Assembly (NCBI GenBank): GCA_028287105.1
Contig: JAQBQH010000274.1
Location: forward strand, 8,215 to 72,214
DNA: 64,000 nt
Reading direction: 5' to 3'
From: Myxococcales bacterium
GTDB taxonomy: Bacteria; Myxococcota_A; Polyangia; Palsa-1104
Program-made: the position numbers and the translations under genes
Shown: positions 1 through 64,000 of the stretch, in pieces
How the letters are laid out: the number at the start of each line of letters is the position of its first letter
How positions within the stretch are numbered: the stretch's first letter is position 1
Notes under the pieces: model-generated
Databases searched by the model: none
Told to the model about the DNA's origin: nothing
The model's input: only the letters and a program-made list of their open reading frames with translations

Positions 1-759
1 ATAGTAGTCGGCGGTCCACTCCATCGCGTTGCCGGCGAGATCGAGGATGCCTTCGGGCGACACGCCCTCGGGGTGCGCGCCGACCAGCGAGACGAAGGTG
101 GCGCCGTCGCTGCCGTCGGGACGGATCAGCGCGACGAAGTCGCCGCCGGCATCGTCGGGCGCGGCAAAGCGGCCGTGGTTGAAGGCGGAGAGCCTCAGCG
201 CGTTGCCCCAGGGCCAGACGCGTCCGTCGGTGCCGCGGGCGGCGCGCTCCCATTCGGCCTCGGTCGGCAGGCGTGCGCCGCGCCAGCTGCAGTAGGCCTC
301 GGCTTCGCCGAAGGTGACCGAGGTGACCGGCATGCCGGCGCCGAGGAAGCGGCTGTCTGCGACGGTGAGCGGTCCGGGCGCGCAGCCGGCGGCGCGGACG
401 CAGGCGCGATAGGCAGCCACCGTGACCTCGACGCGATCGAGCGAGAAGCCGGAGACGTAGACCTTGCGCTGCGGCCCTTCGGTCTCGACGACGTCGCGGT
501 TGCACGACGGGCGGTGGCGCGGGCCGATCTCCTCGCGGCAGAGATCGAGCGCCGCCGACTGCAGCTCCGCCGAGGCGCCCATGGTGAAGAGGCCGCCGCG
601 GATCGCGACCATGGCGTCGAGCGGGCGGCGTACGACGGTGGCACCGCCGGTGCGCGCGTCGAAGCCGCTGGGCGGTGGGGTGGGTGGCGCCGGCGGCCTG
701 GCGGCGCCGGCGACCGTCAGCGTCAGGAGGAGGACGGCGCGCACCGCGCAAGGATACAC
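1..759 (-). CDS. Formylglycine-generating-enzyme (FGE-sulfatase/SUMF1) domain protein, secreted; C-terminus cut by the window edge
   Basis: My own translation of an open-ended minus frame that is absent from the ORF track. GTG at 757-759, signal-like VYPCAVRAVLLLTLTVAGAA, then GEAEAYCSWRGARLPTEAEWERAARG..RVWPWGN and LDLAGNAMEWTADYY, the hallmark FGE motifs. Confidence 0.8.
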   Translation of the reverse strand, partial: MYPCAVRAVLLLTLTVAGAARPPAPPTPPPSGFDARTGGATVVRRPLDAMVAIRGGLFTMGASAELQSAALDLCREEIGPRHRPSCNRDVVETEGPQRKVYVSGFSLDRVEVTVAAYRACVRAAGCAPGPLTVADSRFLGAGMPVTSVTFGEAEAYCSWRGARLPTEAEWERAARGTDGRVWPWGNALRLSAFNHGRFAAPDDAGGDFVALIRPDGSDGATFVSLVGAHPEGVSPEGILDLAGNAMEWTADYY

Positions 760-770
760 TGCGGCCGCCC

Positions 771-1772
771 ATGACGCTCATTCGCGCGCTCTTGACGCTC
801 GTCGTCCTCGAGGCAGCGGCCCGCGCGGCGCCGGTCCGCGGCGTGGCGCTCGGGCTGTTCAGCGAGGATCCGGGCTGGTCCTATCGGCCGCTGCTCGACG
901 AGATCGCGCGCACCGGCGCCGATCACGTGGAGCTGGTCGTGGCCTGGTACCAGGACGACGCCTCGTCGACGACGATCGGCGATCACCCGCGCTTCACGGC
1001 ACCCCCGGAGACGATCACGACCGCGGTCCGCGACGCGCGCGCCGCCGGCCTCCGCGTCACGCTCTTTCCCATCGTGCGTCTCGCGGCACCGCGCACGCCC
1101 GCCGAATGGCGCGGCACGCTGGCGCCGCGCGACCGCGCCGCCTGGTGGAAGAGCTACCGCGCCCGGCTGGTCGGGCTGGCGCGATTGGCCGCCCGCGCCG
1201 GCGCGACCGTGCTCTCCGTCGGCAGCGAGCTCTCGACGCTCGACGGCGCCGACGACCGCGCCAGCTGGGCGATGACGGTCAAGGAGGTACGGCGCGTCTT
1301 CGCCGGGCCGCTCCTGTACTCGGGCAACTGGGACCACTATCGCGACGTCGCCATCTACGATCTCGTCGACGTCGTCGGCCTGTGCGGCTACTTCGCGCTC
1401 GTCGCGCCCGGCGCCCCTTCCGCCGTCGAGGATGTCACGCGCGGCTGGCGCGATCTGCGCACCGAGCTGACCCGCTTCGCGCGCGAGCGCGGCCGGCCGA
1501 TCGTCTTCACCGAGGTCGGATACCGATCGATCCGCGGCGCCGCCGCCGCGCCGTGGGACGAAGGTGTGGCCGGGACCGTCGATCTCGACGAGCAGCGTCG
1601 CTGCTACGAGGCGTTCCGGCGGGTCTGGCGCGACGCGCCGCCCGAGCTCTTCGGCGGCGTCTACTTCTGGAACTGGTACGGATGGGGCGGCGCGACCTCG
1701 CGCGCCTACACCCCGCGCAACAAGCCCGCCGCCGCCGAGATCAAGGCGCTCTTCGCCGACCCGCCGGACTGA
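771..1772 (+). CDS. Secreted TIM-barrel glycoside-hydrolase-like protein (clan GH-A-like, family unassigned)
   Basis: Same frame as track ORF 675..1772. Likely start is ATG 771 (MTLIRALLTLVVLEAAARAAP signal). Candidate catalytic strands SVGSELS and IVFTEVGY; ends YFWNWYGWGG. Confidence 0.6.
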   Translation: MTLIRALLTLVVLEAAARAAPVRGVALGLFSEDPGWSYRPLLDEIARTGADHVELVVAWYQDDASSTTIGDHPRFTAPPETITTAVRDARAAGLRVTLFPIVRLAAPRTPAEWRGTLAPRDRAAWWKSYRARLVGLARLAARAGATVLSVGSELSTLDGADDRASWAMTVKEVRRVFAGPLLYSGNWDHYRDVAIYDLVDVVGLCGYFALVAPGAPSAVEDVTRGWRDLRTELTRFARERGRPIVFTEVGYRSIRGAAAAPWDEGVAGTVDLDEQRRCYEAFRRVWRDAPPELFGGVYFWNWYGWGGATSRAYTPRNKPAAAEIKALFADPPD

Positions 1773-2079
1773 GCCGCCTAGGGGCGATGCCGGTCAGTCA
1801 AGAACGAATAGCTTCGCGACGGCTGCGTCCGCTCTTGCGCCTGGTACCAGGGCGCTCCCTCGCTCATTTGCAACGTGCTCGACGCGCAGAGCGGAGGAAG
1901 TAAGGCGCGCTGCCGGCGGCGTAAAGGACCCGCGTCGCGCGCAGCGCGACATCAGCGGGTCCGCTGGAGGAGCACGCCGCGAAGCGGCGATTGCGACGGA
2001 TTCCGACGCCGGCAGCGCGCCTTGCTACCTCCGCGACCCCAGCCGTCTTTTCGCTTAACTGACCGAGTATGAAGTGGCG

Positions 2080-2652
2080 CTAGACGGCGTGCGGCGTTCC
2101 GATCGGCATGGGAGCGATGGGCGCCGGGCGTCCGACCTGGCGGAGGCGTAAGGAGAGCGCGATCAGGAGGACCCCGACGATCATCGCGTAGGTCGCGATG
2201 AGCCACGCGAGGACCAGGACGCCGGCCATCGGCAGCGCGATCATGAGGACGCCGAAGAGTATGGAGAAGATGCCGCCGAAGAGCAGCCACACCTCGCCCT
2301 CGATCGTGCGGCGCAGCTTGATGGCGAGCGCGATCTCGAGGGCACCTCGAGCCAGCGACCAGGCGGCAATCGCGGCGTAGAGCCCGATGGCCGTCAGCTC
2401 CGGACGAAACAACGTGATGGCGGCGGTGAGGATGCCGACGACACCGATGAGCGCCAGCTGCCACGAACGCCAACCGCTCAGCCACAGCGCGATCGCGGCC
2501 GCTCCGTCGATGAGCGCCCAGGCGCCGAACAGCGCCACCAGCGCCGCCAGCGCGGCGAGCGGCTGTATCAGCGCCAGCACGCCGAACGCGAACGAGAGGA
2601 TGCCGCGTAGCAGGAGGAGCCACCAGGTCGAATAGGTCTCGGTCGATGCCAC
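2080..2652 (-). CDS. HdeD/DUF308 family membrane protein
   Basis: 190 aa with six hydrophobic helices and the repeated WWLLLLRGILSFAFGVLAL-type DUF308 signature. Confidence 0.75.
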   Translation of the reverse strand: MASTETYSTWWLLLLRGILSFAFGVLALIQPLAALAALVALFGAWALIDGAAAIALWLSGWRSWQLALIGVVGILTAAITLFRPELTAIGLYAAIAAWSLARGALEIALAIKLRRTIEGEVWLLFGGIFSILFGVLMIALPMAGVLVLAWLIATYAMIVGVLLIALSLRLRQVGRPAPIAPMPIGTPHAV

Positions 2653-2762
2653 GATACCCGCCTTCTGCGCCGCGAGTGACGCACTCAGCTGGGAGGCAGA
2701 ATGCGTTCCAACGACGGCCTCGCGCTGTTAGCGAGCGTGGCAACCCGCGCTGGTGCCGCCTG

Positions 2763-3638
2763 TCAGCTCATCGCGCCCAGACGCGTGAGACGATCCGGAT
2801 CCGCCTGCAAGAAGATGTGGCGGATCTTGCCGTCGGCGACCGAGATCAGGATCGCCAGCACGGGCTGGCCGTTCTGCACGGCGACGACGGCGGGTTGACC
2901 ATTGAGTGTCCGCTCGCGGAACTGGGCGGGCGGCGATACCCGCTGCCGCGCGAGCGCCTTGATGAACGCGGCGACCCGCTTGTGGCCACTGACCGGCCGG
3001 CCGACGTTGCGCACCTTGCCGAAGCGTCCTCCGTCGGGCCCCGCGTCGCCGATGAGCACCACGTCGTCGGCGAGCAGCTCGACCAGCGGCTGCTCCTCGC
3101 CGCTGAGCGCGCCGACGAAGGCCATGAGGAGGCGGCGATGCTCTGCGGGCGAGGTGTGCAGCACTCGTCGCTCGGCGGTCACGTTCTGCCGCGCGCGCGC
3201 GAGCAGCTGCCGGCAAGCCGCCTCGCTCTTGCCGAGGAGCGCGGCGATCTCGTCGTGGCTCATGTCGAAGACCTCGTGGAGGAGCAGCACCGCCCGCTCG
3301 GCCGGCGTCAGTCGCTGCAGCACGACTACGAAGGCCATCGAGATCTGATCGAGCAGCTCGAGTCGGTCGAGCCCGCTCTCCCTCAGATCGATCGGCTCGG
3401 GTAAGCGATCGCCGCGGCTCTCCTCGCGACGCGCGCGCGGTGACGTGAGGTCGTCGAGGCAGAGGCGCGTGACCATCGTAATCAGATAGGCCCGGGGCGT
3501 GTCGACCTCGGCGCGCCGACCCTGCCAGCGCAGCCAGGCCTCCTGCACCATGTCCTCGGCGCGTGCCATGTCCCCGAGCATGCGATAGGCGAGCGCCAGC
3601 AGCGCCGGACGGTGCGATTCGAATGTCTCATCGCTCAT
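2763..3638 (-). CDS. ECF sigma-70 factor with SnoaL/NTF2-like C-terminal extension (SigJ/ECF41-like layout)
   Basis: Region 2 (AEDMVQEAWLRW) and region 4 HTH (MSHDEIAALLGKSEAACRQLLARAR), followed by a tail of about 120 aa. Confidence 0.8.
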   Translation of the reverse strand: MSDETFESHRPALLALAYRMLGDMARAEDMVQEAWLRWQGRRAEVDTPRAYLITMVTRLCLDDLTSPRARREESRGDRLPEPIDLRESGLDRLELLDQISMAFVVVLQRLTPAERAVLLLHEVFDMSHDEIAALLGKSEAACRQLLARARQNVTAERRVLHTSPAEHRRLLMAFVGALSGEEQPLVELLADDVVLIGDAGPDGGRFGKVRNVGRPVSGHKRVAAFIKALARQRVSPPAQFRERTLNGQPAVVAVQNGQPVLAILISVADGKIRHIFLQADPDRLTRLGAMS

Positions 3639-4071
3639 GATTCTCCACCGCCGCGGTCGCGTGACTGCGTTCGAAATAGAAATAGGAGACCATCAATATG
3701 CCGAGAAAGACCAATGGATCGATGACGAAGAGAACACTGAGGCTGGCGTCGCCGCGCGCGAAGTGGGCGATGCTCGCCGATATCAAGGTGATCGCAAATC
3801 CGAAATAGGCGAGCTCCTTCAGCTTGAACGGAACGCTCGGGATGAGCAGCGTCAGAACGCCGAGGATCTTGGCGATCGTCAGCTCGATCTTGAAATAGTG
3901 AGGCAGTCCCAGATGGACGAATGCTCCCTCCGGTCCATTGGGAAATGGGAAGTGATCGTTGAAGATGAAGTTGATGATGCTGAACACCATCACCGCGCAG
4001 ACGATGCCCGTCGCTGTCCGGTAGATGATGCGCTCTCGCTTCGTCAGCTGGCCGCTCGCTCGCGTCGTCAC
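3628..4071 (-). CDS. DoxX-like small membrane protein
   Basis: Only the last 147 codons of track ORF 3628..4962 look coding. GTG 4069-4071 overlaps the upstream stop (GTGA). Four TM helices. Its 3' end overlaps the sigma gene start by 11 nt. Confidence 0.6.
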   Translation of the reverse strand: MTTRASGQLTKRERIIYRTATGIVCAVMVFSIINFIFNDHFPFPNGPEGAFVHLGLPHYFKIELTIAKILGVLTLLIPSVPFKLKELAYFGFAITLISASIAHFARGDASLSVLFVIDPLVFLGILMVSYFYFERSHATAAVENHER

Positions 4072-4973
4072 GACAGGCTCCTTGCCGCCGCCGCGGGTCG
4101 CGCGGGCTCCACGCACTCGTCCCACCACGCGCGCAGCGCGACGACGATCTCTTCGGGTGCGTCTTCTTGAATGAAGTGGCTGGCACCGTGGAGGATGACG
4201 GTGCGGTGATTGGGCAAGAGCGCCTCGAAGCGATGGCGCTGGCGCGCGTCGAGGGCGCGATCGCGATCGCCCCACACGAACAGCACCGGCAGCGATGCGA
4301 GCTTGGGCAGATTGTCGCGCACGCGGGCCAGGTAGTCGCGCGCGGCCAGCGCTTGCCGGGGAAAGACGTGCGTCGGCTCGCGCGCGGCGCGTGTGGAGAA
4401 CGGACCGCGATACGCCGCCAGCTCGCGCGCGTCGAGTCGCTTGCGTCGGATGCCGAGCGGCAGGAGCACGTTCACGCCAAGGTTGAAGTTGCGGATGAGA
4501 AATCCACCCACCGGTCCGCCTACGACGCGGCCGACGATCTCGAACAGCAGCTCGCCGTCGAGCGGCCAGGCCCACGTGTTGCCGATGACGAGCGCGCGAA
4601 CGCGCTGGGGCTGGAGTCCGGCGAAGCCGAGCCCGATGGGACCTCCCCAGTCCTGCATGACCAGGGTGAGATCGCAGAGGTGGAGCGACTCCACGAACGC
4701 CGACAGCACGGCGGCGTGCTCGCCGGGAGTGAAGCCGTAGCCGGCCCGCGCGGTGGAGAGGCCGAACCCAGGATAATCGAGCGCGACGCAGCGAAAGCGA
4801 TCGCCGAGACCGGCGATGAGGTGCCGATAGACGAAGGAGTACGTCGGATTGCCGTGCAACATCAGGAGCGTCGGGCCCGTGCCCTGGTCGACGTAGTGGA
4901 CCCGGCAGCCGAGGACGTCGACGAAGTGACTGGGCGGCGGGAACAGGTCGGTTGGCAGCCACGTGGGTCTCAT
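4068..4973 (-). CDS. Alpha/beta hydrolase, haloalkane-dehalogenase-like
   Basis: LMLHGNPTYSFVYRH and the nucleophile elbow VMQDWGGPIG, over a 301-aa alpha/beta-fold length. Confidence 0.75.
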   Translation of the reverse strand: MRPTWLPTDLFPPPSHFVDVLGCRVHYVDQGTGPTLLMLHGNPTYSFVYRHLIAGLGDRFRCVALDYPGFGLSTARAGYGFTPGEHAAVLSAFVESLHLCDLTLVMQDWGGPIGLGFAGLQPQRVRALVIGNTWAWPLDGELLFEIVGRVVGGPVGGFLIRNFNLGVNVLLPLGIRRKRLDARELAAYRGPFSTRAAREPTHVFPRQALAARDYLARVRDNLPKLASLPVLFVWGDRDRALDARQRHRFEALLPNHRTVILHGASHFIQEDAPEEIVVALRAWWDECVEPARPAAAARSLS

Positions 4974-5101
4974 GATGAGGAGACTGGCCGGACGACGTGA
5001 ACGTGACGCGCGGCAGGCCGATTTCTGCGTACCTACATCATGCTGGGTGGAACGCCGCCGATCCGTCGCGCGGCGCGCGGCGCGCAGAGCGTGTCGACCC
5101 G

Positions 5102-6190
5102 TCAGCGTGCCGTGACGCCGCCGCCGCCGCGCGCAGCGGGCACGTTGGCGAACAATCGTTCACGCAGCCACAGGGACACATAGACGAGCGAGATCAGCGC
5201 TGGAACTTCGATGAGCGGTCCGACGACGCCCGCGAGCGCCTCGCCAGAGCGGATGCCGAAGAGCCCGACGGCGACCGCGATCGCCAGCTCGAAGTTGTTG
5301 CCGGCGGCGGTGAATGACAGCGCCGCGGTCTCCTCGTAGCTGAAGCCGAGCTTCCGGCTCACGAGGAACGCCGACACGAACGTGATCGCGAAGTAGAGGA
5401 CGAGCGGCAGGGCGATGCGCAGCACGTCGACGGGATGAGCAACCATCTTGTCCCCCTGCATGGCGAACATGATGACGATCGTGTAGAGCAGGCCGAAGAG
5501 GGCGGTCGGGCCGATGCGCGGTAGGAAGCGGGTCTCGTACCACTCCTCGCCGCGGCGACGGACCAGCAGCAGTCGGGTCAGGGCGCCCGCCACGAGCGGC
5601 ACGCCGAGGAAGATCGCAACGCTCTTGGCGATCGCCCCGATCGAGACGTGGAACTCCGTCACGTCGGCGCCGAACCAACCGGGCACGACGGTGATGAAGA
5701 GCCAGCCGAGCACGGAGTAGAAGGCGATCTGGAACACCGAGTTGAGCGCGACCAGGACGGCGGCCAGCTCGCCGCTGCCGCAAGCGAGCATGTTCCAGAT
5801 GAGGACCATGGCGATGCAGCGCGCGAGCCCGATCAGGATGAGGCCGGTGCGGTAGTGCGGCAGATCGGGCAGGAACAGCCACGCCAGGGCGAACATCAAG
5901 AGCGGTCCGATGACCCAATTGAAGACGAGCGAGGTGGCGACGAGCTTGCCGCGCGTGAGGTGGCCGAGCTTGCCGTATTTCACCTTGGCCAGGACGGGGT
6001 ACATCATCCAGAGGAGGCCGACGGCGATCGGCAAGGAGACGGTGTCGAGCTTGACGCGGTCGAGCGCCGGTCCGATGCCGGGCCAGGTGCGGCCCAGGCC
6101 GAGCCCGAGCGCCATGGCGGCGAAGATCCAGACCGGCAGGTAGCGATCCATCGTCGAGAGCTTCTTGCCTACCGCGTCGGTCATGACCAT
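5102..6190 (-). CDS. acr3: ACR3-family arsenite efflux permease
   Basis: LSTMDRYLPVWIFAAMALGLGLG..., LARCIAMVLIWN and TAAGNNFELAIAVA motifs. The start MVMTDAV overlaps the arsC stop (ATGA). The upstream 54 codons of the track ORF were rejected. Confidence 0.9.
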   Translation of the reverse strand: MVMTDAVGKKLSTMDRYLPVWIFAAMALGLGLGRTWPGIGPALDRVKLDTVSLPIAVGLLWMMYPVLAKVKYGKLGHLTRGKLVATSLVFNWVIGPLLMFALAWLFLPDLPHYRTGLILIGLARCIAMVLIWNMLACGSGELAAVLVALNSVFQIAFYSVLGWLFITVVPGWFGADVTEFHVSIGAIAKSVAIFLGVPLVAGALTRLLLVRRRGEEWYETRFLPRIGPTALFGLLYTIVIMFAMQGDKMVAHPVDVLRIALPLVLYFAITFVSAFLVSRKLGFSYEETAALSFTAAGNNFELAIAVAVGLFGIRSGEALAGVVGPLIEVPALISLVYVSLWLRERLFANVPAARGGGGVTAR

Positions 6191-6579
6191 CCGTTCGTCG
6201 AGATGAGCTGCCTCACCCGCGCTTCGATGTCGTCGCGGATCTCGCGGACGCGATCGCGCGGCTTGCCCTTGGGATCTTCGAGCGGCCAGTCGTCGCGACG
6301 CGCCCCGGGCACGACCGGACACGCATCGCCGCAGCCCATGGTGATGAGCCACTGGGCCTGCGACGCCAGCTCCGGCGTCAGCTTTTGCGGGGTCGCCGCC
6401 GCGAGGTCGAGGCCGCTCTCGCGCATGACCTCGACGACCTCGGGGTGCACGCGCTCGCCCGGTTGCGTTCCGGCAGAGATGGCGCGCGCCCTGGCGGAGT
6501 CGGCCAGGCGGTTGAACAGGGCGGCCGCCATCTGCGAGCGCCCGGCATTGTGAACACAGGCGAAGATCACCGTCGTCAT
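6181..6579 (-). CDS. arsC: Arsenate reductase, LMW-PTP (thioredoxin-coupled) type
   Basis: MTTVIFACVHNAGRSQMA (CX5R-S P-loop) plus MGCGDAC distal cysteines; 132 aa; ATGA overlaps on both sides. Confidence 0.9.
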   Translation of the reverse strand: MTTVIFACVHNAGRSQMAAALFNRLADSARARAISAGTQPGERVHPEVVEVMRESGLDLAAATPQKLTPELASQAQWLITMGCGDACPVVPGARRDDWPLEDPKGKPRDRVREIRDDIEARVRQLISTNGWS

Positions 6580-6941
6580 CGGCAGGATCCTGGTCCGCGC
6601 ACCCGGAGCAGGCGTGCGACGTCTTTGCGCAGGAGGTCCTGCCTCGTGAACGAACGGACGAGCAGCTTCATGTGCTGCCGGCACTCCAGGTCTTGCTGCC
6701 GCGCCAGCCGGTAGTAGACCCACTTGTCGCGACGCTGGTGCGCGACGACAGCGGCCGCGCGCAAGATGGCGAGATGGCGCGACGTGTTCGTCTGCGTCAG
6801 CTCCAGCGCCTCTTCGATGTGGCAGACGCACAGCTCGCCATGCGAGAGCAGCGCGACGATGCGCAAGCGCACCTCATCGCCCAGCGCCTTGAACAGCCGG
6901 GACATCGGCGTGACTTCGACTTCGGCAGCGGCGTAGCCCAA
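6576..6941 (-). CDS. arsR: ArsR/SmtB family metalloregulator
   Basis: LFKALGDEVRLRIVALLSHGELCVCHIEEAL (ELCVC metal site plus wHTH). TTG start at 6941 lies 7 nt after GGAGGA (6949-6954). ATG 6905 is an alternative start. Confidence 0.85.
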   Translation of the reverse strand: MGYAAAEVEVTPMSRLFKALGDEVRLRIVALLSHGELCVCHIEEALELTQTNTSRHLAILRAAAVVAHQRRDKWVYYRLARQQDLECRQHMKLLVRSFTRQDLLRKDVARLLRVRGPGSCR

Positions 6942-6986
6942 TCCGGCGTCCTCCCTGGGAGGCCGCTGGTATTATCATATTTCAAT

Positions 6987-7421
6987 TTAGTGGTGCAACG
7001 TCTCGATGTACGCGACGGTGGCAATCCAGTTGCGTTTCCGGCGGGCAAGGCGGGCGTCCTTCTCTTCGTCGTCGAGCTTCGCGGGCGCAGGGCGGAGGAG
7101 CGAGGGCGCAACACCCTCCAACGCGTTGACGTTGACGACGGCATAGAGCTGATCGTCGATTCGGCTGGTCACCACGGGGACGATGCCGCAGCGGGTGCAG
7201 ACATGGAATTGAGCCGTTCGGGTTCCGAACTCGTATTTCGAGACGAGCGACCGATCCGCGACCACCACCTCGAGCGCAGCGGCGGGATTGGAGGTCCAGA
7301 CGCCGCCGTGCTTGACGCAAAACGAGCAGGTGCACGCGCGCGCCGGAATCTCGACGGGATCGGGCTCCCAGGTCAGCCTCAACGCGATGTTTCCGCAGTG
7401 GCAGCCACCGTGTATCAACAT
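6987..7421 (-). CDS. GFA/CENP-V family Zn-Cys protein (glutathione-dependent formaldehyde-activating-like)
   Basis: MLIHGGCHCGNIAL...CTCSFCVKHGG...HVCTRCG cysteine pattern. Start taken at ATG 7419-7421 inside track ORF 6987..7655. Confidence 0.75.
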   Translation of the reverse strand: MLIHGGCHCGNIALRLTWEPDPVEIPARACTCSFCVKHGGVWTSNPAAALEVVVADRSLVSKYEFGTRTAQFHVCTRCGIVPVVTSRIDDQLYAVVNVNALEGVAPSLLRPAPAKLDDEEKDARLARRKRNWIATVAYIETLHH

Positions 7422-7535
7422 GCTGCGTCCCTCCGTCGCTGTCCGACGCCAGTATCGCCGCGCCCGACGCGTGGCATCGTAGCGTTTTTTGCAAGCGCGA
7501 CACGTCGCGCCGCGGGAGTGGGGCGCCAGTGGGAA

Positions 7536-7559
7536 AACCGTGTTCTCGAGAGCACGGTT
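7536..7559. promoter_or_regulatory. Near-perfect 24-bp palindrome AACCGTGTTCTCGAGAGCACGGTT in a divergent intergenic region
   Basis: Read directly. There is one mismatched pair. It lies between the GFA start (7421) and the GH26 start (7609). Confidence 0.4.
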
Positions 7560-7608
7560 GCGCCCTCGACGGCGCTCTAAGTGCGGGTGATCGCGGCTGG
7601 CCACCCTC

Positions 7609-9114
7609 TTGCTACAGGGGCCTACACTGCAGGAGGCCCACGTGAAGCTGCGCAAGACCCCGAATCAGCGTCGTCGCCAGGTCCTGATCTACCTGTTCGC
7701 TTGCGCCGCGCCGATCGCGGCAGCCGGCTGCAGCGCGCCTGGTGGCGCCATCGGCGCCTCGGCGGCACGGGAATCACCCGCGCCGGGCAGCGCCGTCCGC
7801 GGCCTCGGCAACAAGTGCCTCGACGACAGCGGAGGTGGCACCGACCCGGGCAACAAGATCCAGCTGTGGGACTGCAACGGGACCGTGGCGCAGCAGTGGA
7901 CGCTCGATCAAGGCCGGCTCGTCGGGCCAGGCGGCAAATGCCTCGACGTGCAGTGGGGCAACCAATCCGACGGGGCGATCGTGCAGCTCTGGGATTGCAA
8001 CGGGACCGCGGCGCAACAGTGGACCATCAACGGCGGCGCCATCGTCAGCGCCGGCGGCTTGTGCCTCGACGTCAAGGGCTACGGCACCGACAACGGAACC
8101 CAGATCGAGCTGTGGCATTGCACGGGCGGGGCGAACCAAACCTGGAGCTTCGCCAGCCCCGGCGGTCCGGGAACCCCGGGCAAGGGTGCGGCCGGCGTAC
8201 TGAGCTACCTGCAGTCGATCGTCGGCAAGCGCACCATCTCGGGGCAATTCGTCGAGGCCGGTCCCATCGATCCGATCAACGCCATCGCCGAGAGCACCGG
8301 CAAGTGGTTGGGCCTGATCGGCCTCGACTACTTCCACTACAACGTTCCCGGCCTGGCCATCCTCGACGGGAACGCGGTCGCCGAGCAGTACGCGAAGGCG
8401 GGCGGGTTGATCACGCTCTCGACGTCGATGCCCAATCCGACCTCGCGCAACGGGCTGGCCGATACGTCGTACGTGCCGGCGGATCAGATCCTCGTGCCTG
8501 GCAATCCCACGCACGACCAGTTCATGGCGACGCTCGACAGCATCGCCGTTGGGCTGCAGCAGCTCGACAGCGCCGGCGTCGTCGTCATCTATCGTCCGTT
8601 CCACGAGCTGACCGGAAACTGGTTCTGGTGGGGACGGCAGAACTTCAACGCGGCGCAGTTCCGGGCCATGTGGCAGTTCGTGCACGACTACTTCACGAAG
8701 ACGAAGGGTCTGACGAATCTGTTGTGGCTCTACGCGCCCGCGAATACCAACGATCCGAGCAACAACACCGTCGTTTCTTATTATCCGGGTAACGAATATG
8801 TGGACGTCGTCGGAATGGACCTTTACAGCGACGATCCCGCGCGCGACGGCGCTTCGATGTACGCGACGCTGAACGGCTTCGGAAAACCGATCTTCCTCGC
8901 CGAATTCGGGGCCGGCCAACCGGCGTACGGAAACACCAACTTCAGCGAGCTGACGCTCGTCGACGCCATCAAGAGGACGATGCCCAACGTCGTCGCGTGG
9001 CAGCAGTGGTGGGACGGCAACGCCGGCAACGTCGGCTGGGGCATGGCAGAGACGCGCGACGTGGCGGCGGCGTTGAGCGACCCGCGCGTGCTCAACCGCG
9101 GCGATATGCAGTGA
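7609..9114 (+). CDS. Secreted ricin-B lectin (CBM13-like) + GH26 beta-mannanase
   Basis: Lipoprotein-like signal (AAAGC). Three QxW repeats (AQQWTL, AQQWTI, NQTWSF). GH26 motifs YRPFHELTGNWFWWG and FLAEFG. GTG 7642 is an alternative start. Confidence 0.85.
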   Translation: MLQGPTLQEAHVKLRKTPNQRRRQVLIYLFACAAPIAAAGCSAPGGAIGASAARESPAPGSAVRGLGNKCLDDSGGGTDPGNKIQLWDCNGTVAQQWTLDQGRLVGPGGKCLDVQWGNQSDGAIVQLWDCNGTAAQQWTINGGAIVSAGGLCLDVKGYGTDNGTQIELWHCTGGANQTWSFASPGGPGTPGKGAAGVLSYLQSIVGKRTISGQFVEAGPIDPINAIAESTGKWLGLIGLDYFHYNVPGLAILDGNAVAEQYAKAGGLITLSTSMPNPTSRNGLADTSYVPADQILVPGNPTHDQFMATLDSIAVGLQQLDSAGVVVIYRPFHELTGNWFWWGRQNFNAAQFRAMWQFVHDYFTKTKGLTNLLWLYAPANTNDPSNNTVVSYYPGNEYVDVVGMDLYSDDPARDGASMYATLNGFGKPIFLAEFGAGQPAYGNTNFSELTLVDAIKRTMPNVVAWQQWWDGNAGNVGWGMAETRDVAAALSDPRVLNRGDMQ

Positions 9115-9325
9115 CGAGGCGCGCGTAAATCGCACGAGCGCGAATACCAATCACCGCTCGATATTTGTCGCGCAAACATTGCTCGCGAATCCCAGGCGTC
9201 TTTTTCTTGATCGAGTGAGTCAGCTCAGTACGATGCAACCGTTGTGTCGCCCCGACGAAGCGGCCATGGAGGTGGCTGTGGAGCGACACGGAAAACAACC
9301 AGCAGGGGGAAAGGAGACCCGCATC

Positions 9326-9595
9326 ATGAAAAAGACTCTCTTCTCGGTCGTGGCCGCGTTCGCCTTCAGCGTCACGTCCGCCGCCTACGCGCAGTCCACA
9401 CCGTCAACCGATAAGGCTCCACCGCCTCCGAGCGGATCGACGGGCTCGGATGCGACGGGCTCGCCGTCCGCCGGCACCGAGACCGGTACGGCCGATACGA
9501 GCAAGACCAACAGCGGCAACAGCGCCAAGAAGACCGGCAAGAACAAGCAGGGCAGCGACACCAGCTCTGACAAGCCCGGCACCAGCAAGTACTAA
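9326..9595 (+). CDS. Small secreted low-complexity (S/T/G/K-rich) protein
   Basis: AAGGAG at 9311-9316, ATG 9326, signal MKKTLFSVVAAFAFSVTSAAYA, followed by about 65 disordered residues. Confidence 0.6.
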   Translation: MKKTLFSVVAAFAFSVTSAAYAQSTPSTDKAPPPPSGSTGSDATGSPSAGTETGTADTSKTNSGNSAKKTGKNKQGSDTSSDKPGTSKY

Positions 9596-9616
9596 GTACC
9601 AACGACGCAAACGAGC

Positions 9617-9641
9617 GCCCCCGACGGGAAGGGTCGGGGGC
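9617..9641 (+). terminator. Rho-independent-type terminator hairpin
   Basis: GCCCCCGAC-gggaagg-GTCGGGGGC (9-bp perfect stem) followed by tgtctcgatctt, 22 nt after the stop codon. Confidence 0.6.
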
Positions 9642-9725
9642 TGTCTCGATCTTGTCTGACAACTATCGAGAATTGTTGCGACAGCTGTCGCGCGTGCTTA
9701 CGCTATCCTTCGGGGTGGTGATTCA

Positions 9726-10109
9726 ATGAGTGCGGCGGCGGCACCAATCCGCGCAGCGCCCGTGATCCTGGTCGTGGAAGACGACCATGACTCGCGCGTG
9801 ATGCTTCGCTCGGTCTTGGAGGACGCCGGTTACGTCGTCCAGTCCGCCGCAAATGGCCGCGTCGCTCTCGAGCTGCTCGCCTCCAGCGAGACGAAACCGC
9901 AGCTCGTGATCGTCGATCTGAACATGCCGGTGATGGACGGCTGGCAGTTGATGAGCCATCTGCGCCAGCATGCGGAGCTGGCGCTGATCCCGGTGGGCAT
10001 TCAGTCGGCGGATGAAGACTCGACGCTCCCCGACGGCGTGTCGTTCGTGTTGCACAAGCCGATCGATGTCGCCGCGCTACTCGCGATCGTCAAACACCAT
10101 TGCGGGTAG
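9726..10109 (+). CDS. Single-domain response regulator (receiver)
   Basis: ILVVEDDHDSR ... VIVDLNMPVMDG ... HKP: the canonical DD / D / K receiver residues. Confidence 0.85.
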   Translation: MSAAAAPIRAAPVILVVEDDHDSRVMLRSVLEDAGYVVQSAANGRVALELLASSETKPQLVIVDLNMPVMDGWQLMSHLRQHAELALIPVGIQSADEDSTLPDGVSFVLHKPIDVAALLAIVKHHCG

Positions 10110-10118
10110 GGCTGCCCT

Positions 10119-10337
10119 CTAGCCTTTGGCGGTGAACTGATTGCAGTAGTCGAGCAGCTCCCTAGCGGTCGTGTATACCGCTTCGGCCTGCGCCTGATCG
10201 ATGTTCGGTGAAACGAGCAGCTCCTCGATTCGCACGATCGTGTGCTGAATGCGCTCCACGATTTCCATCGCGAAGTGCCGGGTGTGCGCGTGTCGCAGCT
10301 CGGTCGCCAACGCGCGCAGCTCGCTACGAGTCGGCAT
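10119..10337 (-). CDS. Hypothetical small helical protein (72 aa)
   Basis: Track ORF with GC3-rich codons. Its start overlaps the upstream ORF by 14 nt. I recognise no motif. Confidence 0.45.
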   Translation of the reverse strand: MPTRSELRALATELRHAHTRHFAMEIVERIQHTIVRIEELLVSPNIDQAQAEAVYTTARELLDYCNQFTAKG

Positions 10338-10572
10338 CGGCCCGTCCTCGCGTCGGCAGACCAGACTCGTCCGCGACGGTGATCAGGGCGTCGATCTGCG
10401 CCAGCAGCATGCGCGCCTTGCCGGCGCTCAGCCCGCCCGACGAGAGGCCATCGAGATCGATCAGGCAGCGCTGTGCAGTCTGCGCCAACCACTCCGGGAC
10501 CCGCGAATGCTCGAGCGCCGCGCTCAGCCGAGCGCGCGCGTTCAACAGTCGTTCATGGAGAGCAGCATCCAT
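10324..10572 (-). CDS. Hypothetical small helical protein (82 aa)
   Basis: Track ORF with GC3-rich codons. GAGGA lies just upstream of the ATG. I recognise no motif. Confidence 0.45.
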   Translation of the reverse strand: MDAALHERLLNARARLSAALEHSRVPEWLAQTAQRCLIDLDGLSSGGLSAGKARMLLAQIDALITVADESGLPTRGRADADS

Positions 10573-10780
10573 TCCTCATATCCCACTCACCCCCTTTCTT
10601 TTCCGTAGCAGTATGGACGCAATGATTCAATTTCATTCGCAATGTCAGACAAATGGCGCGCAAGCAGTGCACGCGAATGTCCTTATTTCGAAGTGGAGGA
10701 GAGAGGGTTTGCGAATGGAGGTATGCGCAGGTTTGACACGAGTTGCGGCAGGCGCAGTCGAGACGGAAGAGCGTCGAGCG

Positions 10781-11080
10781 TCAGCGTTCCGGCCAACGGA
10801 CGGTGGCGTCGGGATGAAGCGCGAGCACCGCGGCGGGCTTCCAGACGTCTGACGGCTCGCCCTCCCACGGGCCACCGAGCTCGACGCGCAAGCCGGGCCA
10901 GCGCGCTTCGATTCCGCTCCATTCGTAGCGGCCCGAAAGCCATCGGCCACTCGCGATCAGGAGCTCGATCGTATCGCCCGCCACGATGCGCCTGCCGTCG
11001 AGGAAGTGCGCTCGTTGACCGTCGACGGTCCGGAGCTCCAATCGACCCACTCGCGATTGCACGACCGCCAGCTGTGCCAC
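10781..11080 (-). CDS. Hypothetical protein, DUF5348-like (recalled by eye)
   Basis: LDGRRIVAGDTIELLIASGRWLSGRYEWSG resembles the G..L..G..IE.L..G.W..GR.E core I recall for DUF5348. Not verified. Confidence 0.45.
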   Translation of the reverse strand: MAQLAVVQSRVGRLELRTVDGQRAHFLDGRRIVAGDTIELLIASGRWLSGRYEWSGIEARWPGLRVELGGPWEGEPSDVWKPAAVLALHPDATVRWPER

Positions 11081-11218
11081 AAATTGGGCGTACGCACGAT
11101 TACACGCTTCGCAAGGAGTATCCCGCTACGAATCCGAAAGTCCCCCTTCCATCGTCGGCCGCGCTCGTCGCTAGAATGGCCATGTACCGTCCGAGCCGCT
11201 TCGGGCATCCTAGATCGC

Positions 11219-12991
11219 ATGGCCAACCCCCGCGGCGCGACGCTCTTGCGTCTGCTGCGCCTCGCGAAACCCGAACGTGGCCTGATGGCGTGGGGCCTGG
11301 TGATGTTGGCGGTCGGAAGCCTGACCAGTCTTCTGTATCCGCAGGGAATGCGCCTGGTGATCGACACCGCGATCGGCCAGGTGCCCGAGTTCGTCAAGCG
11401 TCTCGGCCTGACCCGCGCGCAGCTCGTGAACTGGGCGGCGCTGGCGATGGGCGTGGTGGCGCTCCTGCAGGCGGCCGCGGCGGCGGCGCGCTTCTACCTG
11501 TTCACGATCGCGGGCGAGAAGACGGTCACGCGCCTGCGCGGCGATCTCTACCGCCGAATCCTCGATCAGGAGGTCGCGTTCTTCGACGGCGAGCGCACCG
11601 GCGAGCTGATGAACCGGCTCTCGGGCGACGCGACGGTGCTGCAGAGCGCGGTGAGCGCCAACATCTCGATGGGGCTGCGCAACCTGGTGCAGGCGCTCGG
11701 CGGCATCGTGCTTTTGGTGATCACCTCGCCGGCGCTGGCGGCGATGATGATGGCGGTGGTGCCGGCCATCGCGCTCTCGGCGGTGGCATACGGGCGGCGC
11801 GTGCGGCGGCTCTCGAAAGAGGTGCAGGATCGCCTGGCCGAGGCGGGCGCGGTCGCCGAGGAGACCCTGTCGGGGCTGCGCACGGTGCGCTCGTTCGCCG
11901 CCGAAGGCATCGAGCACAAGCGCTATCGTCGCGCGCTCGACGAAGCGTTCGAGCTGACCAAGACGCGCACGCGCGCCAGCTCGACCTTCTTCGCGTCGGT
12001 GTCGTTCGCCGGCTACGCCGCGGCGGCGCTGGTGTTCTGGTACGGCGGCAAGCAGGTCTCCGAAGGACGGATGTCGGCCGGGCAGCTGACGTCGTTCCTG
12101 GTCTATACGCTCATCGTCGGCTTCGCGCTGGGCTCGCTCGCCGATCTGTGGGCCGACTTCATGAAGGCGGTCGGCGCGGCCGATCGCGTCTTTGCGCTCC
12201 TCGATCGCTCGCCCGCGATCGCACCGTCGGGCGGCGAGAGGCCGGCCAGGGTCGACGGCCACGTCGAGCTGACCCAGGTCAGCTTCGCCTATCCGACGCG
12301 GCCCGAGATGACGGTGCTCGATCGACTCGATCTGCAGTTGCGTCCGGGCGAAGTGATGGCGGTGGTGGGACCGTCCGGGGCGGGCAAGTCGACCATCGCG
12401 GCGCTCCTGGCGCGCTTCTACGATCCCGAGCGCGGCACCGTGCGGCTCGACGGGCGCGATCTGCGCACGCTCGATCCCGATTGGCTGCGGCGGCAGATCG
12501 GCGCCGTCGCGCAGGAGCCGATCCTGTTCTCCACCAGCGTCGCGGAAAACATCCGCTACGGGCGTCCGGACGCGACCGACGAAGAGGTCCACGCCGCCGC
12601 GCGCGCCGCCAACGCCGACGACTTCATTCGCGCGTTCCCCGACGGCTACCGGACGCTGGTCGGCGAGCGCGGCGTCCAGCTCTCGGGCGGCCAGAAGCAG
12701 CGGGTCGCGATCGCGCGCGCCGTGCTCAAGGATCCGCGCATCCTCATCCTCGACGAAGCCACGTCGGCGCTCGACGCCGAGAACGAGCATCTGGTGCGCG
12801 AGGCGCTCGAGCACCTCATGAAGGGGCGCACCACGCTGGTGATCGCGCACCGCCTGTCGACGGTCATCGGCGCCGCTCGCGTGATTGTGCTCGACCACGG
12901 CCGCGTCGTGCAGTCGGGCACCCACGCCGCGCTCATGTTGGAAGAGGGCCTCTACCGACGGCTGGTCGAGCGGCAGTTCGTCGCCGCCTGA
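11219..12991 (+). CDS. ABC exporter, fused permease/ATPase (MsbA/MdlB-like)
   Basis: Six-TM N-terminal domain, Walker A GPSGAGKST, signature LSGGQKQR, Walker B ILILDEATSALD. Start ATG 11219 within track ORF 11006..12991. Confidence 0.9.
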   Translation: MANPRGATLLRLLRLAKPERGLMAWGLVMLAVGSLTSLLYPQGMRLVIDTAIGQVPEFVKRLGLTRAQLVNWAALAMGVVALLQAAAAAARFYLFTIAGEKTVTRLRGDLYRRILDQEVAFFDGERTGELMNRLSGDATVLQSAVSANISMGLRNLVQALGGIVLLVITSPALAAMMMAVVPAIALSAVAYGRRVRRLSKEVQDRLAEAGAVAEETLSGLRTVRSFAAEGIEHKRYRRALDEAFELTKTRTRASSTFFASVSFAGYAAAALVFWYGGKQVSEGRMSAGQLTSFLVYTLIVGFALGSLADLWADFMKAVGAADRVFALLDRSPAIAPSGGERPARVDGHVELTQVSFAYPTRPEMTVLDRLDLQLRPGEVMAVVGPSGAGKSTIAALLARFYDPERGTVRLDGRDLRTLDPDWLRRQIGAVAQEPILFSTSVAENIRYGRPDATDEEVHAAARAANADDFIRAFPDGYRTLVGERGVQLSGGQKQRVAIARAVLKDPRILILDEATSALDAENEHLVREALEHLMKGRTTLVIAHRLSTVIGAARVIVLDHGRVVQSGTHAALMLEEGLYRRLVERQFVAA

Positions 12992-13008
12992 CCCGCGTCT
13001 GGCCGGTA

Positions 13009-13314
13009 CTAGGGCAGCGCGCGTTCCAGCTCGTCGACGAGCTGGGAGAGCCGCGCCAATTGCGCCGCGCACTCTCCGGGAGCCGTGGTGCCCGTCTCGA
13101 CGGCACGTGCGGTGCGCATGACCTCGCGCGCCCGTTGCGACAGCTCGGCGAACCCAATCATCGCCGCCTCGCCGCTGATGCTGTGCAGGTGGAACGCGAG
13201 CGCCCGCGCGGCGGCCGCGGCGTCGTCACCGTCGAGCGCCGGCACCGTCGCCAGACGCTCGCGCGCCGAATGGATGAAGCGCCGTCCGTAGCGCGCCATC
13301 AGGTCCGAGCTCAT
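13009..13314 (-). CDS. Stand-alone Hpt (histidine phosphotransfer) protein
   Basis: LAFHLHSISGEAAMIGF matches the H-x-x-K/S-G-x-A Hpt motif. 101 aa. ATGA overlap with the upstream gene. Confidence 0.75.
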   Translation of the reverse strand: MSSDLMARYGRRFIHSARERLATVPALDGDDAAAAARALAFHLHSISGEAAMIGFAELSQRAREVMRTARAVETGTTAPGECAAQLARLSQLVDELERALP

Positions 13315-14423
13315 GCGGGCTCTTCGCCCAGCAGCGCCTTGACGCGGCGGACCATCTCGTTGAGGCCCGCCCCTTTGTAGATGTAGCCGTCGACCTCGGC
13401 CGCTTGCGCGCGCTGGGCCAGCTCCGCCTCGTCGAGGATCGAGAACAGCAACACCGGAACCGTCACCTTGCGCAGGCCGCGCAGCACGTTGGCGACATCG
13501 TCGCCGTACGCCTCGGGCATCTGGACGTCGAGGAGGATGAGGTCCGGCTGCTCACGCTCGAGGAGCCGGCCCATCTCGCCGAGGTCGCTGGTGGCGAATG
13601 ATTGAAAGCCCGCCGCCTCGAGGGCGTCGTGGGCAAGCTCGAGCATCATCGGGCTGTCGTCGACGACGAGGATCTTCTTGCGCGCCCGCCCGACGAGGGC
13701 CGGCTCCTTGACCGCCAGCCCCTGGAGCGTCGTGCACAGGTCGATCACTTCCATGGGCTTGTTCAGATACAGGTCGACACCCGCCGCCAAAAAGGCGTCG
13801 CGCGCCTCGGCGCCCGCGACGCTGATCCCGACGATAGGCAGGCCCGCGTGTCGCGGCTCGGCGCGGATGGCGGCGACGAGCTCAGCGCCGCTCTTGCCCG
13901 GCAACAGGTGGTCGATGATGGCGAAGTCGTACTGCCCGCGCGCCAGCAGCTCCGCGGCCTGCTCGGCGTCGACGGCGACGTCGATGCTCGAGGCCGGCCC
14001 GATGCGCGTGCGCCGGCGGAAGGTGTACGAGAAGATCTCGCGAACGATCAAGCTGTCGTCGACGACGAGCCCGCGCAAGCTGACGCCGCGCGCCGCCGCC
14101 GCCGTGTCGCCGCGCGCCAGCAGCGCCTCGAGCGCCTGCCGGTCCGCGGGATTGTCGAACGACAGCTCGGCGCGAACGCCGGCGAATGCGCCGGGAGCGG
14201 CCGCCGCCTCGTGCGCGAGGACACAGCCGGACGCATGCACCGGCCGCAAAAGCTTGGGAAACGACAACACGATCGAGATGCGCGTCCCGACCGGCGGCGG
14301 TCGATCGAGCTGGATGCGCGCGATCGACGTCGACACCTCCGTCGTGTGCGAGATGGTCGTGGTCGTCCCATCACGGACTTCGGCGCGCAAGAGCAGTCGG
14401 TGCGTTCGACCTTCCATCGTCAT
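13311..14423 (-). CDS. PilZ-like domain + two receiver domains
   Basis: Start MTMEGR (ATG 14421-14423) within track ORF 13311..14999. N-terminal RLLLR (RxxxR) beta-barrel-like domain. REC1 is LVVDDSLIVRE...FAIIDHLLPG...NKP. REC2 is ILVVDDSPMM...LILLDVQMPEAYG...YKG. Confidence 0.75.
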   Translation of the reverse strand: MTMEGRTHRLLLRAEVRDGTTTTISHTTEVSTSIARIQLDRPPPVGTRISIVLSFPKLLRPVHASGCVLAHEAAAAPGAFAGVRAELSFDNPADRQALEALLARGDTAAAARGVSLRGLVVDDSLIVREIFSYTFRRRTRIGPASSIDVAVDAEQAAELLARGQYDFAIIDHLLPGKSGAELVAAIRAEPRHAGLPIVGISVAGAEARDAFLAAGVDLYLNKPMEVIDLCTTLQGLAVKEPALVGRARKKILVVDDSPMMLELAHDALEAAGFQSFATSDLGEMGRLLEREQPDLILLDVQMPEAYGDDVANVLRGLRKVTVPVLLFSILDEAELAQRAQAAEVDGYIYKGAGLNEMVRRVKALLGEEPA

Positions 14424-14452
14424 CTGCCCCCTCCGTACCGACCGTTCCGGCC

Positions 14453-15031
14453 TTACCGGATGACGCGCGCCAGTCGCAACAGCTCGCTGGAGAATGCCGC
14501 GCCCTCTTCTTTGCTGGCCGGCAGGTTGACGGTGATCGTCGTCTTGCCGTCGAACATGAACACGCCGAGCGAAAAGCCGGCGGTGAGCTGCTCCTCGCGC
14601 GAGGCGACGGTGAGGATGTGCACGCGGCGGCTCTCCTCGCGAATCGCGTTTTGCTCCGACTCGAGCCCCGGGCAGACGTAGAGCGCGTCGATGCCCTGGC
14701 CGGTGACGGCGCCATGCAGGGCGTCCTTGCCGCTGTAGGCGAGCTTGACCACCCGCAGCGGCAGGTTCTGCACCTTGACGCCTTCGATGGCCTTCAACGC
14801 GCGGACCATCCCGTCGGCAGCGCCTTCGCTGGCGGATTGGCCGGACTTGAAGACGACGGCGACGACGATCGCGTCGCCGGCGCGCGCGCGCAGGTTGTCG
14901 TCGTAGGCGAGCGCGCGGGCGAGGATGACCGCCTGCTTGTCGGGGGAGACCTGGTCGGCACGAGCCGATCGCGGCATCAGGCACGCGACCAGGAGGCACG
15001 GGGCAACGATATGGCGAAGCTTGACCATCAA
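14453..15031 (-). CDS. YfiR/DUF4154-like periplasmic protein
   Basis: Signal peptide plus FLARALAYDDNL-type start, VKLAYSG, ALYVCPG and GFSLGVFMFDGKTTITVNLPASKEEGAAFSSELLRLARVI, the pattern I associate with DUF4154. Confidence 0.65.
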   Translation of the reverse strand: MMVKLRHIVAPCLLVACLMPRSARADQVSPDKQAVILARALAYDDNLRARAGDAIVVAVVFKSGQSASEGAADGMVRALKAIEGVKVQNLPLRVVKLAYSGKDALHGAVTGQGIDALYVCPGLESEQNAIREESRRVHILTVASREEQLTAGFSLGVFMFDGKTTITVNLPASKEEGAAFSSELLRLARVIR

Positions 15032-15035
15032 GATA

Positions 15036-17039
15036 TTAGCGGTAATCCAGCGCCACGAAGATCACGGTGCCGAGAACACTCGTCCCCGGCAGCGGCGACT
15101 CGACGTGGTCGTGGGGCAAATTGGAGCGGACCTTCAGTGACAGCCAGAGCGGGATGCGCCGGGTCAGCTGGTAGCTGGCCGCGCCCTCGACGCGCGCCTC
15201 GTGGTCGACGACGGTCGAGAGCAGGAGCGGCGGAATGCCCGCGCGCAGATTGTAGTGGCGCGGCGAGTTGTAACCGGCGCCGAGCGACAGCGTCAGCCGT
15301 CCGTCGACGAGCGTGCTGCGCGCGCCGAGCCAGGCGCTGATGGTGGAGTTCTGGTCGGGGTTGCCCACCGTCGGTGAGATGTCGCCGGCGTAGGAGAGCC
15401 AGAACAGCCCGGTCACGTTCGCCTCGATGATGAGCTGGCGCAGCGCCTGGTAGGTCGCCTCCAGCTCGGCGCCCAGGATCCAGCGCGACTGTTTCTCGTT
15501 CTCGAACGTGCGGCGCACGAGCGGCTGGAAGTCCTCGACCATCAAGTTCGAGAGCTGCGACGTGAAGACCGTCGGCTTGATGGTCAGCTTCGACATCGGC
15601 GCGACGATGGCGCCCAGCTCGATCGACGTGATGCGCGGCGGGTTGAGCCCCGGGGTCCCTTCGATGAGGATGAGGTTGGTCGCCGGATCGACGAAGCGAC
15701 TGGCCACCTCGACGTACGTCGGGTCGCGATACGCGGTGCCGGCGGTGAGGCGCAGCGCGTACTTCGCCGCGTGATAGATGATCGATCCGCGGCCGGCGAA
15801 CTGGAGCCCGTTCGACACCGCCGAAGCGTCGCCGCGCACGGCCGCGGCGAGCGACACATGATTCCACAGCTCGAGCCCGGCGTCGGCGTAGAAGCCGTAG
15901 CGTGGGCGCAGCCGCCCGGTCTCTTGCGGGTGGAGGAAGGGCGCGTCGACGTACTCGATGCCGCCATTACCGCCGAGCGCCAGCTTGAAGTGGTGCGGAA
16001 AGACGAGGCGCACATCGGCGCCCAGCTCTTCGTCGCCGCTGTTGGCGCCGCGGTAGGTGAAGCCGGTGAAGCTCTGCCGCGAGTCGATCGTGAGCGCGCG
16101 GACGCGCTCCCAGATCTCGAGCGACTCGACGACCGGCGACAGCTCGCGCATGACGACGCGCACCGCGCCGAACACCTGCGTGTTGTCCTGTGGCAAGGAG
16201 TCGAGCACCAGATGGTCGAGCGAGCTGCGCCGGCTGAACGAGCCGCCAAGCTCGAGGCTGATCGTGGTGGTCGGCGTCGCCGCGTACTGCAGGAAGGCGG
16301 TACCGCCGCCGAGCCCCCAGGCCGGCGTGCCCGAGCCGGCGGCGAAGGTATTGTCGTAGCGGCCGTTGAGGCTGAGGCGGCCGGAGAACTTGCCGCGCGT
16401 GCCGCTGACGCTCGCCGCCGCCGAGCCCACCGCGCGACCGGCGCTGTCGACGCCGGCCCCGATGTGCGCCAACACTTTGCTGGCGCCCTCGGCCGGGGCG
16501 ATCGAGACGATGTTGATCACTCCGGTATAGGCGTCGGGTCCATAGATGGTGCTCACCGGTCCACGGACGATCTCGATGCGATCGATCTGCTCGAGATCGA
16601 TCGGGATCGCTCCCCAATCGACGTTGCCGTCGATACGACTATTTAGCGGAATGCCGTCGAGCAGGACGACGACGTTGTTGCCGGTGAGCCCGCCCGTGCC
16701 GCGCAAGGAGACCAGGAAGTCGCCCGCCGCCAGCTCGAGCACCTGGACGCCGGCGACATTGCGCAAAAGGTCGGGGAGGGTCGTCGCCGCCGATTGGCGA
16801 ATCTGCTCCTTGTCGAGGACGGTCACCGTCGCGGGCGCGGTGAGCACGCTCTCCTCGGTGCGCGAGGCCGCCGTTACCTTACCGAGGAGCTGCTCCAGAT
16901 CGAGCTCCTCTATGTTGCGCACCTGAGGCTCCGGTTCGTCGGCGGTGGCGTCGAGGCCGCACCAGCCGATGAGAACGCCGAAAGTCAGAAGCGCGGCAAT
17001 GACCGAGGGTGGTCTGCGACGTACTTCGAGGCGAGGCAC
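15036..17039 (-). CDS. TonB-dependent outer-membrane receptor
   Basis: Signal peptide, then the plug domain (TVTVLDKEQIRQSAATTLPDLLRNVAGVQV...RGTGG...VLLDGIPLN...IEIVRGPVSTIYG), then a 22-strand-sized barrel ending ...VALDYR. Confidence 0.9.
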   Translation of the reverse strand: MPRLEVRRRPPSVIAALLTFGVLIGWCGLDATADEPEPQVRNIEELDLEQLLGKVTAASRTEESVLTAPATVTVLDKEQIRQSAATTLPDLLRNVAGVQVLELAAGDFLVSLRGTGGLTGNNVVVLLDGIPLNSRIDGNVDWGAIPIDLEQIDRIEIVRGPVSTIYGPDAYTGVINIVSIAPAEGASKVLAHIGAGVDSAGRAVGSAAASVSGTRGKFSGRLSLNGRYDNTFAAGSGTPAWGLGGGTAFLQYAATPTTTISLELGGSFSRRSSLDHLVLDSLPQDNTQVFGAVRVVMRELSPVVESLEIWERVRALTIDSRQSFTGFTYRGANSGDEELGADVRLVFPHHFKLALGGNGGIEYVDAPFLHPQETGRLRPRYGFYADAGLELWNHVSLAAAVRGDASAVSNGLQFAGRGSIIYHAAKYALRLTAGTAYRDPTYVEVASRFVDPATNLILIEGTPGLNPPRITSIELGAIVAPMSKLTIKPTVFTSQLSNLMVEDFQPLVRRTFENEKQSRWILGAELEATYQALRQLIIEANVTGLFWLSYAGDISPTVGNPDQNSTISAWLGARSTLVDGRLTLSLGAGYNSPRHYNLRAGIPPLLLSTVVDHEARVEGAASYQLTRRIPLWLSLKVRSNLPHDHVESPLPGTSVLGTVIFVALDYR

Positions 17040-17206
17040 GGCCGTAATATACAGCTACTTTCAAAATAATGGCTATTTTCTGTAGCACTACATAAAGAGT
17101 TTCTGGTTTACACGCTCGCACCTTGGCCACCGCGACGCGGGCGCTGACGGCCACCGCACCTCGACGGTGACCGGTGCGGCATTTTGTCGCATGGCTGGTA
17201 ACTCTC

Positions 17207-17236
17207 TTGACACGGTATTCAGCTTCGCTTTATTCT
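17207..17236 (+). promoter_or_regulatory. Candidate sigma-70-type promoter (TTGACA-N18-TATTCT)
   Basis: -35 at 17207-17212 and -10 at 17231-17236, about 34 nt upstream of the lipoprotein ATG 17270, which has an AGGAGAG RBS. Confidence 0.3.
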
Positions 17237-17269
17237 GCGGCGCGGGCGAGTCCTCTTAGGAGAGTGCAT

Positions 17270-17944
17270 ATGGGTGCTTGGGTGCGATTTGTGGGCGTAA
17301 TGGCGATCGGGGCGACGGTGGGCGGCTGCGGTGGAACCGACTCCACGACCCTCGACAAATGGGTCGGCAGCGTGCGGCATCTGCGCGTCACCGGCTTCAT
17401 GATGGGCGAGAAGCTCGACATCAACCTCGCCACGCCGGATGCGAACGACATGACCAAGCTGTGGTGCGAGCGCGAATATCAGGTCCCCAACGATGCCAAC
17501 AGCATGCCGAACTATGCCGGCGGCCACAACTCCGAGATCCGCATCAAGGGCCAGGTCGTCGTCAATGGCCAGGCGCGGTTGCTCGACTTCGGGCTGAAGC
17601 GGCACAACTGGCAGGCCCAGACCGCGGGCACCGCCGTGCCGGTCATCCCGCGCGACGACGCGAACTCGCCGTGTGGGCTCGCCGGCTGCACCAACGACAG
17701 CATGTGGCTCTCGTGGACGTGGCGTAATCCGGCCGACAACAGCGTCACCTACAAGTCGGCGGCGCAGAGTGGCAGCGTTACCCTGGGCGAGTATGTCGGT
17801 ACGCCCGACACGACCGGCCTCCTGATCCCCGCCGGTACCGGCAACGTGGGCGGATTCGCCAAGGGCCAGTGGTCGGCGACCGACAGCATCTCGGCCTCCT
17901 TCGACGCCAACTGCTTGAAAAACGTAATCGACAACAGCTACTGA
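17270..17944 (+). CDS. Lipoprotein of unknown function (first gene of the che-like operon)
   Basis: ATG 17270 follows AGGAGAG. Signal MGAWVRFVGVMAIGATVGGC. I recognise no domain. Confidence 0.65.
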   Translation: MGAWVRFVGVMAIGATVGGCGGTDSTTLDKWVGSVRHLRVTGFMMGEKLDINLATPDANDMTKLWCEREYQVPNDANSMPNYAGGHNSEIRIKGQVVVNGQARLLDFGLKRHNWQAQTAGTAVPVIPRDDANSPCGLAGCTNDSMWLSWTWRNPADNSVTYKSAAQSGSVTLGEYVGTPDTTGLLIPAGTGNVGGFAKGQWSATDSISASFDANCLKNVIDNSY

Positions 17945-17946
17945 GG

Positions 17947-18603
17947 ATGAGGCGCGCGCTCTTGCCGAGCTGGCTCGGGATCGTGTTCGTCGCGTCGATG
18001 AGCGCCGGCTGCCTCGGCGACTTTCAGACGCCGTCTGCCTACCAGTCGCAGATCTATTACTGCGAGACCGCGAACGCGCCGGCGTTCCAGGCGCTGGCGC
18101 AATCGTGCCAGTCGGCGGGCATCTGTACGGGAGCGCTGAGCATGCGCGGCACCATGCAGGGCCAGCCGCTCACCGTCGGGACTACGCTGCAGCAGTCGAC
18201 GGTGGCGCTGGTGCAGGCGAACGCGATGGCGCCGGCGTTCTGGGACGTGCTGAGGCTGACCGGCGCGTCGCCGTACTTCGAGTTCGTTCTCCACATCAAG
18301 AGCGTCGGCGGCGACGTGACCGTCGACGAAGCGCGCACGCTCAGCCTGCGCGCCGGCGCCGGCGCCTTGCCGACGTCGCTCGACGACAACCTCAGCGACG
18401 TCGGCCAGACGCTGCAGGTGGGTGGCGCCAACGCGGAGCAGCAGGGGCTGAGCGACTCGGGAAGCATCGTGCTCACCAAGCTCACCAAGGCCGAGATCGA
18501 CGGCGTCTTCCACGGCAGCTTCGGCACCACCAACGATGTCGTCGACGGCTGCTTCATCATGTATCCCGATCAAATCGTCACGAACCCGTTGCCGTCGCCC
18601 TGA
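17947..18603 (+). CDS. Lipoprotein of unknown function
   Basis: ATG 17947 lies 3 nt after the previous stop. Signal MRRALLPSWLGIVFVASMSAGC. Confidence 0.65.
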   Translation: MRRALLPSWLGIVFVASMSAGCLGDFQTPSAYQSQIYYCETANAPAFQALAQSCQSAGICTGALSMRGTMQGQPLTVGTTLQQSTVALVQANAMAPAFWDVLRLTGASPYFEFVLHIKSVGGDVTVDEARTLSLRAGAGALPTSLDDNLSDVGQTLQVGGANAEQQGLSDSGSIVLTKLTKAEIDGVFHGSFGTTNDVVDGCFIMYPDQIVTNPLPSP

Positions 18604-18605
18604 GC

Positions 18606-18974
18606 GTGACCAGCGCGCCCAAGAAGATCGTCCTTCTCGACGACAGCGATCTCATTCGCGATCTCGTGCGTGAGACGCTGGAGGAGCAGGGCTACGTCGT
18701 CGTCGATACCAATACGCCGCTCGGCTTCAGCAACCTTCTGCGTCGCGAGAACGCCGATCTGGCGCTGCTCGACGTGAACATGCCGACGCTGCGCGGCGAC
18801 AAGCTGGCGGAGATCGCCATCCAGCACGGAATCGTCTGCCCGCTCGTGCTGTTCTCGGACCGGCCCGCCGCCGAGCTGGACCAGATGGCCAAGGCGGTCA
18901 AGGCGGCCGGCTACATCCGCAAGACGGGTGACATGGACGAGATCGTCCGCTCCGTCAAACGGTTCCTGAAGTAG
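18606..18974 (+). CDS. Single-domain response regulator (CheY-like)
   Basis: GTG 18606. KKIVLLDDSDLIRD ... LALLDVNMPTLRG ... YIRK. Clear paralog of the 30648..31025 product. Confidence 0.8.
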   Translation: MTSAPKKIVLLDDSDLIRDLVRETLEEQGYVVVDTNTPLGFSNLLRRENADLALLDVNMPTLRGDKLAEIAIQHGIVCPLVLFSDRPAAELDQMAKAVKAAGYIRKTGDMDEIVRSVKRFLK

Positions 18975-18990
18975 ACAACTGGGGGCGCCC

Positions 18991-20544
18991 GTGGTCCTGA
19001 ATCCATCGCACCTGTCGCTGCGCACCAAGCTTGTCGCGCTCATCACGCTGCTCATCTCCGGCGTCGCCATCTTCCTCATCCTCTTCTTCCCGGCACGCAT
19101 GGACGCCTTCTCACGACGCTGGCTGGAGCGGCGCGGCGAGGGCATGGCGACGGTGTTGGCCAACGCCGCCGCCCCCGGCCTCGAGTTCGACGACGCCGCC
19201 AACGTGCAACAGCTGCTGAATGGGCTCGGCGGCACCGCGGAGATCGTTTACGCGACGGTGCGGCGGCCCAACGGGAGCGTGCTCGCTGCGCTGCATCCGG
19301 AGCGCGCGCCCGATGACCACGCGCCAGTCCCAGCGGGCATCGTGACCAGCTACGTCGGCGGCGAGCTGCGCGTGTTCGCGCCCGTCAAGGCGCGCAGCGG
19401 CGCGGCCGGCGTGTTGATGCTCGGCTTCGCGCTCGACGAGCTCAAACGCGAGAAGCACGCGCAGGACGTCGCCGTCGGCTGGGTCTCGATCATCGTGTTC
19501 GTCCTCGGGCTGGGCGCCAGCTTCATCGTCGGTACGGTGCTGGTGCGACCGGTGCGCCAGATGACCGACGTGGCGCTGCGCATCGCCCGCGGCGACCTGT
19601 CGCAGACGGAGCTGCACATCACCAGCCGGGACGAGGTCGGCCGCATGGCCGAGGCGTTCAACCAGATGCTGCGCTCGCTGCGCGAGCTGGCGGCGGCGGC
19701 GCAGCGCATCGGCCAGGGCGATCTCACCTTGCGTCTCAACATGGAAGGAGAGCTGGCGCAGGCGTTCAACGAGATGGTCGAAAGCCAGCGGACGTTGGTA
19801 GGCCAAATCGGCGAGACGGTCATCCAGCTCGGCTCGGCGGCGGCGGAGATCTACGCCGCCGCGCAGCAGCAGGAGGGCGCATCCAATCAGCAGGCCAGCG
19901 GCGTCGAGGAGGTCAGCCGCACGATGCAGTCGCTGCTCGACAGCGCCTCGCACGTGGCCAATTCGACCAAGGGCGTGCTCACGGCCGCGGAGCGCACCAA
20001 GCAGACCACCGACGCGACCTCCAAGCGGGTCGCGGGGCTGGGCGATCATACCAACCGCATCGCCGAGGTGCTCGAGGTGATTCGCGACATCGCCGACCGC
20101 AGCGATCTGCTCGCGCTCAACGCCTCGCTCGAGGCCACGCGCGCCGGGGATGCGGGGCGCGCCTTCGCGCTCGTCGCCACCGAGATGCGGCGGCTGGCCG
20201 AACGCGTGACCGCGTCGGTGCAGGACGTCAAGACGCTGCTCGCCGACATCCGCGCCTTCGGTGCGACGACGGTGATGGCGGCCGACGAAGGGCGCAAGCT
20301 CGCCGACGGCACGACCGAGTCGGCGCGGCAGATCACGCTCGTCACGCAGCAGCAGCGCACCGCTACGGAGCAGGTGCTGCAGAGCATGCAACAGATCACG
20401 GTCATTCTCGGGCAGACGGTGCAGTCGGTGCAGCAGGCGCGCTCGGCAGTGCAGATGCTCAAGACCCTCGCCGATCAGCTGGCCGAGCTCATGGCGCGCT
20501 TCCGCGTCGACGACAGGAGCGGCGTCAAGCCGAAGGCGGCCTGA
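18991..20544 (+). CDS. Methyl-accepting chemotaxis protein (2 TM, periplasmic domain of about 140 aa, HAMP, short signalling domain)
   Basis: TM1 LVALITLLISGVAIFLILFF and TM2 WVSIIVFVLGLGASFIVGTVLV. HAMP (GDLSQTE...AEAFNQM). Conserved hairpin IADRSDLLALNASLEATRAGDAGRAFALVATEMRRLAE. Confidence 0.9.
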   Translation: MVLNPSHLSLRTKLVALITLLISGVAIFLILFFPARMDAFSRRWLERRGEGMATVLANAAAPGLEFDDAANVQQLLNGLGGTAEIVYATVRRPNGSVLAALHPERAPDDHAPVPAGIVTSYVGGELRVFAPVKARSGAAGVLMLGFALDELKREKHAQDVAVGWVSIIVFVLGLGASFIVGTVLVRPVRQMTDVALRIARGDLSQTELHITSRDEVGRMAEAFNQMLRSLRELAAAAQRIGQGDLTLRLNMEGELAQAFNEMVESQRTLVGQIGETVIQLGSAAAEIYAAAQQQEGASNQQASGVEEVSRTMQSLLDSASHVANSTKGVLTAAERTKQTTDATSKRVAGLGDHTNRIAEVLEVIRDIADRSDLLALNASLEATRAGDAGRAFALVATEMRRLAERVTASVQDVKTLLADIRAFGATTVMAADEGRKLADGTTESARQITLVTQQQRTATEQVLQSMQQITVILGQTVQSVQQARSAVQMLKTLADQLAELMARFRVDDRSGVKPKAA

Positions 20545-20657
20545 GCGATCCGCGCGACAGGCTGCTCGGGCGCTTCCGCGCCAGCGCGCTCGATCGGCTG
20601 CGCCGCATCACGCTCGCGCTCATCGAGATCGAGGCGGGGCGCGGCGACGCCGAAGCC

Positions 20658-22673
20658 ATGGAGCAGCTCGGCCGCGAGCTGCATACGCTCAAGGGCGAGG
20701 CGCGTATGTTCGGGCAGGCCGCCATCAGCGAGGTGGTGCACGCGGCCGAGACCCTGGTCGTGCGCCCCGACGGGGCGATGCCGTCGCCGCGGGCGTGTGC
20801 GCGCGTCATCGCCGGCCTCGATCAGCTCTCGCGCTTTCTCCGCGACGAGCTGGGCTCCGGTGCGGAGGCGGCGGCGACGCTTGCCGAGGTCCAGCGCGCC
20901 CTCGCCGACGGAGCGGCGAGCGACGGCGGGCCGCAGCGCACGGTCGATGCGGCCGATGCGGCCCACGGGGGCCATGCGGCGGATGGGGCCCATGGGGGCG
21001 ACGGGGCGGATGCGGCCCATCGGGTCGATGGGGCTGATGCGGCGCACGCGGCGGTGGCGGAGGGCCACCATGCGCCCGATGGCTCGAACGCGAGCGCGGC
21101 CAAGGAGCGCTGGACCCAGGTGTCGGCGCGCCAGGTCGACGAGCTCTGCCAACAGGTCGCGCAGTTCTCCGTCGACTTCCGGGCGCTGGTCGCCCGTTTT
21201 CGCGGCGCGCCTGCCGAGCTGTCGAACGGCGACCGGCGCGCGCTCGTGGAGGATCTCGACCGCTGCCGCGTGCAGCTCGAGGGCGTGGCCGGCGCCAGCT
21301 GGGCCCTGCAGCTGCAGTCGATCGAGCCGACCCTCGGCGAGCTGGTCCGCCATGCCCGCGAGATCGCGCTCGGACAGGGCAAGCGGCTGCGCGGCGTCGT
21401 CACGGCTGCCGGCGCGCAGGTCGAGCGCAGCGTGCTCGATGCCCTGTGGGAGCCGCTCTTGCACATCGTCCGCAACGCCGTCGATCACGGCATCGAGCCG
21501 CCCGCCGAACGTGGGCAGAAGAATCCAGAAGCGACGCTCCATCTGCGTGCCGAGCCGTCCGGCGCCACCGTGCTGGTCACCGTCTCCGACGACGGACGCG
21601 GCGTGGATGTCGAGCGGGTCCGCACTGCTGCCGTCGAGCGTGGCATGTTGACGGCGCAGGCGGCCGCGTCGCTGACCGAGTCGCAGACGCTGGACCTGCT
21701 CTTCCAGCACGGCTTTTCGACGCGCGCCGAGGTGAGCGACCTCTCCGGCCGCGGCATCGGCCTCGACGTCGTGCGCAGCGTCGCCGAGGAGCTCGGCGGC
21801 TCGGTGACCCTGACGAGCCGCCGAGGCGAAGGCAGCGAAGTCGTGCTGACGATCCCGGCGCGGCTGAGCCAGGAGAAGATCCTGGTGGTCGCGTGCGGCG
21901 AGGCGCTGTGCGGCCTTCCTGCGCGCCAGGTGGTCGAGGTCGTGCGGCGACGCGAAGGCACGGTAGAGCACGTCTCGGGGGGCGAGCTGTTCCGCCATCG
22001 CGACGTGACGCTGCCGTTCCACTCGCTGTCGCAGCTGCTGGGCCACCACGTCGACGACGAGCCGTGGGTGCTGATCTTGTCGACGGCGTCACGCCGCTCG
22101 GCGCTGGCGGTGCCGGCGCTCGTCGGTGAGCACGAGCTCTTGCGCCGGCCGCTCGATCGGGCGCTCGCCATCAACGCGCATCTCGGCGGCAGCGCCACGC
22201 TCGACGACGGGCGGCTGGTGTTGCTCCTGGCGCTGGGCGGCCTTCTGCGGCGCGGCGCGGTCGCGATGCCGCTGCGCGCGCGGCCCGACGTCAAGACGCG
22301 CCAGCGGCACTGCGTCCTGGTGGTCGAAGACTCCGACGTCATCCGCGATCTGGTTGCCGACATCCTGCGCGGCGCGGGCATGGAGGTGCTGACCGCGGCC
22401 AATGGCCAGGAGGGGGCCGATGCGCTCGCCCAGCGGGTGCCCGATGCGATCGTGTGTGACGTCGAGATGCCGGTGATGGACGGTCTGGCGCTCTTGCGCC
22501 ACGTGCGCAGCCACTGGCCGCAGCTGCCGATGATCATGCTGACCACCCGCGGCTCCGAGGACGACCGGCGCCAGGCGGCGACGCTGGGCGCCAACGCGCA
22601 TCTCATCAAATCGAGCTTTGGCGAGGGGCTGTTGCTCGAGACGCTGCGCCGCTTCCTGGACGTGGGCGCGTGA
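20658..22673 (+). CDS. cheA: CheA-type histidine kinase fused to a receiver (Hpt - dimerisation - HATPase - CheW-like - REC)
   Basis: HTLKGEARMFG (Hpt His). N-box LLHIVRNAVDHGIE, G1 SDDGRGVD, G2 LSGRGIGLDVV, a CheW-like P5 domain, and C-terminal REC VLVVEDSDVIRD...CDVEMPVMDG. The true start is probably upstream (see finding). Confidence 0.9.
   Translation: MEQLGRELHTLKGEARMFGQAAISEVVHAAETLVVRPDGAMPSPRACARVIAGLDQLSRFLRDELGSGAEAAATLAEVQRALADGAASDGGPQRTVDAADAAHGGHAADGAHGGDGADAAHRVDGADAAHAAVAEGHHAPDGSNASAAKERWTQVSARQVDELCQQVAQFSVDFRALVARFRGAPAELSNGDRRALVEDLDRCRVQLEGVAGASWALQLQSIEPTLGELVRHAREIALGQGKRLRGVVTAAGAQVERSVLDALWEPLLHIVRNAVDHGIEPPAERGQKNPEATLHLRAEPSGATVLVTVSDDGRGVDVERVRTAAVERGMLTAQAAASLTESQTLDLLFQHGFSTRAEVSDLSGRGIGLDVVRSVAEELGGSVTLTSRRGEGSEVVLTIPARLSQEKILVVACGEALCGLPARQVVEVVRRREGTVEHVSGGELFRHRDVTLPFHSLSQLLGHHVDDEPWVLILSTASRRSALAVPALVGEHELLRRPLDRALAINAHLGGSATLDDGRLVLLLALGGLLRRGAVAMPLRARPDVKTRQRHCVLVVEDSDVIRDLVADILRGAGMEVLTAANGQEGADALAQRVPDAIVCDVEMPVMDGLALLRHVRSHWPQLPMIMLTTRGSEDDRRQAATLGANAHLIKSSFGEGLLLETLRRFLDVGA
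20944..21052 (+). repeat. In-frame degenerate short tandem repeat encoding the (D/G)-A-(A/D)-H-G-G linker of CheA
   Basis: gatgcggcc gatgcggcc cacggggg ccatgcggc ggatggggcc catggggg... It translates to DAADAAHGGHAADGAHGGDGADAAHRVDGADAAHAA. Confidence 0.7.
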
Positions 22674-24019
22674 GCAGCGGCGCCGATCGCACGCACCGGC
22701 TCGCGGCGCTGTTCGCCAGCCGCACCGGGATCGACCTCGAGCGCGGCAACCAGGCGCCGTCGCTCGAGCGCTTCGTGCTGCAACGGAGCCGCGAGCTGGG
22801 GCTGCCGTCGTTGGATGCCTACGTCGAGGTCCTCGCCGGCGACTCGCCCGAGCTTCGCCGGCTCATCAACGCCACCACCATCGGGCTCTCGTGGCTGTTT
22901 CGCGACGCCGAGCAGCTGGCGGCGATCGAGCGGCTCTTCGACGAGCTCCCCGACCGCGAGCGGCCGCTCGAGCTCTGGGTCGCGGGCTGCGCGCGCGGCG
23001 AGGACGTCTACTCGCTGGCGATGCTGGCGGCGGCGCACGGGCGGCGGGTCTCGATCCTCGGCAGCGACATCAACGGCGATTTCTTGGCGCAGGCGGCCGA
23101 GGGCACCTACGGCGCGTGGTCGTGCCGGCACGTGCCGGCGCGGCTGGCGCACGACCTGGTCGGTCAGAGCGATGCGCGCCGGACGGCGTCGCCGGCGCTG
23201 CGCCGGTCGGTTCGCTTCGTGCGCCACAACCTGCTCGACGCGCCGCCCCGGCCGGAGCATGCCGCCGCCTGGGACATCGTTCTGTGTCGCAACGTGCTCA
23301 TCTACTTCCATGCGGCCGAGGCGGCGGCGACGGTGACGCGCCTCGCCAGCTCGCTCGCAAACGACGGCTGGCTCTTTCTCGGCGCCAACGAGCCGTGGTC
23401 GCCGGCGCGCCTGGAGCCGGTGTCGATCGCCGGCCGCATCGCGTTTCGTCGCGCCAATGCCGCCTCCGTGCCGTCGCTGCCGTTCGACGCGCCGCTGGCG
23501 CTACCACAGCCGCCGTCGTCGCCTGCGACGGCGCCCGCGCAATCGTCGTGGCCGGCGGACGAGGCGACGGAGCCGGGCGAGGCCGCCGTCGCGACCGAGT
23601 CCCCGTCGCTGCCGGCCGAGGTCAGCGAGCTCTTGCGCGCGGCCGCCGATCGCCACGTCGAGGGGCGCTTCGCCGACGCGCTCACTCTCTATTCGCAGGT
23701 GCTCGCCATCGCGCCGCTGCTTCACGAAGCGCACCTGCTGCTCGGCGTGACGCACTACATGCTGGGCGACCACGCCACTGCCGTGCAGGCGCTGCGCGCG
23801 GCGCTCTTCCTCGATCCCGATCTCTGGCCGGCGGCCTTCTACCTGGCGCTCAGCCACGACAAGCTCGGCCACCGCAGCGAGGCCGCGCGCGCCTATCGCG
23901 ACGTGCTGGCGGCGGCCAACAAGCCGCAGCGCTTCTCGACGGTGGTGCTCGATCAGCTCGGCGTCTGGAAGGCGGACATCGTGCAGATGGCCCGCGCGCG
24001 GGCCGGGCAGGCGCGATGA
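22670..24019 (+). CDS. cheR: CheR-type MCP methyltransferase with C-terminal TPR domain
   Basis: LWVAGCARGEDVYSLAMLAA (SAM-binding region), WDIVLCRNVLIYF, C-terminal TPR-like HYMLGDHATAVQALRAALFLDPDLW. GTGA overlap with cheA. Confidence 0.85.
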   Translation: MSSGADRTHRLAALFASRTGIDLERGNQAPSLERFVLQRSRELGLPSLDAYVEVLAGDSPELRRLINATTIGLSWLFRDAEQLAAIERLFDELPDRERPLELWVAGCARGEDVYSLAMLAAAHGRRVSILGSDINGDFLAQAAEGTYGAWSCRHVPARLAHDLVGQSDARRTASPALRRSVRFVRHNLLDAPPRPEHAAAWDIVLCRNVLIYFHAAEAAATVTRLASSLANDGWLFLGANEPWSPARLEPVSIAGRIAFRRANAASVPSLPFDAPLALPQPPSSPATAPAQSSWPADEATEPGEAAVATESPSLPAEVSELLRAAADRHVEGRFADALTLYSQVLAIAPLLHEAHLLLGVTHYMLGDHATAVQALRAALFLDPDLWPAAFYLALSHDKLGHRSEAARAYRDVLAAANKPQRFSTVVLDQLGVWKADIVQMARARAGQAR

Positions 24020-25059
24020 CGCCGACGCGCATCTTCGTCATCGACGACTCGCCCCTGTTCCGCGAGATGCTGCGCGGCATCGTCGAAGCCGACGGCGACA
24101 TCGTGGTGGTCGGCGAAGCGGCATCGGGTGAAGAGGCGATTGCGCGTGTGGCGTCGCTGGTGCCGGATCTCGTCACCGTCGACATCGAGATGCCGGGCGT
24201 CGGCGGCCTCGAGACCATCGCGCAGCTCATGATGCGGCGGCCGGTGCCGATCCTGGTGCTCACGGGGCAGCCGACCGGCGAAGGCAGCTCGCTGGCGTTC
24301 GACGCCATCGGCCGCGGCGCGCTCGAGATCGCGTCCAAGTCGTCGCTCGGAGACGACGACGGTCGCGGGGTTCGACAGCTCATCAAGCAGCTCGGCACGG
24401 TTCGCGTCGTGCGCCATCTCGGGCCTCAACACCATCCGCCGGTCCGGGTGACGCCGGCGCTGCGCGTGCCGCCGCCGCGCGGCTGCTTCATCGTCGGCAT
24501 GGCCGCGTCGAGCGGGGGACCGTCGGCGATTGTCGAGGTGCTCGGGGCGCTGCCGCCCGATTTCCCCGGCTGCGTGGCGCTGGTGCAGCACCTCCCCAAC
24601 GGCTTCATGGCGCCGTTCGAGCGCTTCCTCGCCGAACGCCTGGAGCTGACCGTCGCGGTGGTGCACGCGCGGACCCTGCCCCGGCCGGGCACGCTGCTCT
24701 TGCCCGCCGATGACCGCCACCTCCTGCTCGCCGACGACGGCGCCTTCGTGGTCTCGGACACGCCGCCGCTCGGCGGCCATCGACCGTCGGCGACGCGGCT
24801 CTTCGAGTCGCTGGCGCGCGTCGAGGCCAGCCGCGCCGTGGGCGTGATCCTCAGCGGCATGGGAGACGACGGCGCCGCGGGCCTCCTGGCGCTCAAGCGC
24901 ACGGGAGCCGAGACCGTCGCGCAGAACGAGGCGACCTCGGCGATCTACGGCATGCCGCGCGCGGCCGTCGAGCGCGGCGCGGCGACCCAGGTGCTGCCGC
25001 TCGGATCGATCGCGGCGCTGCTGTGCCGGCTCGCCGTCGAGCGTACGCGCCCGTCCTGA
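24016..25059 (+). CDS. cheB: CheB-type methylesterase (REC + esterase)
   Basis: RIFVIDDSPLFRE...VTVDIEMPGVGG, then GMAASSGGPSA (catalytic Ser) and ILSGMGDDGAAGL. ATGA overlap with cheR. Only this part of track ORF 22618..25059 is coding. Confidence 0.9.
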   Translation: MTPTRIFVIDDSPLFREMLRGIVEADGDIVVVGEAASGEEAIARVASLVPDLVTVDIEMPGVGGLETIAQLMMRRPVPILVLTGQPTGEGSSLAFDAIGRGALEIASKSSLGDDDGRGVRQLIKQLGTVRVVRHLGPQHHPPVRVTPALRVPPPRGCFIVGMAASSGGPSAIVEVLGALPPDFPGCVALVQHLPNGFMAPFERFLAERLELTVAVVHARTLPRPGTLLLPADDRHLLLADDGAFVVSDTPPLGGHRPSATRLFESLARVEASRAVGVILSGMGDDGAAGLLALKRTGAETVAQNEATSAIYGMPRAAVERGAATQVLPLGSIAALLCRLAVERTRPS

Positions 25060-25084
25060 CGCGCTGAGGCCCGCGGGGCTGGTA

Positions 25085-25450
25085 CTAGGCCGTCAGCCGC
25101 TCGGCGTCGAGCACCAGCAGCGGCGGCTGACCGTCGGTGACGACGACGTGCGAGAACCACCCGACGTGCGCCGCCAGCGCCGCCGGCAGCGACAACAGCT
25201 GCTCGCGCTGGACGTAGCGCAGCGTCACAGCGCCGCTCACCAGCGCCGCCAGCGGCGAGCGCCCCTGCCGCGTGACGACCAGGATGCGGACCGCCCCCTC
25301 GTCGCTGGTTGCGCCGATCAGCTGTACGAGGTCGAACGCCGCCTCGCCGGTCCAGCGCTCGAGCGGAATGACCTCCTGCACCTGCGCTGCCGAGAGACCG
25401 AGATCGAAGTCGCGCGTGCGCACGACCATGAGCGCCAGCTCGTCGCTCAT
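25085..25450 (-). CDS. cheW: CheW-like coupling protein
   Basis: 121 aa. LALMVVRTRDFDLGLSAAQVQEVIPL ... LVLDAERL. ATGA overlap with the upstream cheW. Confidence 0.8.
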   Translation of the reverse strand: MSDELALMVVRTRDFDLGLSAAQVQEVIPLERWTGEAAFDLVQLIGATSDEGAVRILVVTRQGRSPLAALVSGAVTLRYVQREQLLSLPAALAAHVGWFSHVVVTDGQPPLLVLDAERLTA

Positions 25451-25878
25451 GCCGCCGTCGGCGGGGCCAGCACGCGCAGCAGATCCTCCAGATCGATGAG
25501 CGGCATCGGAACGCCGTCGAGGTGGACCTCCATCGTGGAGTGCCGGAGCCGGGTCAGGTGCGCGGGGCGCACCGCGTCGTCGGGCACCTCTTGCACCTCG
25601 CGCACGCCCTCGACGGGAAGCGCCAGCGTCGCGTCTGCGATGTTGACGATGACCGTGCGCCGCCGGCTCTCGCCCGACGTCATCGCGGCGCTGCCGCTGA
25701 GCGGCCCGAGGTCGAGCACCGCCACCGCCCGTCCGCGCCACGCGATCACGCCCGGCATCTCTGGCGGCGCGCCGACGATGGGCACCCAGCGCAGCTCGCC
25801 GAGGATTTCCTGGACGGCGCTGGCGCGCACGACGAACCAGACGTCGTGGAGCTTCGCCGGGACGATGCTGAGGGTCAT
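25447..25878 (-). CDS. cheW: CheW-like coupling protein
   Basis: WFVVRASAVQEILGE...GVIAWRGRAVAVLDLG...LIDLEDLL. ATG 25876-25878 is preferred over TTG 25917. Confidence 0.8.
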   Translation of the reverse strand: MTLSIVPAKLHDVWFVVRASAVQEILGELRWVPIVGAPPEMPGVIAWRGRAVAVLDLGPLSGSAAMTSGESRRRTVIVNIADATLALPVEGVREVQEVPDDAVRPAHLTRLRHSTMEVHLDGVPMPLIDLEDLLRVLAPPTAA

Positions 25879-25950
25879 GGTCTCTCGATTATCGCCCGAC
25901 GAGCGGCGCGCGGTCAACGCTGAGTGTCTGCCGCGACGACGAATCGGCGA

Positions 25951-27522
25951 CTAATCGTCGTCGTTGCCTTCGTCGTCGTCGGCGACCGGCAGCCTGTGCG
26001 TGTGCTCCAGGCGGACGGCGTCGAGATCGTGCCCCTTCAGGCCGAGCGCCTTGAGGATCGTCGGCGCCACCTGACGGATGCTGACCGTCTGGTTGACCTC
26101 GCCCTGTTCCACGTGCGGGCCGGCCATGACCATCGCGACGTGTCGATCCTCCTCGCGGAGGCCGGCGTGGTCGCACAGCTTGCTGCCCGCCGTGGCATAG
26201 ACGACGCCGGGGCCCGGCTGCACCAGGATGTCGGGGTGGCGGGTCGGATTGCCGGACATCTCGCCGTGGAACAGCGCGTCGATCTCGCTGCCCACGTAGA
26301 TCTGTCCACCACCGATGTTCGCCGAGTGGGCGCGCAGCACGTCCGCCACTTCCGCGGCGCGGCTGTGGTCGGTCAGCCAGATGAGCGCCAGGGTGTCTGC
26401 CGTGACCTGCGCGGACAGACCGGGGCTGACGCTGTTGATGAGGGCCGGGAAGGTCGCATCCGGATCGATCGGCACGAACGTCGAGCGGTCCACCGGCGAG
26501 TTGCCGTGCTTGGAGGCCATGATGACCAGCGTCGAGTCGGTGAGACCCTGCGCGTCCATCTTGGCGAGCATGCGGCCGATGGCCTGGTCCACGTAGTCCA
26601 TCGCCTGCGCCAGGCCGGGCGCCTTGCCGGCCGCGGCGCCGATGAAGGCGACGGTGTCGGGAATCGTGCCGGCGGCATCTTTGTAGCCGGAGAACTTCTG
26701 GGCGATGTTCACCGCCTGGAAGTTCATGCCGAGGATGGCGGGAACGCCCACCTGCGTCGCGCCCGTGTGGTCGAAGCCGTCGAGCTGGTGCAGCACGGCC
26801 ACGACCTTGAGCTCGTCGTTGGCAATGATCTTGGTGATGTCCTTCTTGGCGGCGTTGAACTCGGGGCCGTAGAAGTCATCGAGGCCCGTACCGGAGGGGC
26901 CGTTGAGGATCTCGTAGCTCGGGTGCTTGTCGGCCACGGCCGTGCGCATACCGGCGGCCTTGATCACCTCGTAGATGGTGTTCACTTTCAGGTACTGGTG
27001 CGGGAAGACGGGCGTGCAGCCGGCGTCGGGATCGCGCGGCAGCTTGGCGACGTTGATGTCGGCCACGCCCGAGCCCGTGTTGGCGTTGAAGTTGATGGTC
27101 TCTTTGTACGAGACCAGCGCGCCGCGCGTGGCGCAGTTGGAGCCCGCCGGCGACAGCCGATCGTCCCACGAGGCGTCGTAGTACACGCCCGTCGACACCG
27201 GCGACCCACCGGTGGTCATGGCGAGGGTGGCCGGAAACGAGTCCGACGGCGCCGTCGAATAGGCCTGCGTATACGTCGTTCCGCGCGCGACCAGCGACGC
27301 GAGCGCCGAGGTGGGATGTGCGGCAACGTAGTTGGTCAAGTCGAAGTCATGGAATCCGTCGATGCTGAGTAGGAGCACGTGCTCCACACCATGGCCATGG
27401 CCGTGGCCGTGGTCGTGGTCCTCGCCGCGGATGGCCGACTGCGCCACGCCCACCGTCGGGTTGGCGCCACATCCGAGCCACATGAAGCATCCTGCCACAG
27501 CCAACTTTTTCCGCGCGCTCAT
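25951..27522 (-). CDS. Secreted alkaline-phosphatase-superfamily enzyme (type I phosphodiesterase / nucleotide pyrophosphatase-like) with His-rich N-terminus
   Basis: ATG 27520-27522 follows AAGGAG. Lipoprotein-like signal (WLGC), GEDHDHGHGHGHG, LLLSIDGFHDFD, PSDSFPATLAMTTG, MASKHGN. Confidence 0.75.
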   Translation of the reverse strand: MSARKKLAVAGCFMWLGCGANPTVGVAQSAIRGEDHDHGHGHGHGVEHVLLLSIDGFHDFDLTNYVAAHPTSALASLVARGTTYTQAYSTAPSDSFPATLAMTTGGSPVSTGVYYDASWDDRLSPAGSNCATRGALVSYKETINFNANTGSGVADINVAKLPRDPDAGCTPVFPHQYLKVNTIYEVIKAAGMRTAVADKHPSYEILNGPSGTGLDDFYGPEFNAAKKDITKIIANDELKVVAVLHQLDGFDHTGATQVGVPAILGMNFQAVNIAQKFSGYKDAAGTIPDTVAFIGAAAGKAPGLAQAMDYVDQAIGRMLAKMDAQGLTDSTLVIMASKHGNSPVDRSTFVPIDPDATFPALINSVSPGLSAQVTADTLALIWLTDHSRAAEVADVLRAHSANIGGGQIYVGSEIDALFHGEMSGNPTRHPDILVQPGPGVVYATAGSKLCDHAGLREEDRHVAMVMAGPHVEQGEVNQTVSIRQVAPTILKALGLKGHDLDAVRLEHTHRLPVADDDEGNDDD

Positions 27523-27559
27523 GGCATCGTCTCCTTGACGGACTTCATCGCCGACACGG

Positions 27560-27575
27560 AGCAAGCACCATGCCG
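27560..27575 (-). promoter_or_regulatory. Sigma-54 (-24/-12) promoter candidate: CGGCATG-GTGC-TTGCT
   Basis: The minus-strand reading of 27575..27560 matches TGGCACG-N4-TTGCW at GG, GC, TTGC and exact spacing, with two mismatches. The -12 GC lies about 39 nt upstream of ATG 27522. A GAFTGA activator is encoded divergently. Confidence 0.65.
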
Positions 27576-27633
27576 CGTGTCTCCCGATGAATCGAAAGCT
27601 TCGAGATTGAAAGTGTTTCTCCAAACCGTCGCT

Positions 27634-27651
27634 GCTGCGTCGCTACGCAGC
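27634..27651. promoter_or_regulatory. Inverted repeat GCTGCGT-cgct-ACGCAGC (candidate activator UAS)
   Basis: Read directly. It is centred about 70 nt upstream of the -24 element. Confidence 0.35.
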
Positions 27652-27790
27652 ACTGTCCGGATTCCGGTTCGGTTCACCCGTAAACCGTCGAGAAGACTCT
27701 ACGAAAACTTTTCCGAGGGTCGCGTTTGCCGGAGGAGCGCGCGAAGTGGCTGACGGCAATCGTGAATCGCTACCGGGTGCCCGTCGCTGT

Positions 27791-27806
27791 GTCCTGAAAT
27801 CAGGAC
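27791..27806. promoter_or_regulatory. Perfect 16-bp palindrome GTCCTGAAATCAGGAC
   Basis: Read directly. It lies 95 nt upstream of the activator start (27901) and about 220 nt upstream of the -24 element. Confidence 0.35.
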
Positions 27807-27900
27807 GGGTGCGGCGAAATGTCGCAGGCGATCTTGCACGCGCTCAAAGCGCTCGTCGAAAGCGACAGGCATGCGACGCGCGTGATATGGTCGACTGCCC

Positions 27901-29237
<1,337 letters not shown>

Positions 29238-29241
<4 letters not shown>

Positions 29242-29543
29242 CCAGAGCGGCGTTGCGGCGGCGCCAGCTCGTCGATGCGGCGCCACAGCTTGTACAGCGT
29301 CATGACGATGGTGGGGTCGTCGATGCCGCCTACGATGCGCAGCGCGCGCTCGCCATCGCGGGCCATGGTCGCCACGTCGTGCAGACCCATGATCGACGCT
29401 TCACCGGCGATGGTGTGCAGGTCGGCGGCGATCGACGGCGCCGCGTTGGCACCGTCGGCGATCAGCTTCGAGGCTCGCTCCAGCCGCTCGCGCGCGCTGG
29501 CGACGAAGCGGGGCAGGAACTTGGCGCGGATGTCGTCGATCAA
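29238..29543 (-). CDS. Stand-alone Hpt protein (paralog of 13009..13314)
   Basis: IAADLHTIAGEASIMGL Hpt motif. FLPRFVASARERL aligns with GRRFIHSARERL of the other copy. Confidence 0.75.
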
Positions 29544-29932
29544 CTCGGCTCTCCACCGGCGCCGATGATCTGCTGCACGCGCAGCACGATCGCCTCGGCC
29601 CCCATCTGCTTCGAGATGAATCCGTCGATGTCGGCGTCGGCGGCGCGCCGCTTGAGCTCGGCGTCGTCGAGCGTCGATAGAAGGTAGATGGGCGCGTCGA
29701 CCTCACGGGCGGCGCGCAACACCATCGCCACGTCGTCGCCGAACGCCTCCGGCATCTGCACGTCCATGAGCACCAGGTCTGGACGGTTGCGACTGCGATG
29801 CTCCTCGAGCTGCGTCAGGTTGTTGGCGATGAGCACCTCGTAGCCGGCCGCGTCGAGCGCCGCGCGCATCATGTCGAGCACCAGCGCGCTGTCGTCGACG
29901 ATGAGAATCTGTTTACGCCTGACCGCCATCAT
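29540..29932 (-). CDS. Single-domain response regulator (paralog of REC2 of 13311..14423)
   Basis: ILIVDDSALVLD ... LVLMDVQMPEAFGDDVA ... ISKQ, compared with LILLDVQMPEAYGDDVA in the fused copy. Confidence 0.85.
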   Translation of the reverse strand: MMAVRRKQILIVDDSALVLDMMRAALDAAGYEVLIANNLTQLEEHRSRNRPDLVLMDVQMPEAFGDDVAMVLRAAREVDAPIYLLSTLDDAELKRRAADADIDGFISKQMGAEAIVLRVQQIIGAGGEPS

Positions 29933-30651
29933 CGCTGCGCTCCGTGCGCGTTGAGCCGCTCGAGGGTGGCGAACAGATCTTTGAGCACCAGGGGCTTATC
30001 GAGAAACAGATCGGCGCCCGCCGCCAGGGTGGCGTCGCGGGCGGTCGGCCCACCGACGCTGACGGCGACGATCGGAACGTTGGCCAGCCGCGGCTCGGCC
30101 TTCATCCGCTGCACCAGCTGCGCGCCATCCAGCTCCGGTAGGAAATAGTCGACGATGGCGAGGTCGTAGGAGGCGCCGGCGAGCATCTTCCAGGCGCTGG
30201 CGCCATCCGCCGCGTGGTCGACGGTGACGTAGCCCGGCTTGCCGCGGAAGTACTTGCGGATGCCGTACGAGAACATGTCGCGAATGAGGTTGTTGTCCTC
30301 GACGAGGAGGACGTGGAAGCCCGCGAGCGCGTCGGCGGCCGGCTCCTCGGCGACCGTCGTGAGCACGGTGTGCAGCCGCTCGGCGTCGGTCGGTGAAGCC
30401 GGTTCGATCTCGAGCTCCAATCCCGACGGCTCGCCCGGCGCCGCCGACGTGGTGACCGAGGTGACACGGCCGATCACCTCGAACGGCTCGACCAGCCGCG
30501 GAAACGACAAGCGAACGAGCACTTCGGCGTTCACCGCGAGCTGGACGTCGGTCTCGATGAAGGCTTCATCGTTGGCCAGCTCGAGCGTGTGTGCGACGAA
30601 CGGGGCGTGCCCGTCGCACTGGACCTCGGCGCGCAAGAGGATCCGCTTCAT
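29929..30651 (-). CDS. PilZ-like domain + one receiver domain
   Basis: ATG 30649-30651 (MKRILLRAEV, RxxxR). REC is VLLVEDNNLIRDMFSY...LAIVDYFLPELDG...LDKP. Aligns along its length with the first two domains of 13311..14423. Confidence 0.75.
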   Translation of the reverse strand: MKRILLRAEVQCDGHAPFVAHTLELANDEAFIETDVQLAVNAEVLVRLSFPRLVEPFEVIGRVTSVTTSAAPGEPSGLELEIEPASPTDAERLHTVLTTVAEEPAADALAGFHVLLVEDNNLIRDMFSYGIRKYFRGKPGYVTVDHAADGASAWKMLAGASYDLAIVDYFLPELDGAQLVQRMKAEPRLANVPIVAVSVGGPTARDATLAAGADLFLDKPLVLKDLFATLERLNAHGAQR

Positions 30652-31025
30652 CGTGGGCTCCCAGGAAGAAGAAAGCGTCCAACCGACTGCGCCAGCGCGT
30701 GCGCGTTCGAGGTCTTGGCGATGAAGCCGGCGGCGCCGCAGTCCTTTGCCAGGGCGGACAGCTCGCCCGCGGGCCGGTCGGAGAAGAGGACGATCGGACA
30801 GCGATGGAGATTGTGCTGGCGCGTCACCGTGACGATGTGGTTGCCGGAGAGCGCGGGCATCGAGACATCGAGCAGTACCAGGTCCGGCTTCTCGCGGCCG
30901 AGCGCGCGGCTCAACCCGAGCCCTGATTCGAGCGTGACGACTTCGTAACCAAATCCCTCGAGCATCATGCGCGTGAGGTCGCGACACAGGTCACTGTCGT
31001 CGACCACGAGGATCTTCTGCGGCAT
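30648..31025 (-). CDS. Single-domain response regulator (paralog of 18606..18974)
   Basis: ATG 31023-31025. KILVVDDSDLCRD...LVLLDVSMPALSG...CPIVLFSDRPAGEL...FIAK. Confidence 0.85.
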   Translation of the reverse strand: MPQKILVVDDSDLCRDLTRMMLEGFGYEVVTLESGLGLSRALGREKPDLVLLDVSMPALSGNHIVTVTRQHNLHRCPIVLFSDRPAGELSALAKDCGAAGFIAKTSNAHALAQSVGRFLLPGSPR

Positions 31026-31203
31026 TCTGGGCGCCTCCACCGATCGCGTGATCGGTGCGAGTCGATTGTGCACGGATTGGCGCGCACTATTCAGTATCAA
31101 CACGCACGAATATTTACCGCGGTATAACGTGGGTGTTGGGTGGCTTCGCACCGACGTGCGGCAATTTGTCGCAGCGCTGATCCGCCGCACGCGCGACGGC
31201 GCT

Positions 31204-32802
31204 TCAGGGGCCGTTCTTGCGGACCCAGAGGCGAGCGCGGTCGGTGACGAGCTGGCCGGTGGTCGAGTCGGCGAAGGCGGGGATCCCCGACGTGGGGCTG
31301 TAGCTTTGCGCGGCGCCGACTGCGAACCACCAGCACCCCAGCGTGTCGCCGTCGAGCGCCGCGAACGCGCCGCGCTGGGCCAGCCCGAGGAACGCGCTGC
31401 AGCCCACCTGATTGGTCGGCGACATGACGACGTTCGAGAGGGTGCCGCCGGCGCCCGAGAGCGGATCGGCGCTCTGCTTCCACTGCACGCTCGCGCTCTC
31501 GGTCTGCCCGAAGGTGAGGCGGAGCTCGAAGACGCCGCCGCTGCTCGCGAAGAGCGACAGCCGATTCAGGATGCCCCACTGCCCGCCGTTGGGCGCGGTG
31601 GTGTTGACGCCCGCGAGCCAGGTCGCGGCGGGGAGGTAGCCGAGCGCGACGTCTTGATCGTTGAGCTCGGTCCAGCCGCCGTTGGTCATGTCGCAGTAGA
31701 CCTGCATGCCGCTGACGCCGCCGGCGCCGTCGGGATCGACGCTGTAGATGCCGTTGCCGGGGGTGCCGCCGTGGGTGAGGATGTCGTAGCAGTCGGCGCG
31801 CAGGTTCTGGCAGGTGGCTCCGAAGTAGCCGGCCTCGCACGCGCTGCACGTCGACGAGTCGGTGCAGCTGGTGCAGTGCGCGGGACAGGCGGTGCACACG
31901 GTGTCGCTCGTCGGGGTGCAGGCGGCGGCCTGGAACGTCGCGCCGCTACAGACGCTGCAGGTGCTGCAGACGCGATCGCTGGTGGCGCCGCAGGCCGCGC
32001 TCTGATATTTGCCGCTCGGGCACATGCCGGAGCAGGCCGCGCAGCTGTCGCTGACGCCGTCGACGAGGTAGTAGCTCGCGGCGCAGGCGGCGCACTGCTG
32101 GTCGCTCGCGGAGCTGCAGGTGGGCGTCGTCGCGCAGTGGGCGATCGCGGTGCAGCCGCTGCAGACGCGGTTGCTGGTGGCGGCGCAGGCCGCGCTCTGA
32201 TACTGGCCGGACGGGCAGCCGACGGAGCAGGCGGCGCAGCTGTCGGCCGCGCCGTCGACGACGTAGTAGCTCGCGTCGCAGGACGCGCACTGCTGATCGC
32301 CGGCGGAGGTGCAGGTGGGGGCGGCGGCGCAGTGCGCGATCGAGCTGCAGGCGCTGCACACGCGGTCGCTGGTGGCGGTGCACGCTCCGCTCTCGTACTC
32401 GGTCGCGGCGCAGCTGGTGCACGCGCTGCAGACGCGATCGACGGTGGCGCTGCAGGCGCCGGTCTCATGGGTGCCGGCGGCGCAGCTGGTGCAGGGCGCG
32501 CAGCTGAGGCCGGTGCCGGTGTAGCCGGCGGCGCAGGCGCAGCTGAACGCGCCGGTGCTATTGGTGCAGGTCGCGTGCGCGTCGCAGCTGTGGGTGCCGG
32601 CGGCGCACTCGTCGATGTCGGCGCACACGCTGCCGTCGCCGGCCGGGTCGGAGTAGCTCGCGGGACAGGTGCAGCGCGCCACGCCGCTCGCTTCGCTGCA
32701 GGTGGCGAGCGGGTCGCAGGTCAGCGTGGCGCACGTCGGTGCGGTCGGCTCCGAGCACGCCGCGGCCAGCAGAAGGCCAAGCAGGCAGATGGGTTTCAAC
32801 AA
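31204..32802 (-). CDS. Lipoprotein with a Ca-binding EGF-like domain, TNFR/ephrin-receptor-like Cys-rich repeats and a C-terminal fibrinogen-related domain
   Basis: Signal LLLAAAC. DIDECAAGTHSCDAHATCTNSTGAFSCACAAGYTG (EGF-CA). About 8 repeats of C..C..G.Y.....C.ATSDRVC. Then ADCYDILTHGGTPGNGIYSVDPDGAGGVSGMQVYCDMTNGGWT ... GCWWF (FReD-like). Confidence 0.75.
   Translation of the reverse strand: MLKPICLLGLLLAAACSEPTAPTCATLTCDPLATCSEASGVARCTCPASYSDPAGDGSVCADIDECAAGTHSCDAHATCTNSTGAFSCACAAGYTGTGLSCAPCTSCAAGTHETGACSATVDRVCSACTSCAATEYESGACTATSDRVCSACSSIAHCAAAPTCTSAGDQQCASCDASYYVVDGAADSCAACSVGCPSGQYQSAACAATSNRVCSGCTAIAHCATTPTCSSASDQQCAACAASYYLVDGVSDSCAACSGMCPSGKYQSAACGATSDRVCSTCSVCSGATFQAAACTPTSDTVCTACPAHCTSCTDSSTCSACEAGYFGATCQNLRADCYDILTHGGTPGNGIYSVDPDGAGGVSGMQVYCDMTNGGWTELNDQDVALGYLPAATWLAGVNTTAPNGGQWGILNRLSLFASSGGVFELRLTFGQTESASVQWKQSADPLSGAGGTLSNVVMSPTNQVGCSAFLGLAQRGAFAALDGDTLGCWWFAVGAAQSYSPTSGIPAFADSTTGQLVTDRARLWVRKNGP
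31969..32358 (-). repeat. Tandem duplication, 2 x 195 nt (2 x 65 aa Cys-rich unit), inside the CDS
   Basis: CSACSSIAHCAAAPTCTSAGDQQCASCDASYYVVDGAADSCAACSVGCPSGQYQSAACAATSNRV is followed by CSGCTAIAHCATTPTCSSASDQQCAACAASYYLVDGVSDSCAACSGMCPSGKYQSAACGATSDRV. By eye roughly 80% nucleotide identity. Confidence 0.8.
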
Positions 32803-32842
32803 CTCATTTTACCATTGTCGCGGCCAGCGACAACATGCGCCA

Positions 32843-33841
32843 CTAGCGACCCGAGTAGACGACGCTGACGTTGCTGAAGCCCCCGTTGGAAAGGTTGGTC
32901 TGGGTCGAGGCCGTGCCGTTCCGGTTGAACGTGAACGTGCCCTGATTGTTCTGCGCGGCCTGCGTGGCGTTGCTGTCGGCGAGCTCCATGCGGATCGTGT
33001 AGATCCCGTCGGCGGGGGCCGACAGCGGCGGCGCGGGCGACTGGCGCGAGGTCAGATCCCACTTGGCGGTCAGCGTTCCGTAGGCGGCGTTGGTGGCGCC
33101 CGACACTGCGTCGACGTCGGCGTTGCCGGCCTTGGTCACCCAGCCGACCAGCTTTCCGCGCCGCGTGTTGGCCCAGCGTCCCACCGTCTTGACGAAGGTG
33201 CCGCCGGGCCCTTCGATCCACACCGCGACCACGTTCTTCGGATCGTACGGCGAGGCGCCGGCCGAGGGAGACGCGGAGGTGGTGAAGGTCAGCGTGACGA
33301 GCTCCGAAGATTTCATGTCCGTCCCGCTCGGGGTCGAGGCCATGTCGGCAGGTGCCGGCAGACCGGACGCCGAGTACGGCGCACCGGCGTCGAGCCATGC
33401 CTGCCAGCGCTGATAGGTAGGGTCGGCCGGGGAGGCGAAGGGCTTGGTTCCGCCGTGCGAGACGCTGCCCTGGAGCGGCTTGGTCAACAGGAGCGAAGCG
33501 GCGCCGCCGGACAGGCAGTCGAGCGTGGTGCAGTCGACACGAATGTTGGTGTAGTTGCTCATCCAGTCGGCGGCGGCGGCGGGCATCGCCGTGATGAGCG
33601 GCGAAGCGGAGCCGCCGTGGCAGGCGGAGGCGGTGCAGCCGAGCGTATCGAGGTCGTGCTGGATGTCGGGGGCGAAGTAGGCCGGCGCTTTGCCGCCGGT
33701 TGCGGGGTCGCTGGCGAGATCGCTCGACGCGGCAGCCATGTCCGGGCCGGCGGTGGAGCTGTTGTCGAAGGATCCGAGACAGCCGCCGGCGGCCAGCGCC
33801 AGACCGAGCGGTACGCCGAGCCGCGCGAGGGAGGAGAGCAT
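32843..33841 (-). CDS. Lipoprotein: N-terminal CX4CH (cytochrome-c-like?) domain + C-terminal DUF2271-like domain with a flavinylation motif
   Basis: ATG 33839-33841 (MLSSLARLGVPLGLALAAGGC). GCTASACHGG at 33617-33637. VVAVWIEGPGGTFVKTVGRW...DVDAVSGATNAAYG (D-x-x-S-G-A-T at 33092-33112) ...GIYTIRMEL. Confidence 0.7.
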   Translation of the reverse strand: MLSSLARLGVPLGLALAAGGCLGSFDNSSTAGPDMAAASSDLASDPATGGKAPAYFAPDIQHDLDTLGCTASACHGGSASPLITAMPAAAADWMSNYTNIRVDCTTLDCLSGGAASLLLTKPLQGSVSHGGTKPFASPADPTYQRWQAWLDAGAPYSASGLPAPADMASTPSGTDMKSSELVTLTFTTSASPSAGASPYDPKNVVAVWIEGPGGTFVKTVGRWANTRRGKLVGWVTKAGNADVDAVSGATNAAYGTLTAKWDLTSRQSPAPPLSAPADGIYTIRMELADSNATQAAQNNQGTFTFNRNGTASTQTNLSNGGFSNVSVVYSGR

Positions 33842-34004
33842 TCGGGCTCGAAATGCACCGATCAGGCCAGCGGATCGCGTGGCGTAACGCGAAGAAATGA
33901 TTGGTCGGTGGGTGAGAGTATCGTCGACGAGTGGGCGCCGATTCCCCCAGGGCCGATGTCTGGCGTGCGCACACCCGCGACCGCGATCATGCTTATCGAA
34001 ACGC

Positions 34005-34208
34005 ATGAAAGTCCTTGCCCTCTTCGTCATCGCCATCGCTCCGCTCGCCGGCTGCAGCTCGGTCAAGCCGTACCAGCGAGAGTGGCTCTCACAGCCGGGG
34101 ATGAGCTTCGACTCGGCGTCGGCGAACGCCGACCAGCACGTCCTCGAATCTCGCGAAGCCTCGTTCGGCGGCTACGGCGCGACCGGCGGCGGCTGCGGCT
34201 GCAACTAG
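34005..34208 (+). CDS. DUF4266 lipoprotein
   Basis: MKVLALFVIAIAPLAGCSSVKPYQREWL...ESREASFGGYGATGGGCGCN. The GGGCGCN C-terminus is the family hallmark as I recall it. Confidence 0.75.
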   Translation: MKVLALFVIAIAPLAGCSSVKPYQREWLSQPGMSFDSASANADQHVLESREASFGGYGATGGGCGCN

Positions 34209-34209
34209 A

Positions 34210-35433
34210 TCAGAAGCGCCCCGAAGCGGACAGCCCGAGCAGGATCGCGCTCGCCCATCCCTGCGTGCGCGCCACGTTCGGCGGGTCCGGCGTCAGGGCG
34301 AAGACCTTGGTCCAGTTGACCAGCACGCTCGCATCCATGTCGGTGAACGCGCGCCAGTAGCGCGTCGCTTTGTAGCCGGCCCAGGTCGCGCGCGCGCCGA
34401 GGAGCAGGTCGGCGAGCGGCGCCAGCGCCTGATCGGCGGTGAAGAAGCTGCCGACCGGACCGCTGCGATCGTACGAGTCGGCGGCGGTCACGTCGCGGAA
34501 GAAGATCGCTCCCGACTGCACGTAGCCGCGTGCGCGCACGCCGAACCGCCACGCCGGGCGCGCCTGACGAAACGGCTGCTCGTAGCTCGCCTCTCCGGTC
34601 AGCGATTGGATGCCCCAGGTGTCGCGATAGAGGCGCAGATCGAAACCGAGCGTGCCGTGCACCTCGGCGATCGCGTAGCGGACGCGCGCAGTGACGGCGC
34701 CGCGGTCGCGCACGCGAGGATGCGACTCCTGCGCCAGGAACAGGCCGCCAGACAAGCGCACCGTGCGGTAGGGGTTCGACTGAAAACCGGACAGGTGTTG
34801 GTAGCTGCCGACGAGGGTGCCGGCCCAGCGCGGGCTGAGGGTCTGCACCCACGAGAGCTCGGCGCTGTCGATGCCGACGCTCTCCTCGGTGAGTTGCGGA
34901 TTTCCCGAGAAGCAGCCGGTGGAGCGGTCGAGCGGCTGTCTGAGCGTCACCGCCAGGCTCTCTTGATTGGCGAGGTTGCAGACGGAGTCGAAGCCGTGGC
35001 TGTAGCTGGCCGCGAGGACCGTGTTGTGCTGCAGCAGATCGGCCTTGAGATTGGCGCGCAACAGGTGCGATCGGTAGTCGCTTTCGTTGCCGAAGGAATA
35101 GCCGCCGAGGAGCGTGAGCATGCGCCAGGTCGCCTCGGCGGCGACGCCGACGAGGTTGCGCGTTTCGCTGAACTGGGTCGCGGCGCTGATGACGTCGGCG
35201 GGGCCGTAGGTGCGCGGCGTGGCGCCGGTGACGACGTCGGCGAGCCACTCGGCGTCGAACGCGAGCCAGCCAGTGGCGTTGACGTGCGCCGACGCCGAGG
35301 GCGTGATGACGACGAGCGTGTCGCCGGGCGCCGGCTGTACGTACAGCTGTAGCGCGGCGTGCGCGTCGCCGCGGTCGTCGGCGCGCACGCGACCGCCGAG
35401 GAGCAAGAGGCCGGCCAGGACCAGGCGCTTCAC
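34210..35433 (-). CDS. DUF3570-like outer-membrane beta-barrel protein
   Basis: GTG 35431-35433 (VKRLVLAGLLLLGG signal). ADVVTGAT, FSETRN, YSFGNESDYRS, LLQHNTVLAASYSHGFDSV. Alternating-residue strands; terminal F. Confidence 0.7.
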   Translation of the reverse strand: MKRLVLAGLLLLGGRVRADDRGDAHAALQLYVQPAPGDTLVVITPSASAHVNATGWLAFDAEWLADVVTGATPRTYGPADVISAATQFSETRNLVGVAAEATWRMLTLLGGYSFGNESDYRSHLLRANLKADLLQHNTVLAASYSHGFDSVCNLANQESLAVTLRQPLDRSTGCFSGNPQLTEESVGIDSAELSWVQTLSPRWAGTLVGSYQHLSGFQSNPYRTVRLSGGLFLAQESHPRVRDRGAVTARVRYAIAEVHGTLGFDLRLYRDTWGIQSLTGEASYEQPFRQARPAWRFGVRARGYVQSGAIFFRDVTAADSYDRSGPVGSFFTADQALAPLADLLLGARATWAGYKATRYWRAFTDMDASVLVNWTKVFALTPDPPNVARTQGWASAILLGLSASGRF

Positions 35434-35891
35434 GGCCGCGCCACCCACGTCTCGAGGAGCGTGGCTGCCGTCGCCCGATCGAGCACTACCGGACCCGGCG
35501 GATGGAGGTTGCCGAGCCCCTCGGGGACGGTGAGCAGCCGACTCTCGAGCGGCGCATCGCAGCGGACGAGGTGAATCGCGGAGAGATAGGTCTCGCGCCA
35601 GCTCGGGTCCCACGCCTCGAGCGGCAGTCCCGGCGTCGGCGCGGGCGTCTGCAAGGTGCGCAGCCGCAGGACGCCGTGGCCGTCATCGAAGGAGTGACAG
35701 CCGGAGCTGCCACACTGATTTGGGACGAAATAGCGCGGGTAGATGTCGGAGACGAAGAAGTCGCGCGATGGCGCGCACGGCGCAGCGTCGGGCGGCGCCC
35801 CGGTGGCGATGGTGCATGCGGCGGTGGCGCAGAGGGCCGTGGTGCAGAGGAGGAGGGCCGCCCAGCGCATCGGATGAACACATCTAGGCAC
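35430..35891 (-). CDS. Secreted/lipoprotein with CX4CH motif (paralog of the N-domain of 32843..33841)
   Basis: DIYPRYFVPNQCGSSGCHSFDDGHGVLRL (35694-35714), compared with DIQHDLDTLGCTASACHGGSASPLI. ATG 35870 (MRWAALLLCTTALCATAAC) is an alternative start. GTGA overlap with DUF3570. Confidence 0.6.
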   Translation of the reverse strand: MPRCVHPMRWAALLLCTTALCATAACTIATGAPPDAAPCAPSRDFFVSDIYPRYFVPNQCGSSGCHSFDDGHGVLRLRTLQTPAPTPGLPLEAWDPSWRETYLSAIHLVRCDAPLESRLLTVPEGLGNLHPPGPVVLDRATAATLLETWVARP

Positions 35892-35901
35892 GGGGCTGTG
35901 C

Positions 35902-36348
35902 GTGTCTATGATGACGGGGATGCGTTCCTGCTCGCGTCGTCAGTTTCATGGGCTCGTGCTGGCCGGCGCCGGGTTTGCGGTGCTCGGCTGCAACCAGGGT
36001 GCGGCGCCGGATGGAACGGTGGCGGCCGCAATGGGGCGGGTCACGTTGCCGTTCGCGATGTTCCCCAAGCTGGGGGCCGTCGGTGGCAGCGTCGTCGTCG
36101 ACGTCACCGGAGAATTCCCTATCGTGGTCGTGCGCACCAGCGACACGGCGGCGACTGCGCTCAGCGCCACGTGCACGCACGCGGCCTGTCTGGTGGACTA
36201 TGCGGCGGCGGCGAACGACCTCCACTGTCCGTGTCACGACGCCAACTTCGCGCTCGACGGCAGCGTCAAGAACGGGCCGACGATCATCCCGCTGCCGGTG
36301 TACCCGGCGCAGGTGGGCGCCGACGCGATCGTCGTCAATCTGACGTAG
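35902..36348 (+). CDS. Tat-exported Rieske [2Fe-2S] lipoprotein
   Basis: SRRQFHGLVLAGAGFAVLGC (twin-Arg signal plus lipobox). CTHAAC ... CPCHDANF Rieske ligands. Confidence 0.8.
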   Translation: MSMMTGMRSCSRRQFHGLVLAGAGFAVLGCNQGAAPDGTVAAAMGRVTLPFAMFPKLGAVGGSVVVDVTGEFPIVVVRTSDTAATALSATCTHAACLVDYAAAANDLHCPCHDANFALDGSVKNGPTIIPLPVYPAQVGADAIVVNLT

Positions 36349-36357
36349 GCGGTCAGC

Positions 36358-37380
<1,023 letters not shown>

Positions 37381-37433
37381 CGCCGCGGGCCCTCAGGAAT
37401 GAGCGCGCGCGTACGAGAGGCGCTTCGACTCCC

Positions 37434-38177
37434 TCAGAAGCTCGTCAGACTCCGCCAGACCTTCTTCATCCGCGACGAATCGATTGCATACAGTCCGGAG
37501 GCCACCGTGCACAGCGCCGAGCCGCTGAGCGACGTGGCCAAGAGCGCGATGCTCTGATCGTGCGGATTGATGTAGTCGGTAAAGGCCATGAAGTAGCCCG
37601 CGGCGATGGCGACCACTCCGATGACGCCGACGACGGTGCCGGCGATGTAGACGCCCCGGCCCGGATCGGCGTCGAGCTCTCCGAGGATCCGGTGCTGCCA
37701 TCCGAGCCCGCCCGCCGACATGGTGAAGCCGGCCACCGACGCCGCCGACGCGGCATACGCCAGCACGGGCCCGGTGTCGGTCGGCCTGGCCGGATGGAGG
37801 AAGTCATTGGCGGTCGGCGGATATCCGGTGGCCAGGATGTAGATGGTGCTCGACAGCGATAGCCCCGTGCTGATGAGGCCGGTGGCGCCGCCGATCACCT
37901 GAAGCGCGCGCGCGCCACGCCACCTGGAGACGGTGCCGTCGGGCAATGGCCGCGGTCCGGGGCTCGACACCGTCGGCGGAGGAGCCATCAGCGTCGTCGG
38001 CTGCGGGGGCGTCAACATGGGCGGGGGCGTTTCGCCGGCCGAGGAGGGCGGCGCGGGCGGTGCCGGCGTTGCGGGCGGCGCGGGCGGCGCGGGCGGCGCG
38101 GGCGGTTCCTGCGCGACCGCGTCCACCGTTAGCCCCAGCCCCAGCCCCAGCACCAGCGCCATCCACAGGACACGCAT
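37434..38177 (-). CDS. Secreted proline-rich membrane protein, unknown function
   Basis: Signal MRVLWMALVLGLGLGLTVDAVAQ, (PAPPA)n, then about 4 hydrophobic segments. C-terminal SRMKKVWRSLTSF. Confidence 0.6.
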   Translation of the reverse strand: MRVLWMALVLGLGLGLTVDAVAQEPPAPPAPPAPPATPAPPAPPSSAGETPPPMLTPPQPTTLMAPPPTVSSPGPRPLPDGTVSRWRGARALQVIGGATGLISTGLSLSSTIYILATGYPPTANDFLHPARPTDTGPVLAYAASAASVAGFTMSAGGLGWQHRILGELDADPGRGVYIAGTVVGVIGVVAIAAGYFMAFTDYINPHDQSIALLATSLSGSALCTVASGLYAIDSSRMKKVWRSLTSF

Positions 38178-38192
38178 CTCGGCACCATAGCA

Positions 38193-38804
38193 TCAGAAGC
38201 GCATGGCGAGGCCGAGCCCGACGCTGCCGCGGCCGACGGTCGGAGCGATGGTCGCCGGCAGCGCGCGCCAGACTTTGTGACGCGACTTGAAGCCGCCGAT
38301 CGCCAACGCGATTCCCGTCGCCTGCGCGAGCGTGACGAGGACGATGAATGCCCCAGCCAGGGCGATCACAGGCGTCGGCCCGCAATCGGCACACGGCCTC
38401 GACGACGGACGGGCCAGGTCGGCGACCTCGATCAGCGGACCGGCCAGCGGCACGGCGAAGTACCAGTTGCGGAAGACGGCGCCGGCGATGATGGGGATGA
38501 CGTAGCTGACGCTGAACAGGACGGCGCCGCCGACGACGAGGTCGTACTTCGGCTCCATGCCAAAGCGCCCCGGCGGCAAGAGCACCGGTCGCACCGACGG
38601 CAGCGGTGCGATGATCGCCGCAGGAATCGGCGCCTCGGCGGAGGGAGCCGGGACCGTGGCCGGGACCGTCGTGTGCCGCGGCTCGGGTTGCGGCGGTGTC
38701 GGCGGCGGTGGGGCGTTGGGATCGGTCGGGATCTCGACCATCTCTTGCGCGCGGGCGGGCAGGGCTACTGCCAGCATCACGACCGTCACGAGTAGGGTTC
38801 GCAC
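38193..38804 (-). CDS. Secreted proline-rich membrane protein, paralog-like to 37434..38177
   Basis: GTG 38802-38804 (VRTLLVTVVMLAVALPARAQ). Pro-rich stretch and hydrophobic segments. SRHKVWRALP motif shared with its neighbour. Ends LAMRF. Confidence 0.55.
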   Translation of the reverse strand: MRTLLVTVVMLAVALPARAQEMVEIPTDPNAPPPPTPPQPEPRHTTVPATVPAPSAEAPIPAAIIAPLPSVRPVLLPPGRFGMEPKYDLVVGGAVLFSVSYVIPIIAGAVFRNWYFAVPLAGPLIEVADLARPSSRPCADCGPTPVIALAGAFIVLVTLAQATGIALAIGGFKSRHKVWRALPATIAPTVGRGSVGLGLAMRF

Positions 38805-38943
38805 GCGGCGGGTCTTAGCAGCTGCCGTGCCCGCTCGGAACCATGCGAATCCGCGTCCGTGACGCGCAGATCGCAGGGCACGATCCGGACATCGACGTCG
38901 CGGCGCCGACCCTGCGTGCCATCTGCAGCGCCTGGCGATTGGC

Positions 38944-39891
38944 TCAGAGCACGGGCGCGCCGTTGGGCAGCGTGACGTCGTTGCGCTTGCAGACGTACTC
39001 GATGAACCTCTTGCCGTGGTCGTCGAGCGCGCTCCAGGCGCTTTCCGCTCCGTCCGCGTCGTGCTGAAAACAGCTCGATGCGCCAATGACGCGCCACGCT
39101 TTTTGCGGATCGTCCGGCAACGCCTCGTGGGCCAGATCGATCGCCTGCTCGTACTCGCCGTGCACGTATGCGTCTTGGGCGCGCTGGAGCGTATCGTTCG
39201 CCGTTTGCTTTGGCGACGGCGCTGTCGCCGCGGCGGCCGCCGTCGCCGAGGCAGTTGCGACGGAACGATGATGGTGCAGCACACCGGCGGAGACACCGCC
39301 GGCCACGACGGCGACGACGAAAGCCAGCTTCAGCGCAGGGACCATGGTTCCACCTCCCGCAATGGGCGCGAGCGCCCGCACGGCGCGCCCGCGATCGACC
39401 CGTTTGTCTAGACGCGAGCGCAGTGTTTCGAGCGCCTGTTTCACTCGCCACCGCACCGTCCCCGCCGGCACCTCGTGGCGGCGCGCGATGTCGGCCGCCG
39501 ACAAGCCTTCGTAGTAGCGCAGGAGCATCGTCGAGCGATACGGCTCGTCCAGCTCCACGACGAGCTGGCCGATGAGCCGCAAAAGCTCCGCCTTCTCGAG
39601 CAATCGATCCGCGGCGACATTGCCGTCCTCGTCCCCGCCGGTGAGCAGTTGCTCGCGGTCGCGCCGCCGTGCATCGGAGCGTGCGCGCGTGTGCGCCAGC
39701 CGCCGCATCGCCTCTGCCAACCAGCCGCGCAGCGTCGTCGTCGCGTCGGGCCGCTGGCCGAGCGCGCGCACCCATACCTCCTGCGCCACGTCGTCGGCGT
39801 CGTGGTTGCGCACGAGACTTCTCGCCACGCGGCGCAACCAGCCCGCCTCCGTCAAGAGCGCAGCGGCCAGATCGTCCAGCTCCTCGGCCAT
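38944..39891 (-). CDS. ECF sigma factor fused to a TM helix and a periplasmic TPR-like domain of about 110 aa
   Basis: Region 2 DADDVAQEVWVRAL. Region 4 LSAADIARRHEVPAGTVRWRVKQALETLR. Then TM PALKLAFVVAVVAGGVSAGVL. Then AQDAYVHGEYEQAIDLAHEAL... All in one uninterrupted frame. Confidence 0.75.
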   Translation of the reverse strand: MAEELDDLAAALLTEAGWLRRVARSLVRNHDADDVAQEVWVRALGQRPDATTTLRGWLAEAMRRLAHTRARSDARRRDREQLLTGGDEDGNVAADRLLEKAELLRLIGQLVVELDEPYRSTMLLRYYEGLSAADIARRHEVPAGTVRWRVKQALETLRSRLDKRVDRGRAVRALAPIAGGGTMVPALKLAFVVAVVAGGVSAGVLHHHRSVATASATAAAAATAPSPKQTANDTLQRAQDAYVHGEYEQAIDLAHEALPDDPQKAWRVIGASSCFQHDADGAESAWSALDDHGKRFIEYVCKRNDVTLPNGAPVL

Positions 39892-39950
39892 GTACCTGAT
39901 GTTCTGCCGCCGCTCGGCCGACCGTTGGAGAAAAAGAATCCTGCGACGTC

Positions 39951-39975
39951 GGAATCAATCGACCGTCGCGGCGTT
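39951..39975 (+). promoter_or_regulatory. ECF-type promoter candidate GGAAT-N16-CGTT abutting ATG 39984 (possible leaderless mRNA)
   Basis: GGAATC at 39951-39956 and CGTT at 39972-39975. No Shine-Dalgarno sequence lies before ATG 39984. Confidence 0.3.
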
Positions 39976-39983
39976 GACTCTTC

Positions 39984-40601
39984 ATGACGAGAGCCCACGC
40001 GCACACCTACGTCGCCCTGTTCTCCGCCGCCATCGCCGTCGCCGTCGTCTTGGCGGCGACAGACCGCCGTCGAATCGCGATCTTGCAGCGACAGTATTGG
40101 CAGTGGCTGCTGGTGCCCTGGAAGCTGGCGACGGTTGCCATTTCGGCGCTGGTGCTGGTCATCGCCGGTCCCTACTCGGGAGACTGCGATTGGGATGCGA
40201 CGGTCTCGATCCTGATGTCGGTGCTCACGTTTGCGACGGCACCGTGGGCAGTCGGCGAGCTGTGGCGGCGACGTGGCGCGAAGGCGATGTACGTGGCGCT
40301 GTGCGCCTGGCTCCTATCGGCGAGCTGGTCGTTCGACCTGTACTGGTTCGCGCGGCGGGGGTTCTATCCAGACAGCTGGTGGGGCAACCTCGTCGCGTCG
40401 TCGATGCTGTATGTCGCGGCCGGCGTCCTGTGGAACCTCGACTGGACGCCGGAGAAGGGTTGGCACCTGGGCTTTCTCCGGCGAGAGTGGCTGCGCTGGA
40501 GGACAGCTGCGCCATTCAAGCGGATGGCGGCGCCGGCGCTGGCCATCATGACGATCGTGGGGATTACCTTGCTGGTGCCGCTACTCTTCGTTCACGAGTG
40601 A
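39984..40601 (+). CDS. Polytopic membrane protein, unknown function
   Basis: 205 aa, about 6 TM helices, Trp-rich loops. Divergent from the ECF gene. Confidence 0.6.
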   Translation: MTRAHAHTYVALFSAAIAVAVVLAATDRRRIAILQRQYWQWLLVPWKLATVAISALVLVIAGPYSGDCDWDATVSILMSVLTFATAPWAVGELWRRRGAKAMYVALCAWLLSASWSFDLYWFARRGFYPDSWWGNLVASSMLYVAAGVLWNLDWTPEKGWHLGFLRREWLRWRTAAPFKRMAAPALAIMTIVGITLLVPLLFVHE

Positions 40602-40623
40602 CGCGGAGATCGCGCGAAGCGGC

Positions 40624-41823
40624 CTACTGCGGGACCATGCGGAACGACTGAGCGCCGGTGCCGTTGCAGTCCCACTGCTGGAGGACGACGCCGTTGTCGA
40701 TGCTGGAGCTCGGGACGTCGAGGCACTTGCCGCTGTGGCGCGCGACGAGCTGGTAGTAGCCGTTGCCCATCGCCACCGCCTTCCACTGCTGGTTGGCGCC
40801 GCTCCACGACGACCAGAGCTGCACCTTGACGCCGCGTGCCGTCGCGCCCGGGCCGCCGGCCACGTCGAGCACCAGGTTGCTGTTGCGATTGACGATGCGG
40901 TAGTAGCCGCTGTCGGTCGGTACGAGCTGCCACTGCTGGTTGGCCTGGTGATCGCCGCAGCCGTACTGCTGTACCGGGGTGCCCTCGCCGGTGCGCCACT
41001 CGGTGTCGTCGACGCACTTGGTGCTGGTCTGGTTGATGAGCTGCACCCAGCCCGAGGTCTGGTTGCCGCCGCCGTTGGGGCAGAACGTGATGCGGTAGTT
41101 CGGGTTCGGGCTGCCGCAGGTGAAGGTGCTCGAGGTGTCGTCGTAGGCGTAGCTGTACTCGTTGGGACAGGCGCGCTTGAAGATGGCCGCGTAGTTGACG
41201 GGCCAGTTGTTGGGGTTGCAGGTCTGCGGCGTGCCGTAGGCGCCGCGGCAGCAGTACTGGTCGCTGTTGAAGCGCGCGCACGCGCTCAAGCAGGCGACCA
41301 CGCGCCCGGCGCCGTCGCGCTTCTGCAGCTCCGACGGGCACGTGTTGAGAAGATCGGCGACGCAGGTCGGTCCACCGCACGACGGGTTGTCGGTGCCGAT
41401 GGCGACCGGCAGGTCGTAGCCGTCGACGAGGCTGACGTCGTAGTAGTCGACGTTGCCGCCGCCGTTGAGCGTGAACTCGGCCAGGCTCGTCGGGGGAACG
41501 CCGCCCGCGCCGCTGCACTGCAGCCGTCCGCCGCAGTCGCCGGTGGCGCAAGTGCCGTTGCCGTTGCCGTCGAAGTTGCAGCCGCGCCGCCCCCAGAAGC
41601 GCCCCGCCCAGCCGGACGGAATGGTCAAGCTGCTTGACGATCCGGCCCCCACCGCCCAACCGCCGCCGTTCGGGTTGAAGTGGCCGGGATTTCCCAGCGA
41701 CCCCACCCATACGGTCTCGCTACATTGATTCACGAACGTGAAGGTGCGCGCCTGTGCCTCTGCACGATGACTCGCTAGGAGCATGGACAAGACGACCCCG
41801 ATGCCGATGCCGATGCGCTTCAT
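40624..41823 (-). CDS. Secreted thaumatin-like (PR-5/osmotin family) domain + ricin-B lectin domain
   Basis: RTFTFVNQCSETVWVG, CATGDCGG.LQC, PPTSLAEFTLNGGGNVDYYDVSLVDGYDLP, YCCRGAY, FKRACPNEYSYAYDDTSSTFTC, YRITFCP. C-terminal QxW repeats (NQQWQL, NQQWKA). Confidence 0.85.
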   Translation of the reverse strand: MKRIGIGIGVVLSMLLASHRAEAQARTFTFVNQCSETVWVGSLGNPGHFNPNGGGWAVGAGSSSSLTIPSGWAGRFWGRRGCNFDGNGNGTCATGDCGGRLQCSGAGGVPPTSLAEFTLNGGGNVDYYDVSLVDGYDLPVAIGTDNPSCGGPTCVADLLNTCPSELQKRDGAGRVVACLSACARFNSDQYCCRGAYGTPQTCNPNNWPVNYAAIFKRACPNEYSYAYDDTSSTFTCGSPNPNYRITFCPNGGGNQTSGWVQLINQTSTKCVDDTEWRTGEGTPVQQYGCGDHQANQQWQLVPTDSGYYRIVNRNSNLVLDVAGGPGATARGVKVQLWSSWSGANQQWKAVAMGNGYYQLVARHSGKCLDVPSSSIDNGVVLQQWDCNGTGAQSFRMVPQ

Positions 41824-41853
41824 GGTCAGCCTCCGTTCGCATTGCGTTGGGCC

Positions 41854-42600
41854 CTACTGCCACTGGATGTCGTCGACGAAGAAGCTGCCGCTCACGGCTG
41901 CATCCGTGGCGGTCATGGTCCAGCCGAACCCGCCGAGCACTTGCGTGTAGCTCTGACCCGAGAGGTCGATCGTGTAGGTCGCCCAGTCCGCCGTCAGCGT
42001 CACCGTCGTGGTCGCCTTGATGCTGTCGGTGTAGGGATTGCCGGCGCCGATGATGCCGCCGGCGAGGAAGGTGACCTTCTCGCCGCCTTTGCCGCCCTTG
42101 GCCTGGAAGGTGACCTTCTTGGCGCCGGCGGGGACGCCGTAGCCGGCCTTCATGCCCCAGTTGTTGGCGGGGTACTGCCAGTAGACGCCGCCCCAACCCA
42201 TGCCGCCCGCCGACGGCGGCGCGTAGGCGATGACGTGGCAGCTGCCCGACGCCGCCGTGCTGGCGCGCTTGCCGTTGCAGTCGGTGCTGTCGCCGCTCTT
42301 GGCCGGGGTCATCATGATCGTGCCCGCGGTGGCGCCGTCGCCCATGAAGCCGCTCGAGACGAACGCGGTGTCGACGACGAAGGGCAGCATCGAGGTCGGC
42401 TGCGGCGGCATCGCCATGTCGGTCGAGCCCTGATTGCCGCCGGTGCCGGGGCCGGGCGGCTGCGCCATGTCGAGAACCACCGGCGGCCCCGCCGGACCGG
42501 TCGCTGGAGAGCAGGCCGGCAACATCGCCGCCGCCATCAACATCACCACCACCACCACCACCACCACCGCGCCACCACCGACAAGCTGATTCCGGTTCAT
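41854..42600 (-). CDS. Lipoprotein with one CBM-like beta-sandwich domain (unknown family)
   Basis: ATG 42598-42600. Signal with a V8 run and the PAC lipobox. WGGVYWQYPANNWG ... KVTFQAKG ... GGFGWTM ... FFVDDIQWQ. Confidence 0.65.
   Translation of the reverse strand: MNRNQLVGGGAVVVVVVVVMLMAAAMLPACSPATGPAGPPVVLDMAQPPGPGTGGNQGSTDMAMPPQPTSMLPFVVDTAFVSSGFMGDGATAGTIMMTPAKSGDSTDCNGKRASTAASGSCHVIAYAPPSAGGMGWGGVYWQYPANNWGMKAGYGVPAGAKKVTFQAKGGKGGEKVTFLAGGIIGAGNPYTDSIKATTTVTLTADWATYTIDLSGQSYTQVLGGFGWTMTATDAAVSGSFFVDDIQWQ
42544..42567 (-). repeat. (GTG)8 trinucleotide microsatellite encoding Val8 in a signal peptide
   Basis: Plus strand reads caccaccaccaccaccaccaccac, flanked by further cca/acc units. 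Confidence 0.9.
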
Positions 42601-42614
42601 GTTCGCCTCCGCTG

Positions 42615-43670
42615 TTACGGATTGAAGAAGGGATCGAGCGCCATCGCCTTGAAGGCCGCCAACGTCGGCGGCGACGAGGCGATGCGCCAATCGGTCTCTT
42701 TGTTGATGTCGAACCACACCACCGCGTGGATCGCGGTGAAGCGGGTCTGGAGCTGTTGACGTAGATCGGCGATCCAGGCCGCCTTGTTGCCGCCGACCTC
42801 GGCCGACGCCGTCTCGGGGACCATGAGCGGCTTACGCCCGGCGTAGTCGGTGTAGAGGTCGGTCACCAGCTCGCCGAACGACTGCCAGGTGCAGCACGAC
42901 GACGAGGTGCCCCAGTTGTAGGCGTCGAGCCCGACCCAATCGACGTAGGCGTCGCCGGGGTAGTAGTTGGTCCAGTGGTTCCACGCCTCGGCCGGAACGT
43001 CGGCCACGAGCGGGCACCAGACCCAGACGACGTTGGTGGCGCCGTCGGCGACGAAGAGGTCGTGAACGTGGCGATAGGCCGCGATGTACTTGGCCGGTCC
43101 CGCTTCCTTGCCGTTGTTGGCGCCGGACCAGGGGTACCAGTTGCCGTTCATCTCGTGGCCCCAGCGCAGGAAGATCTCGGCGCCGAGATCGCGGGCGCCC
43201 TTGGCGCGCAGATGGAAGACGGCGTCGTGCATACCGGCGATGATCTCGTCGAGCGGCTCGTGCGGCTCCCAGGTGACGAGCGGGATCTTGTGCTGCGCGA
43301 TGTCCCAGCGGGTGCGGTCGTTGATCCAGTCCTCGTAGGAGTAGAAGCGGTTGTCGATGACCCAGGCGCGGTCGATCAGCTTCTCCTCGTCGAGGAAGTC
43401 CTGCTCGGCGTTGCCGCCGACGCCGACGAAGGCGCCGAAGAGCGCGCCCGAGGCCGGCGGCGTGCGTGCCGACGGCGGACCGGCCGACGCCATGTCGACG
43501 ATGCCGGTGGCGCCGTCGGCGCTGCCGCCATCGACGTCGGCGCCGTTGCCGCCGTTGCCTCCCGCCAGGTCGGCGGGATCGCCGCTGGTGGCCGGGGACG
43601 TTCCGTGACTGCAGCCTCCGCCCGCCAACAGGGCCAACAGCGGCGCCAACATCGTACGCGTGGTCATCAT
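42615..43670 (-). CDS. GH26 family glycosidase (beta-mannanase-like) lipoprotein
   Basis: MMTTRTMLAPLLALLAGGGC follows GGAGGA. FLRWGHEMNGNWYPWSG, VDWVGLDAYNW, LMVPETAS. Confidence 0.85.
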   Translation of the reverse strand: MMTTRTMLAPLLALLAGGGCSHGTSPATSGDPADLAGGNGGNGADVDGGSADGATGIVDMASAGPPSARTPPASGALFGAFVGVGGNAEQDFLDEEKLIDRAWVIDNRFYSYEDWINDRTRWDIAQHKIPLVTWEPHEPLDEIIAGMHDAVFHLRAKGARDLGAEIFLRWGHEMNGNWYPWSGANNGKEAGPAKYIAAYRHVHDLFVADGATNVVWVWCPLVADVPAEAWNHWTNYYPGDAYVDWVGLDAYNWGTSSSCCTWQSFGELVTDLYTDYAGRKPLMVPETASAEVGGNKAAWIADLRQQLQTRFTAIHAVVWFDINKETDWRIASSPPTLAAFKAMALDPFFNP

Positions 43671-43688
43671 GCTCCTCCGCGGTCCGTC

Positions 43689-43713
43689 ACTTTGTTCGGT
43701 TGCGCAACAAAGT
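43689..43713. promoter_or_regulatory. Operator candidate ACTTTGTT-N9-AACAAAGT (copy 1)
   Basis: Perfect 8-bp arms, 19 nt upstream of the GH26 start codon. Confidence 0.55.
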
Positions 43714-43963
43714 AGCGAACGGAGGTGATGTTTCAACACAAATCGGCAGACGCAGCGCGGCGACGAAAGTGGCGAAAGCCGCAAGCTTCGGGAATGTGCG
43801 GCAATGGCCGACGGCCGATCCGTGTCGCTATTTTAAGTCCCAGCGACCTATCGGGAACTTGACGCGTGGCGCCTCAAAGTTCTTCGCTGGGCGGGATCGG
43901 CTGGGCACGCTAGCGTCGTCCTGCGATCGTACGAATTGGCTTGAATTGTTTCCAGCGCTGGAT

Positions 43964-43988
43964 ACTTTGTTTGTCGTTCGAACAAAGT
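43964..43988. promoter_or_regulatory. Operator candidate ACTTTGTT-N9-AACAAAGT (copy 2)
   Basis: Identical arms and spacing. It ends 10 nt before ATG 43999, just 5' of the AGGAGA RBS. Confidence 0.55.
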
Positions 43989-43998
43989 CGGCAGGAGA

Positions 43999-45288
43999 AT
44001 GGTCATGGCGCTGCAGCGGAGCGGTTCGTTCGTCTTCTCGGCAGGATGTTTTCGGGCGCTTTCACGCGTGCTTCCACGCGTGCTTCTACCGGCGCTCTCG
44101 CTGTTGCTCTTGACGATGCTGACGCTGGGCGGCTGCGAGGATGATCTGGAGCGCGGGGGCGTCGCCGATCTGGGTACGCCCGCCGGGCCGGGCGCCGATC
44201 TGGCCGAGACCCCGGCCACCGCCGCCGATCTGTCGACGCCGCCCCCACCCGCGGATCTCGCCGCCACCGCCGACGACCTGGCGGCGCCGCAGGGTCCGAC
44301 GCCCTTCGTCGTCGACGACACCTTCGCCGCCAGCGGCCACGAAGGCGGCGGCGACGTCCCCGGCACCGTCACCGACGACGAGACCTGCGCCGCCCGCGCC
44401 GGTGGTGGCCGCGGCCGCTGTCACCACATCAGCTGGACGCCGGGCACCAACAGCTGGGGCGGCGTCGTCTGGCAATATCCCGTCGACAATTGGGGCGCCG
44501 ATCCCGGCTTCGCCGTCCCCGCCGGCTACGGCCAGGTGCGCTTCTGGGCCTGGGGCAAGGACGGCGGCGAGCAGGTCTCGTTCCTCGTCGGCCTCGGCGT
44601 CGGCGGCCCCGACAAGTTCCAGCAGCGCCTCGACGTCAAGCTGACCGCGCAGCCCAAGCTCTACGTCCTCGGCGTGCGCGGCGCCTACGGCGACAAGGTG
44701 GTGAGCGCGTTCGGCTGGGTCACGGGCGCTGCCGCCGCGCAGACCTTCTACGTCGACGACGTCGTCTGGGACGGCGGCGCCGCCGCCAGCGCACCGGCTT
44801 CGTTCGGCGTCGATACGAAGTTCGGCCCCTCCGGCTACATGGGCGACGGCGCCGGCGGCTTCGTCACGCACGGCGCCTGCGCCTCGCCGTCGGGCGGCTC
44901 GACCTGCCACCACTACGTCTGGGATCCCAACGCCGACGCCGGCGGCAACTCGCAAGGCTGGGCGGGCGTCTTCTGGCAGAGCGCCCCCGGCAACTGGGCC
45001 GGCGCCACCGATCCCGACGGCGCCGCCGTCGCCACCGGCTACGGCGAGGTGCGCTTCTGGGCCTGGAGCGCCAGCGGCGGCGGCGAGACGGTCTCGTTCC
45101 TCGCCGGCATGGGCGTCGGCACCCGCGACGGCTGGCAGTCCAAGCTCGACGTTCGCCTCAACGCCACGCCGACGCTGTATACCCTCGGGGTCGGCGGCGG
45201 CTACGGCGCGCACGTCGCCGGCGGCTTCGGCTGGGTAGCCGGCGGCAGCGGCCTTCGCTTCAACATCGACGGCGCCACCTGGAAATAA
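43999..45288 (+). CDS. Lipoprotein with two tandem copies of the same CBM-like domain
   Basis: Lipobox LTLGGC. WGGVVWQYPVDNWG...VRFWAWGKDGG...SAFGWV...FYVDDVVWDG, then WAGVFWQSAPGNWAG...VRFWAWSASGG...GGFGWV...FNIDGATWK. Confidence 0.7.
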   Translation: MVMALQRSGSFVFSAGCFRALSRVLPRVLLPALSLLLLTMLTLGGCEDDLERGGVADLGTPAGPGADLAETPATAADLSTPPPPADLAATADDLAAPQGPTPFVVDDTFAASGHEGGGDVPGTVTDDETCAARAGGGRGRCHHISWTPGTNSWGGVVWQYPVDNWGADPGFAVPAGYGQVRFWAWGKDGGEQVSFLVGLGVGGPDKFQQRLDVKLTAQPKLYVLGVRGAYGDKVVSAFGWVTGAAAAQTFYVDDVVWDGGAAASAPASFGVDTKFGPSGYMGDGAGGFVTHGACASPSGGSTCHHYVWDPNADAGGNSQGWAGVFWQSAPGNWAGATDPDGAAVATGYGEVRFWAWSASGGGETVSFLAGMGVGTRDGWQSKLDVRLNATPTLYTLGVGGGYGAHVAGGFGWVAGGSGLRFNIDGATWK

Positions 45289-45299
45289 CGAGGAGACTC

Positions 45300-46523
45300 A
45301 TGGCCGGCGAGAACGCCCAAGCAACCGTCGACGCGCAGGGGATGCGCGCGCGCAACAGCGCGCTCCTGCTGAACCTCATCTGGAAGGAGCGTCAGGTGTC
45401 GCGCGCCGATCTGGCGCGGCGCACCGGGCTGAGCCCGTCGACGGTGTCGGCCATCGTCGGCGATCTCGAGCGCTCGGGGTTGGTGCAGTCGACCGGTGAA
45501 GGGATCTCGCGCGGCGGCCGTCGCCCGACGCTGCTCGGCTTCTGCGACGACGCCTTCGCCATCGTCGGCGTCGAGCTGGGCGCCTCGCACGTGCTGGTCA
45601 CGCTGACCAACCTGCGCGGCGAAGTGCAGGCGGCGCGTCACGGCGCGCACGCGGTGCAGGGCGATCCCGAAGGCGCGCTGGCGCTCATCCGCTCGTCCAT
45701 CGACGACTGCCTGCGCTCCGAGCGGGTCGCGCGCCGTCGCCTCCTCGGGATCGGCGTGGCGGTGCCGAGCCCGGTCCATCCGAGCGCTCCCGGCCGGCTG
45801 TCGCCGCTCATCTTGCCGGCCTGGAGCGGCTACGACGTGCAGGCGCACCTCGCCGGCGCCTACAACGTGCCCGTCTTCGTCGACAACGACGCCAACCTCG
45901 GCGCGCTCGCCGAAGGCTGGTGGGGCGCCGGCCGCAGCGGCGACGACCTCACCTATATCAAGGTCGCGACCGGCATCGGCGCCGGCTACGTCATCCGCGG
46001 CGAGGTCTATCGCGGCGCCGGCGGGACGGCGGGCGAAATCGGCCACCTCGCCGTCGATCCCTCGGGACCGCGCTGCGTCTGCGGGCTCAACGGCTGCTTG
46101 ACCACCTTCATCGGCTCGAAGGCGATCCGCACGCTGGCGCGCGAGCGCATGACCGGCGAGCGCGGCCGCACGCCGACCATCGCCGACATCGTCAAGAGCG
46201 CCAAGGCCGGCGACGCGGCGGCGCGCACGATCGTCGACGAAGTGGGGCACTTCCTCGGCATCGCCGTGGCGGGCCTGGTCAACCTCATGAACCCGGCGGT
46301 GGTGGTGCTCGGCGGCGAGATCACGGCGGTCGGCGACCTGCTGCTCGATCGTCTGCGTGAGACGGTGCGCGCGCGCGCGCTGTCGACATCGGTCACCGAG
46401 ACGCGGCTGGTGACCAGCAACCTCGGCGAGCAGGCGATCGCGGTCGGCGCGGCGACGCTGGTGCTGCAGGCGGCGCTGCACGATCGCGCGCTCTTCCCGA
46501 CGCCGTTTCTGGCGGTGTCGTGA
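45300..46523 (+). CDS. ROK-family transcriptional regulator (wHTH + sugar-kinase-like fold)
   Basis: AGGAGA RBS and ATG 45300. VSRADLARRTGLSPSTVSAIVGDLE HTH. DNDANLGALAE. GEIGHLAVD..GP.CVCGLNGCLT (ROK Zn motif). Confidence 0.85.
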   Translation: MAGENAQATVDAQGMRARNSALLLNLIWKERQVSRADLARRTGLSPSTVSAIVGDLERSGLVQSTGEGISRGGRRPTLLGFCDDAFAIVGVELGASHVLVTLTNLRGEVQAARHGAHAVQGDPEGALALIRSSIDDCLRSERVARRRLLGIGVAVPSPVHPSAPGRLSPLILPAWSGYDVQAHLAGAYNVPVFVDNDANLGALAEGWWGAGRSGDDLTYIKVATGIGAGYVIRGEVYRGAGGTAGEIGHLAVDPSGPRCVCGLNGCLTTFIGSKAIRTLARERMTGERGRTPTIADIVKSAKAGDAAARTIVDEVGHFLGIAVAGLVNLMNPAVVVLGGEITAVGDLLLDRLRETVRARALSTSVTETRLVTSNLGEQAIAVGAATLVLQAALHDRALFPTPFLAVS

Positions 46524-47464
46524 TGCGCGCGTCGTGGACGGCGGTGGCGATGGCGGCCGCGGCGATCGGCCTCATCTCCGCGATGGCGCTGGCGCCGGCC
46601 GCCGGCTGCGACACCGGGCCGCTCGTTTTCGACCTGGGCATGACCGGCGGGATGCCCGATCCGGGGCCGGCCGATCTGGCGATCGTCGACCTCGCTGGCA
46701 CCATCGCCCCTCCGCCCGACGCCGCGCTGCCCGGACGCACGCTCGTCTGGCAGGACGAGTTCGAGGGCGCCGCCGGTCAGCGCCCCGACCCGTCGCACTG
46801 GTCGTTCGACGTCGGCGGCGACGGCTGGGGCAACCAGCAGCTCGAGTTCACCACGGCGCGCCCCGAGAACGTCTCGCTCGACGGCAACGGCCACCTCGCC
46901 ATCACCGCGCGCGCCGAGGCCTACCAGGGCAAGAGCTACACCTCGGGCCGCATCAACTCGCTCGGCCACTTCACGCGCGCGTTCGGCCGCTTCGAGGCGC
47001 GCATGCAGCTGCCGGCGGGGCAGGGGATGTGGCCCGCCTTCTGGCTGCTCGGCAACAATCAGCCCGCCGTCGGCTGGCCCGCCTGCGGCGAGATCGACAT
47101 CATCGAGAACCGCGGCCAGGAGCCGAACATCGTGCACGGCACGGTGCACGGTCCCGGCTACTCGGGCGGCAAGGGCATCAGCGCCGCGCGCACCGTCGCG
47201 GGCGCGCCGCTGAGCGCCGGCTTCCACGTCTACGCCATCGAGTGGTTCGCCAACCTGGTCGTCTTCTCCGTCGACGGCAACACGTACTTCACGCTGACCC
47301 CGCAGCAGCTCCCCGCCGGCACGCAGTGGGTGTTCGACCATCCGTTCGGCGTCATCCTCGACCTCGCGGTCGGCGGAAACTTCGTCGGCTCCCCGGACGG
47401 CACCACCACGTTCCCGCAGACGCTCTTGGTCGACTACGTGCGCATCTACGAGCCGCAGCCGTGA
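46520..47464 (+). CDS. GH16 endo-beta-glucanase (laminarinase-like) lipoprotein
   Basis: Lipobox PAAGC. WQDEFEG, MWPAFWLLG, GEIDIIE (ExDxxE), YAIEW. Start overlaps the ROK stop (GTGATG). Confidence 0.9.
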   Translation: MMRASWTAVAMAAAAIGLISAMALAPAAGCDTGPLVFDLGMTGGMPDPGPADLAIVDLAGTIAPPPDAALPGRTLVWQDEFEGAAGQRPDPSHWSFDVGGDGWGNQQLEFTTARPENVSLDGNGHLAITARAEAYQGKSYTSGRINSLGHFTRAFGRFEARMQLPAGQGMWPAFWLLGNNQPAVGWPACGEIDIIENRGQEPNIVHGTVHGPGYSGGKGISAARTVAGAPLSAGFHVYAIEWFANLVVFSVDGNTYFTLTPQQLPAGTQWVFDHPFGVILDLAVGGNFVGSPDGTTTFPQTLLVDYVRIYEPQP

Positions 47465-47466
47465 GG

Positions 47467-49107
47467 ATGCGCGCGCTCGGCCTCGCCGCCTTCATCGCCG
47501 CCTGCTCGGCGCCGCCGCCGCCCGCGCGCGACGTCCTGTCGGTGTCGGTGGAGCAGGCGAGCTCCTGGGTGCGCAACTTCAACCCGCTCCTCGTCGGCAC
47601 CGCGCGCTGGCCCACCCGCGGCGGCATCTACGAGCCGCTGCTGATCTGGAATGCCGTCAGCGGCGCGTGGGTGCCGTGGCTGGCGACCAGCTATCGCTGG
47701 TCCGACGATCACCGTCGCCTGACGCTGACCATCCGCGACGGCGTGCGCTGGTCCGACGGCGCGCCCTTCAGCGCCGAGGACGTCGCCTTCACCTTCGAGC
47801 TCCTGCATCGCCATCGCGCGCTCGACGCCAGCGGCCTGTGGGACTTCCTCGACGGGGTGCGCGCCGTCGATGCGCATACCGTCGAGCTGACCTTGTCGCG
47901 GCCGTACGTGCCGGGCCTGGTCGAGGTCGCGCAGCAGGTGATCCTGCCCGCGCACCTGTGGCGCCGCGTCGCCGATCCGGTCGCGTTCACCAATCCGAAC
48001 CCCGTCGGCACCGGACCCTTCACCGAGGTGCGCGTCTTCCGCAATCAAGTGTGGGAGCTCGGCCGCAACCCGCGCTACTGGCAGCCCGGCAAGCCCGAGA
48101 TCGCGGCGCTGCGCATGGTCGCCTATCCGAGCAACGACCAGGCGAACCTGGCGCTCGTCGAAGGCGAGATCGACTGGGCCGGCAACTTCGTCCCCGCCAT
48201 CGAGCGCACCTTCGTGGCGCGCGACCGCGAGCACCACGGCTACTGGTTCCCCGCGCTCGGCTCGACGGTCTTCCTCTATCCCAACACGCGGCGGCCCCCG
48301 CTCGACGACGTGCGCGTGCGCAAGGCGCTCAGCCTCGCCATCGACCGGCAGCGCGTCGTCGATATCGGCCTCTTCGGCTACGCGCGACCCAGCGACGGCA
48401 CCGCGCTCTCGGACGCCTACGCCAGCTGGCGCGATCCTGCCGTCGCCGCCAGCGCCTGGGTCGGCCACGACGTCGCCGCCGCGGCTGCGCTCCTCGACGA
48501 AGCCGGCTGGACCCGCGGCGCCGACGGCGTGCGCAGCCGCGCCGGCCGCCGCCTCGCCTTCACCGTCGAGGTGGTCAGCGGCTGGTCCGACTGGGTGCGC
48601 GCGGCGCAGGTGATCGCCCGCGACCTCGCCCAGGTGGGCGTGGCCGTCGAGGTGCGCGCCTACGAGTGGAGCGCCTGGTTCGAGCGGCTGCAGTCGGGCG
48701 AGTTCGAGCTCTCCATCGCCTGTCCAGGGCTGGCCTTCTCCTTCGACGCGCCCACGCCCTATTACGCCTATCGCTGGATCATGTCGTCGCCGGCGGTGAA
48801 GCCGCTCGGCGAGCTGCAGCCGACCAACTGGAATCGCTTTGGCGACCCGCGCGCCGACGCGCTCCTCGGCGAATTCGAAGCGACCGATGAGGGCCCGCGC
48901 CAGAAGGAGCTGATGCGGCAGATCGAGGAGCGCTTCGCCGCGACGGCGCCGGCCATCCCGCTCTTCGTCAGCCCGCTGTGGGGCGCCTTCAACACGCGCC
49001 GCTTCACCGGCTTTCCGTCGGCGGCCAATCCGTACGCCAAGCTCTCGCCGCACAGCGCGCCGGAGAACCTGCTCGTGCTCATGCATCTGCAGCCGAGGGC
49101 GCGCTGA
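47467..49107 (+). CDS. ABC transporter substrate-binding lipoprotein, family 5 (Opp/Dpp type)
   Basis: MRALGLAAFIAAC. GIYEPLL, VRWSDGAPFSAEDVAFTF, NPVGTGPF, NPRYW, typical of SBP_bac_5. Confidence 0.85.
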   Translation: MRALGLAAFIAACSAPPPPARDVLSVSVEQASSWVRNFNPLLVGTARWPTRGGIYEPLLIWNAVSGAWVPWLATSYRWSDDHRRLTLTIRDGVRWSDGAPFSAEDVAFTFELLHRHRALDASGLWDFLDGVRAVDAHTVELTLSRPYVPGLVEVAQQVILPAHLWRRVADPVAFTNPNPVGTGPFTEVRVFRNQVWELGRNPRYWQPGKPEIAALRMVAYPSNDQANLALVEGEIDWAGNFVPAIERTFVARDREHHGYWFPALGSTVFLYPNTRRPPLDDVRVRKALSLAIDRQRVVDIGLFGYARPSDGTALSDAYASWRDPAVAASAWVGHDVAAAAALLDEAGWTRGADGVRSRAGRRLAFTVEVVSGWSDWVRAAQVIARDLAQVGVAVEVRAYEWSAWFERLQSGEFELSIACPGLAFSFDAPTPYYAYRWIMSSPAVKPLGELQPTNWNRFGDPRADALLGEFEATDEGPRQKELMRQIEERFAATAPAIPLFVSPLWGAFNTRRFTGFPSAANPYAKLSPHSAPENLLVLMHLQPRAR

Positions 49108-50087
49108 TGCGCTACGTCCTGCGCCGCCTCGCGCTCTATGCCGTCGCTGCGTGGGCGTCGGTGACGCTCGGCTTCGTCCTGCCGCGCCTCATGCCCGGCG
49201 ATCCGGCGACGATGCTCTTGGCGCGTCTGCGCGGCAAGCTCTCGCCCGCCGCGCTCACCGCCATGCGCGACGCGCTCGGCTTCGCCGACGGCTCGATCCT
49301 GCGGCAGTACGTCACCTACTGGCGCCATCTCCTCCACGGCGATCTCGGTCTCAGCGTCGCCTACTTTCCCGTTCCGGTCGGCGAGGTCATCGGCACCGGC
49401 CTCTTGTGGACCCTCGCGCTCGCCGGCAGCGCGCTCCTCGTCAGCTTCAGCCTCGGCACCCTCTTCGGCGCGCTCGCGGCGTGGCGCCGCGGCGGTTGGC
49501 TCGACAGCGTGCTGCCCCCGGCGCTGGCGCTGCTCGGCGCGGTTCCCTACTTCTGGCTCGCCATGCTGGCGCTCCTCGTCTTCGGCCACGTGTTGCGCTG
49601 GTTCCCGCTCGGCCACGCCTACAGCCTCGAGCGCGAGCCGTCGTGGAGCCCGAGCTTCATCCTCGACGTCGCTCGCCATGCCGCGCTCCCCGCGCTCACG
49701 CTCGTCGTCGCCACGCTCGGCACCTGGATGCTCGGCATGCGCAACACCATGGTCGCGCTCCTCGATGCCGACTTCATCAAGCTGGCGTGGGCCAAGGGGC
49801 TGCCGCCGCGCCAGATCATGCTGCGCTACGCCGCCCGCAATGCCCTTCTGCCCAACGTGACCGGCTTCGGCATGGCGCTCGGCTTCGTCCTCTCCGGCTC
49901 GCTCCTCACCGAGATCGTCTTCTCGTACCCGGGGCTCGGCTACCTCCTCGTGCAGGCGGTGCGCAACAAGGACTACGCGCTCATGCAGGGGCTCTTCCTC
50001 CTGATCACACTGGCCGTGCTGGCGGCCAACTTCCTCGTCGACGTCACCTACGTGTGGCTCGATCCGCGGACGCGCGCCCATGCGTAG
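49107..50087 (+). CDS. ABC transporter permease (DppB/OppB-like)
   Basis: MRYVLRRLALYAV..., LPRLMPGDP, and an EAA-like loop ADFIKLAWAKGLPPRQIMLRYAARNAL. TGATG junction. Confidence 0.9.
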   Translation: MRYVLRRLALYAVAAWASVTLGFVLPRLMPGDPATMLLARLRGKLSPAALTAMRDALGFADGSILRQYVTYWRHLLHGDLGLSVAYFPVPVGEVIGTGLLWTLALAGSALLVSFSLGTLFGALAAWRRGGWLDSVLPPALALLGAVPYFWLAMLALLVFGHVLRWFPLGHAYSLEREPSWSPSFILDVARHAALPALTLVVATLGTWMLGMRNTMVALLDADFIKLAWAKGLPPRQIMLRYAARNALLPNVTGFGMALGFVLSGSLLTEIVFSYPGLGYLLVQAVRNKDYALMQGLFLLITLAVLAANFLVDVTYVWLDPRTRAHA

Positions 50088-51771
50088 CCGCTTCGCCGCC
50101 ATCCTCGGCGATCGCCGCGCCGTCGTCGGCGCGCTGCTCCTCGGCGGCTTCGCCGTGCTGGCGCTCTTCGGCCCGCTCTTCGTCGGGGACGCCGGCGCCG
50201 CCGTCGACGTCCCGCTCTCGCCGCCCTCGTGGCGCCACCTCCTCGGCACCACCGGCCAGGGGCAGGATGTGCTGGCGCAGACCGTCGTCGGCGCGCGGCT
50301 GACGCTCGGCATCGGCCTCGTCGTCGGCCTCCTGGTCACGCTCTTCGGCGTCATCCTCGGCGTCGGCGCGGGCTACGCCGGCGGGCTCATCGACGACGCC
50401 GCGTCGGTGACGACCAACGTCTTCCTCGTCATCCCCGGTCTGCCGCTCGCCATCGTCATCGGCGCCTATCTGCCGCCGGGTCCGGTGCGCCTCGGCATCG
50501 TGCTGACGCTGGCCGGCTGGGCCTGGTGCGCGCGCGTCTTCCGCGCCGAGACCCTGTCGCTGCGCGCCAAGGACTTCGTCGCCGCCGCCCGCCTCGCCGG
50601 CGAGCCCCACTGGCGCATCATCGCCGTCGAGATCCTGCCCAACATGGCCTCGCTCGTGGCCGCCTCGTTCATCGGTACGACCATCTACGCCATCGGCGCG
50701 CAGGTCGGGCTCGAGTTCCTCGGCCTCGGCGATCTGGGCGCCGTCACCTGGGGCACCAATCTCTACTGGGCCTCCAACGACTCGGCGCTTCTCACCGGCG
50801 CCTGGTGGACCTTCGTGCCGACCGGCCTCTGCGTCGCGCTCGTCGGCTTCGCGCTCACGCTCCTCAGCTTCGCGCTCGACGAGGTGACCAACCCGCGCCT
50901 GCGCCGTCGCCCGCGCCGCGGCCCCGTCGTGCGCGCGACCAGCCGCCCGACGCCGCCGTCGGCCACCGAGGCGCTCGTGTCGGTGCGCGAGCTGACCGTC
51001 CGCTATGCCGGCAGCGAGCTGCCCGTCGTCGACCATGTGTCGTTCGACATCAGCGCCGGCGAGATTTTCGGCCTCGCGGGCGAATCGGGCAGCGGCAAGT
51101 CGACCATCGGCCACGCGCTCCTGCGCCTCCTACCCGCCGACGCGGAGATCGACGGCGAGCTGCGCGTCGCCGGCGCCGACGTCACCGCGCTCGAGGGCGA
51201 AGCGCTGCGGCGCTGGCGCTGGCGCGACGCGGCCGTCGTGTTCCAGAGCGCCATGAGCGCGCTCAACCCCGTCATCACCGTCGGTGAGCAGTTCGTCGAC
51301 ACGCTCGCCGCGCACGGCCAGGGCAGCCGCGCCGCCGCCCGCGCGCGTGCCGTCGAGCTCTTGGCCATGGTCGGCGTCGACGGCCGCCTCGTCGACGCCT
51401 GGCCGCATCAGCTCTCCGGCGGCATGCGCCAGCGCGTCGGGCTGGCGCTGGCGCTGGCGCTCGAGCCGCGCCTGCTCGTCCTCGACGAGCCGACCACCGC
51501 CCTCGACGTGGTCGTGCAGCGCGAGATCCTCGAGCGGCTGGTCGAGCTGCAAGCCAAGCGCGGCTTCGCCATCCTCTTCATCACGCACGACCTGCCGCTC
51601 CTGACGAGCGTCGCCACCCGCATCGGCATCCTGCGCGACGGCCACCTCGTCGAGCTGGCGCCCACCGAGCAGCTCTGCCGCGCGCCGCGCCATGCCTACA
51701 CGCGCCTGCTCCTGAGCTCGTTCCCGCGGCTGCCGCCCGTCGCCGCCAAGCGTCTGCAGGTGCTGCCGTGA
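50080..51771 (+). CDS. Fused ABC permease (DppC-like) + ATPase (DppD-like)
   Basis: N-terminal HLLGTTGQGQDVL and 6 TM helices. Then GLAGESGSGKST (Walker A), LSGGMRQR, LLVLDEPTTALD. One frame, 563 aa. Confidence 0.85.
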   Translation: MRSRFAAILGDRRAVVGALLLGGFAVLALFGPLFVGDAGAAVDVPLSPPSWRHLLGTTGQGQDVLAQTVVGARLTLGIGLVVGLLVTLFGVILGVGAGYAGGLIDDAASVTTNVFLVIPGLPLAIVIGAYLPPGPVRLGIVLTLAGWAWCARVFRAETLSLRAKDFVAAARLAGEPHWRIIAVEILPNMASLVAASFIGTTIYAIGAQVGLEFLGLGDLGAVTWGTNLYWASNDSALLTGAWWTFVPTGLCVALVGFALTLLSFALDEVTNPRLRRRPRRGPVVRATSRPTPPSATEALVSVRELTVRYAGSELPVVDHVSFDISAGEIFGLAGESGSGKSTIGHALLRLLPADAEIDGELRVAGADVTALEGEALRRWRWRDAAVVFQSAMSALNPVITVGEQFVDTLAAHGQGSRAAARARAVELLAMVGVDGRLVDAWPHQLSGGMRQRVGLALALALEPRLLVLDEPTTALDVVVQREILERLVELQAKRGFAILFITHDLPLLTSVATRIGILRDGHLVELAPTEQLCRAPRHAYTRLLLSSFPRLPPVAAKRLQVLP

Positions 51772-52719
51772 GCGCGCTCCTCGCCGTGCGCGACCTCGGC
51801 AAGCGCTTCTCCGACGGGCGCCGCGCCCTCGACGGGGTCTCCCTCGACGTGCACGCGGGCGAGGTGGTCGCGCTCGTCGGCGAATCGGGCAGCGGCAAGA
51901 GCACGCTGGCGCGCGTGGTGTGCGGGCTCGTTCCCGCCGACGAAGGGCAGGTGCTCATCGCCGGCCAGCGGCTGCGTCGTGCCGGCACCCGCGTGCAGAT
52001 GGTCTTTCAGGATCCGTTCGCGTCGCTCAATCCGGTGCACACCGTCGAGCACCACCTGCTGCGTCCGCTCGCGCGCCGCTTGCGCCAGCCGGCCGCCGCG
52101 TTGCGTGCCGAGGCCGCGCGCCTGCTCGCCGCTGTCGGCCTGGAGGCCTCTCTCGCCGCGCGCCATCCGCACGCGCTCTCGGGCGGCCAGCGCCAGCGTG
52201 TCGCCATCGCTCGCGCGCTCGCCGCCGGCCCCGAGGTCATCCTCGCTGACGAGCCGACCTCCATGCTCGACGTGTCGACGCGGCTCGGCGTGCTCACGCT
52301 GCTGCGCCGGCTCGCCGACGAGCGTCGCCTCGGCATCCTCTTCATCACGCACGATCTCGCCAGCGCCGCCGCCATCGCCGACCGCGTGCTCACCATGTAC
52401 GCCGGCCGCGTCGTCGAGTCGGGCGCCACCGCGACCGTTCTGGGCGCGCCGTCGCATCCGTACACGCGCCTGCTCCTGGCGTCGGCGCCACGTGGCGAGC
52501 GCATCCTGCCGCGCGCGTCGTCGCCGTCGTCGCTATCGTCGCCGTCGCGATCGGCGGCGTCGTCGCGCGCCTTCGCCGCCGCCGCCGCCGCCGGCTGCCC
52601 CTTCGTCGCGCGCTGCCCCGACGCGTTGCCCTGCTGCCCCGACACGCCGCCAGCCAATCGCACCATCGCGGCGGACCATCACGTCCGCTGCCACCTGTAC
52701 CAAGAAGGAGCCTCCGAGC

Positions 52720-52736
<17 letters not shown>
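51768..52736 (+). CDS. ABC transporter ATPase (DppF/OppF-like) with Cys-rich C-terminal tail
   Basis: GESGSGKSTL, LSGGQRQR, ILADEPTSMLD, HPYTRLLL. Tail is GCPFVARCP...PCC...HHVRCH. GTGA overlap upstream. Confidence 0.9.
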
Positions 52737-54119
<1,383 letters not shown>

Positions 54120-54123
<4 letters not shown>

Positions 54124-57100
54124 CCGCCCGGCGAGCCCTCGCGAGCGCGATCGTGGTCGCGGCCCAGCTGTGGTGCGCCAACGCGCGCGCGGCCACGCCG
54201 CACGTGACCGTGGTCAACGACGCGCGCGGCATGAAGCTCCTCGTCGACGGCCGCGACTTCTTCGTCTACGGCATGAACTGGGGCTACTCGCCCATCGGCA
54301 CCAACTACAGCTACTCCTTGTGGGCGCAGCCCGACTCGGTGGTCGAAGAGGCGCTGCGCCGCGACATGCAGCTCCTGCGCGACCTGGGCGTCAACGCCAT
54401 CCGCCAGTTCGCCGACATCCCGCCCAGATGGATCGAGTGGATCCACAAGAACTACGGAATCTACGTCGTCCTCAACCCGCTCATGGGGCGCTACGGCATC
54501 GACGTCAACGGCGCCTTCGTCGCCAACGTCGACTACTCGGCGCCCGCCCATCGACGGGCGATCCTCGCGCAGCTGAAGACCGCGGTCGAGCGTTACCACG
54601 ACACACCGGGCGTCCTCATGTGGATGCTCGGCAACGAGAACAACTACGGCCTCGCCTGGACCTCGTTCGAGATCGGCAATCTGCCCGGCAGCGCCGACGA
54701 CAAGCGCGCCGAGCATCTCTATTCGCTCATGGGCGAGGCCATCCAGCTCATCAAGGCGCGCGACACCGACCATCCCGTGTCGCTCGTCAACGGCGACGCA
54801 AACTACATCGACCTCATCGCCAAGCACTGCCGCGGGCTCGACATCTTTGGCACCAACGTCTACCGCGGCCCGTCGGCGCGCGACCTCTTCGACGTGGTCA
54901 AGAAGAAGCTCGGCCTGCCGGTCATGTTCACGGAGTTCGGCGCCGACGCCTTCAACGCCAAGAGCGGCCACGAGGACGCGCAGGCGCAGGCCGAGATCGT
55001 CCTGTCGCAGTGGGAAGAGATCTACCGCCAGAGCTGGGGCCGGGGAGGCACCGGCAACGCCATCGGCGGCTTCGTCTTCCAGTGGACCGACGGCTGGTGG
55101 AAGACCGGTCAGGAGAAGAACCTCGACATCCACGACACCACCGCGACCTGGGGTAACGCGGCCTACGCCTACGACTACTCGCCGGGCGAGAACAACATGA
55201 ACGAGGAGTGGTTCGGTATCACCGCCCTCGGCATGCCCGACGCGCGCGGCCTCTATCACGTGCGGCCGCGCACCGCCTACTTCGTGCTGCAGCAGGCGTT
55301 CCGGCTCGATCCGTACGCGGAGGAGACCACGCCCGAGCGCATCAAGGCGCACTTCCAGAGCATCCGCCCCACCGACTATGCGGCGCGCTATCAGTCGAAC
55401 GAGGCGCTGGCGCGCATCAACGCGCTCGAGTGGCTGCGCATCTCCAACCTGCGCCTCCTGTTCGACTCGTCGATCAGCCGCGGCACGCCGCAGACCCTGC
55501 GCGGCAGCGACACCGTGTTCGATCATACCGAGTCGTTCTTCCTCGACTTCGTGCTGCAGCCGAACGCCAAGGTCTATGCGCGGCTGTCGCTCAACATCAT
55601 CGGCAACGTGGCGCAGAATCGGCTCGATCCGATCTTCTACGAGAACCGCAACCGCGTGGTGGCGCTGGCCGGATCGACCGCCTCGCAGGTGGGAGCGACC
55701 GCGTCGTCGACCTCCTCGCCGACCGCGGCCGGCAGCGCGGCACCGTCGGCGCAGCAGAAGCTGAGCGACCTGCAGCGGCTCGCCATCTATCAGGCCGAGT
55801 TCAAGATCGATCAGAAGTGGTTCTCGATCGAAGGCTATTACCGTACCGGCCACTATCACTGGGGCGAAGAGGGAGACCTCTTTTATCTATATCGAAACGC
55901 TTATTACGGGCCCAATCTCGATATCTATAACGGCAATGCGCCGTTTGGCGCGGTCATCACCGGGCACCAGGCGCTCGAAGGGCTCAAGGTCGCGGTCGGT
56001 CCCGAGATTTACTGGGGCGCCAACCCGTCGCTGATCGTCAAGTACCAGCGCTCGTTCGGTCCGCTGACGGCGACGCTGATGCACAACGAGGATCTGGCGC
56101 ACGGCGCCGGAACGCAGACCAGCGCCGTCATCCGCGAGCCGCCGACGCGACGCACGACCTTGGCGCTCGAGCTGCGGCTGCCGCGCGTGCTCCTGCAGGT
56201 GGGCGGGATCTGGGCCGGCTCGACCAAGGTCGATCAGCCGTTCCTCTGGACGCGACCGAGCAGCGGTCGCGGCTATCTCGACAGCGGCCAGGACGTCCTG
56301 CAGGACCGCGTGCAGTGGGCCGACACGCTCGGCGCCAAGGCCAAGCTCACGGTCGACTTCAGCCGCGTGCGCTGGTTCGTGCAGGGCCAGATCCGCGGCC
56401 TCGTCGCCGACGCCGGCCCCGACCCGACCATCACGCTCACCGACTGGTCGATGAAGGAGAGCGGCCGCGGCAATCACTTCGGCGGCGAAACCGGGCTCAC
56501 CTGCGAATTTGGGCCGATTCAGCTGGCGCCCAAGGTGCTCTATCAGCGTCCGCTCATCGGGCCGAATCCGCTCATCAACGATTACTTCAGCACGCAGACC
56601 GGGATCTATTACCCGGCGGTCCGGCCGCGCAACGTGCTGCACGATCCCTTCGCGGTGCGCGACAACCGCGAGACGCTCGGCTTCGAGATGCTGCTGGTGT
56701 TCGACCCGACCCCGGCCACCTGGTTCTGGACCTGGGACCGCGAGCTACGCGAGGACGCGCGCTTCGCCGGCTCGATCGACGCCATCTATCGCGTGCAGCC
56801 GACCTCGCTCGACTCGGGCATCGCCATCCTCGCCGACGGGACGCTGGCGCCGTTCAACGGCGCGCCGCCGGCGCACGACGTGTGGGACGTGACCGCCCGC
56901 TTCGTCGCCAACCCGCGCTATCAGCTGCGCCTCTCCGGCGCGGTGTGGGGCGGGCAGACGCAGTCGACGGGAAAAGATCCGCGGCTGGTCAATCGCATCG
57001 GGGGCGAGGTCAAGCTGTGGTGGCAGACCTGGCTCTTGTGGACCCAGCTGCGCTTCGGCGACTGGGGTCCCTACGACTATCAGCGCGACTTCAACCTGAC

Positions 57101-57302
57101 CTTCCCGATGCAGTGGTACGGCGATCTGTCGTATGGCGTCTCGTCGCTGTTGCCGGGATGGCTCGGCACGCGCGTCGGTGTGCGCGCCCAGGTGCGCACG
57201 CTCGACCAATACTCCGAGGGCTACCTCATCGATCCGCTCGGTGCGAACAGCAAGCTCGGAATGGAATACGAAATCGGCGCCTACGTGCGCCTGAGCCTGT
57301 GA
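54120..57302 (+). CDS. Secreted 1060-aa protein: N-terminal GH2/GH5-like TIM-barrel glycosidase fused to a putative beta-barrel of about 620 aa
   Basis: ATGA overlap with GH1. Signal ...ANARA. MWMLGNENNY and VMFTEFGADAF catalytic-strand candidates. From about residue 440, alternating amphipathic strands rich in Y/W/G; ends EIGAYVRLSL. Confidence 0.7.
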
Positions 57303-57313
57303 GGTCCAGAGTC

Positions 57314-57865
57314 ATGCAAACATCGATTCTCGTCGCTGCGCTGGCGCTCGTGGGCTGCACCAAGACGCCCGCGTATCTCTACGGGCGCGACTTCACGAAC
57401 CTGCAGTTTCACGCGTATGATCAGAATGTCGGGATCTATCCATATCGCAGCATTCTCGACGATCCGAACAATCCATTTGCCAGCGACGCGCCCACCGACG
57501 ACGGCAAGTGGGTGCTCGAGGCCAACGCCGGGCCGGTGGCGGCGTTCTACTCGTGGGCCACGATCAATGCGGTCAATCCGTATGGCGAGGCGCAATACTA
57601 TACGGCGCACGATCTGCAGCAGATCTTCCGCACCGGGCAGGCGTCAAAGGCGGAGCTGCCGGTGGCGCAGGATCTGGCGATTCGCGCCTATCAGGCGGTG
57701 CTCGATCACTTCCCCGACAGCGTGACCTACGACGAGACGGGCAAGATAGCGTTCAGCCTGGCGACGCTGTCCTATCAGGGCATCGTCGGGCTCGGCGGCA
57801 CGGTGCAGGGCGGCTGGGTGCTCGTCAAGTCCGACGACGGCACCGAGCACGCGGTGCATCCGTGA
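57314..57865 (+). CDS. Lipoprotein, unknown function
   Basis: MQTSILVAALALVGC; 183 aa. I recognise no motif. Confidence 0.6.
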   Translation: MQTSILVAALALVGCTKTPAYLYGRDFTNLQFHAYDQNVGIYPYRSILDDPNNPFASDAPTDDGKWVLEANAGPVAAFYSWATINAVNPYGEAQYYTAHDLQQIFRTGQASKAELPVAQDLAIRAYQAVLDHFPDSVTYDETGKIAFSLATLSYQGIVGLGGTVQGGWVLVKSDDGTEHAVHP

Positions 57866-58521
57866 GCGCGCGCGTCTCGCGCGTGATGCTCCTGGCGCTG
57901 TCGCTGTCGCTGGCGGCGGTCGGCTGTCGGCCCGACCCGGGTCCGTCGCAGTACGAGCAGCAGGAGCCGTTTCCGCTGCAGGACGGCGGCGGCGAGTCGC
58001 TGCCGGGGCCGACGCCGTACCAGGCGGGCCAGCGGCGACTCTCGGTGGGCGCGTTCTACGAGAGCGGCGCGTCGGACGTCATCGCCGTCGATAATATGAC
58101 CGCCAACGTCTACGTCTATTCGGAGACGGTGACGCTGCTGCCCGAGCCGGACCACCTCGAGGGCAAGACCGCGACGCGCGCGACGCACACGGGGATGACC
58201 TGGTGGGGCTTCGGGGTGCACTGGATGACGCCGCGCGATCTCGGCACGTGGACCAAGATGCACGTCAGCTTGAAGTCGCACGATCCGGCTTTCGTGATGG
58301 TCCAGATCGGCATGAACAACGCCAACCCGGTGTTCGTGCAGGCGGGCGCCTACGGCTTCGTCAACGACGATCAGTGGCACAGCCTGACGCTGCCCCTGTC
58401 CGACTTCGTGGCGGCCGGGCTCGACGTGGCGCAGGTGGCGGCGCCGTTCGTGCTCAGCGGCGGGCCCGGCTCGGGCGGCGAGAAGCTGCAGATCGACGAT
58501 CTCTATTTCACGGCCGACTAG
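57862..58521 (+). CDS. Lipoprotein with C-terminal CBM-like domain
   Basis: GTGA overlap. LSLSLAAVGC lipobox. WWGFGVHW ... WHSLTLPLSDF ... LQIDDLYFTAD. Confidence 0.6.
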   Translation: MSARVSRVMLLALSLSLAAVGCRPDPGPSQYEQQEPFPLQDGGGESLPGPTPYQAGQRRLSVGAFYESGASDVIAVDNMTANVYVYSETVTLLPEPDHLEGKTATRATHTGMTWWGFGVHWMTPRDLGTWTKMHVSLKSHDPAFVMVQIGMNNANPVFVQAGAYGFVNDDQWHSLTLPLSDFVAAGLDVAQVAAPFVLSGGPGSGGEKLQIDDLYFTAD

Positions 58522-58564
58522 GCAGTCCCAGGCCGACGAGGCAGGAATAGATCGATCGCGGTGG

Positions 58565-60052
58565 TCAGGCGTCGGCGCGCGGGCGCAGGCGCAGGCCACG
58601 CGAGACCAGCAGCCGCTCGACGCCGTCGAAGAGCCCCTGCACGAGGAGCGCGAGCAGCGCCGCCGGCACGGCGCCTTCGAGGATGAGGCGCGTGTCGTCG
58701 AGACGGATGCCGGTCAGGATGGGCTGGCCGTAGCCGCCGGCGCCGATGAGCGCGCCTAGCGTGGCGGTGCCGACGGCGATGACGGCGGCGGTCTGCACGC
58801 CGGCGAGGATCGACGGCATCGCCAGCGGCAGCTCGACGAGGCGCAGCCGCTCCCACGAGGTCAGGCCGAGCGCGGCCGCCGATTCGCGCAGCGGCGGCGC
58901 GATGCCGTCGATGCCGGCGACGGTGTTGCGTACGATCGGCAGGAGCGAGTAGACGACCAGCGCGACCAGCGCCGGCGCTGTGCCGATCCCGAAGAGCGGG
59001 ATCATGAAGACCAGGAGCGCCAGGGACGGGATGGTCTGCAAGAGGCCGCTGCCGCCGAGGATGATGCGGCGCAGGCGGCGGCGGCGCGCCGCGACGATGC
59101 CGAGCGGAATGCCGACCACGATGGCGGCGGCGACCGAGAGGGCGACCAGCGTCAGGTGCTCGACGGTGCGGCGCCAGACGCGCAGGGCGACGCCGTCGGG
59201 GGCGGTGACGGCGGCGAGGCCGAAGTGGGCCGCGGCGAAGTCGGCGGCGATGCGAGCCTCGGGGACCTTGTCGCGCTTGGCGCGCGCGTTCATCGCGATC
59301 ATCTCGCTGGCGGTGATGGCGCCGAAGAGGCGGGCCAGGGCGGCGCGCGCCGCGGGAAGGAGGGTGTCGCGATGGATCAGCACCGCCTGATACTCGGTGA
59401 AGTGGCCGAGATCGTCGGTGAGCAGCGTCGGGCGGTAGTAGCCGATCTCGGCGTCGGTGCTGTAGGCGTCGATGACGTCGAGCGTGCCGGCGTCGAGCCC
59501 GCGCCACGCCAGATCGTGGTCCATGCCGCGGACGTCTTTGTGCGGCAGGCGATAGCGGGCGCGCAGCGCGGGCCACCCGTCGCCGCGCGCCATGAACTCC
59601 TCGGAGAAGCCGAGGCGCAACTCGGGATGGGCGGCGAGATCGGAGATGCGCGCGAGGTGCAGGCGGGCGGCGACCTCGGAGCGGGCCGCCAGCGCGTAGC
59701 CGTCGGCGAAGCCGAGCGAGGGCGTCATCACCAGGTGACGCTCGGCGAGCGCGCGTTCGAGCGTGGCGCGGTCGCAGGCCGAGTGCAGCAGCTCCTGGCA
59801 CAAGGTGCCGGTGTACTCGGGATAGACGTCGATGCGGCCGGCGAGGAGGGCGTCCCACAAGACGCGGGTGCCGCCGAGCTGCGCCTCGTGGCGTACGGCC
59901 ACGCCGCCGTCGGCGATCAGGCGGGTGGCGAGCTCGCCGAGGAGCACCGACTCGGTGAACTTCTTCGAGCCGACCGCGAGCGGCCGCGCCGAGTGGCAGC
60001 CGGCGGCGGCGAAGAGGAGGGCAAGGAGCGCGGCGGCGAGCGCGCGTCTCAC
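58565..60052 (-). CDS. Osmoprotectant (glycine-betaine/choline type) ABC transporter, fused substrate-binding + permease
   Basis: Lipobox AAAGC. VGSKKFTESVLLGEL, IDVYPEYTG (binding domain). Then the permease TIPSLALLVFMIPLFGIG...PLRESAAALGLT (EAA loop). Confidence 0.8.
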   Translation of the reverse strand: MRRALAAALLALLFAAAGCHSARPLAVGSKKFTESVLLGELATRLIADGGVAVRHEAQLGGTRVLWDALLAGRIDVYPEYTGTLCQELLHSACDRATLERALAERHLVMTPSLGFADGYALAARSEVAARLHLARISDLAAHPELRLGFSEEFMARGDGWPALRARYRLPHKDVRGMDHDLAWRGLDAGTLDVIDAYSTDAEIGYYRPTLLTDDLGHFTEYQAVLIHRDTLLPAARAALARLFGAITASEMIAMNARAKRDKVPEARIAADFAAAHFGLAAVTAPDGVALRVWRRTVEHLTLVALSVAAAIVVGIPLGIVAARRRRLRRIILGGSGLLQTIPSLALLVFMIPLFGIGTAPALVALVVYSLLPIVRNTVAGIDGIAPPLRESAAALGLTSWERLRLVELPLAMPSILAGVQTAAVIAVGTATLGALIGAGGYGQPILTGIRLDDTRLILEGAVPAALLALLVQGLFDGVERLLVSRGLRLRPRADA

Positions 60053-60783
60053 GCTTCGAGCCGGCGCAGCGGCGCGCGCTGCGCCTCGATGAAGTGCGTG
60101 ACGAACGGGTCGGCCGGCTCGCGCACCAGCGCCGTCAAGGGGCCGCGCTGCACGACGCGGCCGTCGCGCAAGAGGATGACCTCGTCGGCGAGCGCGGCAG
60201 CGTCGCCGAGGTCGTGCGTGACCATGACGATGGTCTTGCCGAGCTGCTTGGCGATTCGGCCCAGATCTTGTTGCAGCTCGGCGCGAATGATCGGGTCGAG
60301 CGCGCCGAACGGCTCGTCGAGCAGGAGCGCCTCGGGATCGAGCATGAGCGCGCGCATCAGGCTGACGCGCTGTCGCTGTCCGCCCGACAGCTGCAGCGGA
60401 TAGCGCGACAACAGCGACCGCGGCAGCTGCACCAGCTCGCCGAGCGCGGCGATGCGCGCGTCGGTGGCGGTGCGCGGCGAGCCCCGCGCGGGGAGGGACA
60501 CGTTCTCGGCGGCGGTCAGGTGCGGAAAGAGCCCGCCCTCCTGAATGACGTAGCCGATGCGGCGCCGCGCCAGGAGCGTGAGCGGGCCGCCGTCGAAGGT
60601 GACCTCGCCGGCGTCGGGCGCGAGCAGCCCCATGAGCAGGCGGAGGAGCGTCGACTTGCCACAGCCCGACGGGCCGAGCAGCACCGTCGTGCGCCCGCGC
60701 GCCAGCTCCAGGTCGACGTCGACGGCGAGCAGCGCACCCCAGGACTTCGTGACGCCGCGCAGGCGGAACATGTCACGCAGCAT
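60049..60783 (-). CDS. ABC transporter ATPase (osmoprotectant type, no CBS tail)
   Basis: GPSGCGKSTLL, LSGGQRQRV, LLLDEPFGALD, MVTHD. 4-nt overlap downstream. Confidence 0.9.
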   Translation of the reverse strand: MLRDMFRLRGVTKSWGALLAVDVDLELARGRTTVLLGPSGCGKSTLLRLLMGLLAPDAGEVTFDGGPLTLLARRRIGYVIQEGGLFPHLTAAENVSLPARGSPRTATDARIAALGELVQLPRSLLSRYPLQLSGGQRQRVSLMRALMLDPEALLLDEPFGALDPIIRAELQQDLGRIAKQLGKTIVMVTHDLGDAAALADEVILLRDGRVVQRGPLTALVREPADPFVTHFIEAQRAPLRRLEA

Positions 60784-60831
60784 AGCCCGACCGACGGGCG
60801 GCAGTCTTGGTCGATGGCCGCGGCGAATCGA

Positions 60832-62295
60832 TTACGGCAGCTTGACGACCATGGTGGTCGCGTCGCCGTAGACCCGCGTGACGCGCGGATCGCGCAACAG
60901 CTTCTTGCCGAGCGCCGCGTCCTCGGGGCGCAACAGAACGTAGTGGCTCGCAAAAGAATCGACGATCGACGCCACCGGATCGGGATCGCTGCCAGAGACG
61001 ATGCTTTGATATTTGAGGTACAGGCCCGGGTTCCAATAATAGAAGAAATAGGGATCGAGCCCATAGATGTAGTGGTTGTGGACGTTGAAGTAGAAGAGCT
61101 GAACGAAGTCGCCCCAGGCGCAATGGAAGACGGTGCTGTCCGCGGGAGTATGGCCTGCGAGCCAGTCGGCGGCGCCGCGATAGCGGTCGTGTTCGAGGTT
61201 GAAGCCGTTGCGGTAGAGCGTCACGTGGTAGTGAATGCCGGCGCCAAGGAAAGACGCGAGCAGCGCGCCGCGCAGCCACGATTCCCAACGCGCCCGCGGC
61301 GGCACGACGGCGACGATGCGGGCGCCGAGGAGGACCGCGAACGGGACGGCATACTCGACCGAGCGCGCGGAGCGCAGCGAGAGCACCACGAGGAGCAGCG
61401 TGGTCAGTCCGAGCGGCAGCAGATCGGACGGCCACTCCGCGCGGCGGCGCAAGAGCGCGAGCGGCGCCACGACTCCCATCACCAGCGCCGGGTAACAGCG
61501 CTCGGCGAGGGTGGCGATGGGAAACGGCTGCCATTCGGCGCCGCCGCGCATCGCCGCGTCGGCGGTGCGCGCGAGAATGTCGTTCTGGAAATAGGGGACG
61601 ATATGAAAAAATAGATATTCGAAGGTGCGCGGTGAAAACGGATTGATGGCCATTCCCAGCGCGAAGCCGGCCGTCGCATAGAGGACGGGGCGGAGATCCC
61701 AGCGCTTCGTCGCGCGGCGGCGATCGAGGACGAAGAAGCAGGCGACGAGCGGTACGAGCGCGGCGACCTGATAGGCCCACGTGAAGAAGAAGGTCACGAC
61801 GACCAGCGAGCGGTAGCGCTGGCGCTCGAGGAGCCAGATGCTGGCCACCAGCAGCGTCAGCGCCAGCGGCATCGCGCGCGGCGAGATCATCCTGAACAGG
61901 AAGTAGTCGCCCGCGCCCAGGAGCACGAGCGAGTAGATCCAGGCGCGGCGCACCGCGTGCGCGGCGAGGTAGGCGTAGACGCTGGTGAGCGCGACGGCGC
62001 CGAAGAAGGCGCCCGCCCACCGTTCGGCGTTTACGCCGCCGATGAAGGTGAACGGGATGAGCAGGACGTGAAACAGGAATTGGTGATCGACCCATCCCTC
62101 GCGGGTGATCGAGCACTCCATCCACGGGAAGGTGGTGAACAGGCCGCGCTCGCGGTAGAGCGCGGCCATGCGCATGTGGAACATGCCGTCGCCGTCGACG
62201 AGGTTGTCGTGCGAGAAGAGCTGCAGCGCCAGAACGGCGAGGTTGACGCAGAACACCAGGCCGATGCCCAGCCACACTGTCGTGCGCTTCTGCAT
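60832..62295 (-). CDS. Polytopic membrane protein, GT-C-fold glycosyltransferase-like (tentative)
   Basis: ATG 62293-62295. About 11 TM helices, then a soluble C-terminal domain of about 110 aa. The overall layout resembles ArnT/PMT-type enzymes. No motif confirmed. Confidence 0.45.
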   Translation of the reverse strand: MQKRTTVWLGIGLVFCVNLAVLALQLFSHDNLVDGDGMFHMRMAALYRERGLFTTFPWMECSITREGWVDHQFLFHVLLIPFTFIGGVNAERWAGAFFGAVALTSVYAYLAAHAVRRAWIYSLVLLGAGDYFLFRMISPRAMPLALTLLVASIWLLERQRYRSLVVVTFFFTWAYQVAALVPLVACFFVLDRRRATKRWDLRPVLYATAGFALGMAINPFSPRTFEYLFFHIVPYFQNDILARTADAAMRGGAEWQPFPIATLAERCYPALVMGVVAPLALLRRRAEWPSDLLPLGLTTLLLVVLSLRSARSVEYAVPFAVLLGARIVAVVPPRARWESWLRGALLASFLGAGIHYHVTLYRNGFNLEHDRYRGAADWLAGHTPADSTVFHCAWGDFVQLFYFNVHNHYIYGLDPYFFYYWNPGLYLKYQSIVSGSDPDPVASIVDSFASHYVLLRPEDAALGKKLLRDPRVTRVYGDATTMVVKLP

Positions 62296-62360
62296 CGCTG
62301 CCTCGAGGCTACACGGAAACGACGTTCGTCGTCCACGCGCCGGCGCCTCTCGGTCGCCGG

Positions 62361-62792
62361 TCAGACCTCGTCGGTGTGCTCGTCGAGGAAGGCGTGCATG
62401 CGCGAGCGCTCTTCCGCCGTCAGCACCTCGGCGATCCACGCCTCCGCCTCTTCGCGGACGCGAAACGTACGGCGAGAAGGCGCGCCGGTCTGCTTCAAGA
62501 GCCGCTCGCTCTGCATGACCAGAAGCGCGCTGGCGTCGGAGAGCAGGAAGGCGTTGCGCTCGACGTAGGGATTGTCCATCCGCATGTAGCCGGTCACGAG
62601 GTCGACGACCTCGGGATCGACCAGGCGCAATCCGCGTAGATCCGCGATCACGCAGGCGAGTCCGCGATCGCGCGGCATGACGCGGTAGATGCGCTTGAAG
62701 AGCGTCATGGCGTCGTACAAGGTGAGCGGGGAGACGACACGGATCTCGAGGAGCCTGCCGACGGGGTTCGCTACATGAAACATCTTTGTCAT
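62361..62792 (-). CDS. Hypothetical cytoplasmic protein
   Basis: Track ORF 62361..62834. ATG 62792 or 62783 is the likely start. I recognise no motif. Confidence 0.5.
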   Translation of the reverse strand: MTKMFHVANPVGRLLEIRVVSPLTLYDAMTLFKRIYRVMPRDRGLACVIADLRGLRLVDPEVVDLVTGYMRMDNPYVERNAFLLSDASALLVMQSERLLKQTGAPSRRTFRVREEAEAWIAEVLTAEERSRMHAFLDEHTDEV

Positions 62793-62905
62793 CGTACAAC
62801 AGTTCGGCCGCGTGCTGCAGGTCATTGACGGCAATTATCGACCACGCGACTGTCCGACCGGAATCGAGCTGCCGTATGGCCTGCGGCAATAGAGGAGAAC
62901 GGTCG

Positions 62906-64000
62906 ATGACAAAACGAATCGTCTTACCCGCAGTCGCGCTGGTCGCGATGGCGAGCGTCGCCGCCGCAATCGGGGCACCGCTGCCGCGCAAGGTCGTACG
63001 CAAGCAGCCGCGCATCGTCGCCAAGGCGAGCCTCGAGCACTTCAAATCGCACGCTCGTTTTGCCCGCCTCAACCATCTCTCCGTCGAGACCAAGGGCCTC
63101 GTTCAGGCCGACGCGCATCAGTCGTCGGCGCGGCTGCGCAGCTTCCCGCAGTGGAAGGGCTCGTTCACGTATCAGGGCAAGAGCTACCCGTATGTCATGG
63201 CGGGCGGCAATCCGATGCGCGGCGACGAGACGCGGCTGGACACGTCGTTCGTCGCGCTGAGCTTCAAGTTCGACGAGTTCGCCGACGCGAACGGCAACCC
63301 GATCGTCATCGACACCACGCCGAGCGTCGGCGAGATCCTCGGCTCGCCCAACTTCGTGCAGAGCCGCTACAGCGTCGGCTGGGGACAGTTCGGCGACGCG
63401 GTTCAGCGCGCCAGCTTCTTCAACGTCGCGGAGCGTGACTGGCACACCACGCTCGAGCGGCCGCGCATCCTCACGCCAGTCACCGTCGAGGTGCCGGTCG
63501 GCATGGGCACCGTCGAGCAGGTCAACGGCAAGTACATCGGCACGGTGAGCTTCGACTTCCTCTACTCGCAGCTGCAGACGATCTTGCAGCTCGAGGGCGT
63601 GCGCACCGACGAGCTGCCCATCATCGTGAGCCGCAACGTCTCGAGCGATTATGCGCTCGGGTTCCACGACGCCATCGACGTGCAGGCGGGCAATCGGAAG
63701 GGCATCCAGACCTATACCTGGACGAGCTGGTACGACGCCGACGTGGTGCCGGAGATCTTCGCCGACGCGACCACGATCACGCACGAGATCTCGGAGTGGA
63801 TCTCGGATCCGCTGGTCAACAACATCGTCCCCGAGTTCGTCATCCCGGAGAGCGGAACGCCGCCCGCCTGCATGGACGCCCTCGAGGTCGGCGATCCGAT
63901 CGAGTTCCTCTCGACGCAGATGTTTCCCGTCGACATCCGCGGGCACGTCTATCACACGCAGAACGAGACGCTGGTGCCGTGGTTCAGCCGCGAGGTGCCG
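62906..64000 (+). CDS. Secreted hypothetical protein, 3' end cut by the window edge
   Basis: My own translation; absent from the track because it is open-ended. GAGGAGA RBS, ATG 62906, signal MTKRIVLPAVALVAMASVAAA. The frame stays open for 365 codons with GC3-rich usage. Confidence 0.65.
   Translation, partial: MTKRIVLPAVALVAMASVAAAIGAPLPRKVVRKQPRIVAKASLEHFKSHARFARLNHLSVETKGLVQADAHQSSARLRSFPQWKGSFTYQGKSYPYVMAGGNPMRGDETRLDTSFVALSFKFDEFADANGNPIVIDTTPSVGEILGSPNFVQSRYSVGWGQFGDAVQRASFFNVAERDWHTTLERPRILTPVTVEVPVGMGTVEQVNGKYIGTVSFDFLYSQLQTILQLEGVRTDELPIIVSRNVSSDYALGFHDAIDVQAGNRKGIQTYTWTSWYDADVVPEIFADATTITHEISEWISDPLVNNIVPEFVIPESGTPPACMDALEVGDPIEFLSTQMFPVDIRGHVYHTQNETLVPWFSREVP

Follow-up and report, generated by a model that had tools for sequence, protein, structure and literature searches.

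The window analysed here is a 64,000-nt stretch of DNA from a soil myxobacterium, and at its locus of interest lies a conserved four-gene core composed of a Rieske lipoprotein, a 146-aa lipoprotein, a DUF3570 protein and a convergent DUF4266 lipoprotein (Table 1). A preliminary description, made from the sequence of the window, had grouped these four genes with a neighbouring DUF2271 fusion gene and regarded the five as a possible unrecognised redox chain. When re-read from the sequence, the motifs and domains it had named were all located where it had placed them, and they were conserved in relatives. The four-gene core was found again at four Polyangia loci, each independent, and once more as a colinear paralogous cluster. 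Its order and orientation were unchanged in L003/L007, L004 and L008 (DUF3570 identity 59–80%); the paralogous cluster, at 18442–20444 of L008, carries Rieske, C-x4-C-H, DUF4266 and DUF3570 genes, the DUF3570 being 28% identical. More distant Myxococcota clusters (L005, L006, L010 and L011) retained the triad of a C-x(n)-C-H lipoprotein, DUF4266 and DUF3570. In L009 the 146-aa gene and DUF3570 were present and the Rieske and DUF4266 genes absent, which counts against the reading that we prefer below.

Table 1. Genes, motifs and promoter at the locus, in window positions
Feature	Position	Strand	Basis
332-aa lipoprotein, C-x4-C-H domain fused to DUF2271	32843..33841	-	Pfam, profile, motif reading
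DAVSGAT flavinylation motif, fusion DUF2271 domain	33092-33112	-	sequence reading
CTASACH, fusion N-domain	33617-33637	-	sequence reading
DUF4266 lipoprotein, 67 aa, ends GGGCGCN (C-terminal CxC)	34005..34208	+	Pfam
DUF3570, predicted 16-strand outer-membrane beta-barrel	34210..35433	-	Pfam, AlphaFold2, Foldseek
DUF3570 degenerate motif 2, DVISAAT	35176-35196	-	motif reading
DUF3570 flavinylation motif 1, DVVTGAT	35218-35238	-	motif reading
146-aa lipoprotein, rare undescribed family	35430..35870	-	homologue alignment, AlphaFold2
C-x4-C-H motif CGSSGCH of 146-aa lipoprotein	35694-35714	-	sequence reading
Sigma-70-like promoter of Rieske gene (predicted)	35885..35912	+	promoter scan, 9/12 matches
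Tat-exported Rieske [2Fe-2S] lipoprotein, high-potential bc1/b6f type	35920..36348	+	Pfam, ligand alignment
CTHAAC, Rieske	36172-36189	+	sequence reading
CPCH, Rieske	36226-36237	+	sequence reading

The DUF3570 protein matched its Pfam family (PF12094) with an E value of 1.1e-25 and 90.8 bits, the cut-off being 25. Its AlphaFold2 model (pLDDT 83.7) contained 16 strands and gave 377 PDB matches at E ≤ 1e-3 in Foldseek; all 50 of the matches listed were outer-membrane beta-barrel proteins, and the barrels of OccK, AlgE, PgaA and BcsC were matched at E values of about 1e-8. In 106 of 114 homologues the chain ends in F, W or Y. The DUF3570-like outer-membrane barrel of the first reading was confirmed. 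The barrel's own flavinylation motif had escaped that reading. This motif 1 was strict in 114 of 114 full-length DUF3570 homologues checked, with the consensus D-[VI]-V-[ST]-G-A-[ST]. In the model it lies where strand 3 ends, in a long loop that is predicted to point towards the barrel lumen or the cell surface; pLDDT values were below 50 in the remainder of this loop (residues 72–87). Motif 2 was strict in 10 of 109 homologues, reads SAAT in the window protein and departs from [ST]GA[ST] in about 90% of the clade, a point against our preferred reading. Flavinylation of DUF3570 by ApbE has been demonstrated experimentally (PMC8238504), and the conservation of motif 1 together with this biochemistry on a homologue suggests that the window protein carries FMN. 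In the sequence GTGA the GTG start of DUF3570 and the stop codon of the 146-aa gene overlap, which points to translational coupling of the two genes.

Downstream, DUF4266 (PF14086, Pfam E 3.6e-17) converges with DUF3570, a single base separating the stop codons. Both the lipoprotein assignment and the GGGCGCN C-terminus were borne out, and a C-terminal CxC motif has been described for DUF4266 (PMC8238504). The convergent orientation noted earlier was correct and is no oddity, being conserved in the clade (L003/L007, L004 and L008). The gene that comes after DUF3570 in L009, at the position where DUF4266 would stand, is a copper-storage Csp gene.

The small gene upstream of DUF3570 had been delimited as 35430–35891; its motif block was confirmed, but its start is most likely 35870, giving a product of 146 aa. 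No Pfam domain was found in 81 close homologues of this lipoprotein. Both window proteins have the CX4CH motif, as do 80 of the 81 close homologues, and the family is rare, with 62 clusters in a set of 1.84 billion representative proteins. C53-x4-C58-H59, H123 and W142 are invariant, the two Cys and two His being the sole invariant polar residues, and C32 and C104 covary as a pair. The AlphaFold2 model was all-alpha with a pLDDT of 86, and a PDB match was obtained neither by Foldseek nor by a profile search of PDB sequences. The elements follow the order N-terminal helix, C..CH, invariant His and C-terminal helix with the invariant Trp; 64 residues lie between the C..CH and the invariant His, and about 55–65 elsewhere in the family. 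Cys spacing among family representatives was X4 (n = 38), X5 (n = 10), X7 (n = 2) and X8 (n = 1), with X13 in L005 and X5 in one fusion orthologue. Cytochrome Pfam models matched none of 35 diverse family members at E ≤ 5, except for one member at E 0.21. A c-type cytochrome would be compatible with the motif, with the helices around it and with the invariant distal His; since the spacing varies and the model is like no cytochrome fold, we regard c-type heme only as a candidate cofactor.

The same domain recurs in the 332-aa fusion lipoprotein, whose gene and DUF4266 are divergently oriented with 163 nt between them. The fusion protein scored 27.1 bits with Pfam DUF2271 (cut-off 27.3), 20 of 20 fusion family members matched DUF2271 (best E 2e-8), and D-x-x-[ST]-[GSA]-A-[ST] was kept in 119 of 120 listed DUF2271 homologues, query included; the DUF2271-like domain with DAVSGAT proposed earlier therefore stands, coordinates included. 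Alignment of the N-domain with the 146-aa family by hhalign gave an E value of 2.7e-4 over 118 colinear columns, and a profile of diverse 146-aa-family members matched 20 of 20 fusion N-domains at 26–47 bits, so that the block noticed in both proteins belongs to homologous domains. In L006 the lipoprotein adjoining DUF3570 matched the fusion N-domain directly (tblastn), and L056 has a C-x4-C-H domain of the fusion type with, behind it, a CXXCH domain that scores below threshold with Cytochrome_CBB3 (E 1e-3) and PSCyt1 (E 0.026). The membership of the fusion N-domain means that one family is associated with two distinct flavinylated domains; ApbE flavinylation of DUF2271 has also been demonstrated experimentally (PMC8238504). 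The joining of C-x4-C-H to a second, unrelated flavinylated domain argues for a role in working with protein-bound FMN.

The DUF2271 fusion gene is nevertheless outside the conserved unit. Its three orthologues (P0014, P0019 and the L016 gene) were all in unrelated neighbourhoods, none of about 40 DUF2271 loci contained a DUF3570, DUF4266 or 146-aa gene, and myxobacterial DUF2271 genes were scattered singletons. Of the proposed five-gene unit, then, the Rieske, 146-aa, DUF3570 and DUF4266 genes recur together and are syntenic, but the fusion adjoins the core only in this lineage and was syntenic in no relative found. What is borne out of the proposed chain is that its proteins are exported, redox-type components grouped around an outer-membrane barrel.

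The Rieske protein matched Pfam at E 7e-13 and carries a SRRQF twin-arginine motif and a VLGC lipobox. Its RRxF, CTHxxC and CxCH motifs, the latter two holding the cluster ligands and disulfide cysteines, were invariant in five cluster-linked Rieske homologues, in full agreement with the twin-arginine Rieske lipoprotein initially described. The start is most likely 35920, with 35902 or 35908 also possible. The disulfide cysteines of CTHxxC…CxCH are typical of high-potential Rieske proteins, and the nearest solved structures were small b6f/bc1-type proteins such as 5cxm, which we take to be Synechocystis PetC3, and 8hn2, both deposited as cytochrome b6-f complex iron-sulfur subunits. Like these stand-alone proteins, the window protein is compact and has the CTHxxC…CxCH pattern; unlike them, it is linked to an outer-membrane barrel and has a Tat signal and a lipobox, and the similarity is limited to the cluster-binding half. 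No cytochrome b domain was detected in the window or in L007–L009.

Genes for maturation were also sought. No apbE (PF02424), thioredoxin, dsbD or ccm domain was detected by Pfam in about 38 ORFs of the window, as the preliminary description had stated for apbE, thioredoxin and cytochrome maturation genes, and no such gene was detected in 526 kb of related loci. With E. coli ApbE as query, tblastn gave no match in the window or in 56 loci. The PF13899 thioredoxin-like and PF02683 DsbD families were absent from the window ORF scans and from the Pfam lists of L007–L011. Flavinylation would thus depend on a gene elsewhere, which weighs against our preferred reading. PepSY-like, DUF4198 and ApbE neighbours were found neither in the window nor beside L002, L012 and L014. 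No inner-membrane entry for electrons (DsbD, PepSY or cytochrome b) is encoded nearby, and this too counts against our preferred reading.

DUF3570 and DUF4266 have been published together as a 'DsbD-type' flavinylation-associated system (Méheust et al. 2021, eLife 10:e66878; PMC8238504), in which DUF3570 has two [S/T]GA[S/T] motifs and the cluster neighbours are ApbE, a TlpA-like thioredoxin and DsbD. The module is therefore not as unrecognised as first supposed, and its flavin carrier would be DUF3570 rather than DUF2271. The locus shares with that system a DUF3570 with an ApbE-type motif, a small secreted DUF4266 ending in CxC and the export of all components. It differs in the degenerate second motif, in the inversion of DUF4266 relative to DUF3570 in this clade, and in that no ApbE, PF13899 thioredoxin or DsbD occurs in the window or, for relatives, within 10 kb. 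In place of the customary helper genes it has the Rieske lipoprotein and the small, previously undescribed Cys/His-motif lipoprotein. The fusion gene, for its part, resembles the iron-reductase-type clusters of PepSY-like, DUF2271, DUF4198 and ApbE genes (PMC8238504) in encoding an exported DUF2271 with a conserved D-x-x-S-G-A-T, but it has none of those neighbours and its DUF2271 is fused to an N-terminal C-x4-C-H domain.

On balance we think it somewhat probable that the locus represents the already known DUF3570/DUF4266 system associated with ApbE flavinylation in a variant form belonging to Myxococcota (Polyangia), presumably functioning as a redox chain. The barrel would be its centrepiece, with covalent FMN expected at motif 1. 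By synteny and signal sequences its tethered partners are DUF4266 with its CxC, the coupled 146-aa lipoprotein (C-x4-C-H…H) and the Tat-exported Rieske protein expressed from a conserved divergent promoter, the Rieske and C-x4-C-H proteins standing where the published system has ApbE, the TlpA-like thioredoxin and DsbD. On this model the Rieske cluster, the C-x4-C-H centre, the CxC pair and the barrel-bound FMN could exchange electrons, a path that would connect the periplasm to the outer membrane or the surface of the cell. The C-x4-C-H centre might hold a c-type heme, bind metal through Cys2His2 or form a redox disulfide. ApbE would be encoded at another locus and act in trans. In concept this arrangement resembles MtrAB-type porin-cytochrome conduits, in which an outer-membrane barrel is combined with periplasmic redox proteins; unlike MtrAB, the locus has no multiheme cytochrome and the barrel itself would hold FMN on a loop.

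It is very unlikely, in our view, that DUF3570 here is just a channel or structural barrel of the outer membrane, of the ordinary kind and accompanied by accessory lipoproteins, with its [ST]GA[ST] a structural relic without flavin and the Rieske protein serving an unrelated periplasmic oxidoreductase. The absence of ApbE at every locus examined, the degenerate motif 2 and the Foldseek matches to substrate channels and polysaccharide exporters would fit such a barrel, but motif 1 is strict throughout while the surrounding loop is modelled at low confidence, the barrel remains linked with three Cys/His/Fe-S proteins down to the 28% identity of the L008 paralogue, and its partner domain also occurs fused to another flavinylation domain. 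A single five-gene chain running from flavin to heme to Fe-S, with both C-x4-C-H domains as c-type cytochromes (heme on the two cysteines, His proximal, the invariant downstream His distal), is a less remote but still unlikely alternative. CX4CH is accepted as a variant site for attaching heme c, Pfam includes a Geobacter CxxxxCH model (PF09698), the fusion gene abuts the core in this genome, and the CXXCH domain of L056 has its sub-threshold cytochrome-c scores. The layout of the 146-aa protein also mirrors class I cytochromes c in the N-terminal helix, C…CH, conserved S-x-L-L-x-x-P segment, distal ligand position and C-terminal helix with an aromatic residue, and its element order presumably resembles Planctomycete cytochrome c (PSCyt1, PF07635); however, it has CX4-13CH instead of CXXCH and a distal His instead of Met. 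Against such a chain stand the unfixed Cys spacing (4, 5, 7, 8 and 13), the absence of a significant Pfam cytochrome family in the 35 diverse members, the empty profile searches of PDB sequences, a pLDDT 86 model with no Foldseek match among many PDB cytochrome c structures, and the lack of synteny of the fusion gene.

Of greater, though still rather doubtful, standing is the possibility that the module is as we propose and its C-x(n)-C-H lipoprotein no cytochrome, acting instead in a thiol-disulfide relay, where it would replace the TlpA-like thioredoxin and exchange with the CxC of DUF4266, or binding Cu, Zn or Fe at a Cys2His2 centre. The 146-aa gene occupies the genomic slot of the thioredoxin-like gene in canonical clusters, the Gly-rich stretch separating the cysteines is variable and so fits a disulfide or metal loop better than a heme-lyase motif, and the invariant polar residues are confined to two Cys and two His. 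The Csp gene of L009 is in keeping with metal, as is the VIT1 iron transporter in 25 canonical clusters (PMC8238504), but a metal transporter is absent from the window cluster. The all-alpha model is neither a thioredoxin nor a cupredoxin fold. Furthermore, the His immediately follows the second Cys, a hallmark of heme-c sites. If the protein is no cytochrome, the module might handle metals or sense redox state at the outer membrane.

The predicted Rieske promoter lies within a 37-nt divergent spacer and consists of TAGGCA, 16 nt and TATGAT. The blocks CTAGGCAC and GTCTAT were invariant in L004, L007 and L008, where the proteins are only 45–80% identical. The 7 nt between TATGAT and the ATG at 35920 imply a leaderless or near-leaderless Rieske mRNA.

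Synteny was assessed from the retrieved gene neighbourhoods and from tblastn searches of all retrieved loci with the window proteins as queries. In the window (about 70% G+C) the Rieske lipoprotein gene is divergent from the pair formed by the gene for a 146-aa C-x4-C-H lipoprotein and the DUF3570 gene, and the DUF4266 gene is convergent. The same arrangement was repeated in the related loci L003/L007, L004 and L008, whose DUF3570 proteins are 80%, 59% and 60% identical to that of the window, respectively. The DUF3570 gene begins with a GTG that overlaps the 146-aa stop codon (GTGA), which points to translational coupling of the two genes. In the more distant Myxococcota loci L005, L006, L010 and L011 (34-39% DUF3570 identity) the C-x(n)-C-H lipoprotein, DUF4266 and DUF3570 were kept, and the Rieske slot was taken by an SH3_3/OMP-like protein of about 256 aa with a C-terminus of …YF or FF. 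Because the core recurred without the fusion gene that joins a C-x4-C-H domain to DUF2271, the conserved unit numbers four genes, three if the wider phylum is included, rather than the five that the preliminary description had combined into a flavin, heme and Fe-S redox chain. Every motif named in that description was found in place when the sequence was re-read, and its assignments of DUF4266, DUF3570 and Rieske were supported by Pfam (E-values in the table). Where close homologues carried a source name, it was that of a Polyangia, Myxococcales or Deltaproteobacteria MAG, which places the organism of the window among the myxobacteria of class Polyangia. In L008, 8 kb from the first cluster, lies a second one (18442-20444), paralogous and colinear, which encodes a Rieske protein of 214 aa with a Gly-rich linker, a CSFLACH protein of 175 aa, DUF4266 and DUF3570. 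Only the 146-aa gene and DUF3570 were present in L009, Rieske and DUF4266 being absent; in this locus (9598-12112) a Csp gene (copper storage protein, PF03860) follows DUF3570, and a Cys-rich 129-aa lipoprotein is encoded upstream of the 146-aa gene.

Positions of the features in the window and in related loci
Locus	Feature	Positions	Strand	Pfam E-value
Window	Glycoside hydrolases	675-1772; 7609-9114; 42615-43784; 46520-47464; 52737-57302		
Window	Response-regulator genes	13311-15035; 29540-29932; 29929-31190		
Window	TonB-dependent receptor	15036-17039		
Window	MCP	18991-20544		
Window	CheR-TPR	22670-24019		
Window	CheW	25447-25917		
Window	Flanking kinase/FHA gene	27901-29241		
Window	EGF/TNFR-repeat lipoprotein	31204-32802	(-)	
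Window	C-x4-C-H + DUF2271 lipoprotein	32843-33841	(-)	
Window	DUF4266 lipoprotein	34005-34208	(+)	3.6e-17
Window	DUF3570	34210-35433	(-)	1e-25
Window	146-aa C-x4-C-H lipoprotein	35430-35870	(-)	
Window	Rieske lipoprotein	35920-36348	(+)	7e-13
Window	Ser/Thr kinase (flanking kinase/FHA gene)	36358-37380	(-)	
L005	SH3_3 protein, between C-x(n)-C-H gene and DUF4266	~8880-9639		
L006	SH3_3 protein, same place	7838-8611		
L010	SH3_3 protein, same place	8980-9750		
L011	SH3_3 protein, same place	8993-9778		
L005	Flanking kinase/FHA genes	11309-12676		
L008	Flanking kinase/FHA genes	6855-9531; 12620-18223		
L010	Flanking kinase/FHA genes	12387-15444		
L011	Flanking kinase/FHA genes	11443-12384		

DUF3570 is one of two new substrates of the FMN transferase ApbE shown by Méheust et al. 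(PMC8238504), and the window protein carries a flavinylation motif of its own that the preliminary description had overlooked. Motif 1 (DVVTGAT, residues 66-72) was strict in 114 of 114 full-length homologues; motif 2 (DVISAAT, residues 80-86) deviates from [ST]GA[ST] in about 90% of this clade. The AlphaFold2 model, built from a 39-sequence alignment, showed 16 strands with a pLDDT of 83.7. A Foldseek search with this model gave 377 PDB matches at E <= 1e-3, and all 50 of the matches listed were outer-membrane barrels, including OccK/OprD, AlgE, PgaA, PelB and BcsC. The C-terminal residue was aromatic in 106 of the 114 homologues. The N-terminus of known outer-membrane proteins is periplasmic. 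If this is assumed for DUF3570, all long loops lie on the outer side, so both motifs, which occupy the end of strand 3 and loop 70-88, a part of the model with low confidence, would be on the surface side or tucked into the lumen. What is predicted is a flavinylated outer-membrane barrel of 16 strands whose flavin is attached to a loop on the side of the surface or the lumen. The Pfam scan of about 38 window ORFs revealed no ApbE, thioredoxin or Ccm genes, in agreement with the preliminary description, and no DsbD domain. Searches by tblastn with E. coli ApbE/Ftp as query found no ApbE in the window, nor in the 526 kb covered by 56 loci; a weak match in L021 (E 2.5) was set aside, its translation resembling an off-frame artefact of high-GC DNA. 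Since the motif is strictly conserved, flavinylation probably persists, and ApbE would be encoded elsewhere.

The 146-aa protein defines a rare new domain. A profile search among 1.84 billion representative proteins retrieved 62 clusters only (E <= 1e-3). None of the 81 close homologues contained a Pfam domain, and Pfam gave no meaningful match to the family even at E <= 5. Profile searches found no sequence match in the PDB, and Foldseek found no fold match there for the AlphaFold2 model, which was helical and confident (pLDDT 86). Residues C53, C58, H59, H123 and W142 are invariant family-wide, and C32 and C104 co-occur or are lost jointly, as a disulfide pair would be. The cysteine spacing was X4 in 80 of 81 close members; family representatives showed X4 (n = 38), X5 (n = 10), X7 (n = 2) and X8 (n = 1), with X13 in L005 and X5 in one fusion orthologue. 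One member, the lipoprotein Hoch_2404 (ACY14941.1; P0346/P0388), which contains CX5CH, is encoded in the complete genome of the cultured Haliangium ochraceum DSM 14365, and this opens the redox-chain idea to testing.

The order of elements in the family, namely a helix, C..CH, a conserved S-x-L-L-x-x-P, His and a helix with Trp, resembles that of class I cytochrome c. In a 280-aa protein encoded in L056 (675-1517) a fusion-type C-x4-C-H domain (CIVAACH) precedes a C-terminal CXXCH domain (CAACH) that has sub-threshold matches to Cytochrome_CBB3, PSCyt1 and Cytochrom_C. On account of this element order and domain pairing, the C-x(n)-C-H protein may bind heme. An hhalign comparison of the CXXCH domain with the C-x4-C-H profile was not significant (probability 0.75%). 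Live alternatives are that the C-x(n)-C-H centre is a Cys2His2 metal site, or a redox disulfide replacing the missing thioredoxin.

The same domain occurs in the fusion protein, in which DUF2271 scored 27.1 bits against the Pfam cut-off of 27.3 bits. DUF2271 was matched by 20 of 20 members of the fusion family, and homologues 55-60% identical to the window protein carry this annotation; D-x-x-[ST]-[GSA]-A-[ST] was kept in 119 of the 120 DUF2271 homologues listed, the query counted. The C-x4-C-H block that the preliminary description had seen in both window proteins reflects real homology: hhalign aligned the 146-aa and fusion families over 118 colinear columns (E 2.7e-4), and a profile from 35 diverse 146-aa-family members matched all 20 fusion N-domains with 26-47 bits. 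The fusion orthologues (P0014 in L002, P0019 and a gene in L016) lie in unrelated neighbourhoods, tblastn in about 40 metagenomic DUF2271 loci detected no DUF3570, DUF4266 or 146-aa gene, and myxobacterial DUF2271 genes are generally scattered singletons. Because the C-x(n)-C-H domain is coupled to DUF3570 and fused to DUF2271, two unrelated flavinylated domains, its associations suggest that it works with protein-bound FMN. In L020 (7910-10609) a MYXO-CTERM DUF2271 protein is encoded directly 3' of a 642-aa protein with two CXXCH motifs, which by eye looks like a MauG-like di-heme cytochrome c peroxidase; this pairing of heme with DUF2271 is different from that of the window. A Rieske-like match near the L020 DUF2271 gene was, by reading, the N-terminal domain of an apparently cytoplasmic 553-aa ferredoxin-reductase-type flavoprotein, and hence unrelated.

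RRxF, CTHxxC and CxCH were invariant in the five cluster-linked Rieske homologues. The nearest solved structures were Rieske domains of b6f/bc1, small stand-alone ones included, and there was no cytochrome b gene near the Rieske gene. The 37-nt divergent spacer between the Rieske and 146-aa genes contains a sigma-70-like promoter (35885-35922: TAGGCA, 16 nt, TATGAT, 7 nt, ATG), and the spacer blocks CTAGGCAC and GTCTAT were invariant in L004, L007 and L008. These blocks fit a sigma-70-type -35/-10 pair better than a sigma-54 promoter; in the aligned spacers, read by eye, no -12 element was conserved at the proper distance. Since the conserved promoter lies 7 nt from the ATG, it suggests that the Rieske mRNA is leaderless and that translation begins at 35920 (MRSCSRRQF…), not at 35902.

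The published system consists of ApbE, DUF3570, a thioredoxin-like protein, DUF4266 and sometimes DsbD (PMC8238504). The best reading of our locus is a Myxococcota variant of this system, in which the Rieske protein and the new C-x(n)-C-H lipoprotein occupy the thioredoxin, DsbD and ApbE slots. In the literature we found neither Rieske nor C-x4-C-H proteins described as partners of DUF3570. More than 500 DUF3570/DUF4266 clusters have been catalogued. In the lineage described here an Fe-S protein and a new protein with a Cys/His motif have replaced the thiol-based partners. In such a variant electrons would move among the Rieske protein, the C-x4-C-H centre, a CxC pair and FMN. A bolder proposal, which we regard as unlikely, makes DUF3570 a barrel whose bound flavin would relay electrons through the outer membrane with no need of multiheme cytochromes. 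Its partners in Myxococcota, supplying or withdrawing the electrons, would be a Tat-exported, high-potential Rieske lipoprotein tethered in the periplasm and small cytochromes or metalloproteins of a new C-x(n)-C-H class. The C-x(n)-C-H domain would then be a redox partner dedicated to ApbE-flavinylated domains, because it is found beside DUF3570 as well as fused to DUF2271. If such a chain exists, electrons could reach or leave the cell surface through flavin instead of through a porin-cytochrome conduit.

Genes for Ser/Thr kinases and FHA-domain sigma-54 activators repeatedly flank the Myxococcota DUF3570 clusters, which hints at regulation of the clusters by kinase/FHA/sigma-54 signalling. 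The region 13311-31190 of the window is of chemosensory type. Several secreted glycoside hydrolases (GH113, a GH26 with a ricin lectin domain, a second GH26, GH16 and a GH2-like 1521-aa protein) are encoded in the window and suggest a polysaccharide-degrading lifestyle. Finally, 41 nt downstream of the fusion gene lies the gene for a 532-aa lipoprotein with EGF_CA/EGF_3 and five TNFR_c6 Cys-rich repeats, eukaryote-like domains that to our knowledge are unusual in bacteria; this gene has its own promoter-like site (32806-32833).
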